Source: Helcococcus kunzii ATCC 51366 (lineage in GTDB: Bacteria; Bacillota; Clostridia; Tissierellales; Peptoniphilaceae). Taken from it: 24,000 bases of DNA. Under the pieces are notes generated by a model. It did no database searches. It was not told where the DNA came from and saw only the letters and a program-made list of their open reading frames with translations. Of this stretch, positions 1 through 24,000 are shown one piece after another; positions within the stretch are counted from its first letter, which is position 1; each line of letters begins with the position of its first letter. The translations under genes and the position numbers were made by a program. Location of the stretch: NCBI RefSeq assembly GCF_000245755.1, contig NZ_JH601088.1, positions 1,426,535 to 1,450,534 on the forward strand. The letters run 5' to 3'.

Positions 1-3000
1 TTTAGTCCAGGGATTATACGAATGTTCTTTTTCTTAGCATATGCTAAAATTTCATCCATTTCGCTTTGAGTTAATGCTTTTTCTGCATCTTCAGTCAATC
101 CTTTTCTCTTAGCATAGTTTTGATTTCCTAGTTTTATACCTTCTTTTACTTTTTCACTTTCGTATATTGCTTTATTTGTCTTAATAGTCATGTCATCCAA
201 TAGGAATCTCATGCCATCATTTCCAAATAAAATTTGTAGATGAGTATAACCTTCTTTACTCAATTTATCAATAATATTAATGATATTTTGTTTTGAATAG
301 TATTTTCTACCAGCATCTAAACTCATTATTCTTGAGTTTTTAATTAGTTCATTTTTTTCTGGAACATTTTCATCAGCTACCTTATCATCAACAACTACAA
401 TTGCTCTAGCAGTTAATGATGTGTCATTTGGTAATTTAACTTGAGCCACAGTTCTATAATTTTGTGGTTTTGAACCATCATAATCTTCTTCAAATGACCA
501 TGTTACCTCCACAGTGAATGGTTCACCCTTTGATGGTGTAACTTTTATTGATTTTGGTAATTTAGCTAAAGCTTCTTTTTCGCTTGATCCAAATTTTACA
601 TGAACATTTTCTACAGTTTCAATGTCATAAATAATTCCTTCATCAACTTCTTTTTTATATGAAAGATTTAACACATTACTTACATTTAGATTTTCTAATT
701 TACTTGTGTAGTATAGCTTTCCACTATTGCCTTTAAGTTCTACATCTTTAATAATTGCAACACCTTGATCATTTAACGTTGTTGTAGCGATTGGTTTTGC
801 TTCTTTATTAGTTGTAGGATTTTCTTTATATACATTTAATGTTGCTTTAGCTTCCCCATTTGAGAATGTTAAAGTAAATTTACCATCTTCTTGCTCGAAA
901 GCTTGAGCATTATTCATTGGAACATTAACTGTATCTTCCTTAACTGTTTCATACATACGCCAGTTATAGATACGCACACCACCCCAAGGTGATCCATTAT
1001 CTTTCTTGATAATTTCTAATTTCCAATCTTGAGCTATTATTGGTTTTTCAAAAACACCATCTGTTACATGTTCTCTATTATTTTGTACATGAACTGCTTC
1101 TTTATATTGACCGTCTTTATCTTTATAGTAAATCTTAAATTCTCTCGTATTCATCTTACGGTCATCAACACTTTCACCACCTGCACCAGCATGATCGATA
1201 CCCCAAGATGCAATTGTACGAGGTTTGTCTAATCTAACTTCTGCTTCTGTTTCCCTTGGATAGTACCATTTATCTGCAGTATTATTAATTGTACCAGTAA
1301 GAATGTTTTCTGGTCCTTCAGCATTATATTTTGGTGCATTAAGAATTTTTGCTAAAGGCATAATATTTACTGGTTGTGGTTTAGCTTCAGTAGTATCTGA
1401 GACTTCCATATTCCAATTAAATTTTTCTACTAACTCTTCTGAACGTACGCCATTTTCACCAACTGCCACTACCTTAATATCACTTAAAGTACCATTTGAG
1501 TCAGCATCTCTTTTAACTTTTGGTAAGAATATATAATTTGATGAGCTTGCATTTATGATTTCCCATTTACCATTTAATTTATGATAAACTTCATAAGTTT
1601 TAGCACCTTCCACCTTATCTACATGAATAAGAGCTTCTGCAGCTAATGAACTCATATATGAAACTTTATCTACATATACCTTGCTTGGTTTTGCAGGTTT
1701 ATTTGTATTGTCATAAATAGATAAATGACCAAAGTTAAGTCCAGTCTTATCTTTTTCATTTCCTGTAAGTTTCACACTAATTGCATAAATAGTTTGTCCC
1801 TTTAATGAGGATAAATCTACTTCAACTTCTCCCCATACATTTTTTACTTCAACAGGGAAATATTTAACTTCTTTATAGTCTTTGCTTGTGTGAACGCCCA
1901 ATTCAACTTTTGCATCTCCAGTTTGGTGCATTGCAACTTTAGCTTTTGTTGTTTCAGTCGCTTTTGCTTCCATTGAGTATAGTTGAATTGTTGTATTTTT
2001 ATCTTTAGCAAGTTTTCCTTCAAATTTCAATGATGTACCACCATTGTATGCATCATCAAAATCGTAACGTGCTGTTATTTCATTTCCTTCTTCGTTATTA
2101 ATAATCCAACGCCATGTTGGCATAACATCTTGTACAGAACGTCCATTCCATTCTTCATCTAATGATTTTCTACCATTAATAAACCAGTGACGTCCATGTC
2201 CTGTGTTAAAGTCTGTACTAAATGGTAATGATAAAATCGGTGTCTTATCTGCTACAAATCTTGCAATACCAGACCAAGCTTGTTTATCATCTGCATTTGC
2301 AGGATTATTTGTATGGCCAACCCAGAATTTTTGTTCTTCATTGTGATAATCTTCACCATCTTTTGACATCCCGATAATTGTATCTGGCACGAAAAGACCT
2401 AGTGAAGCTACTGTCTTTTTATCTCCACCTATAAATTCACCTTTTCTTTGGTGAGTTCTATATGCTCCACCTTTTTGAAGTTCAAGACCCATATATGCAT
2501 CAAATCTATCTAGGCCATTTTTTTCAAATTGTTTACCAGGACCTGCAGCATCTCCCCAACTAAAATCTGCAAAGAACATATCACTTGGGAAGTTTCCTTG
2601 TCCATCTGTTTGAAATAATTCTGGATTTCTAGATAGTCTTCCTCCTCCATCGTACCAAATCATTTCAATTGGATAGTTAATAGATTTAGCATATTTCTTT
2701 AAATGCAACAAGAAATCTCTAAATGATTGTGATGTACTTGATTCTTGATTGATAAAGTATCCATCAAAACCGTAATATTTCGCAATTTCAACTAATTTTT
2801 CAGCAACTGGATATGTGCCGTCTTGTCTTTTTTGTAAAACTTTTCTCGCCATATCCCCATTACTTCCCCAGTTAAAGAATATAGTTCCATACATTGGTAC
2901 ACCATTTCTATGAGCTGCGTCAGTAACTTCTGGATTCGGAATCAAACCATCCCAAAATACCATTTTGTCTAATAGTTGCCAATGGTCAAAAGCATACACT

Positions 3001-3386
3001 TTATAGCCTTGACCACCTCCACCAACTGCAGAATGTAGTGGTGAACCAGAGCTTAGATATGCTAATGACATAACTTTTGCATCTGGATTAGCTAATGGGT
3101 TTAACACTGTACCCATATGTCTTTCTTTTAAAGGTACAACTGATTTATGAATTTCATCATAAATATCATCTTGTGGAGTCCAATTAATAATTTTATCTAA
3201 ATCGATTTTCTTATCTCTTGGACGAATAGATACAGCTTGCTTTGAAACCTCCGCCTCAGTTGGAATGCTCTTTTTCACATTCACCACTTCTTCTTGACTA
3301 TTTTCAGCATGAACCGATGTATTATTAAACGGCATTGAGCTGAAAACTAAAATAAATGCCAATAAAAAACTTATAATTTTTTTCAT
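1..3386 (-). CDS. Secreted multidomain N-glycan glycosidase whose C-terminus runs off the window: signal peptide + GH85 endo-beta-N-acetylglucosaminidase (EndoD-like) + beta-sandwich/F5-F8-type-C-like modules + start of a GH20 beta-N-acetylhexosaminidase (StrH-like) domain
   Basis: The ORF is absent from the ORF track because it has no stop inside the window. Hand translation of the minus strand from ATG 3386..3384 (RBS AAGGAGG at 3397..3391) stays open to position 3. The N-terminus MKKIISFLLAFILVFSSMPFNNTSVHA/EN reads as a signal peptide. AKYYGFDGYFINQES (codon GCG at 2783..2781, in frame with 3386) matches the GH85 catalytic N-x-E region. WYYPRETEAEVRLDKPRTIASWGIDHAGAGG...NTREFKIYYKDKDG looks discoidin/CBM32-like. 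The last ~110 codons (SLDAGRKYYS..GYTHLQILFGNDGMRFLLDDMTIKTN..LTQSEMDEILAYAKKKNIRIIPGL) resemble the start of the StrH-type GH20 catalytic domain. Confidence 0.85.
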   Translation of the reverse strand, partial: MKKIISFLLAFILVFSSMPFNNTSVHAENSQEEVVNVKKSIPTEAEVSKQAVSIRPRDKKIDLDKIINWTPQDDIYDEIHKSVVPLKERHMGTVLNPLANPDAKVMSLAYLSSGSPLHSAVGGGGQGYKVYAFDHWQLLDKMVFWDGLIPNPEVTDAAHRNGVPMYGTIFFNWGSNGDMARKVLQKRQDGTYPVAEKLVEIAKYYGFDGYFINQESSTSQSFRDFLLHLKKYAKSINYPIEMIWYDGGGRLSRNPELFQTDGQGNFPSDMFFADFSWGDAAGPGKQFEKNGLDRFDAYMGLELQKGGAYRTHQRKGEFIGGDKKTVASLGLFVPDTIIGMSKDGEDYHNEEQKFWVGHTNNPANADDKQAWSGIARFVADKTPILSLPFSTDFNTGHGRHWFINGRKSLDEEWNGRSVQDVMPTWRWIINNEEGNEITARYDFDDAYNGGTSLKFEGKLAKDKNTTIQLYSMEAKATETTKAKVAMHQTGDAKVELGVHTSKDYKEVKYFPVEVKNVWGEVEVDLSSLKGQTIYAISVKLTGNEKDKTGLNFGHLSIYDNTNKPAKPSKVYVDKVSYMSSLAAEALIHVDKVEGAKTYEVYHKLNGKWEIINASSSNYIFLPKVKRDADSNGTLSDIKVVAVGENGVRSEELVEKFNWNMEVSDTTEAKPQPVNIMPLAKILNAPKYNAEGPENILTGTINNTADKWYYPRETEAEVRLDKPRTIASWGIDHAGAGGESVDDRKMNTREFKIYYKDKDGQYKEAVHVQNNREHVTDGVFEKPIIAQDWKLEIIKKDNGSPWGGVRIYNWRMYETVKEDTVNVPMNNAQAFEQEDGKFTLTFSNGEAKATLNVYKENPTTNKEAKPIATTTLNDQGVAIIKDVELKGNSGKLYYTSKLENLNVSNVLNLSYKKEVDEGIIYDIETVENVHVKFGSSEKEALAKLPKSIKVTPSKGEPFTVEVTWSFEEDYDGSKPQNYRTVAQVKLPNDTSLTARAIVVVDDKVADENVPEKNELIKNSRIMSLDAGRKYYSKQNIINIIDKLSKEGYTHLQILFGNDGMRFLLDDMTIKTNKAIYESEKVKEGIKLGNQNYAKRKGLTEDAEKALTQSEMDEILAYAKKKNIRIIPGL

Positions 3387-3413
3387 TGTTCCTCCTTATA
3401 TATTTTTACAATT

Positions 3414-3442
3414 ATTATATTACTTTTATTCACCGATGACAA
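3414..3442 (-). promoter_or_regulatory. Sigma-A-type promoter of the GH85/GH20 gene
   Basis: On the minus strand: -35 TTGTCA (3442..3437), a 17-nt spacer, and a consensus -10 TATAAT (3419..3414). There are 27 nt between the -10 and the ATG, and they contain the RBS. Confidence 0.6.
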
Positions 3443-3492
3443 CGTATTACATTGATGTGAAATTGATTATTTATAACAAAACGTTAGATTTG

Positions 3493-3511
3493 TAACACTT
3501 ATAGAGTGTTA
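3493..3511. promoter_or_regulatory. Perfect 7-bp inverted repeat TAACACT-N5-AGTGTTA upstream of the GH85 promoter (candidate operator)
   Basis: Arms at 3493-3499 and 3505-3511 are exact reverse complements, about 50 bp upstream of the -35. No T-tract follows on either strand, so this is not a terminator. Confidence 0.25.
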
Positions 3512-3593
3512 ATATACATGAAAAAGATTGTATTTCTTGATTATTATGCATTGAAACGGTTTCATAGAAAATGTTTTCAACTATTAACTTTTG

Positions 3594-3646
3594 CATAAAA
3601 AAATTGTTCTTCTCAAATTTAGAAAAACAAATTCAAGAAGAACAAT
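3594..3646 (-). terminator. Rho-independent terminator after the PAP2-like gene
   Basis: A 10-bp perfect stem, ATTGTTCTTC (3603-3612) / GAAGAACAAT (3637-3646). On the minus strand it is followed by TTTTTTT (complement of 3594-3600). It lies 10 nt downstream of the stop at 3657. Confidence 0.6.
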
Positions 3647-3656
3647 ATATTCTCAT

Positions 3657-4316
3657 TTATTTTATTAACTTTTTAGAAAAATATTCTACTAAAAAATATA
3701 TTATTGTCGCGTGCACCATTCCCGCTACAATGTCTAAAACTACATGTTGTTTAACCAAAACAGTTGTTAATGCTATTAGTGCTAAATAACTTATCATAAG
3801 AATTTTGCTTGATCTTCTATATTTTAATTTTGAAAAATAGAAAATACTTAACAACATATGCGCAACATGTAAAGATGGTGCTCCGGAATAGGAATTATCA
3901 ACACTATAGGTTATTTTGACCAAATTTGAGAAAATATCATCTCCTAATAAATTTGTATCATATCTTGGTACAAATGTTTGAAAATTTATATAGATGACAT
4001 AGGCTATAGTCTGTGATGCAAATAGAGCTATGACAAATTTCTTATATTCCTTCTCATTTTCTATTAAAAGTAATACACCAATCAAAACTATCATAACAGC
4101 AAATGTGTGATATACAATAATAAGTTCTTTTATCATGGGTATCATATCATCAAAAGCAATCTTGATATTTCTAACATTTCCAAAAGGTCGATTGAAAAGT
4201 TCAAATGTAAATATTGAATACAGTGTAAATAGCAAAATCCAGATAACTTTTTTATTTTTAAAAGCGTTAAATATTTTTTGAATGTTTATCTTACTAAAGA
4301 TTTTGTTGTTTCCCAT
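3657..4316 (-). CDS. Polytopic membrane protein of the PAP2 superfamily, PAP2_3 / Aur1-Ipt1-like (phospho-headgroup transferase or lipid phosphatase)
   Basis: 219 aa and multi-TM. Motifs GAPSLHVAHML and LVKQHVVLDIVAGM fit the PSxH and HxxxD(V/I)xxG blocks of the PAP2_3/sphingomyelin-synthase-like branch. The start overlaps the upstream gene by 31 nt. Confidence 0.55.
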   Translation of the reverse strand: MGNNKIFSKINIQKIFNAFKNKKVIWILLFTLYSIFTFELFNRPFGNVRNIKIAFDDMIPMIKELIIVYHTFAVMIVLIGVLLLIENEKEYKKFVIALFASQTIAYVIYINFQTFVPRYDTNLLGDDIFSNLVKITYSVDNSYSGAPSLHVAHMLLSIFYFSKLKYRRSSKILMISYLALIALTTVLVKQHVVLDIVAGMVHATIIYFLVEYFSKKLIK

Positions 4317-5053
4317 GTATTCATCTTTCTATCTTTTAATGTAAATATTTTATATAAAACAAATGTGCCAACATTAAATAATAAAACTAATGTCATGGCA
4401 TGTAAAATACGGGAATCAAACAGAGGCATTCCCCCAGGCATAGCAATCATGTACCCGTAATTTATACGTGAATATATTGGCTTTAGAATAAAATTAACGC
4501 ATATTAATAATAGATTAAAAATATTTGTGAAAACTAAAACATTTCTTAAATCTTTTTTGTTTAATGACACATTTTCTACAAATAATAAATCTGCAACCAC
4601 CCATCCTAGTATCAAATGAACGATAAAGAATTGGAAATTTGTATAATGTGGGAAGTTATATGCGTATAAATCTGGCATGGTAAGTGCAAATAGACTTCCG
4701 AAAAATCCCCAAAATATTGTCATTACTTTGAAGAACTTAATTTTTGTAAATACTGCAAAAATCAAGAAAAATACCGCGATTCTACAATGATACAAAGGTA
4801 GACTCATATCAAATGAAAATCTACCAGATCCAAATTGCCATAAATACAAAACGATCTGGTCGACAAGTATGATTGATGCAAATATCTTTAGTAACTTTTT
4901 GTTTGTTGACGCAATATTTAGATTGAATTTTTTATTGATTATTAAATATGCAACAGTTAAAAATGCAATTAATATCACTATATGAAGCATACCGTATTTA
5001 TCAAATACGAATCCATCTTCTTTCCCTCTAAAAAAATATTTCATAAATTCCAT
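4286..5053 (-). CDS. Integral membrane protein (about 7 TM), family uncertain (possibly YwaF/TIGR02206-like)
   Basis: A 255-aa ORF that is strongly hydrophobic and periodic throughout. I found no catalytic motif I can name. It is co-directional with its neighbours and overlaps the next gene. Confidence 0.5.
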   Translation of the reverse strand: MEFMKYFFRGKEDGFVFDKYGMLHIVILIAFLTVAYLIINKKFNLNIASTNKKLLKIFASIILVDQIVLYLWQFGSGRFSFDMSLPLYHCRIAVFFLIFAVFTKIKFFKVMTIFWGFFGSLFALTMPDLYAYNFPHYTNFQFFIVHLILGWVVADLLFVENVSLNKKDLRNVLVFTNIFNLLLICVNFILKPIYSRINYGYMIAMPGGMPLFDSRILHAMTLVLLFNVGTFVLYKIFTLKDRKMNTWETTKSLVR

Positions 5054-5169
5054 AATTTTCTCTTTTCCTATCTAATTTAAATCGTATATTATTAAAAATT
5101 TTAATATACTTATATTAATGATTTTAGAAAAAAGTGCAATATTTAATCCTATTTAAATGTTAAAAATTT

Positions 5170-5225
5170 ATTAAGAAAATATTAAAACTAGATAAAATAC
5201 ACGAATTTCGTCTATTTATCTAGTT
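5170..5225 (-). terminator. Rho-independent terminator after the ABC/GDPD operon
   Basis: An 11-bp perfect stem, AACTAGATAAA (5186-5196) / TTTATCTAGTT (5215-5225), with an inner ACG..CGT helix. On the minus strand it is followed by TTTAATATTTTCTT. It begins 13 nt downstream of the GDPD stop (5239). Confidence 0.6.
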
Positions 5226-5238
5226 CTAAAAATATTAT

Positions 5239-6078
5239 TTATTTTTTATATTTTAAGTTTCTAAATTCATCTATGAAATTAGGCCAATCGGTTTGTATAC
5301 AATTCGCTCCCAGTTCAAGCATTTTACCCCATACAGCTTCTTCATTTCCTAAAATGGCCTCATCGTCTGATAAATTTAGAAATAAATTAAATCCCTTACC
5401 TAAAGTCTCCGAATTTATCATACGTAATTGAAAATCAAATAATTTAGAATTTGAAGAAAGATTATATAAATCACTATCTTTCCCAGTGATTATCATCTCT
5501 GCCCCAACTAAATTATAGTAATCAAATTGTAAAACTCTCTCAAAATCATCTTCGGAATAAATTATTGGGAAATAATATAAAGGTCGCTTAAAATTTTTTA
5601 ATTTTTCCAAATACAAAATATTTGCACTTGATTTGAAAAGTAAATTCTCTGTCTTTCCACAATTATCAATTATATCGATAAACGCTTCATCATCCCAATA
5701 GTTCCAAGATCTATCTATATTGACTAAAGCATTATCAGGAATCCATTCCAAGTATTCTTCAAGTGTATTAATTTTCTTTCCACTAAGAGTCCCAATAGTA
5801 TTATAAAATTCTAAATTATCTATTTCATGTGAAGAAAGTTCAGAGAAATTTTTATCTATATTAAAAAGTTGTTTCTCATTTCCATCATGAAAAATATAAT
5901 ATTTTCCATCACTTGACCTACAAACATCTATTTCAACAATATCCACGCCGGCTTTGAGCGCTAGTTTAGAAGATTCTATAGTATTTTGAATGATATTAGC
6001 TCCATAAAAACCTCTATGACAAGCTATCAAAAGACTGTTATTTTTCAGCTTTTCTTCCAATAATCTGTTTTTCATCAC
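5239..6078 (-). CDS. Cytoplasmic glycerophosphodiester phosphodiesterase (GDPD family)
   Basis: ACHRGFYGANIIQNTIESSKLALKAGVDIVEIDVCRSSDGKYYIFHD fits the HRG...(E)NT...ExD...HD GDPD signature, with Q in place of the usual E of 'ENT'. There is no signal peptide. The start ATG overlaps the permease stop (ATGA at 6078-6075), and the RBS is GGAG. Confidence 0.75.
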   Translation of the reverse strand: MMKNRLLEEKLKNNSLLIACHRGFYGANIIQNTIESSKLALKAGVDIVEIDVCRSSDGKYYIFHDGNEKQLFNIDKNFSELSSHEIDNLEFYNTIGTLSGKKINTLEEYLEWIPDNALVNIDRSWNYWDDEAFIDIIDNCGKTENLLFKSSANILYLEKLKNFKRPLYYFPIIYSEDDFERVLQFDYYNLVGAEMIITGKDSDLYNLSSNSKLFDFQLRMINSETLGKGFNLFLNLSDDEAILGNEEAVWGKMLELGANCIQTDWPNFIDEFRNLKYKK

Positions 6079-7838
6079 ATCTCCATTTTTTGAATAACTT
6101 CATTCTCATCAATTTTACTTATTTTATTTTTCTTCTTTCTATCAAATCCTCTACCATAAACTAAGTACATTACTATAGTACTGATAATCATCAATACAAC
6201 AGAATACACCAAGTTTATCGCTCTGGCATCAACACTAGCCATAGGATCGGCATTTTTCCTAATCATTATCCCCAAAGTTTCAGCAGTTGGATGATATAGA
6301 AATGCTGATAAATCATAATCTACCAATAATCCATTAAAATTCAATGCAAACAATGCTAGCGCTGTAGGTAATATTACAGGCACAATTACTTTTACTAAAG
6401 TCCTAAAACTGGATGCACCTAGGTTTCGTGAAGCATTTTCCAAATTCGGATCTAATGAAAGCAATGAACTTTTGATATATCTCAATGTTGATGGCATTGT
6501 GTTTATGATATACGCAATTAACAGGATAACAAGCGAACCGACAAGCACATTGTTAAATAGCCATGGCCATCCTTGGCTATATCCAAGTATTAAACCTAAA
6601 GCAATAAATAAGCTTGGCACCAACCATGGTATATAAAAGGCATATTCTAAGATTAATGCAATTCTTGTTTTATATTTTGTCACAATCCACGCAACAACTA
6701 TCATTAAAAATACTGTTGTAAAGGAAGCCAAACCAGAATAAATCACTGAAGTAATGAATGTTTTTAACACGGAAGCATCCCCCAACACCTTGGCATAATT
6801 TTCAAAAGTAAACTTACTTAAATCAATCACACCTTTTGCAATCTGAGTATATGGCATAAATGAAAATAGCACAACCATAAATATTGGCAGTGAATAAATC
6901 ACAAATAGTAACCAAGCCAAGATATGGACTATTGTGTTTACAAGCGGATTGTGAATTTTTACCTTCTCAATTTTTGTTTTAGTTTTTGAAATGGATAAAT
7001 AACTACCTCTTCTTTCATTTCTCGTCATTATCATTAATAATATCATTTGAGAAATACCTAAAAGTAAAGCCAATACCGCCGCAATATCTCTTGAAGATAC
7101 ACGTTTCGCAAAATCAAGTATCAAAGGTGAGATTGTCCTAAATCCTTCACCACCAACCATTAGTGGAGCAGCCATAGCACCTAAACCTGTTTGAAACGCC
7201 ATAACTGTTAATGTTGTAAGTGTTGGTTTAAATTGAGGAAGTACCACTTTTGTAAGAATGGTCCACTGATCAGCACCCAGATTTTCAGCCGCTTGTATTG
7301 TTTGAAAATCTATTGATTTAACAGCATTTCTAAAAAACAGCATATGATTTGATGTACATGCAAATGTCATAACAAAAATAACCGCCGGGGCGCCAATAAA
7401 CCAGCCTTTATTGAAATTTGGTATTATGCCATTAAGCATATTTGTCACAATTCCATTTTGTCCATAAACTAGTAAATATCCGTTATTTAGTAAAATACCT
7501 CCAAACACCAAGGTAGACATAAAAGCTATTCTTAATATTTTCGCTCCCCAAACTTTATAATATTCGGTTATTAAAACGATAAATATTCCTACAATATTTA
7601 CAGTAAAACTTAGCACTATACCAATCATAAAGGAATTAGTAATCCCTGTAAGAGCACGTTTTGATTTACTTACTTTTTCTATTGCTCTAGTAGATATGCT
7701 ACCATCTTTTACGAATGTTTCACGCAGTACAGACAAATTCGGCCAGATTAAAAATGAAAAAATTAACCAAGCAAAAAATATTAAAATTAATATTAATCCA
7801 AAGTTTAATTTCTTTCCTTTTCTAAATTTACTCCACAT
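6075..7838 (-). CDS. ABC importer permease, fused double-domain (12-TM) FbpB/ThiP/AfuB type
   Basis: Two EAA-loop regions (AENLGADQWTILTKVVLPQFKP and SRNLGASSFRTLVKVIVPVILP) indicate two BPD-type permease domains. I moved the start to ATG 7838 (MWSKFRKGKK), which is preceded by AAAAGGGGAGG. This start overlaps the ATPase stop by 11 nt. Confidence 0.8.
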   Translation of the reverse strand: MWSKFRKGKKLNFGLILILIFFAWLIFSFLIWPNLSVLRETFVKDGSISTRAIEKVSKSKRALTGITNSFMIGIVLSFTVNIVGIFIVLITEYYKVWGAKILRIAFMSTLVFGGILLNNGYLLVYGQNGIVTNMLNGIIPNFNKGWFIGAPAVIFVMTFACTSNHMLFFRNAVKSIDFQTIQAAENLGADQWTILTKVVLPQFKPTLTTLTVMAFQTGLGAMAAPLMVGGEGFRTISPLILDFAKRVSSRDIAAVLALLLGISQMILLMIMTRNERRGSYLSISKTKTKIEKVKIHNPLVNTIVHILAWLLFVIYSLPIFMVVLFSFMPYTQIAKGVIDLSKFTFENYAKVLGDASVLKTFITSVIYSGLASFTTVFLMIVVAWIVTKYKTRIALILEYAFYIPWLVPSLFIALGLILGYSQGWPWLFNNVLVGSLVILLIAYIINTMPSTLRYIKSSLLSLDPNLENASRNLGASSFRTLVKVIVPVILPTALALFALNFNGLLVDYDLSAFLYHPTAETLGIMIRKNADPMASVDARAINLVYSVVLMIISTIVMYLVYGRGFDRKKKNKISKIDENEVIQKMEM

Positions 7839-8871
7839 TGTATAACCTCCCCTTTTCATCATATTGAAGAATATTTTTAGGAGATATTGCGACATTTACC
7901 TTATCACCTATTTCAAAATAGTTTTTACCCCCTTCTTTCTCTAATGATTTGAATTCAAGATTATTAAATTTAAGTGTATAAATGGATGTAGTACCTGAAT
8001 AGGTCCTATCTATAACTTCAACAGGAATCTCGATTTGCCCTTCTTTTAATTCATTATAGAAGTTTTTAATTTTTTCTATTCTGATATAGGATTTTGCATT
8101 TTCATTTAGATTGCAATTTCCTAATCTGTTAATTTCTCTTATAAAATCACTACTCAAAAGATTTGCATCCCCAATAAAATTACATACAAATTCTGTTTTA
8201 GGTTTTTCATAAATATCTCTTGGAGTACCTATTTGCTCAATATATCCATTATTGAAAACCGCTATTTTATCCGATAAACTAAGTGCTTCCTCTTGGTCAT
8301 GAGTTACATAAACTGAGGTCATTCCAGCATCTCGTTGTATTTTTTTAAGCTCATTTCTTAATTGTTTTCTTAGTTTCGCATCTAAATTTGATAAAGGCTC
8401 ATCAAGCAGCATAGTTTCTGGTTCTTTTGCTAGAGCTCTAGCAATAGCAACTCTTTGTTGTTGCCCTCCTGAAAGTTCTGAAACATTTCTATTTAATTGC
8501 TCATCATTCAAATTTACTAGTCTCGCCAAATAATCAATTCTTTCCTTAATCTTTTCTTTACTAGCTTTAGCAACTTTCAAACCGAATACAATATTTTCAT
8601 AAGATGTCATTGTTTGAAATAACGCATAAGATTGAAATACCATTCCTAAGTCTCTTTTTTCTACAGCTTTATATGTTATATCTTCTCCAGCTAAAATTAT
8701 TTGACCTTTTGAAGGCGTCTTAAAACCAGCAATTGATTTTAATACTGTAGACTTCCCACATCCCGAAGGTCCTAAAAGGGTGAAAAACTCTCCCTTTTCT
8801 ACCTTAAAACTTATATCATCAACTGCAATAAAATCTCCATATTTTACTTGTACATTTTTTAGTTCTAACAT
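7828..8871 (-). CDS. ABC transporter ATP-binding protein (PotA/FbpC-like, with C-terminal TOBE-like extension)
   Basis: Walker A GPSGCGKST, signature LSGGQQQRVAIARAL, Walker B MLLDEPLSNLD and H-loop VYVTHDQ are all present. I moved the start to ATG 8871 (MLELKNVQVKY), which has the RBS AGAGGGGAA. Confidence 0.9.
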   Translation of the reverse strand: MLELKNVQVKYGDFIAVDDISFKVEKGEFFTLLGPSGCGKSTVLKSIAGFKTPSKGQIILAGEDITYKAVEKRDLGMVFQSYALFQTMTSYENIVFGLKVAKASKEKIKERIDYLARLVNLNDEQLNRNVSELSGGQQQRVAIARALAKEPETMLLDEPLSNLDAKLRKQLRNELKKIQRDAGMTSVYVTHDQEEALSLSDKIAVFNNGYIEQIGTPRDIYEKPKTEFVCNFIGDANLLSSDFIREINRLGNCNLNENAKSYIRIEKIKNFYNELKEGQIEIPVEVIDRTYSGTTSIYTLKFNNLEFKSLEKEGGKNYFEIGDKVNVAISPKNILQYDEKGRLYNVE

Positions 8872-8968
8872 AATTCCCCTCTTTGAAAAAGGCTGAGCAA
8901 ATGCCCAGCCTATGATTTTACACAATTTATACTCAAGACAGCTCTTCTATAAATTGTTTATTTATATT

Positions 8969-10078
8969 TTAGTCAATTATTTCTAATTCAACCTTTTCAA
9001 TCCAGCTGGATAAGTTCTTTGTTACCCATTCCCAATCTAAATCCATTGGAGTTGTTTGTTCCATAATTTCAACCATTCTCTTATCCGCTTTTTCTTGAGC
9101 TTTTTTATTTACTGGCCATGATCCAAACTCTTCAGCCCATCCACCTTGAACTTCTGCAGAACCAAACCAATTAATAAAATCTTTTGCTAATTGATAATCT
9201 TTGTCATCCCCTTTATTTATAATTCCGATTTGTTCTTTCATTGATACTACACCATATTCTGGATTTACTGGTGTAGACTTGTGACCAAATTGTTTTTCAG
9301 CTCCTGGGATACCTGATGAAAATGTGAATGTCACAGGGATCTTACCATTTGAGAAGTTTTCATTTTCGTCTTCAGCTTCAGGTGTAACACGACCATTTTT
9401 ATACCATGAATCTACTACATCCCACGCTTCTTCTTTAACGCCTAATTCAGCAGCATCATCCTTAAATGCATACAATACAGAGATAAGCGCTTTTTGATTT
9501 GTACCACCAGTTAAATTACTTGGTAATTTATATTTTCCTTTGAATTTTTCATTTGTTGCAAGATCTACCCAATCTTTTGGACCTTCTTTAATATATTTTT
9601 CATTAATTAACATCATAATTCTTTGTTCAACCAATGGATAATAATATCCCTTACCGGAAATATTCTTTTCATCCACTTCTTTAGCCCAATCCGGTTCAAA
9701 TTCAACTAATAAATTTTCGTTTTTAATAGTTCCAAACATCGCATCATCAAGACCGAAAACTATATCAGCTTGTGGATTTCCTTTTTCAGCTAAAACTCTA
9801 TTAAGTGTATCTCCTCCACCAGCACCAACAATTTGTAGTTCAAATCCTTTTTCTTTAGCCTTTGATACTAACCATTCTTCTCTACCATCAGCATTTGAGT
9901 TTGTATAAATAGTTAACTTTTTACCATTAGAATTTCCATCTTTATTTGATTCATCCTTTGAATCACCCTCAGAAACTGATTCTCCTTTTGATTCATCTTT
10001 TGTATCATTTGTATTGCTACAAGCAACAAAAGAAAATACCATTACTAATGCAAGTAGCATTGCTATTATCTTTTTCAT
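8969..10078 (-). CDS. ABC transporter substrate-binding lipoprotein (iron(III)/thiamine/AfuA-type SBP fold)
   Basis: I moved the start to ATG 10078 (RBS TTGGAGGA). MKKIIAMLLALVMVFSFVAC is a lipoprotein signal with a lipobox Cys. A Ser/Asp/Glu/Lys-rich tether follows (NTNDTKDESKGESVSEGDSKDESNKDGNSNGKK). It is the first gene of the SBP-ATPase-permease-GDPD unit. Confidence 0.75.
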   Translation of the reverse strand: MKKIIAMLLALVMVFSFVACSNTNDTKDESKGESVSEGDSKDESNKDGNSNGKKLTIYTNSNADGREEWLVSKAKEKGFELQIVGAGGGDTLNRVLAEKGNPQADIVFGLDDAMFGTIKNENLLVEFEPDWAKEVDEKNISGKGYYYPLVEQRIMMLINEKYIKEGPKDWVDLATNEKFKGKYKLPSNLTGGTNQKALISVLYAFKDDAAELGVKEEAWDVVDSWYKNGRVTPEAEDENENFSNGKIPVTFTFSSGIPGAEKQFGHKSTPVNPEYGVVSMKEQIGIINKGDDKDYQLAKDFINWFGSAEVQGGWAEEFGSWPVNKKAQEKADKRMVEIMEQTTPMDLDWEWVTKNLSSWIEKVELEIID

Positions 10079-10403
10079 ATAATCCTCCAATTTTCGTGTT
10101 AAATAATATAGCATATAAATTATTTACAACTTGAGTGTACATGTTAAATATTAAAACCATATTAAATCGATGTAAAAAATTGTTAAATCTGGTAAAAAAT
10201 ATATTATCAAAAATGATAAAAATAAGGTGTCAAAACTTGTAACCATCACATATATCTGCATTGTCTTAAAATAAATTTCAAAAAACGCATTAACTTTCCT
10301 AACTAGTTTTTCATTATCATTAGTGATATGATTAACATAGTAAATATGAGTATATTACTCAAACTAACGGGTATTGTTAATAATTTATTTTTAGGTGGAT
10401 GCT

Positions 10404-12152
10404 ATGAACAAATTAAAAAAATATATAATTTCATTTTCTACTTTACTAATACTTCTTTTTACATCACATATAGCTTTAGCTAATAATATTGAATCAATTA
10501 ATTCTAAAGCAAAAATACATAAAGACGGATCTGTTACCATTACGGAACATCGTATTTTCCATGCCGAAAAAGGGACTGAACATTATCTAACTTTCGGAAA
10601 TTTAGGACCTTCAGAACTTTTAGATTTTAAGGTTTATGAGAAAGGTGAAGAATTACAAAACATAGGGTCATGGGATACCAAAGCAAGTTTAGAGGAAAAG
10701 GCTGGGAAATACGGTGTCAATAAAACTTCTGGTGGTATTGAATTATGTTTCGGCATAGGCAGTTATGGCAAAAAAGATTTTACTATTGAATACACATTTT
10801 CAAATTTCATTAGAGAATTGCAAGACGGAAAACAGGCTGCTTATTGGTACTTCATTCAGCCTAATATGAATCCAGTTTCAGAAATTGAAATCATTGTAAC
10901 AAATGATTTCGGATTTAATTTCAAAACTTCAGGGACAAAAATTTGGGGCTTCGGATATAAAGGACTAACAGAAATACTAGATAATCAACTCTCATTAACA
11001 GCAAATAAAGGATTTAACACAAGCGATTATATTGTAATGTTAAGCATTTTCCCCGAAAAGACTTTCAACACAACAGCAAAGTCTAAGCATACTTCAAAAA
11101 GCATATTAAATTTAGCCATGACGGGAGCTACTTCAAATGAAACAGTACAAGAAAATCCTACAAATAATAGAAAGAGTAATTTTTTCTCAAATGATGCTGA
11201 AAGAAATAAACTAATACTGTTTGGGTTAATATGGTTAGGTGCTGCAATTCTCATTTATCCTTTAGTTTATGCTAATGAAAAGCGTAAAAAGAAAGAAGAA
11301 TATGAGGAAACACATAGATATATTACATATACACGCGAAGGTACATATTATAGAGAAATTCCATATGATGGAAAGATAACAGATATTGGAGAATTTTTCA
11401 CTGCTCCCCTATCACAATATATTATGGTTTTAATATTGAAATGGATACAAGACGGATATCTTAAAGAGACAAAAACTAAGAAGGGTTTAATCTTTAAAAA
11501 AGAAAAATTTGCCCTTGCTATTAATGAAAACATTCATTTTGAATCTGATTCACAAGCAGAAAAAGAACTTTGGGAAATGATTGTGTCAGCCTCAGGTGAA
11601 GACAAAATATTATCCGAAAGAGAATTTTTAGATTATGTTTATAAATATGAGAATGGTATAAATTGGTGGCATGGTCATATAAACAATGAAGGAATAAAGA
11701 ATTTAGAAAAAGAAAACTACATAAAAGCAGAATATAAAAAGTTTTTCATATTCTTTACGACTAAAAGATATAAAGCAACCAAAAAAGGTCAACAACTTAT
11801 CGACAATATTATGGGATTTAGAAACTACCTACTAGACTTTTCCCTTCTTTCTGAAAGAGAAGTTGGCGATGTTAAACTCTGGGAAAAATACATGATCTGG
11901 GCTAGTATGATGGGAATAAGTAAAGAAGCATACAAACAATTAAGTTTAGTAAACGCTAAAATTGTTGAAAAATTCAACTATAATTTTGACACAATATCTT
12001 CAGCAGATAGCTTTGCATCAAGCATAGAAAGATCTCAAAGAATTATAGATAATCGATACGAATCTTCAAGCTCCTCTGGTGATGGCGGTTCATCCTACAT
12101 CGGTGGCGGAAGTGGTGCCGCAGGAGAAAGCTCTGGCGGTGGAACAAGATAA
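10404..12152 (+). CDS. DUF2207-like membrane protein
   Basis: It has an N-terminal signal/TM segment (IISFSTLLILLFTSHIALA) and an extracytoplasmic domain. These are followed by a central TM (LILFGLIWLGAAILIYPLVYA), a cytoplasmic domain and a Gly/Ser-rich tail (SSSSSGDGGSSYIGGGSGAAGESSGGGTR), all typical of DUF2207. I prefer ATG 10404 (RBS AGGTGGA) over the track's GTG at 10395. Confidence 0.65.
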   Translation: MNKLKKYIISFSTLLILLFTSHIALANNIESINSKAKIHKDGSVTITEHRIFHAEKGTEHYLTFGNLGPSELLDFKVYEKGEELQNIGSWDTKASLEEKAGKYGVNKTSGGIELCFGIGSYGKKDFTIEYTFSNFIRELQDGKQAAYWYFIQPNMNPVSEIEIIVTNDFGFNFKTSGTKIWGFGYKGLTEILDNQLSLTANKGFNTSDYIVMLSIFPEKTFNTTAKSKHTSKSILNLAMTGATSNETVQENPTNNRKSNFFSNDAERNKLILFGLIWLGAAILIYPLVYANEKRKKKEEYEETHRYITYTREGTYYREIPYDGKITDIGEFFTAPLSQYIMVLILKWIQDGYLKETKTKKGLIFKKEKFALAINENIHFESDSQAEKELWEMIVSASGEDKILSEREFLDYVYKYENGINWWHGHINNEGIKNLEKENYIKAEYKKFFIFFTTKRYKATKKGQQLIDNIMGFRNYLLDFSLLSEREVGDVKLWEKYMIWASMMGISKEAYKQLSLVNAKIVEKFNYNFDTISSADSFASSIERSQRIIDNRYESSSSSGDGGSSYIGGGSGAAGESSGGGTR

Positions 12153-12175
12153 TATTATAATTTGTGTATAAGGAC

Positions 12176-12596
12176 TTTTAGCACCATATTTTGATTTCTA
12201 AAATTTGGTGCTAATTTTTTTAGATGATTTTAGCACCATATCTATTTTTTTAAAAAATGGTGCTAGATTTTTATAAGAATTTTTAGCACCAAATATGATA
12301 TTTCTCAGTTTGGTGCTATTTTAGCCAAATTATTTTAGCACCATATCTGATACTTCTTCTTTTGGTGCTATTTTTATCCATAACTTTTAGCACCATATTT
12401 GAAATTTTTCATTTAGGTGCTAGTTCTTATGAATCTCCTTAAAAATTCTAAGAGTTTTGGAACTAAATTTCAATTTTTAATATTTAGTTCCAATTTTCTC
12501 AAGGCATTTTGGTACTAAATTTCCATTTTTAAAATTTAGTTCCATTTTCATCCAAATTTTTTGGTACTAAAATCGATTTTTTCAAATTTAGTACCA
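12176..12596. repeat. Array of 8 tandem hairpin-forming inverted repeats: five TAGCACCA/TGGTGCTA units and three TGG(T/A)ACTA/TAGT(A/T)CCA units
   Basis: 5' arm cores start at 12179, 12231, 12284, 12336 and 12388, then at 12458, 12510 and 12562. 3' arm cores start at 12206, 12258, 12311, 12363, 12415, 12485, 12537 and 12589. The arm-to-arm offset is exactly 27 nt in all 8 units. The unit period is 52-53 nt except for a 70-nt step between the two subfamilies. Loops and inter-unit spacers diverge while the arms are conserved. Confidence 0.9.
12178..12221 (+). terminator. Rho-independent terminator of the DUF2207 gene (also unit 1 of the hairpin array)
   Basis: TTAGCACCA (12178-12186) pairs with TGGTGCTAA (12206-12214). 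The stem extends via ATTTT/AAAAT around a 7-nt loop and is followed by TTTTTTT (12215-12221). Confidence 0.7.
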
Positions 12597-12643
12597 TTCC
12601 CACAAAAACTTCCAATACCCATTCTAAAAATTAAATCATTTTC

Positions 12644-13591
12644 CTATTGTCTATCTGAATGTATTGACAGTGCCCCTATTAAATTGGCGTCATTTCTATA
12701 TTTACATGTGACAACTTCCGGTTTGCTAAATGGGATGAATGGTATTTTGCCCCAAAGCTTGTCTACATGTTTTCTAATTATTTCGGTGACTTCTTTTCTT
12801 TCGCTTATTCCGCCACCTATTGCAATTTTTTCTACATCGAGAATGCTTTGTATGGTATAAATGCCTGTTGCTGCCAAACTTCCAAATCTATCTAAAGCTT
12901 TTATTGCTTCTTCTTCATTGTTATCGTAGGCTTCAAAGAATTCAATGCCATTTACATCTGCTATAACTTTTCCTGATTTTAGCATTTCATCTTTGTATAT
13001 GTTTATTAGACCTGTTGTTGAAAAGGAGCTTGCCATAAAAGGGCTCAACTGTCCTGTTTTGTCAGCACCAAGGATTGAGATTTCTTCCATATTGGCTAAT
13101 TTTTCGAAATTGGAAACTATATGTGAAAGTTCACCAGACCCGAAAGAATTTCCCATTCTCACTTTGCCATCTAGGATTACTCCACCGCCCGTACCGGTTC
13201 CGAGAACTATTACTACTCCATCTTTTACATCTGATAATGCACCACTCCACGCTTCCGCTTTAGCTGCACATTTTGCATCATTTGCAATGGTGATTGGAAC
13301 ATCTAAATGTTCATTTAGTTTTGCGACAATTGGAAAGTCTTTTACAAACATGTACACACCAAGTGTGTGAGCGATACCTTTATCTGTATCTATCCTACCT
13401 GGTAATGATATGGCTATTGAATCAATGATATCTTCATATTTTTTACACAGATCTACTAGGGAATCAACTACTTCTGTTTTAGATTTATAATTTGAAGGAA
13501 GTTTCCCTTTTTCTAAAAATTTGCCATTTTCATTCATAAGTGCATATTTGGTATATGTGCCACCAACGTCCAAAACTAAATACTTTTTCAT
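12644..13591 (-). CDS. ROK-family sugar kinase (BglK / GlcNAc-kinase-like, no Cys-rich zinc motif)
   Basis: KYLVLDVGGTYTKYAL is the N-terminal ATPase phosphate-1 motif, and VIVLGTGTGGGVILDGKVRMGNSFGSGELSH is the ROK signature region. The RBS is GGAGAG. It is the last gene of the operon. Confidence 0.8.
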   Translation of the reverse strand: MKKYLVLDVGGTYTKYALMNENGKFLEKGKLPSNYKSKTEVVDSLVDLCKKYEDIIDSIAISLPGRIDTDKGIAHTLGVYMFVKDFPIVAKLNEHLDVPITIANDAKCAAKAEAWSGALSDVKDGVVIVLGTGTGGGVILDGKVRMGNSFGSGELSHIVSNFEKLANMEEISILGADKTGQLSPFMASSFSTTGLINIYKDEMLKSGKVIADVNGIEFFEAYDNNEEEAIKALDRFGSLAATGIYTIQSILDVEKIAIGGGISERKEVTEIIRKHVDKLWGKIPFIPFSKPEVVTCKYRNDANLIGALSIHSDRQ

Positions 13592-13612
13592 TATGCTCTC
13601 CTACTTTATTAA

Positions 13613-14362
13613 TTATTTATTTGATTTTACCGCAGTGATGAATCTTTCCGCTATTTCTGGATCTACATCAATATATGTATTTTCTGAATCTTTAAATATT
13701 GAATAGTTTATTTTATTTTTTGTTGTAATGTCTTCATAATTTTTCTTACAAGAACTATGGACATATTGAGCGTTTGTAGATTTTAACAGTTCAACCACAT
13801 TGTCAGGATTTATTCCAGAACCCAAAATTATCTCAATTTTATTTTCATATTTTTGAACAAGTTCTTTAATTAAATCTGTATTTTCCAATGCACTTGCTGT
13901 TTGCCCACTAGTTAATACCCTATCTACTTTCAATTCTATTAAATCTTCAATTGATTGGAATGGATCTTTTGTATTATCAAATGCTCTGTGGAATATTGCA
14001 ATCTTTCCAGCATTATGAATCTTCTCTACAAATATTTTCGTTTTTTCCTTATCTATTTCAAAATCTTCTGTTAAGAAACCAAAAACTATTCCGTCAATTT
14101 TTTCATTTAATAAAATATCCAATTCTTCTAACATTTCACTAAATTGATTATCAGTATAGCAAAAACCCGCAGCACGATTTCTAATCATACAATTCTTTTT
14201 GATATTGATATTTTCTGCAATTTTTCTCAATACACCAGGACTTGGAGTCAATCCGCCTAGACATAGTGCAGAATTGATTTCAACACTATCAAATCCTAAC
14301 TTTTCGGCTAATTTTGCGGCTTCATAGTTTTCAATACATAATTCGACTTTGACTTCATTCAT
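13613..14362 (-). CDS. cutC: CutC-family TIM-barrel protein
   Basis: VELCIENYEAAKLAEKLGFDSVEINSALCLGGLTPSPGVL matches the CutC N-terminal consensus (LEVC..s...A...GAdRiELcsaL..GGlTPS.G). The length of 249 aa fits, and the RBS is TGGAGGGAA. Confidence 0.75.
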   Translation of the reverse strand: MNEVKVELCIENYEAAKLAEKLGFDSVEINSALCLGGLTPSPGVLRKIAENINIKKNCMIRNRAAGFCYTDNQFSEMLEELDILLNEKIDGIVFGFLTEDFEIDKEKTKIFVEKIHNAGKIAIFHRAFDNTKDPFQSIEDLIELKVDRVLTSGQTASALENTDLIKELVQKYENKIEIILGSGINPDNVVELLKSTNAQYVHSSCKKNYEDITTKNKINYSIFKDSENTYIDVDPEIAERFITAVKSNK

Positions 14363-14404
14363 TGATTCCCTCCATTCACAATATAAATATTATCTATACT
14401 TCTA

Positions 14405-15526
14405 TTATACAATAATATCACCATCTTCAACTTGATTTAATTTATATATACCATAAGCGTAGATTTTCGCACATTTCACTAAATCATCGATATCCATCCA
14501 TTCGTTTGGTAAATGAGCGATTCCATTTTGGCCTGGAAATGATGGACCAAAAGGAATGACTGTCTTTATTTTATGCGCATAAGTCATACCTGTAGTTGTT
14601 GTTGGCTCGATTTCTTGACCTGTCGCTTCTATATATGCTTGATTTAGTAATTTCACATTTGTAGATTCTGGATTTTTAAGAGCAGCTTCTGTGTAATTTA
14701 TAAGGGAAACTTCTAAATCTTCAGCTTTTTCTTTTATTTTTTCTATAATTTTTTCAATGTCACATTCCCCCATTGAAAGTTGAAATCTTAGACTTTCTTT
14801 TGAATCTTCTGTAAATATTCTATATCCTCTAACTATTAGTTTTCCAAAATACTTATCTTCAAAATCTATACCAAGTCTTTTACCATTATTATCAGCATTT
14901 AGAATGTATTTGTTTAAGAATGTGTATAGTTTTTCTTTATCCCCTGAAACTTTAATATTTGCTCTTGCTCTTTCCCCATATATCGCTGGGAATTTGTTAT
15001 CCGGAACAAAACCAAGCACTGGTAGTTTCTCTTTAGACAAATAGTAGTCTATATCAGACATTCCGCTTTCTTCGTCTGCACCAAATACAATTCTTATTTC
15101 TCTCTTTGGTTTAATCTCTAGGTTTTTTAATGCAATAAGTCCATATAAAGCAGCAATTGCCGGCCCTTTATTATCTAACGCACCTCTTGAATACATTCTA
15201 TTTTCTATAATTTTTCCAGAAAAAGGTGGACAAATCCAATCATCCCAATCACCTTCTGGCACTACATCTAAATGTCCAAAAATTCCCATGTGTTCTTCTG
15301 AATCACCATATTTTGCATACGCCATATATCCATCAACATTTTTCATCGTAAAATTTTCTCTCTCACAAATTTGTAAAATTGCATCTAATACTTTTCTACA
15401 ATTCTCTCCAAAAGGTGCATTTTCTTTTGGAGATGATTTTACACTTGGGATATTAATTATCTTTACTAAATCCTCTATCATTTGGTCTTTAAGTCTATCT
15501 ATTTCAGCAAATAACTTTTTTTTCAT
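14405..15526 (-). CDS. M20-family metallopeptidase (PepV/Sapep-like dipeptidase, short form)
   Basis: GIFGHLDVVPEGDWDDWICPPF, YSRGALDNKGPAIAAL and VFGADEESG are the M20 metal-ligand and catalytic blocks. The start ATG overlaps the upstream stop by 1 nt (TAATG), and the RBS is GGAGGG. Confidence 0.8.
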   Translation of the reverse strand: MKKKLFAEIDRLKDQMIEDLVKIINIPSVKSSPKENAPFGENCRKVLDAILQICERENFTMKNVDGYMAYAKYGDSEEHMGIFGHLDVVPEGDWDDWICPPFSGKIIENRMYSRGALDNKGPAIAALYGLIALKNLEIKPKREIRIVFGADEESGMSDIDYYLSKEKLPVLGFVPDNKFPAIYGERARANIKVSGDKEKLYTFLNKYILNADNNGKRLGIDFEDKYFGKLIVRGYRIFTEDSKESLRFQLSMGECDIEKIIEKIKEKAEDLEVSLINYTEAALKNPESTNVKLLNQAYIEATGQEIEPTTTTGMTYAHKIKTVIPFGPSFPGQNGIAHLPNEWMDIDDLVKCAKIYAYGIYKLNQVEDGDIIV

Positions 15527-16575
15527 TATCCCTCCACGATTTTATTAAAACTTTCTCTATTTGTATTTTTTATAATCAATTCTACTAGTTTAATACATTC
15601 CTCTATATCTGATTTATGGACAATACTATGATTTGTATGCATATATCTTATAGGGATGGAAAGTGATAAGTTAACAACTCCTTTTAACGTCTTATGAATG
15701 TTTCCTGAATCAGTACCACCTCTATTAAAAACTGCATACTGATATTTTATCCCATTATTTTCACATAAATCTTCTATCCATCTCATCAATCCTCTATGAG
15801 CTATGCTATTTGAATCAATAAAAGATAAAACGACTCCACCGCCTAATTTCACAATATTTTCATCAAATGGTGTATCCCCTGCAACGATAGTATCAATTGC
15901 AATTCCAATATCTGGCTCAATCATATGTGTTGAAGTCCTTGCTCCTCTAAGTCCTGGCTCTTCTTGTACAGTAAATGCCCAATAAAGCTCGCAATCGGAT
16001 TTAATATCTTTTTTCAAAGTTTCCAAACCAACAAAACATGAGACCCTATCATCAAAAGCTTTATTTAACAATGTTTTCCCAAATCCTAATTCAGAAAATT
16101 GAGATACAGGAGTGACCATATCTCCAATTTGAATATTCGCCCTTTTTATCTCTTCAGCATCCATTCCTAAATCTAGATACATTTTATCCTTAGGAATGGT
16201 CTTCTCTCTTTCCTTTGGATCTATCATATTATGTGATGAGGGACTGGAAATAACGCCTAAATATTGTTTGTTGTCTCTCGTTGTAAGTGTATAAAGTTGT
16301 CCAACTACTAAATGAGGCCATAAACTTCCTAGCATTCTAAGTTTTAAGAAATTATCTTCAATACTTTCGACTATAAAGCCAACCTCGTCCATATGTGTTG
16401 CGAACATCAGCTTAATCGCATTTTCATCTTTCTTTTTATCATCATATGCAATTATACTGCCGATACCATCATAAAAATAATTTGAAACTTCTTTCTCTAT
16501 CAAATCAGAAACCGACTTTTCAAATGAGGAAACCCCATTAATTGAAGATAATCTATTTAGTAAATCTAAATCCAT
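15526..16575 (-). CDS. M42-family aminopeptidase (FrvX/YsdC/TET type), catalytic residues intact
   Basis: All canonical M42 blocks are present: FATHMDEVGFIV, KAFDDRVS, FTVQEEPGLRGA, GIAIDT and IRYMHTNHS. The start abuts the upstream stop (TAAATG), and the RBS is GGGAGAGA. Confidence 0.85.
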   Translation of the reverse strand: MDLDLLNRLSSINGVSSFEKSVSDLIEKEVSNYFYDGIGSIIAYDDKKKDENAIKLMFATHMDEVGFIVESIEDNFLKLRMLGSLWPHLVVGQLYTLTTRDNKQYLGVISSPSSHNMIDPKEREKTIPKDKMYLDLGMDAEEIKRANIQIGDMVTPVSQFSELGFGKTLLNKAFDDRVSCFVGLETLKKDIKSDCELYWAFTVQEEPGLRGARTSTHMIEPDIGIAIDTIVAGDTPFDENIVKLGGGVVLSFIDSNSIAHRGLMRWIEDLCENNGIKYQYAVFNRGGTDSGNIHKTLKGVVNLSLSIPIRYMHTNHSIVHKSDIEECIKLVELIIKNTNRESFNKIVEG

Positions 16576-17577
16576 TTATCTCTCCCTTCTTATCAAATTA
16601 CTAATATTCTCATCTTCAATAAGCTTCAATAGAAATGTTTCTAACTTTTCAATATCGTTTTTAGAAACAATAACACTTGATGTTCCCATATTTTTCATTG
16701 GTATACCGACGGAAAGTGTTGGTACCCCCGCTAAAGTTTTATGAATAAATGAACCATCATTTCCTAAAACCCCCACATATGGTTTAGTTTCATATCTTTC
16801 TGTAATATACCTCAATAGATTTTGGTCTGGTATCATCTTTGAATCATAATATCCAACAATAACGCCATCTCCTAATTCTATCTTTGGATTTGAATTATTT
16901 ACTTCAAATCCTGTCACTACTATTGCCAAATCTGGCTCAACTACATGGTTTGCAGTTTTTGTGCCTCTAAAACCAATGGTGGATTGAGCAATCGCACCAA
17001 TGTAGAAATTATTATTTAATTTCCTTTCTTTAATTTTTTCAAGTATCTTTATACTCAAATATTGTGGTATTTTTTGAGTTAAACTCCTTCCAATAATATT
17101 ATTTTCCGTTTCTATTAACTCAGACTCTAGCGCAATTAAATCACCTATATTTAATTTTGTGTCGTCAAATGTTTCGACATATAAATCCTCTAACTTAATA
17201 GTTGAGATTTTTTCTTCTAATATTTTCTTATTTATTGTGATAAACCCACTAATATTCTCATTATCTCTAGTTGTGATGTTTACTCTTTGATGCAATAAAG
17301 ATGCTGGAGATAAATCTTCTAAAGTTAAAAAGTTTGCATGATTATCTTTATCAACAGCGCTAACTATTAATCCTATTTCATCCATTGCACATGCAATCAT
17401 TATTTTTTTTCTATTTTCTGGATTTTCAACTAATCTTTTCGCAAATATAGAATAAAGTCTATCTTCTACAATTTCATCAGAATATTTTTTATACCTTTCT
17501 TTTAAGTAAGTATTTAGTTTCTTTTCACAACTTGAAACAGAGTAAATGTCATATATTTCCCTTAACTCATCAAACAT
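16576..17577 (-). CDS. M42-family paralog with all metal-ligand/catalytic positions substituted (probable pseudo-peptidase)
   Basis: It is collinear with the neighbouring M42, but the aligned blocks read CAMDEIGLIV (H to A), RSLTQKIP (DDR to TQK), AIAQSTIGFRGT (EE to QS), AIVVTG (D lost) and MKNMGTSSV (H lost). I moved the start to ATG 17577 (RBS TTGGAGG). The track's start at 17589 is a TTG inside that RBS. Confidence 0.8.
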   Translation of the reverse strand: MFDELREIYDIYSVSSCEKKLNTYLKERYKKYSDEIVEDRLYSIFAKRLVENPENRKKIMIACAMDEIGLIVSAVDKDNHANFLTLEDLSPASLLHQRVNITTRDNENISGFITINKKILEEKISTIKLEDLYVETFDDTKLNIGDLIALESELIETENNIIGRSLTQKIPQYLSIKILEKIKERKLNNNFYIGAIAQSTIGFRGTKTANHVVEPDLAIVVTGFEVNNSNPKIELGDGVIVGYYDSKMIPDQNLLRYITERYETKPYVGVLGNDGSFIHKTLAGVPTLSVGIPMKNMGTSSVIVSKNDIEKLETFLLKLIEDENISNLIRRER

Positions 17578-17598
17578 ATTAACCTCCAATTATAATGA

Positions 17599-17621
17599 AA
17601 GCTGCTATAAAATAGCAGCTT
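17599..17621 (-). other. Intra-operon stem-loop between the GrdB-like and M42 genes
   Basis: AAGCTGCTAT (17599-17608) / ATAGCAGCTT (17612-17621) is a perfect 10-bp palindrome that is GC-rich for this region. It begins 4 nt after the TAA stop at 17628..17626. Only a weak U-tract (TTTCATTAT) follows on the minus strand. Confidence 0.45.
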
Positions 17622-17625
17622 AACA

Positions 17626-18150
17626 TTAATAACATATTTTCTTTTCTAGTTCAGATAGCTCTTCGCTATTTTCGTGTTTTAACTTCATCCATTTTATTAA
17701 ATCTTCAAATGAATCGCTTAATCCAACTCCACCTTTTTTAGGCATTTTTATAATGGAAATTTTATCCTTAAATTCAGCGATTGTTTCAGCATTATCATCT
17801 GACATCATTGTAACAACTGGAATATCAGTTGTTTTGGATATATTATCAGTTAATTCGGCACACATTTTTGCATAATCGATAAAGTTAAAGCAAGGTCCAC
17901 AAACTACCATATCTGGATTAATCTTTTTAACCATTGCTGTCATTTTATCTATTACTTCTTGCTCATTATTTAAGAAATACTGATTTCCGCAATATAATGT
18001 AGCAAAAACTTTAGCATCTATCTTATCAAAATGTGGCTGTAGCATAAGAGCTGATCCTATCCCACCTTTAGCTATTTGTAATCCTACATTAGGATTACTC
18101 TTACCACCGGCACCAGCTAAACCTTGATCGAAAATTAATACTACTTTCAT
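17626..18150 (-). CDS. Stand-alone protein resembling the N-terminal domain of glycine/sarcosine/betaine/D-proline reductase protein B (GrdB/PrdB family)
   Basis: MKVVLIFDQGLAGAGGKSNP...ATLYCGNQYFLNNEQEVIDKMTAMVKKINPDMVVCGPCFNFIDYAKMCAELTDNI parallels my recollection of the GrdB N-terminus (VVHYINQFF.GIGGEEKA ... VVCGD.YF.EN.DEA...I..MI....PD....GPAFNAGRYG.ACG). It is only 174 aa and ends at a TAA. The RBS is AGGAGAA. Confidence 0.55.
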   Translation of the reverse strand: MKVVLIFDQGLAGAGGKSNPNVGLQIAKGGIGSALMLQPHFDKIDAKVFATLYCGNQYFLNNEQEVIDKMTAMVKKINPDMVVCGPCFNFIDYAKMCAELTDNISKTTDIPVVTMMSDDNAETIAEFKDKISIIKMPKKGGVGLSDSFEDLIKWMKLKHENSEELSELEKKICY

Positions 18151-18180
18151 AATTAACTTCTCCTTTTTTACACATTAATT

Positions 18181-19533
18181 CTATAAATCATCAAAAGATA
18201 AATCGTCAAATGATAAATCATCGATTTCATCTTCTTTGTCTTTTTGTAGACGTTCTTCGTCAAGATATTTCTTATCCAATAATTTTAGGAATGGATAATA
18301 TATCAACATATTTATCGCTAAAAGTGCAAATTGAACAATAACAGCGTTGAATGATCCGGTTACCAGATAACCAGAGAATCCAATCGGTGTTGTCCATGGT
18401 AACTGTACCCCGGTTGTGATTGGCATAAATCCGACCATAGTTGCTAACATTGCAAGTACGGTATTTACAACTGGTGTTAATATAAATGGAATAATCATAA
18501 TTGGATTAAGCACTATTGGTAAACCAAAGATAATTGGTTCATTGATACCAAATATACCTGCAGGTAATGATAATCTACCTAACATCTTAATTCTATTTGA
18601 TTTTCCTAAAAACGCCATCATAATTACTAAACCAAGTGTTGATCCACCACCACCAAAGTTACAGAAGAAATCACTAAATCCAGCTGTAAATATATTTGTC
18701 ATTTCTAAACCAGCTTTTGCAGCTTCATAGTTTTCTAAAGTAAGCGCTTTATGTATTGGTGCAAATATTGTATTTGTTACAGCAGGTCCGTTGATTCCAA
18801 AGAACCAGAATAGTGTTGATAAGAATTGATAAATTACTTCAAATGCTGGGTTCTTACCTAAACCAACAAGTGGAGCTTGCAATACTTCATAAATAAAGTT
18901 GTGAGCATATTCGTATGATGTCTTACTAAATAGTATATTTAATACGAAGAAAAATACCATTACAAACGCCGCAGGTATCAACGCTGCAAATGAGTCCATA
19001 ACTGCAGGTGGTACCCCTTCTGGCAATTTGATAACAAGTTTTCTCTTAAACGCCCAATTAAAAATTCTAACTGAAATAATTGCTATTATCATAGATAGGA
19101 ACATTCCAGCTGTCCCTAAATTCCCAAATGAGAAACCTCTAAAAGCATTTTCTGCTTCATTTATAAAAGCTGGATGAGTTTGTGGAGTAATAATTAAAAA
19201 TGATACAAGTGAGATTACTGCTGCACCTATATTATTTGTCATTTTTAATTCTTTAGAGTAACAATACGCTATTGATAATGAAGCTAGTAATGCCACACAG
19301 TCAAATGCTATACCATATACTCTTCCTAAAAACGCATCCCATCCTTCACCAAATATTCCAGCCATAAATTCTGGATATCCCGCGATTGGGAAATTTGCAA
19401 CTAATAAGAATATTGATCCAACAATTACTATTGGAACTGTTACTAAGAATCCATCTCTAATCGCACTTAATACTTTATTTTTTGAAAGCGCATTAGCTAT
19501 TGGACCTAAGATTTTATCCATTTTTTCTAACAT
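18181..19533 (-). CDS. PTS EIIC, lactose/cellobiose/chitobiose (Lac) family, with acidic C-terminal repeat tail
   Basis: A 450-aa polytopic protein with the typical Lac-family EIIC N-terminus (LEKMDKILGPIANALSKNKVLSAIRDGF) and a GINGP-type block. It is flanked by EIIB and EIIA of the same family. The tail reads EDEIDDLSFDDLSFDDL. Confidence 0.85.
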   Translation of the reverse strand: MLEKMDKILGPIANALSKNKVLSAIRDGFLVTVPIVIVGSIFLLVANFPIAGYPEFMAGIFGEGWDAFLGRVYGIAFDCVALLASLSIAYCYSKELKMTNNIGAAVISLVSFLIITPQTHPAFINEAENAFRGFSFGNLGTAGMFLSMIIAIISVRIFNWAFKRKLVIKLPEGVPPAVMDSFAALIPAAFVMVFFFVLNILFSKTSYEYAHNFIYEVLQAPLVGLGKNPAFEVIYQFLSTLFWFFGINGPAVTNTIFAPIHKALTLENYEAAKAGLEMTNIFTAGFSDFFCNFGGGGSTLGLVIMMAFLGKSNRIKMLGRLSLPAGIFGINEPIIFGLPIVLNPIMIIPFILTPVVNTVLAMLATMVGFMPITTGVQLPWTTPIGFSGYLVTGSFNAVIVQFALLAINMLIYYPFLKLLDKKYLDEERLQKDKEDEIDDLSFDDLSFDDL

Positions 19534-19534
19534 A

Positions 19535-19855
19535 CTATCTTCCTTTCTTTAATTCAAATAAGGCTTTTTTCAGCACTCTTTCGCCATTCATAGTACCATA
19601 ATCTTCGGTATCTATTACCATAATAGGTTTACCTAAGTCCCCATATTTATCTTTTACTTTTTCATAAATATGTTTTACTTGAGGTCCCAATAAAATAACA
19701 TCTGGGTTTAATTTTGTAATAATTTCATCCATTTTACCTTGTGAATAAGCCTTAACTTCAATAGGTAAACTATTTTCGTCTGCCACTTTTTGCATTCTTT
19801 GTGCCAATAAGCTTGTAGACATCCCATTATCACAAAATAGATAGAATTTTTTCAT
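19535..19855 (-). CDS. PTS EIIB, lactose/cellobiose family
   Basis: KFYLFCDNGMSTSLLAQRMQ contains the phosphorylatable Cys in the CxxGxSTS context. I moved the start to ATG 19855 (RBS GGGAGAA 8 nt upstream). The stop lies 1 nt before the EIIC ATG. Confidence 0.85.
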   Translation of the reverse strand: MKKFYLFCDNGMSTSLLAQRMQKVADENSLPIEVKAYSQGKMDEIITKLNPDVILLGPQVKHIYEKVKDKYGDLGKPIMVIDTEDYGTMNGERVLKKALFELKKGR

Positions 19856-19923
19856 AGCCATTTCTCCCTTCTTCATATATTTAGGTTTTTTAAGGCAACC
19901 TATAATCCTTTAATACGCTTAGT

Positions 19924-20502
19924 TTATAGTATTTCTTTCACATAAGTAGAAAACATTTTATCTTGTAATGTTTGATTTCTTTTTTTATCTCGAATGGACA
20001 TAATTACAGATATGCCAATAAGGATAAACATCGGTATTGCAATTATCTTATCAATTTTTTCTACATTTTCTATTGAAAGAATTCTTAAAATCGTCCTTAA
20101 AATCACATTAAATGAGCTAAATAGTATCCCTTGAAGTATAAAACAACCAATGAAAAATCGCTTAAATAATGTTAAAAATTGTGGTTTTGTATTATCTTCG
20201 TTTAAAATCTCAATCCTAACAGCTTTCATCATCAATGTTTGAGCTCTTTTTGATTTATAAGGAATGTACACATAATAAATAAAAGCTACAATTAAAGGAA
20301 CGATGATAGATATAATATTGGTCACATTATCATGTTTTACAATATTGCCCATTTTATCTGATTTATTAGTCCAAATAAAAACTAATCTCATAAATAGATT
20401 TAATAATACTGATGAAAAATACCAATCAACAGCAAAGGCAAATACTCTTTTTACAAAATATCCCGCCCTATTTTCCGATTTTACTGTTGTTATTTTTTTC
20501 AT
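19924..20502 (-). CDS. RDD-family small membrane protein
   Basis: AGYFVKRVFAFAVDWYFSSVLLNLF carries the R and first D, and the C-terminal QTLQDKMFSTYV carries the second D. There are 3-4 TM segments. The start overlaps the EIIA stop (ATGA, 20502-20499). Confidence 0.65.
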   Translation of the reverse strand: MKKITTVKSENRAGYFVKRVFAFAVDWYFSSVLLNLFMRLVFIWTNKSDKMGNIVKHDNVTNIISIIVPLIVAFIYYVYIPYKSKRAQTLMMKAVRIEILNEDNTKPQFLTLFKRFFIGCFILQGILFSSFNVILRTILRILSIENVEKIDKIIAIPMFILIGISVIMSIRDKKRNQTLQDKMFSTYVKEIL

Positions 20503-20816
20503 TTTAGATCCTTGACTAATTTTAATATACTTATATTTTCTTCACATATTAATCTAAAATTATCTGCCGCCATTAGCTGATCTTCAGCATGCATCAATAT
20601 CAAACTAAAATCTATTTTTTCACCATTTGTTTCCTTATATATTAATTCAGAATGTGCTTCATGCGCTTTTAGATATTCTTTTTTTCCCTCTTCGATTAGT
20701 TCTTCTGCTTTTTCAAAATCAAATTTTCTTGCATATCTCATAGCCTCAATATAACTTGATTTTGCAGCCCCTGAAGAGGATATTATCTGAAAGCAAATCA
20801 TTTCAATATTTTCCAT
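20499..20816 (-). CDS. PTS EIIA, lactose/cellobiose family
   Basis: A 105-aa all-helical small protein. SLILMHAEDQLMAAD contains the conserved phospho-His context of EIIA(Lac/Cel). The RBS is AAGGGGTGAAA. Confidence 0.85.
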   Translation of the reverse strand: MENIEMICFQIISSSGAAKSSYIEAMRYARKFDFEKAEELIEEGKKEYLKAHEAHSELIYKETNGEKIDFSLILMHAEDQLMAADNFRLICEENISILKLVKDLK

Positions 20817-20840
20817 TTCTCATTTCACCCCTTTATATTT

Positions 20841-21809
20841 CTAAAGTAATTTAAGTTCTGCGGTACGAGTTTTCATATATTCGTCTAACCATTCTTGAGA
20901 AGCTTCATAATGAATGCTTTTATCATCTTCTCTTTTTGTCAAATACACTTTAGGTGCATGATTTTCAGATGCATATACAAATGAAAATCCTTCGATATTG
21001 GTTGAAACACCATATTCACCTTTGTTATTAATAGCAACTACAGATAAATCTCCCGCTTTTCCTCTTAATTTAATTAGTTTTTTTTCTAAATCTGAAACAG
21101 CTTTATCACACGCTTGCTGAGGAGTTAAACCTTCAGACATCAATCTAACAATTTCATAAGAGATACAACCTTTCATTAAGTCTTCACCTAATCCAGTTGC
21201 ACTTGCGCCACCAATTTCAGAATCTGCATAAAATCCTGATCCAATAACTGGACTATCTCCGACTCTTCCTTTTTTCTTCATAAAAAGCCCAGATGTTGAA
21301 GTACCTACAGATATTTTATTGTTTGTATCTAAGCAAACAACTCCAACTGTATCATGTCCGATATATGGTTTTAATTCTGATTCTTCCTGTTTTATTCTAT
21401 CTTCCTTCACTCTATTTTTGTAATGTATGATAGCTCTATCGGTTAGCATATTTTTTCTTTCAAAACCCGCCTTATGTGCATATCTCTCTGCTCCATCTCC
21501 CACTAAAAAACAATTTACTTTTTCATCAGAAAGTTTTCTAGCAATAGAAATAGGATTACTAAAATCCCTAATACCAGCAATCGCACCAATATTGAAATTA
21601 TTTCCGTCCATAAAACCAGCATCCATTTCTACTTCCATGTCTTCATTAGGTAATCCACCATAACCAACTGATTTAAAAAATGGAAAATCTTCTACATCTT
21701 TTATAATATTTTCAACAATTTCTCCTGAATCTTCTCCCTCTTTTAAGCATTTATAATTATTTTCAATGCCTTCTAAGGACATTCTCCAGGTACCAATTAC
21801 TGCCCACAT
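20841..21809 (-). CDS. Cytoplasmic N4-(beta-N-acetylglucosaminyl)-L-asparaginase (glycosylasparaginase, Ntn hydrolase)
   Basis: It is collinear with human/Flavobacterium-type glycosylasparaginase: VIGTW (cf. VVNTW), SVGYGGLPNEDMEVEMDAGFMDG (cf. SVGFGGSPDE...LDAMIMDG), the autoprocessing site GHD|TVGVV, GRVGDSPVIGSGFYAD, GASATGLGEDLM and FSFVYASEN. There is no signal peptide. The RBS is AGGAGGA. It is the first gene of the operon. Confidence 0.85.
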   Translation of the reverse strand: MWAVIGTWRMSLEGIENNYKCLKEGEDSGEIVENIIKDVEDFPFFKSVGYGGLPNEDMEVEMDAGFMDGNNFNIGAIAGIRDFSNPISIARKLSDEKVNCFLVGDGAERYAHKAGFERKNMLTDRAIIHYKNRVKEDRIKQEESELKPYIGHDTVGVVCLDTNNKISVGTSTSGLFMKKKGRVGDSPVIGSGFYADSEIGGASATGLGEDLMKGCISYEIVRLMSEGLTPQQACDKAVSDLEKKLIKLRGKAGDLSVVAINNKGEYGVSTNIEGFSFVYASENHAPKVYLTKREDDKSIHYEASQEWLDEYMKTRTAELKLL

Positions 21810-21847
21810 TTTATCCTCCTAAATCCTAACTATACCTCTCTGATTTA

Positions 21848-21876
21848 AACTTAACAAACAACCATATATATTTCAA
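21848..21876 (-). promoter_or_regulatory. Candidate activator-dependent promoter of the PTS/glycosylasparaginase operon
   Basis: On the minus strand: -35 TTGAAA (21876..21871), a 17-nt spacer, and a weak -10 TAAGTT (21853..21848). It lies about 40 nt upstream of the ATG at 21809. Confidence 0.35.
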
Positions 21877-21886
21877 AGATATCCTT

Positions 21887-21902
21887 TTCCTATAGTTAGG
21901 AA
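21887..21902. promoter_or_regulatory. Palindrome TTCCTA-TAGT-TAGGAA upstream of the operon -35 (candidate binding site of the PRD activator)
   Basis: The 6-bp arms are exact reverse complements, 10 bp upstream of the putative -35. Its core TATAGTTAGGA (21891-21901) recurs inverted as TCCTAACTATA at 21824-21834, just upstream of the operon RBS. Confidence 0.35.
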
Positions 21903-21911
21903 ATTCAGATA

Positions 21912-21940
21912 TTACCATTCTTGAAAATGTCTGATATAAT
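21912..21940 (+). promoter_or_regulatory. Candidate promoter of the regulator gene (extended -10)
   Basis: -35 TTACCA (21912-21917), a 17-nt spacer, and TG-n-TATAAT (TG 21932-21933, TATAAT 21935-21940). This would leave a very short leader before the RBS GGAGG (21948-21952), which lowers confidence. Confidence 0.35.
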
Positions 21941-21957
21941 CATAATTGGAGGTTTCT

Positions 21958-23850
21958 ATGACAAATAGACAAAACCAAATAATTCAATTGCTTATGGATA
22001 ATAAATGGATTACGGGGTCTAACCTTTCTATCATTTTAGGAGTTTCAGATAGAACAATACGTTCAGACATTAAAAATATCAATAATAAATTAGGTTATAC
22101 TTTAATACATTCAGACAATAGATTGGGTTATAAAATTAAAGACAAAAATATAAAATTGACTTCAAATAAGAAAATAGCGGAAACACCATATGAAAGAAAA
22201 TTATACATTCTAAAAAAATTACTTCTTCATAAAGGTGAAATAGACATCTATGATGATATTATCGATGAATTATTTGTAAGTGACGCCACTTTATTAAATG
22301 ATATTAGTGATATAAACAAAGATCTTTACGAATACAAAAAAATTTCAATCAGTAAGAATGGTTCAAAAATACAAATTATCGGCGATGAAAAGTGCATTCG
22401 TAGATTATATAAGGATTTGCTAATTAAAGAAACGGAAAATAATTTATTTAACATAAATCAAATTGCCTTACTTTACAAAAATTTCGACTTAATAGAGATG
22501 AAAAATATTTTGGAAAAACTTCTCGAAGAATATAACTATATAATTGATGAAGTTGCATTCCCTATTTTAATGATTCATTTGGGGGTCAGCATTGATAGGA
22601 TAATTTCCAAAAACACTTTAGACATCATTGAATCAAATAATGAAATTAAAAATAGTGTAGAATATTTAATTTCAAAGAAGTTTTTTGGTGAAATCAATAA
22701 ACGTTTTAGCATAGATTCAGACGAAGCAGAGGTCGCCCTATTTGCAAAAACTCTTATGAGTAAAAATAGAAACTATTCTAGAGATTTATCCAATATTACA
22801 GAATATAAGATCATAGTTAAAGACCTATTAAAATATATCTATGAAGATTATGGCATTAATTTCTTATCCGATGAAGAATTAATAAACAGCTTATGCGTCC
22901 ACATAGAAGCTTTGATTGCCAGGATTAAGCTAAATGCTCCAACCACAAATCTCTTCTTGGACGAAATAAAAAAAAGATATCCATTCGTTTTTGAATTAGC
23001 CCTAATCAGTGCACATTATTTAAATGAAAAGCTTGATGTGATCATCACAGAAGAAGAAATAGGATTTTTATGCCTACATTTGGGCACGGCATACGAAAGA
23101 AATTACATGCACAAATATAGAGTGCTACTGATTTCTCCTCAAATAAACATAATTAACAATAAATTAGAAGACAATATCAATAAATTCTTTAATAACAAAT
23201 TAGAAATTGTTGACAAACTAAACTATTTCGAAGAAAATGCGGTACTAAAGATTAATCCGGATATAATAATATCAAACACACAAATTTATCATTCGTTAGA
23301 CATTCCTACAATATTTGTATCACCCTTCTTTTTACCCGAAGATGAATCAAATATATTGCAAACAATCAATGCCTTGGATAATAAACGATTAAAGAAAGAA
23401 TACAGTAAATACCTTGACGAAATATTAAGTAGTGAAAATTTCTACACCAGAATGGACTTTGACAGCAAAGAAGATGCCATCAAATTTTTATGCGATAAAC
23501 TAGTGGAAAAAGGCAATATCACCAACAATTACTATAGCAGTGTAATAAATAGAGAAAAAATGTCCACAACATCATTTTCTCAAGGATTTGCCATTCCTCA
23601 CAGCATTGATACAGATGATATCATCAAATCAAGCATCTCCGTCCTTATTTTAGATAACCCCATCGATTGGGGAAATTACAGAGTGCAAATAATATTTTTA
23701 CTAACCATAAAAAATATCAACAGCCCCGCACTAAAACTATTCTTCAATTGGATGGACGTCATCGCCTCCGACGTAGGCAAATTCTCAAAATACTTAACAT
23801 GCAAGTCATTTGAAGAATTTATAGATATTTTTGATAATGACAATAATTAA
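21958..23850 (+). CDS. PRD-domain transcriptional activator of the LicR/MtlR/ManR type (HTH + 2 PRD + EIIB-like + EIIA(Mtl/Fru)-like)
   Basis: The N-terminal HTH is NRQNQIIQLLMDNKWITGSNLSIILGVSDRTIRSDIKNIN. PRD-type conserved His contexts are present (ILMIHLGVSIDRI, SLCVHIEALIARI, FLCLHLGTAYER). The C-terminal EIIA-2 domain has GFAIPHS. There is no sigma-54 AAA+ module. I moved the start to ATG 21958 (RBS GGAGG). The track's start at 21946 is a TTG. Confidence 0.85.
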   Translation: MTNRQNQIIQLLMDNKWITGSNLSIILGVSDRTIRSDIKNINNKLGYTLIHSDNRLGYKIKDKNIKLTSNKKIAETPYERKLYILKKLLLHKGEIDIYDDIIDELFVSDATLLNDISDINKDLYEYKKISISKNGSKIQIIGDEKCIRRLYKDLLIKETENNLFNINQIALLYKNFDLIEMKNILEKLLEEYNYIIDEVAFPILMIHLGVSIDRIISKNTLDIIESNNEIKNSVEYLISKKFFGEINKRFSIDSDEAEVALFAKTLMSKNRNYSRDLSNITEYKIIVKDLLKYIYEDYGINFLSDEELINSLCVHIEALIARIKLNAPTTNLFLDEIKKRYPFVFELALISAHYLNEKLDVIITEEEIGFLCLHLGTAYERNYMHKYRVLLISPQINIINNKLEDNINKFFNNKLEIVDKLNYFEENAVLKINPDIIISNTQIYHSLDIPTIFVSPFFLPEDESNILQTINALDNKRLKKEYSKYLDEILSSENFYTRMDFDSKEDAIKFLCDKLVEKGNITNNYYSSVINREKMSTTSFSQGFAIPHSIDTDDIIKSSISVLILDNPIDWGNYRVQIIFLLTIKNINSPALKLFFNWMDVIASDVGKFSKYLTCKSFEEFIDIFDNDNN

Positions 23851-23926
23851 AAGACCTAGTCGCAACACATTTTCTAAAGTTATCAAACTTTATAGAAATG
23901 TTATAGACTAGGTCTTAAGTTTTTTA
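23851..23926 (+). terminator. Terminator after the regulator gene
   Basis: AAGACCTAGTC (23851-23861) pairs with GACTAGGTCTT (23906-23916). An inner imperfect helix (ACATTT../..AAATGT) shortens the loop. It is followed by AAGTTTTTTAT and starts immediately after the TAA stop. Confidence 0.6.
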
Positions 23927-24000
23927 TGAAATGTTAAATTTGGGGATAACAACATACTTGGCTATTTTGGCGAAAATTTTTTAAATCACGTGAGAAATGA

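Follow-up and report, generated by a model that had tools for sequence, protein, structure and literature searches.

A strain-variable array of terminator-like hairpins between two convergent genes of Helcococcus kunzii

What kind of element is the row of hairpins that fills the gap between two convergent genes in Helcococcus kunzii, a bacterium of skin and wounds, and what may have kept its units foldable? The window considered here (the whole 24-kb stretch of DNA that was analysed) contains eight 52-nt hairpin units at positions 12176-12596, spanning the gap between the stop codons of a DUF2207 gene on the plus strand and a ROK kinase gene on the minus strand. An earlier note on this DNA had described these units, with an arm offset of 27 nt and unit-to-unit steps of 52, 53, 52, 52, 70, 52 and 52 nt; the sequence read, a repeat finder, TRF and the arm positions all return this arrangement. 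The array is real and statistically solid, and is best classed as a minisatellite of variable copy number that arose from an intrinsic-terminator hairpin and has conserved stems.

The array and its genomic setting

The fullest array found among the strains consists of 12 units (A1 to A5, the 70-nt step, and B1 to B7), of which the window array lacks B2-B3 and B6-B7. The features of the window locus are:

10404-12152, plus strand: DUF2207 membrane-protein gene (Pfam DUF2207/DUF2207_C), whose stop precedes the array
12176-12221, plus strand: unit A1, TTTT and hairpin at 12179-12213, arms TAGCACCA/TGGTGCTA, 15-bp stem, T7 tail
12228-12272, plus strand: unit A2, hairpin at 12231-12265
12281-12324, plus strand: unit A3, hairpin at 12284-12318
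12333-12376, plus strand: unit A4, hairpin at 12336-12370
12385-12428, plus strand: unit A5, hairpin at 12388-12422, right arm AGGTGCTA, poor U tail
12423-12457, strandless: non-repeat spacer responsible for the 70-nt step from block A to block B, kept in all alleles
12455-12498, plus strand: unit B1 (unit 6 of the earlier note), hairpin at 12458-12492, arms TGGAACTA/TAGTTCCA
12507-12550, plus strand: unit B4 (unit 7 of the earlier note), hairpin at 12510-12544, T.T mismatch in the central pair
12559-12608, plus strand: unit B5, joined at its right arm to the 3' flank of B7 (unit 8 of the earlier note), hairpin at 12562-12596
12644-13591, minus strand: ROK-family sugar kinase gene (Pfam ROK), last gene of an 11-gene operon

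The flanking genes and the operon are as described before. The N-glycan/PTS operon comprises 11 genes on the minus strand (21809 to 12644), which encode a glycosylasparaginase-type asparaginase, IIA, IIB and IIC components of a PTS of lactose/cellobiose type, an RDD protein, a GRDB-like protein, two M42 peptidases, one M20 peptidase, CutC and the ROK kinase. The gene for a PRD/Mga-type regulator runs divergently from the operon (21946-23850, plus strand), and a giant GH85 (+GH20) gene occupies the left end of the window (1-3389, minus strand). The neighbourhood (1-3389, 12644-21809, 21946-23850) looks like a locus for scavenging host N-glycans, with a PTS of chitobiose type. In GCA_029984345.1 (L056:1-2192) an MFS transporter gene and a gene for an AraC-type regulator are found directly upstream of CutC. 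Operon content therefore differs between lineages, as the window has the M20/M42 peptidase genes in this place instead.

The ROK protein falls into an H. kunzii cluster that includes HMPREF9709_01304 of ATCC 51366, and the DUF2207 protein into the matching cluster, with 89-98% identity to H. kunzii DUF2207 proteins. Of the genes compared between the H. kunzii lineages, DUF2207 has diverged most (23% at 4-fold sites, 89% protein identity); its neighbours differ at 10-20% of 4-fold sites (14% pooled), with 95-97% nucleotide identity. The Logan contigs of the type strain end within the Gly/Ser-rich 3' end of DUF2207. Tandem repeats with short units (12 nt and 15 nt; TRF scores 34-66) occur at window 9945-10014 and 18183-18222, within the gene for the solute-binding protein and at the 3' end of that for PTS IIC.

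Each of the eight units consists of an 8-nt arm and its reverse complement at an offset of exactly 27 nt, and all units are direct repeats in one orientation, the plus strand being the T-rich one. The repeat finder places seven copies in register (spacing 52, 53, 52, 52, 70, 52) and the eighth in its family D3; the period reported by TRF is 52. The gaps from each unit to its successor amount to 25, 26, 25, 25, 43, 25 and 25 nt. The spacing had been called rigid. This holds for the loop, which is 19 nt long in 12 of 12 units, strain-derived units included, but not for the spacers between units, whose length varies (17, 18, 26, 35 nt). Across strains the 27-nt offset is kept in every unit, except for one single-base polymorphism. 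All nine exact copies of TAGCACCA in the 24-kb window fall within the array; if up to one mismatch is allowed, the window has 34 matches, compared to 12.5 +/- 3.3 in shuffles.

The best promoter-like match of the region (TTGAAA-17-TAGAAT, 10/12) is located on the minus strand at 12473 to 12445, where it partly overlaps the spacer of the 70-nt step. It points leftward through A5-A1 into the antisense strand of DUF2207 and is followed by AAGGAG without a start codon. Promoter-like sites are not enriched (8 vs 4.7 +/- 2.1), and a 31-nt probe that covers most of the step spacer (12430-12460) has no significant fold of its own (z 0.3). Small ORFs, namely a 29-codon ORF on the plus strand and a 35-aa gene call in some loci, were rejected as spurious: they lack a ribosome-binding site and vary with the units present.

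Pairing and conservation among the units

Every unit of the window folds into a hairpin, at -8.6 to -16.2 kcal/mol with z between -4.2 and -6.7 (A1: -15.8 kcal/mol, z -6.7). Considering the 35-nt cores of all 12 units, eleven fold at -7.8 to -15.4 kcal/mol; B7 is weak (-4.5). Folding of both strands, a check suggested along with the original observation, results in z-scores of -11.6 (plus strand) and -12.3 (minus strand) for the whole 491-nt intergenic region relative to shuffles. In one alignment of units, 80% of the stem cells pair, as opposed to 26-43% when the partner column is slid; in a second one, the values are 85% and 24-41%.

The proposed selection on base pairing is supported when units are compared with each other. 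Arm identity among paralogous units is 97% in the A block and 92% in the B block, whereas loops reach 55% and 63% (random expectation 42%) and spacers 42% and 50% (random expectation 33%). The arms hold about 50% G+C within a region of 23% G+C; loops and spacers contain 55% T and 4-8% G on the plus strand. In the flanks of the hairpin, conservation is highest at the TTT that precedes it, present in 12 of 12 units, with the downstream tail being less conserved. Conserved single positions outside the stem are the TTT at columns 3-5, A15 and T24.

Compensatory changes in the stem had also been claimed. Stem pairs 2 and 7 indeed switch completely from type A to type B (A:U to G:C, C:G to U:A), and double changes occur at four stem pairs over the 12 units; the central pair, which the earlier note had emphasised, is the least reliable and is mismatched in three of seven B-type units, strain-derived units included. 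Only two arm types are present, which differ at three of eight positions. Units 1-5 had been given one arm pair, but the right arm of unit 5 (A5) is AGGTGCTA and not TGGTGCTA, resulting in one A.A mismatch. Since all covariation coincides with the single split between A and B (units 1-5 versus 6-8), it amounts to few events. A comparison of G.U with A.C pairs gives 2 vs 2 and hence does not point to a strand. Arm identity, G+C content, stem pairing and double changes provide strong evidence that the foldability of each unit has been maintained.

Strain alleles and distribution

Strain loci were fetched via the flanking proteins from other H. kunzii assemblies and read sets. The number of units differs across strains (6, 7, 8 in two different sets, and 12), and five strain loci match the window exactly in the array. 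The 12-unit allele is found in GCA_029984345.1, from a lineage whose DNA is about 95% identical to that of the window strain. The commonest allele lacks A1-A4 (L057, L058, L060-L062, L065-L067); relative to it, L069/L070 have lost one further unit through a B3/B4 fusion, and L059 (same contig as L048) has lost B4-B5. A5 is the only A-type unit present in all strains. Every difference between alleles is a whole-unit deletion with its breakpoint in or beside an arm. A1-A4 of GCA_029984345.1 recur in the window, and its B2, B3, B6 and B7 in the other strains; hence the 12-unit state is the ancestral one, and all recent changes are deletions. Whole units were lost via recombination or slippage between the conserved arms, and arms and their complementarity were kept while loops and spacers decayed.

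Individual units are dispensable, given that their number varies between 6 and 12 and that most strains are without A1-A4, including the strong terminator A1. Free variation among close strains had been named as evidence against selection on the array, and half of it is found: unit number does vary, with A1-A4 lost in most strains, but pairing is kept. Loops and spacers have diverged freely, as claimed, only between the units of one array, whereas a given unit is almost identical between strains. Between the lineages of 95% ANI, the alignment of about 640 nt contains 13 substitutions and one 1-nt indel. Four of the 13 substitutions are located in arms, which is no rarer than expected from arm length (about 3.9), and all four occur in GCA_029984345.1, the strain with an IS-like insertion in the array. 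Divergence of the array between lineages is about 2%, compared to 14% at 4-fold sites of the flanking genes. Other intergenic regions diverge by 1.0-7.4%. The argument that the array is more conserved than neutral sites was dropped, because other intergenic regions are equally conserved.

The IS-like element of GCA_029984345.1 is inserted inside the loop of B3 (L047:10175-10225, L056:4228-4282; both contigs break within it). About 9 bp of the target, TTCTATTTT, are duplicated, and the terminal inverted repeats of the element are imperfect, CCCCC[G/A][A/T]AAAA.TGGAGTATAAAA; its ends have no match among plasmids.

The locus L046 of a relative, whose ROK protein is 81% identical and which has no DUF2207, contains two degenerate B-like repeats of 61 nt downstream of ROK, without a significant fold (z -0.96). 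The same locus (L046:1-4247) is also without the binding-protein gene and most of the ABC ATPase gene, and many of its genes are split (ROK, permease, GDPD), as in a decaying genome or an error-prone assembly. A further relative, L045 (72% identity), has an ordinary terminator after ROK and no array.

A search for dispersed copies of the motif, as originally suggested, finds it to be specific to this locus in the window, about 79 kb of Helcococcus loci, a genome collection, metagenomes and viral contigs. No further copy of the array exists within the 24-kb window. A covariance model of the 12 units (R2), applied to the about 79 kb of partly overlapping Helcococcus loci, returns the array units and one weak match in L046 (E 0.006) at the orthologous spot. 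The pattern TTAGCACCA-N17-21-TGGTGCTAA, which captures exact A-type hairpins only (A1-A4 being absent from most H. kunzii, and the window possibly masked in this collection), has 39 single matches in 185,579 genomes, scattered over unrelated phyla and none in Helcococcus; this is about the number expected by chance, according to a rough estimate from database size and the information content of the pattern. A degenerate two-unit pattern matches six times in metagenomes, all of them short-period direct or coding repeats without a hairpin array, and has no match in viral contigs. BLAST of the array against plasmids and phages finds no match. Rfam returns nothing at gathering thresholds and, up to E 10, generic hairpin noise (miRNA and snoRNA models), with a CRISPR-DR match of 17 bits against a threshold of 47. 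A search of the literature on tandem terminator or hairpin arrays and on Helcococcus repeats found no precedent. As far as tested by these searches, the array is specific to its locus and lineage.

Possible roles of the array

The terminators elsewhere in the window (3646-3603, 5232-5183 and 23851-23915, following a PAP2-type gene, a GDPD gene and the regulator) are long hairpins, rich in A/T along the stem but with G/C at its base, and have a subsequent T run; the array units are of like build. As in intrinsic (Rho-independent) or tandem terminators, a stable stem-loop based on G/C pairs and, in most units, followed by a T run is found right after a stop codon. The resemblance to stacked plus-strand terminators noticed earlier extends to 8 of 12 units, which have at least five U within the 8-nt tail after the stem. 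A1 has a tail of seven U and is the only canonical strong terminator on the plus strand; the tail of A3 has only four U, that of A5 is poor, and B5-B7 are without U tails. On the minus strand, where A-runs and an operon without a canonical terminator had been reported, 12 of 12 units are followed by AAA and none by a U-rich tract, and the ROK gene has no terminator of its own of the hairpin-plus-U type among the minus-strand tails of the window locus. Different from intrinsic terminators, the array has up to 12 units in series, with a U-rich tail in only two thirds of them and none for the minus strand, and all stems are kept despite the redundancy.

The reading that we prefer, tentatively and at somewhat less than even chances, is that the array is a locus-specific minisatellite of intrinsic-terminator-type hairpins that acts in RNA. 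One such hairpin would have undergone an old duplication in the gap where the 3' ends of DUF2207 and the operon converge, and we infer that the array works at the level of RNA. On the plus strand, with a U run before each hairpin and after most, the units may constitute a fail-safe series of terminators and provide 3'-end hairpins for DUF2207 transcripts; serial termination would keep these transcripts from running antisense into the operon. On the minus strand, hairpins followed by A runs would not terminate, but could act as barriers to 3' exonucleases on the read-through 3' end of the operon transcript. REP hairpins of E. coli are barriers to 3' exonucleases. For Clostridia, intergenic stem-loops are documented as mRNA stabilisers (PMC4423207).

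In favour of an action in RNA we count the position and build of the units, A1, the asymmetry between strands and the apparent constraint on the hairpin. The absence of a fold in L046 also fits a loss of the need for plus-strand termination, DUF2207 being absent there. Several observations count against it. One good terminator would suffice, which makes twelve copies redundant; downstream copies should then be shielded from selection, yet all have kept their arms. Most strains are without A1-A4 and start with the poor-tailed A5, and the tails of B5-B7 lack U. The flank conserved best is the upstream TTT and not the downstream tail. The 19-nt loop is invariant despite differing apical pairing, although an RNA hairpin needs no fixed loop. 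Finally, the wobble test is without a strand signal, and substitutions are not depleted in arms (4 of 13).

Unlikely, though deserving serious weight, is the alternative that the array is a decaying and essentially functionless minisatellite, i.e., a terminator duplicated by slippage that is now only shrinking, whose arms persist by residual selection on a few units or by mutation processes linked to hairpins. In quasi-palindromes, template switching copies a change from one arm into the other. Much of the strain comparison is in line with this alternative: unit number is free to vary (6, 7, 8, 8, 12), recent events are all deletions, the strongest unit A1 is gone from most strains, recent substitutions are as frequent in arms as in loops, an IS-like element sits within B3 of one strain, and the divergence of about 2% is not below that of other intergenic regions (1-7%). 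Intergenic minisatellites or VNTRs are well known, for example the MIRU loci of mycobacteria with units of 51-77 bp. The array resembles them in its head-to-tail intergenic units within the 10-100 bp range (period 52) and in a copy number that varies between strains by gain or loss of whole units. It differs in being confined to a single locus, in the hairpin formed by each unit, and in the age of the units, which apart from their inverted arms have diverged strongly. Against a functionless decay, arms are 92-97% identical across units while loops are near random; template switching preserves the complementarity of arms but cannot keep twelve units alike, and the arms hold about 50% G+C against a strong A/T pressure. 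The four arm changes, all in the IS-carrying strain, may mean relaxed constraint there only.

An invariant loop and a nearly constant period would fit if the arms (TTT-T-R-G-N-A-C-Y-A and its partner) were protein sites on duplex DNA or on an RNA or DNA hairpin, 27 and 25 bp apart (52 bp, about 5 turns), and the array a nucleoprotein insulator, roadblock or titrating decoy. The existence of just two arm types despite long divergence and the conserved positions outside the stem are in keeping with such a platform, which we nonetheless regard as improbable. Neighbouring arms are exact reverse complements, as required for a hairpin but not for a degenerate palindromic site, and the difference between A and B at three of eight arm positions is hard to reconcile with a single binder. 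The ORFs of the window that were compared with Pfam include no partner gene, and units are freely lost. The idea of an iteron or centromere-like array, raised earlier on account of the period, is not upheld: the neighbours are DUF2207 and a sugar kinase, with neither rep nor par genes nor any similarity to plasmids or phages. The phasing of A-tracts, near the 99th percentile of shuffles, merely reflects harmonics of 52 and has no special 10.4-bp signal.

One concrete resemblance is to CIRCE, the operator of HrcA, defined as TTAGCACTC-N9-GAGTGCTAA (PMC1676014). The A-type arms TTAGCACCA ... TGGTGCTAA share with it, inverted, the outer 7 nt of each half (TTAGCAC...GTGCTAA), as at window 12178-12214 and in the other A-type units. 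The likeness stops at 7 of the 9 bases in each arm, the two innermost being different; the spacer has 19 nt rather than 9, and the B-type arms do not match. The array is furthermore located at gene 3' ends in at least five copies, whereas CIRCE belongs to the promoter of the chaperone operon; a normal CIRCE is found upstream of hrcA in the relative L045 (L045:9547-9573). That the arm pairs are sites for a dedicated protein, such as an HrcA-like repressor that recognises half-sites resembling CIRCE or a hairpin-binding RNA protein, with the array as a titrating decoy or insulator whose dose is set by unit loss, we consider a long shot. To our knowledge, none of the motifs for cre, CodY, LexA, NagR/DasR dre, Chi and T-box UGGN/NCCA matches the array in spacing or sequence.

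The REP/BIME elements of enterobacteria are imperfect palindromes that occur in clusters, in alternating orientation and in many dispersed copies. The array shares with them short imperfect palindromes, clustered in tandem at gene 3' ends or between convergent genes, and a plausible role as 3'-exonuclease barrier. It is nonetheless very improbable that the array is a cluster of a genome-wide element of REP/BIME or MITE type spread by a transposase: neither the window, nor the Helcococcus loci searched by covariance model (save the orthologous spot in L046), nor the genome collection with its 39 scattered A-type matches reveals a dispersed family, and the two-unit pattern, whose metagenome matches are all false positives, has none in viral contigs. 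All units have one polarity, their loops differ, unlike copies of a mobile element, and no associated transposase is known here. To the least probable explanation, a processed RNA array in the form of tandem small RNAs, a type III antitoxin-like repeat or a cas-less CRISPR-like array, we assign hardly any weight. Tandem structured units in non-coding DNA, together with the promoter-like match on the minus strand in the 70-nt step, would suit it, but promoter-like sites are not enriched, Rfam is empty at gathering level, and the units fall short of the near-identity seen among antitoxin or CRISPR repeats (42-63% identity outside arms). Neither strand has a toxin or cas gene downstream, or indeed any gene before the convergent partner, whereas the direct repeats of type III antitoxins stand immediately before an endoribonuclease toxin gene. 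The earlier judgement that the array is not CRISPR-like is supported. CRISPR arrays have near-identical repeats of 23-47 nt, unique spacers of about the same length and usually cas genes; here conservation is restricted to the arms of 8-13 nt, the spacers measure 17 nt, and no cas domain was found in the 16 window ORFs scanned against Pfam (among them not all of the six ORFs at 3657-10114).

On present evidence, the array is neither CRISPR-like, nor an iteron of plasmid type, nor a member of a dispersed repeat family. It is an oddity of one species, with no sign of a new kind of system. As the alleles of 6 to 12 units are distinguishable by PCR size, the array is a ready marker for strain typing in H. 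kunzii. If the arms were protein sites, the array would represent a new kind of chromosomal decoy, a 'sponge' of terminator-shaped units. If instead the preferred reading as serial terminators and 3'-end hairpins is true, the locus would be a natural case of a terminator hairpin amplified to a minisatellite whose copies have long been kept foldable, and would be relevant to the insulation of convergent operons in Firmicutes of very high A/T content.

Follow-up and report, generated by a model that had tools for sequence, protein, structure and literature searches.

Described systems for the use of glycosylated asparagine

GlcNAc-Asn is the remnant left once endo-N-acetylglucosaminidases and proteases have acted on N-glycoproteins, as when bacteria deglycosylate proteins of their host. 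The operon studied here lies in a 24,000-nucleotide stretch of the Helcococcus kunzii ATCC 51366 genome (the window, to which all positions refer). It resembles the Salmonella fra (fructose-asparagine) system in that a sugar-asparagine conjugate would be imported and then handled by a cytoplasmic asparaginase-type amidase and a kinase, but fra has an Amadori substrate, a non-PTS transporter and unrelated enzymes.

The ega (enterococcal glycosylasparaginase) locus of E. faecalis (Combret et al. 2023, Res Microbiol 2024;175:104169), as described in papers that cite the original report (PMC11160706, PMC11976118), combines the EgaG asparaginase with Lac/Cel EIIB and EIIC, a GrdB-like protein, a GntR regulator and a dipeptidase, and its transporter is termed the ‘GlcNAc-L-Asn PTS’, with CelA1 as its EIIA. 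In these descriptions ega shares with the window a cytoplasmic glycosylasparaginase beside Lac/Cel EIIB and EIIC, a GrdB-like ‘putative oxidoreductase’ and a Sapep/PepV-type dipeptidase, and the window operon corresponds to it in its core. The two differ in the regulator, a GntR protein (LSA1692-type) in ega as against a divergent PRD activator and a TCCTA-N4-TAGGA palindrome in the window, and in the EIIA, which E. faecalis borrows from its cel locus and the window operon encodes itself. Beyond the described content of ega the window has an RDD protein, CutC, an M42 pair and a ROK kinase, and the lid of its M20 dipeptidase is shortened. This likeness rests on other enterococci whose layout fits the description rather than on E. 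faecalis sequences: homologs occur in loci of ega-like layout in E. gilvus, E. raffinosus, E. thailandicus, E. gallinarum and Latilactobacillus curvatus, with identities of 55-58% for the asparaginase, 45-55% for EIIC, 40% for EIIB, 39% for the GrdB-like protein and 32-40% for M20. The E. gallinarum locus has an M42 pair too, its first copy degenerate as in the window. The novelty that the preliminary description had seen in joining a Lac-family PTS to GrdB-like and M42 proteins therefore falls away, given the PTS, GrdB-like protein and dipeptidase described for ega and the M42 pair of E. gallinarum.

The alf-2 cluster of Lacticaseibacillus casei encodes AlfH, AlfC, AsnA2, PepV, AsdA and SugK; AsnA2, a cytoplasmic homolog of the window enzyme, cleaves GlcNAc-Asn, tolerates an O6 substituent, accepts a 6-fucosylated substrate and requires free alpha-amino and alpha-carboxyl groups, and the product 1-amino-GlcNAc is left to decay (PMC6960285). 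In common with the window, alf-2 encodes a glycosylasparaginase that is cytoplasmic and self-processing, a PepV-type dipeptidase linked to it, and a sugar kinase (in alf-2, for released GlcNAc). Unlike the window, it uses an MFS permease instead of a PTS, has a fucosidase, an aspartate decarboxylase and a GntR-type regulator, and lacks the GrdB-like, CutC, M42 and RDD proteins, all four of which the window has.

E. coli chb and other Lac/Cel PTS operons are comparable in the EIIA/EIIB/EIIC family and in a disaccharide-sized, beta-linked GlcNAc substrate, as proposed here, and control by a PRD regulator is shared with many Firmicute operons of this kind; however, these operons have a 6-phospho-beta-glycosidase (GH1, GH4 or GH170) where the window has an amidase and peptidases. 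In the N-glycan clusters of Xanthomonas (nix) and of Cytophagales (Bacteroidota), CutC, which the window also has, adjoins or immediately follows the glycosylasparaginase, with a ROK kinase and nagB nearby, but these clusters contain exo-glycosidases (GH92, GH2) and no PTS, and the asparaginase of the Bacteroidota loci is exported by a Tat signal.

Organisation of the operon

Eleven genes run along the minus strand from 21809 to 12644, listed here in operon order and followed by the divergent regulator.

20841..21809, minus: cytoplasmic glycosylasparaginase (N4-(beta-GlcNAc)-L-asparaginase), Ntn hydrolase (Pfam, PDB matches)
20499..20816, minus: PTS EIIA, lactose/cellobiose family, His76 in LMHAEDQLM motif (Pfam, NCBIfam)
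19924..20502, minus: RDD-family small membrane protein (Pfam)
19535..19876, minus: PTS EIIB, lactose/cellobiose family, Cys15 in FCDNGMSTS motif (Pfam, NCBIfam)
18181..19533, minus: PTS EIIC, lactose/cellobiose/chitobiose family (Pfam PTS_EIIC, TIGR00410)
17626..18150, minus: GrdB-like protein without selenocysteine, 174 aa, N-terminal GrdB domain only (NF041545)
16576..17589, minus: inactive M42 paralog, a pseudo-peptidase (Peptidase_M42 weak, 122 bits)
15526..16575, minus: intact M42 (TET-type) aminopeptidase (Peptidase_M42 strong, 275 bits)
14405..15526, minus: M20 dipeptidase, Sapep/PepV subfamily, shortened lid, 373 aa (TIGR01887, 326 bits)
13613..14362, minus: CutC-family TIM-barrel protein (Pfam, 188 bits)
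12644..13591, minus: ROK-family sugar kinase (Pfam ROK; NCBIfam below cutoff)
21946..23850, plus: LicR/MtlR-type PRD transcriptional activator, divergent from the operon (Pfam)

This co-directional arrangement and the divergent activator were recovered at exactly the ORF positions of the preliminary description, and its domain calls for all products were borne out by Pfam and NCBIfam profile searches, which also detected no glycoside hydrolase domain in the eleven genes, as had been claimed. Neighbouring genes overlap by up to 4 nt or are separated by at most 47 nt with the start codons of the ORF listing; the overlaps were thus correctly described, and the earlier maximum gap of 68 nt hinges on start-codon choice.

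A glycosylasparaginase rather than an isoaspartyl peptidase

The first gene product carries an Asparaginase_2 domain (231 bits, Pfam), and its best PDB matches are to the Elizabethkingia glycosylasparaginase (199 bits, E 1e-57), with isoaspartyl peptidases and asparaginases reaching at most 131 bits; the proposed collinearity with true glycosylasparaginases is upheld. The alignment to the solved enzymes begins at residue 4 and places the autoprocessing site at HD↓T154. It matches T154 (the nucleophile), T172, R182, D185, T205, G206 and W8, so that the nucleophile, the Asp-binding residues and the sugar-stacking Trp are all present; a Met stands where the Flavobacterium sugar pocket has Phe13, a point against the proposed reading. 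A Helcococcus kunzii protein that NCBI names N(4)-(beta-GlcNAc)-L-asparaginase is 98% identical. As the preliminary description had it, no signal peptide was found at the N-terminus, which opens directly with the conserved core (MWAVIGTW...).

One could also speculate that this homolog is an isoaspartyl (beta-aspartyl) peptidase, in which case the operon would salvage damaged or beta-linked aspartyl peptides and the PTS would carry a different substrate. The sole NCBIfam match is indeed to beta-aspartyl-peptidase, JGI annotation calls some homologs isoaspartyl peptidase, and the operon contains three peptidase genes; yet that match, at 128 bits, is far under its cutoff of 567, solved glycosylasparaginases outscore isoaspartyl peptidases by about 70 bits, and the sugar-stacking Trp is aligned. 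Since, in addition, the Lactobacillales relative L. casei AsnA2 has demonstrated glycosylasparaginase activity (PMC6960285), and citing papers describe the E. faecalis locus likewise as a glycosylasparaginase one, we regard this alternative as very improbable.

The PTS and its conserved partners

Relatives of the asparaginase are encoded in at least 477 species loci. Linkage was counted in 56 well-flanked Bacillota loci, and RDD and GH85 occurrences in 80 loci. In 46/56 loci, drawn from many genera, EIIC occurs alongside the asparaginase, with M20 and CutC; conservation of the linkage, on which the proposal had been made to depend, holds in dozens of Bacillota species.

These counts bear on the possibility that we are dealing with a conventional PTS operon for chitobiose, cellobiose or beta-glucosides, in which the genes for the amidase and the peptidases are passengers unrelated to it. 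EIIC, EIIB and EIIA do match cellobiose/lactose/chitobiose family models best (EIIC scores 380 bits against TIGR00410, the lacE subfamily, with a cutoff of 236), and the ROK kinase scores about equally, all near 120 bits and below the cutoffs, against glucokinase, BglK and NagK models. Against it stand the recurrent linkage, EII equivalog matches that all fall below their NCBIfam cutoffs, an operon that has neither a 6-phospho-beta-glycosidase nor any other glycosidase, and the name GlcNAc-L-Asn PTS that citing papers give to the corresponding E. faecalis transporter; we accord this reading hardly any weight. EIIC, presumably the GlcNAc-Asn permease, is 45-55% identical to the EIICs of the enterococcal and Latilactobacillus asparaginase loci, compared with 31-36% to unrelated Lac-family EIICs within those loci.

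The RDD protein is a recurrent companion of the module, with homologs in 44/80 loci, mostly immediately upstream of IIA. The GrdB-like protein (240 bits against NF041545, ‘GrdB_like_no_Se’, cutoff 175) is present in 44/56 loci and in none without EIIC. Its motifs FDQGLAGAGGK and ATLYCG are invariant, as is the first Cys of its CxxC motif CGPC, the second occurring in at least 90% of sequences. The AF2 model (pLDDT 91) has a Rossmann-like alpha/beta fold, for which no close solved relative was found among known structures.

The asparaginase is most constantly accompanied by M20 (53/56 loci) and CutC (after the asparaginase and M20 in 49/56) rather than by M42. The M20 family call stands, with the qualification that about 95 residues are missing relative to PepV/Sapep in the PDB alignment, because part of the lid is absent. 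CutC also lies directly downstream of the asparaginase in 4/5 Bacteroidota loci examined and adjoins it in Xanthomonas, an association that spans three phyla, and we propose that it acts downstream of the asparaginase.

The M42 pair and the ROK kinase, which had been considered integral, are accessories of the module: M42 occurs in 7/56 loci, and ROK lies near the asparaginase in 1/56. Nothing in these data speaks for extending the model to the M42 peptidases of the FrvX/SgcX/YpdE type, as the preliminary description had suggested. A near relative, its asparaginase 89% identical, retains the same operon without either. Within the pair the upstream paralog is degenerate as described, and more extensively so, as all of its metal ligands are replaced and the catalytic Glu as well; in 8/9 pairs the upstream copy lacks some or all metal ligands.

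The simple pathway assigns no step to four conserved proteins, namely the GrdB-like protein, RDD, CutC and the inactive M42, and the true substrate might therefore be some glyco-amino acid, modified or larger, that needs these proteins and the M42 pair, with free GlcNAc-Asn used only on the side. Candidates would be GlcNAc-Asn with core fucose, tri- or tetrapeptides containing GlcNAc-Asn, or a different N-glycosyl amino acid. Substrates that carry peptide are also implied by the M42 and M20 peptidases. In addition, EIIC, EIIB and the GrdB-like protein of the window subtype share only 42-50% identity with their counterparts in the commonest module, and a 6-fucosylated substrate is accepted by AsnA2 (PMC6960285). 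The absence of a fucosidase or other glycosidase from the operon, the di- or trisaccharide size generally known for solutes of Lac-family EIICs, and the near relative that does without M42 and ROK point the other way, and on balance we find a larger substrate unlikely.

Regulator and candidate operator

The PRD activator has the domain order HTH_11-Mga-PRD-PRD-EIIA_2 (Pfam; NCBIfam matches are sub-threshold only), and 38/56 loci have a homolog of it, with 33-40% identity, next to the module. Two sites precede the operon.

21888..21901, no strand: palindrome TCCTATAGTTAGGA (TCCTA-N4-TAGGA; sequence read)
21829..21857, minus: promoter-like site, TTGTTA, 17 nt, TATAGT (consensus match only)

Downstream of the promoter-like site come AGGAGG and the start codon, ATG, of the first gene. 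The palindrome, a candidate binding site of the activator judging by sequence, lies 79-92 nt upstream of this ATG and precedes the -35 hexamer by about 30 nt. Exact copies number 31 in 1.5 Mb of related loci, compared with about 1.4 expected by our own base-composition estimate, and in at least 20 species a copy precedes the first gene of a module unit by 74-87 nt; an exact-motif search found none in two GntR-type loci (L081 and L082).

Proposed function

The idea that a Lac/Chb PTS feeds a cytoplasmic glycosylasparaginase and peptidases draws support from the enzyme match, the conserved linkage and the enterococcal loci that fit the published descriptions of ega, and further from the lack of a glycosidase in the operon, the tolerance of AsnA2 for an O6 substituent and the constant spacing between the palindrome and the module. 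In such a pathway, the glycoamino acid would be taken up by EIIA, EIIB and EIIC, probably with phosphorylation of the GlcNAc at O6. M20 and the M42 aminopeptidase, with its inactive partner subunit, would then cut flanking residues and free the alpha-amino and alpha-carboxyl groups of Asn; the requirement of AsnA2 for these groups explains the peptidases in the operon. The glycosylasparaginase, its class evident from sequence and its substrate suggested by characterised homologs, would cleave the amide to aspartate and 1-amino-GlcNAc(-6P), and one may speculate that the glycosylamine yields GlcNAc(-6P) and ammonium by decay or through CutC. The ROK kinase may rescue unphosphorylated sugar; if all sugar arrived phosphorylated, it would be unnecessary, which counts against the proposed pathway. 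The PRD activator would switch the operon on under PTS control, probably by binding the TCCTA-N4-TAGGA palindrome that precedes the -35 hexamer.

The window also encodes a potential source of substrate.

1..3386, minus: secreted GH85 endo-beta-N-acetylglucosaminidase and start of a C-terminal GH20 domain (Pfam; ORF exceeds the window edge)

This ORF is real and carries a Sec signal peptide, MKKIISFLLAFILVFSSMPFNNTSVHA, as had been reported. The link drawn from it to the operon is not conserved as proximity: 18 kb with unrelated genes lie between them, and in none of 80 loci was a GH85 found closer than 10 kb to the asparaginase. It remains plausible that the enzyme acts upstream as a supplier of GlcNAc-Asn stubs. 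The notion of a GlcNAc-Asn PTS is sound though not new, a related E. faecalis locus having been reported in 2023, and we consider it likely that in H. kunzii the operon serves the PTS-dependent use of GlcNAc-Asn, probably also of very short GlcNAc-Asn peptides.

Operon layout and domain content

The ORF listing of the window returned eleven minus-strand genes and one divergent plus-strand gene exactly where the preliminary description had placed them, with neighbouring genes of the operon overlapping by up to 4 nt or lying no more than 47 nt apart. The domain identity proposed for each operon gene was borne out by both Pfam and NCBIfam. In order of transcription, the operon encodes an asparaginase (Asparaginase_2), an EIIA (PTS_IIA), an RDD protein, an EIIB (PTS_IIB) and an EIIC (PTS_EIIC) of the lactose/cellobiose family, a GrdB-like protein, two M42 family proteins, an M20 protein of the Sapep/PepV subfamily, CutC and a ROK kinase. 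The elements of this region for which positions are needed are the following.

21946-23850, plus strand: PRD activator gene, HTH_11-Mga-PRD-PRD-EIIA_2 in Pfam
21888-21901, divergent region: palindrome TCCTATAGTTAGGA
21809 down to 12644, minus strand: the eleven-gene operon
16576-17589, minus strand: upstream M42 copy
15526-16575, minus strand: downstream M42 copy
13613-14362, minus strand: CutC gene
12174-12610, between the DUF2207 and ROK genes: eight-unit repeat array

The phosphorylation motifs of the transporter are intact, with Cys15 of EIIB in CDNGMSTS and His76 of EIIA in MHAEDQLM. EIIC lies above the cutoff of the subfamily model TIGR00410 and under the cutoff of all NCBIfam equivalog models for cellobiose, lactose and chitobiose. 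Whereas beta-glycoside PTS operons of the Lac/Chb family carry a cognate 6-phospho-beta-glycosidase or a deacetylase, Pfam finds neither in the eleven genes, and the lack of a glycosidase pointed out at first reading extends to every one of them, none having a glycoside hydrolase domain. The M20 protein passes the TIGR01887 cutoff, although alignment to PDB structures gives it a lid about 95 residues shorter than that of its Sapep/PepV relatives.

The asparaginase is of the glycosylasparaginase type

When compared with all solved structures, the asparaginase finds its best matches in the glycosylasparaginase of Elizabethkingia/Flavobacterium (199 bits, E 1e-57), as against at most 131 bits for isoaspartyl peptidases, plant-type asparaginases and taspase; its nearest database protein, 98% identical, is from Helcococcus kunzii. 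Residues H152-D153-T154, T172, R182, D185, T205 and G206 are matched in the alignment to the Elizabethkingia enzyme and are invariant across 13 homologs. From the roles in that enzyme, which we take to apply here, His-Asp-Thr would be the autoprocessing site, T154 the nucleophile, and the Arg/Asp/Thr/Gly set the binding site for Asp. In the Flavobacterium enzyme the aromatic pair Trp11/Phe13 binds GlcNAc, the Trp by stacking on the sugar; this Trp is conserved as W8 and invariant among homologs, and the Phe13 position is Met10, invariant in the asparaginase's clade. The alignment pairs query residue 4, where it begins, with residue 7 of the mature enzyme, which leaves no space for a signal peptide. 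Judged by its sequence, the protein is thus a cytoplasmic enzyme of the glycosylasparaginase type, and the initial assignment holds for both type and location. Hydrolysis of N-acetylglucosaminyl-asparagine (GlcNAc-Asn) to Asp and 1-amino-GlcNAc has been demonstrated for the Lacticaseibacillus casei homolog AsnA2 (PMC6960285), and PMC11160706 names the Enterococcus faecalis homolog EgaG as a glycosylasparaginase.

Conservation of the module and its core

To define the neighbourhood, one genome per species was scanned with the asparaginase alignment, yielding at least 477 loci, of which the closest 80 were kept with 10-kb flanks; components were counted by tblastn with the window proteins in the 56 of these 80 that had sufficient flanking DNA. 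The dominant module is PRD regulator-(RDD)-IIA-IIB-IIC-GrdB-like-asparaginase-M20-CutC. RDD homologs, searched with a better query, occur in 44 of the 80 loci.

Components found near the asparaginase (tblastn, 56 loci)
M20: 53/56
CutC: 49/56
EIIC: 46/56
GrdB-like: 44/56, in no case without EIIC
PRD regulator: 38/56
M42: 7/56
ROK: 1/56

Ten surveyed loci have asparaginase-M20-CutC and no PTS, and in Beduini massiliensis these three genes form a separate operon. The gene order of the window is best matched, among the surveyed loci, by that of Anaerococcus degeneri (L053). A metagenomic relative whose asparaginase is 89% identical has the order asparaginase-IIA-RDD-IIB-IIC-GrdB-like-M20-CutC with a divergent PRD regulator, and carries neither the M42 pair nor ROK; another asparaginase, 76% identical, stands alone in a different context. 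The co-occurrence in question, of glycosylasparaginase, Lac-family PTS and M42, holds widely for the first two and in few loci for the third. Taken together, the counts and the M42- and ROK-free relative exclude both proteins from the core, of which they had been considered parts: the core consists of the transporter, the GrdB-like protein, the asparaginase, M20 and CutC, and M42 and ROK are accessories in the H. kunzii genome.

A YitT/DUF2179 membrane protein, absent from the window, lies directly 3' of CutC in 48 of the 80 loci and is 62-83% identical among them (for example at 12804-13664 in the Clostridium neonatale locus L025, in loci L026 and L027, and at 3937-4779 in the E. gallinarum locus L090). 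Because it is also present in the PTS-less asparaginase-M20-CutC loci, it may be an alternative transporter. A DUF7916 protein (441 bits) is encoded downstream of the module at 13679-14629 in C. neonatale and at about 17276 in A. degeneri, the only two of the 80 loci to show this linkage.

Neighbouring genes in the window

Two further groups of genes share the window with the operon.

1-3386, minus strand: GH85 endoglycosidase ORF, with F5/8 type C and Big_4 domains and then a GH20 hexosaminidase domain of which the window edge leaves only the start
3657-10114, minus strand: PAP2 phosphatase, TMEM164-family membrane protein, GDPD phosphodiesterase and ABC transporter
6075-10114, within the latter: the ABC transporter, with a fused double permease, a PotA/PhnT-like ATPase and a PhnS/PotD-like binding protein

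The proposal that GH85 is a linked component of the system found no support, there being no GH85 within 10 kb of the asparaginase in the 80 loci. The window enzyme has a signal peptide and is secreted, and is a plausible supplier of substrate rather than a linked component. E. faecalis EndoE has a two-domain design of endoglycosidase plus GH20, which a GH85-GH20 fusion would recall. The ABC transporter was considered as an N-glycan importer and rejected, its matches being of the PhnS/PotD/iron type and its neighbour a GDPD phosphodiesterase; the set at 3657-10114 looks like a unit for scavenging phospholipid head groups or phosphonates, unrelated to the PTS operon.

A candidate operator and other intergenic elements

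The divergent region spans 136 nt and contains a promoter-like site, TTGTTA-17-TATAGT, recognized by its match to the consensus. About 30 nt upstream of the -35 element lies the palindrome, of the form TCCTA-N4-TAGGA. Related loci totalling 1.5 Mb contain 31 exact copies of it, against about 1.4 expected from our own base-composition estimate. In at least 20 species (loci L001-L064) it precedes the first gene of a module unit by 74-87 nt, this gene being usually IIA and, in M42-type loci, the asparaginase or RDD unit, and an exact-motif search did not find it in loci with a GntR-type regulator. Its placement and its occurrence among the loci are consistent with binding by the PRD activator, and we regard TCCTA-N4-TAGGA as its candidate operator.

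A terminator scan found no convincing terminator after ROK, and Rfam no RNA families in the window. The array between the DUF2207 and ROK genes has a 52-nt period, each unit being an imperfect palindrome. Five units follow the pattern TAGCACCA...TGGTGCTA, the other three the pattern TGGTACTAAAT...ATTTAGTACCA. No Rfam family matches the array, which could represent terminators or a repeated extragenic element.

Relation to the published GlcNAc-Asn systems

The interpretation of the operon as a PTS for GlcNAc-Asn proved right in substance, and matches the ega glycosylasparaginase locus of E. faecalis (Combret et al.), as papers citing it describe the locus. The accompanying claim that a Lac-family PTS and a GrdB-like component are both absent from the known analogues is, in view of the ega and alf-2 descriptions (the latter being the L. 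casei AsnA2 cluster), out of date, as the ega locus has both. As far as these descriptions go, the principle of the system had already been published in 2023. PMC11976118, a paper of the same group, speaks of "the GlcNAc-L-Asn PTS" and reports that the cellobiose-family EIIA CelA1 is needed for GlcNAc-L-Asn as well.

No asparaginase named E. faecalis is among the best 120 matches to the E. gilvus enzyme, which include many other enterococci, and the comparison was made via enterococcal and Latilactobacillus curvatus loci of the described layout.

Gene order in loci of the ega type
E. gilvus, E. raffinosus: GntR (LSA1692 subfamily)-Sapep dipeptidase-asparaginase-IIB-IIC-IIA
E. thailandicus: GntR-M20-asparaginase-IIB-IIC
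Latilactobacillus curvatus: asparaginase-GntR-GrdB family-IIC-Sapep dipeptidase
E. gallinarum: YitT-GntR-M20-asparaginase-IIC-GrdB-like-M42-M42

The window asparaginase is 55-58% identical to those of these loci; for EIIC the identity is 45-55%, for EIIB 40%, for the GrdB-like protein 39% (L. curvatus and E. gallinarum) and for M20 32-40%; to unrelated Lac-family EIICs of the surveyed loci, the window EIIC is only 31-36% identical. As described, the ega-type system has its asparaginase and Lac/Cel-family EIIB/EIIC in one transcription unit, a GrdB-like gene (no selenocysteine) beside EIIC, and a Sapep/PepV-type M20 dipeptidase linked to the asparaginase; the window has all of these, albeit with a shorter M20 lid. 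The two differ in regulation, where ega-type loci have a GntR repressor of the LSA1692 type (GntR occurs in loci L081, L082, L090, L091 and L094) and the window has a PRD activator instead. The operon of the window is a distinct variant, PRD-activated and with its own EIIA, RDD, CutC, inactive/active M42 pair and ROK.

The GrdB-like protein

With 174 aa, the GrdB-like protein matches only positions 2-161 of the 347 in the Pfam GRDB profile, that is, its N-terminal part. It scores above the cutoff of NF041545 ("GrdB-related putative oxidoreductase, no Se") and far under those of the full-length GrdB/GrdF/GrdH models in NCBIfam. While GrdB of glycine/sarcosine/betaine reductase has about 430 aa and a selenocysteine in its C-terminal half, the GrdB-like protein is without that half. 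The motifs FDQGLAGAGGK and ATLYCG are invariant; in the CxxC motif CGPC the first Cys is invariant and the second is present in at least 90% of sequences. The protein, which has the conserved CGPC and occurs in none of the 56 loci without EIIC, might be an accessory subunit of the GlcNAc-Asn PTS that has so far escaped recognition. The GrdB-like gene of the ega locus is described in PMC11160706, where it is stated to be a pseudogene in E. faecalis OG1RF, so that the protein may be dispensable.

The AlphaFold model of the protein (pLDDT 91) has a Rossmann-like alpha/beta fold, and the PDB holds no solved sequence relative. The best Foldseek matches in the PDB, microcystinase C followed by Rab GTPases, have TM <0.5 and are generic Rossmann/P-loop-like similarities rather than homology. 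A similarity to EIIB(Lac) likewise counts as no evidence of kinship, hhalign giving a non-significant 23% probability over 24 columns. Within the limits of that non-significant match, the two share an "NPDxVxxGP" stretch (KINPDMVVCGP and KLNPDVILLGP). In the L. curvatus locus, which has no EIIB, the GrdB-like gene occupies the place where EIIB would be expected. In one database entry, P0089, GRDB and Asparaginase_2 are fused, which is probably an artefact of gene calling across two adjacent genes.

An inactive M42 paralog beside an active one

The two M42 copies score 122 bits (upstream) and 275 bits (downstream) against Peptidase_M42 in Pfam. In the downstream copy the two-metal site and catalytic Glu are complete (H, D, D, E, E, D, H), whereas in the upstream copy the metal and catalytic positions, all lost, read A, T/Q, S, T, gap and G; it belongs to the M42 fold family and, going by these residues, cannot act as a metallopeptidase. 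In eight of the nine pairs seen, the upstream copy lacks some or all of the residues: all ligands in L005, L010, L038, L039 and L053 (as in the window), most in L057 and L060, and three in E. gallinarum. In the ninth pair (L046), where the contig end truncates the upstream copy, the ligands still visible are retained. M42 enzymes are dodecamers, and the conservation of an inactive paralog directly upstream suggests a mixed, hetero-oligomeric TET particle that would contain non-catalytic subunits.

CutC accompanies glycosylasparaginases in three phyla

The CutC family, human CUTC included, has been annotated for decades as "copper homeostasis protein". The window CutC matches PF03932 with 188 bits and has PDB relatives 3iwp and 1twd. 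The proposed copper pair consists of two cysteines, which we take to be those assigned in the human CUTC structure paper; the first aligns (C9), and the second position is Asn30. The gene follows the asparaginase in 49 of the 56 Bacillota loci, PTS-less asparaginase-M20-CutC operons included. In Cytophagales, CutC lies directly 3' of the asparaginase in four of five plasmid loci, twice with a 4-nt overlap, and has GH92, GH2, ROK and nagB genes as neighbours.

CutC genes in Bacteroidota loci
L083: 7909-8664
L088: 5974-6747
L089: 5906-6631
L093: 4406-5122

In Xanthomonas citri, cutC (XAC3091) adjoins the asparaginase gene XAC3092, beside the nix N-glycan cluster, so that the linkage spans Bacillota, Bacteroidota and Xanthomonas. 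In the searchable literature we found no published functional link between CutC and glycosylasparaginase, the adjacency being reported in Xanthomonas only. The Cytophagales asparaginases carry a Tat signal and the CutC proteins do not, and this separation of an exported asparaginase from a cytoplasmic CutC, combined with the linkage, suggests that CutC handles a product of the asparaginase rather than copper. AsnA2 releases 1-amino-GlcNAc, which cannot be metabolised and only breaks down by itself, at acid pH (PMC6960285). One could speculate, although we consider it rather unlikely, that the CutC family is the missing enzyme of N-glycan core catabolism, which at the neutral pH of the cytoplasm would turn 1-amino-GlcNAc or its 6-phosphate into GlcNAc(-6P) and ammonium.

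A proposed route for GlcNAc-Asn

From homology and the GlcNAc-L-Asn PTS, as far as its published descriptions go, EIIABC would take up GlcNAc-Asn and, by the usual PTS chemistry, would phosphorylate it on O6. Indirect support for the latter comes from the cytoplasmic AsnA2 of alf-2, which tolerates a substituent on O6 and cleaves GlcNAc-Asn (PMC6960285). As free alpha-amino and alpha-carboxyl groups are required by this enzyme class (PMC6960285), M20 and M42 would trim flanking residues; asnA2 homologs are linked to pepV genes (PMC6960285). The asparaginase, its class read from the sequence and its activity known from homologs only, would then hydrolyse the amide, CutC might, more speculatively, convert the glycosylamine, and the ROK kinase could rescue free sugar, in analogy to SugK of alf-2. 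The PRD regulator would activate transcription at the palindrome.

The breakdown of N-glycoproteins universally leaves GlcNAc-Asn as a stub, and how bacteria consume it became clear only recently, from L. casei and E. faecalis. The window and the survey indicate that the PTS-based version is widespread among Bacillota associated with the gut and with wounds, that it has a second regulatory design consisting of a PRD activator and a conserved palindromic site, and that asparaginase, short-lid M20 and CutC form its constant catabolic core. With the principle published, the remaining value lies in the conserved components, above all CutC: this protein, the EIIC-tied GrdB-like protein, RDD and YitT, and the inactive/active M42 pair are each directly testable in a defined pathway.

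Follow-up and report, generated by a model that had tools for sequence, protein, structure and literature searches.

An M42-family paralog with none of the metal ligands of a canonical M42 aminopeptidase is encoded directly upstream of an intact M42 aminopeptidase in Helcococcus kunzii, and there is good support for its having been retained in a non-catalytic capacity. The favored reading, to which we assign a probability of about 0.6, is that glyco-asparagine peptides are trimmed by a hetero-oligomeric TET peptidase in which this ligand-less protein is a non-catalytic subunit. If so, it would be, as far as our literature search shows, the first pseudoenzyme partner in the M42/TET family. Members of this family are a textbook example of self-compartmentalised aminopeptidases, in which metals are regarded as necessary for catalysis and for formation of the cage alike. 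A metal-less subunit beside a live one would offer a natural test of the metal dependence of TET assembly.

The gene, its operon and the predicted fold

The window that was analysed is the whole 24,000-nucleotide stretch of H. kunzii DNA (G000:C1:1426535-1450534). All operon genes in it, from the ROK kinase to the Asparaginase_2 protein, lie on the minus strand and the regulator gene is divergent. The features noted were as follows.

12644..13591, minus strand: ROK-family sugar kinase, seen in no version of the operon other than that of H. kunzii
13613..14362, minus strand: CutC-family protein
14405..15526, minus strand: M20 dipeptidase of the Sapep/PepV type
15526..16575, minus strand: intact M42 aminopeptidase, 349 aa, with H-D-D-E-E-D-H all present
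16576..17577, minus strand: ligand-less M42 paralog, 333 aa, with five metal ligands and the catalytic Glu replaced and D66 kept
17582..17586, minus strand: ribosome binding site (GGAGG) of the ligand-less M42 gene, read from the sequence, 5' of the ATG at 17577
17599..17621, minus strand: hairpin with a perfect 10-bp stem between the GrdB-like and ligand-less M42 genes, followed by a weak U tract
17626..18150, minus strand: GrdB-related protein that lacks Sec (NCBIfam NF041545, 240 bits)
18181..19533, minus strand: PTS EIIC of the lactose/cellobiose family
19535..19876, minus strand: PTS EIIB of the Lac/Cel family (assignment includes Pfam labels of orthologs)
19924..20502, minus strand: RDD-family membrane protein
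20499..20816, minus strand: PTS EIIA of the Lac/Cel family (assignment includes Pfam labels of orthologs)
20841..21809, minus strand: Asparaginase_2 protein, a glycosylasparaginase-type Ntn hydrolase (231 bits)
21946..23850, plus strand: divergent regulator, orthologs of which have HTH, PRD and PTS_EIIA_2 domains

The first-pass annotation had described the ligand-less gene as an intact reading frame with a good ribosome binding site and a stop codon that abuts the next ATG, and each of these points was borne out. Thus, GGAGG is located seven bases 5' of the start codon, and the terminal TAA is followed directly, in the same frame, by the ATG of the intact M42 gene, the ribosome binding site of which (AAGGGAG) sits inside the last codons of the ligand-less gene. 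The hairpin upstream, considered in a 71-nt context, gave a value of -19.2 kcal/mol and a z-score of -3.7. In a promoter and terminator scan of the operon, sites were no more numerous than in shuffled sequence.

Comparison of loci revealed an invariant core of EIIB, EIIC, GrdB-like protein, ligand-less M42 and intact M42, with the GrdB-like gene immediately 5' of the ligand-less M42 gene in every locus examined. Genes for the Asparaginase_2 protein, M20 dipeptidase, CutC, RDD protein, EIIA and PRD regulator were present in nearly all loci, and most also contained MupG-like and YitT genes, in the stead of which H. kunzii carries the ROK kinase. The distance from the stop codon of the ligand-less gene to the start of the intact gene was between -14 and +2 nt in 41 loci and between +1 and +5 nt in three divergent loci.

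Membership of the ligand-less protein in family M42 was evident from a full-length match to PF05343 (Peptidase_M42) of 122 bits against a cut-off of 23.2, covering profile positions 10-290 of 292; the corresponding score of the intact neighbor was 275 bits. An AF2 model built from a 31-sequence alignment (pLDDT 89.7, pTM 0.90) had the two-domain fold of a TET subunit, with Foldseek TM-scores of 0.83-0.90 to solved TETs (9qr6, 9a5r, 5ds0 and 3kl9), the highest query-normalised value, 0.90, being that for 9a5r_A.

Loss of the metal site and retention of the protein

Given the ligand numbering of PhTET2 (PMC8993905), the replaced residues were readily identified. In the ligand-less M42, A64 occupies the position of His68, T167 that of the bridging Asp182, S199 that of the catalytic Glu212, T200 that of Glu213, T222 that of Asp235 and G298 that of His323. 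The sole residue of the catalytic set that is left is D66, the non-ligand Asp of the HxDE motif, whereas the 349-residue neighbor has the entire set (H, D, D, E, E, D and H). These assignments were the same whether ligand columns were located by phmmer matches to PDB chains, in a MAFFT alignment of 102 homologs or by hmmalign to the family profile. The loss of ligands at all five conserved blocks, as claimed in the first-pass annotation, was therefore upheld, and so was its block-by-block description, except that the block aligned with QEE of the intact protein is QST and not AQS.

That the protein is instead a functional metallopeptidase with ligands merely shifted in the alignment, a possibility raised at the same time and for which no support was found, is very improbable in view of the agreement between the three alignments. 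In addition, the spacing between the second Glu and the Asp position is 22 residues, as in canonical M42 proteins, which indicates that the ligand columns are not shifted, and no conserved His, Cys, Asp or Glu was found adjoining the lost positions in the ligand-less clade. The same positions were lost in all 78 of the closest homologs (37-98% identity), the closest database protein, at 98%, also being from Helcococcus kunzii; the next matches, from P0079 onward, were canonical. Loss of the ligand columns was also noted in more divergent operon-resident groups.

Published criteria for an active M42 peptidase, in PhTET1 numbering, are the residues H62, D64, D173, E205, E206, [DE]228 and H307 together with five conserved glycines, G44, G77, G85, G86 and G211 (PMC12516491). 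Of the seven catalytic residues, only the equivalent of D64 (D66) is present in the ligand-less M42, and the set of glycines, placed in the alignments by residue count relative to the HxD motif, is likewise incomplete. Thus, the equivalent of G211 is invariant in the ligand-less clade (G205), that of G85 is an invariant Glu (E87) and that of G86 is variable, while H. kunzii has Y42 and N79 where most of the clade has Gly at the equivalents of G44 and G77, respectively. The protein is a member of the family by fold and homology that falls outside the catalytic definition, and the name "zinc-binding metallopeptidase family protein" that NCBI gives to H. kunzii copies not called "hypothetical protein" is misleading. 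The best explanation of the replacements is that the protein is a pseudo-peptidase, predicted to be unable to bind two catalytic metals or to activate water.

The residues now found at the former ligand positions bear on whether the pocket could have acquired a different chemistry. A neo-functionalised enzyme, in which a pocket rebuilt around Ser199 together with D66, E67, R204, D274, H279 and K280 would act without metal on a phospho-sugar or glycosylamine, would account for the presence of Ser at the catalytic-Glu position in 78 of 78 proteins of the H. kunzii-type clade and in most of the divergent groups as well, and for GNDGSFIHKT and GFRGTKT being the most conserved motifs. However, Ala or Glu replaces this Ser in the divergent proteins P0232 and P0243, and nearly all invariant polar residues other than S199 and E87 are common to the partner and canonical M42 proteins and look structural. 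The other former ligand sites are, moreover, highly variable, with 5 residue types at position 64, 8 at position 167 and 5 at position 200. Such variability at the former ligand positions, Ser199 excepted, points to a pocket that has been relaxed and not rebuilt, and a new enzymatic activity is judged improbable.

In contrast with the metal site, the gene itself is well preserved. An intact reading frame of 324-347 codons was present in each of 41 complete pairs, among which no stop or frameshift was found in the ligand-less gene, and the median pairwise dN/dS (NG86, 108 usable pairs) was 0.113 for the ligand-less gene compared with 0.101 for the intact one. Because of these intact frames, this similarity in dN/dS and the occurrence of the protein as a single multi-phylum clade, the retained non-catalytic role proposed at first pass is well supported, and the combination of lost catalytic residues, purifying selection and conservation across species is that of a pseudoenzyme. 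The dN/dS comparison and the search for pseudogene-like decay of orthologs, both suggested in the same annotation, gave concordant answers. Some features do recall a neutral relic, i.e., a pseudogene on its way to loss that is still open by chance. Thus, the ligand-less M42 is the fastest-evolving protein of the operon, with 32-51% identity between loci as opposed to 41-56% for its partner, and has a dN higher than the partner's by a factor of 1.27. Such a relic is nonetheless scarcely credible given dN/dS values of 0.05-0.15, the absence of disrupted frames noted above and the extension of one clade across Bacillota lineages and Fusobacteriota.

The distribution of this clade was evident from two surveys. 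A scan of one genome per species gave 40 loci, in Anaerococcus, Lachnospiraceae, Dielma, Allobaculum, Bulleidia, Solobacterium and others, while searching 1.84 billion cluster representatives with a profile gave further, more divergent ligand-less groups, which had the same operon where context was readable and the members of which include proteins named as from Granulicatella and Leptotrichia. The range of the clade accordingly takes in Peptoniphilaceae, Lachnospiraceae, Erysipelotrichaceae, Granulicatella and Leptotrichia. In a densely sampled tree, 15 of 15 operon-resident ligand-less proteins fell in one clade (support 100/97) and their partners in a separate clade (98/92) with two unlabelled representatives nested in it. 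The ligand-less clade was not sister to the partners but grouped with a different M42 subfamily (P0237/P0238-like). The pairing of ligand-less and intact proteins is an old one, between members of two different M42 subfamilies. Recent tandem duplication was rejected as the origin of the pair (AU test of monophyly, p = 0.00076), and a sister grouping of the two clades in an earlier tree (88/80) proved to be an artefact of sparse outgroups that was lost with denser sampling. Base composition, with GC flat at about 30% across the window, offered no hint of a recent transfer, patchy though the distribution is.

Proposed association with the intact M42

The two M42 proteins are co-distributed and covary in rate. 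Apart from the source genome (G000), which has both, 400 genomes from across the phylum were sampled, and neither ligand-less-type nor partner-type M42 was found in any of them. The best other matches to the partner in the sampled genomes were 35-39% identical, and the one other match in the search with the ligand-less type, in genome G230, was a canonical M42. Distance matrices of the two proteins from 36 loci were correlated with r = 0.94, and a partial r of 0.67, which ranked first among 21 operon protein pairs, remained when five other operon proteins were controlled for, although these figures are inflated by relatedness and, as both proteins are homologs, are suggestive only. The partial r was still 0.67 after thinning to 20 loci; corresponding values for the ligand-less M42 were -0.03 with the GrdB-like protein and 0.11 with EIIC. 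Rate covariation of two homologs in one operon can arise without contact.

In PhTET2, R217, R220 and F224 are located at the dimer-dimer interface (PMC4220976), and the equivalent positions in the ligand-less clade could be assigned without indels. Thus, R217 corresponds to R204 in 26 of 26 proteins, R220 to position 207 (K in 20, Q in 5 and M in 1) and F224 to position 211 (Y in 20, H in 4, F in 1 and N in 1), while the intact partner has R, R and mostly Glu or Asp at these positions. The PhTET2 interface also includes H248 and I292, for which indels between anchors make equivalents in the ligand-less clade unsafe. The most conserved blocks of the clade, residues 201-210 and 271-280, are the least confident parts of the AF2 monomer model. 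According to the Foldseek table, metal-free dimeric chains of TmPep1050 have 306-311 modelled residues as opposed to 331 in dodecameric chains, i.e., about 20-25 fewer, so that segments of this kind may become ordered only on assembly. Natural M42-M42 fusions of about 700 residues also exist, and in one of these (P0319) the first half is canonical whereas the second is degenerate.

The proposal of the first-pass annotation that the protein is a subunit of a hetero-oligomer is thus favored indirectly, by translational coupling, co-distribution, rate covariation and interface residues; physical association, as well as stoichiometry, the effect on specificity and the exact substrate, are what we infer. 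Under this reading, the ligand-less M42 would be produced in fixed ratio with the downstream intact M42 and the two would assemble into a TET-type hetero-oligomer. The ligand-less subunit would determine how this particle is built or which substrates it selects, for instance through fewer active sites per apex or through a vestigial pocket that accommodates a bulky glycan. A narrower version, which we regard as tentative and rather doubtful, has the protein as an obligate assembly and specificity subunit in 1:1 heterodimers that build a TET-like cage with half of its pockets metal-free, the vestigial pockets holding the GlcNAc(-6-P) of glyco-asparagine peptides while the neighboring live site trims. 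If that were true, TET assembly could be metal-independent on one subunit, and the particle would be a dedicated cytoplasmic glycopeptide aminopeptidase.

The role of metals in known TETs has to be weighed against such assembly. Metals, above all at site M1, stabilise the TET oligomeric interface and dodecamer (PMC8993905), and EDTA brings PhTETs down to dimers (PMC4220976), so that a metal-free subunit may be unable to support the classical dodecamer and could alter or prevent cage formation. Replacement in the ligand-less M42 of two of the five "architecture" glycines (G85 and G86 of PhTET1) also counts against a TET particle.

Loss of metal may, by blocking TET assembly, have left instead a stand-alone non-catalytic protein that forms its own dimer or oligomer, shares no particle with the intact M42 and binds, holds or scaffolds glyco-Asn, glycopeptides or another operon component such as the GrdB-like protein or EIIC. 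The rigid order of EIIC, GrdB-like, ligand-less and intact M42 genes also fits a tie to the upstream genes, and residues 41-60 and 86-100, which are more conserved in the ligand-less clade than in the partner, could be a new binding surface. Nevertheless, the partial covariation of the ligand-less M42 was negligible with the GrdB-like protein and low with EIIC in comparison with that seen for the intact M42, and the GrdB-like gene is separated from the ligand-less gene by anything from an overlap to 235 nt across loci, whereas the two M42 genes abut, overlap or lie no more than 5 nt apart. The ega locus of Enterococcus faecalis, as described in PMC11549559, also keeps a GrdB-like gene while no M42 gene is listed. 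On balance, a stand-alone protein appears unlikely, and association with the intact M42 remains the preferred reading.

Proposed glyco-asparagine utilization and comparison with known systems

In Enterococcus, the pathway for use of GlcNAc-Asn derived from glycoproteins has been tied to colonisation and infection of the host. The glycosylasparaginase of such a pathway requires free alpha-amino and alpha-carboxyl groups on its substrate. The E. faecalis ega locus contains, as described, genes for the glycosylasparaginase EgaG, Lac/Cel EIIB and EIIC, a "putative oxidoreductase" and a dipeptidase, with no M42 genes among those listed there (PMC11549559), and is reportedly needed for GlcNAc-Asn use, to judge from the title of Combret et al. 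(2024). The alf-2 cluster of Lactobacillus casei, as described, comprises asnA2, pepV and the GlcNAc kinase gene sugK without M42 genes, pepV being dispensable for use of the free glyco-amino acid (PMC6960285).

Pfam and NCBIfam matches indicated that the H. kunzii operon contains the gene set of the ega type, namely glycosylasparaginase, Lac/Cel EIIB and EIIC, a GrdB-related protein (the "putative oxidoreductase" of ega) and a dipeptidase. To the ega set as far as it is described, operons of the H. kunzii type add the pair of M42 genes, CutC and the RDD protein, as well as either the ROK kinase or the MupG-like and YitT genes. The glyco-Asn context suggested at first pass is supported by this gene content, which matches both ega and alf-2, and the operon is an extended version of the ega locus. 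Since neither description includes M42 genes, the M42 pair is an addition and, as none are listed for ega, is not needed for GlcNAc-Asn use as such; its substrates are plausibly peptides that contain glyco-asparagine and not the glyco-amino acid in free form.

In the pathway envisaged, the Lac/Cel PTS would import GlcNAc-Asn and short glyco-asparagine peptides of glycoprotein origin, the M42 pair would trim residues N-terminal to the glyco-Asn and the PepV-like M20 dipeptidase would take off its C-terminal neighbor. Glycosylasparaginase would then free Asp and GlcNAc, the latter to be phosphorylated in H. kunzii by the ROK kinase. Two unstudied proteins would thereby be added to the glycoprotein-derived GlcNAc-Asn pathway, and the finding suggests that in many bacteria of the mouth, gut and skin (Bacillota and Leptotrichia) uptake extends beyond the free glyco-amino acid to glyco-asparagine peptides, which these bacteria then trim.

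Compared with canonical M42/TET proteins (MJ0555, 9qr6; Streptococcus pneumoniae PepA, 3kl9; TmPep1050, 4p6y; and YsdC, 1vhe), the ligand-less M42 has the same fold and domain order, a catalytic domain with an inserted PDZ-like domain, and the same structural motifs (SGxE, D..LG, GD, G.RG and IH). It differs from them in the replacement of six of seven catalytic residues and in the change of G85 and G86 to Glu and a variable residue, respectively. No description of a pseudoenzyme-enzyme heteromer in clan MH, family M42, was found, and a full-text literature search returned no paper on a ligand-less M42 partner. Heteromers of enzymes with pseudoenzyme paralogs are known elsewhere, an example being the inactive beta subunits of the eukaryotic proteasome. 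There, as proposed here, an oligomeric hydrolase retains a dead paralog among its subunits in a structural or regulatory role, although the fold and family are different.

The nearest described systems are heteromers of two active M42 proteins. In Bacillus subtilis, YtoP and YsdC form such a pair, both members of which we take to have a canonical site and to be encoded by non-adjacent genes; we know of no dead subunit in it. This bacterial heteromer of M42 paralogs was seen by in-cell cross-linking (PDB 9a5r; PMC10090944). The precedent in Pyrococcus to which the first-pass annotation had appealed is also real, PhTET2 and PhTET3 of P. horikoshii forming heterododecamers in which two M42 paralogs share one tetrahedral particle, with dimers as building blocks and both subunit types mixed at each apex (PMC4220976). 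Unlike these two proteins, the association of which is described, the H. kunzii pair is one for which we infer association, and its genes are translationally coupled within a sugar-PTS operon. Both PhTET subunits are active and have complementary specificity, whereas in the H. kunzii pair one subunit is without a metal site.

Junction and possible interface of the dead and active M42 proteins

In H. kunzii, the gene for the ligand-less (dead) M42 protein and that for its active partner share a reading frame and are separated by a single TAA (junction 16573-16578). In other species the two genes overlap by 1-14 nt and are out of frame, which indicates that the in-frame layout is not conserved and that read-through from the dead into the active M42 gene is therefore unlikely to matter. 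Upstream of the pair, one structural element was noted:

17599-17621, (-) strand: hairpin with a perfect 10-bp stem, in the gap that separates the GrdB-like and dead M42 genes

The 71-nt context that contains this hairpin has a folding energy of -19.2 kcal/mol (z -3.7 against shuffles), and the U tract that follows the hairpin is weak. The element could be a partial terminator or, alternatively, an mRNA-processing or stabilising element that delimits the M42 pair against the upstream PTS genes.

A difference between the two proteins was evident at the position of F224, an interface residue of the Pyrococcus horikoshii peptidase PhTET2. The corresponding residue of the dead protein, residue 211, is kept aromatic in the dead clade (Tyr in 20 of 26), whereas the active partner carries mostly Glu or Asp (16/26). 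The asymmetry could reflect a hetero-specific contact.

Related M42 proteins

In the tree, the dead clade lies nearest to a partly degenerate group of ten M42 proteins (cluster representatives P0233, P0235, P0236, P0237, P0240, P0247, P0249, P0251, P0265 and P0271), in which the ligands are retained in part and the catalytic Glu is frequently gone. P0238, a canonical YsdC/PepA-like member, lies close to this group.

Natural proteins of approximately 700 aa with two tandem M42 domains were also noted (cluster representatives P0234, P0252, P0255, P0269, P0281, P0334 and P0319). The first half of P0319 is canonical and the second degenerate (GDSKRN-), while the catalytic Glu is missing from the second half of P0334. 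Since the second halves of these fusions were placed apart from the operon dead clade (in a FastTree analysis only), their pairing of a live with a dead M42 domain looks like a separate occurrence, independent of the operon pair.

A third gene of the H. kunzii genome matched the M42 profile:

1388506-1389375 of the same contig (G000:C1): L001, 343 aa, with HLDT and NNEEIGYG motifs

L001 belongs to a subfamily different from those of both operon M42 proteins, and its branch in the tree is very long (3.9 substitutions per site).

Any count of dead M42 cluster members should allow for one 90% cluster that combines 329-aa dead M42 proteins and 173-aa GrdB-related proteins of Leptotrichia, probably a clustering artefact arising from fused or overlapping gene calls.

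Other operon genes and the substrate

Among the loci compared (L005-L058), a gene matching the ROK kinase of H. kunzii (12644-13591) was seen at the H. kunzii locus only, whereas the majority of the other operon versions encode a 6-phospho-glycosidase of the MupG-like type together with YitT, a membrane protein; DUF7916 is present in some. Because gene content varies in this way, lineages may differ in the sugar moiety of their substrate. The M20 dipeptidase (14405-15526), at 373 aa, is shorter than the Sapep and PepV models (447-466 aa), and its match to these models is split over two separate stretches; for these reasons, the enzyme may lack part of the usual lid region.
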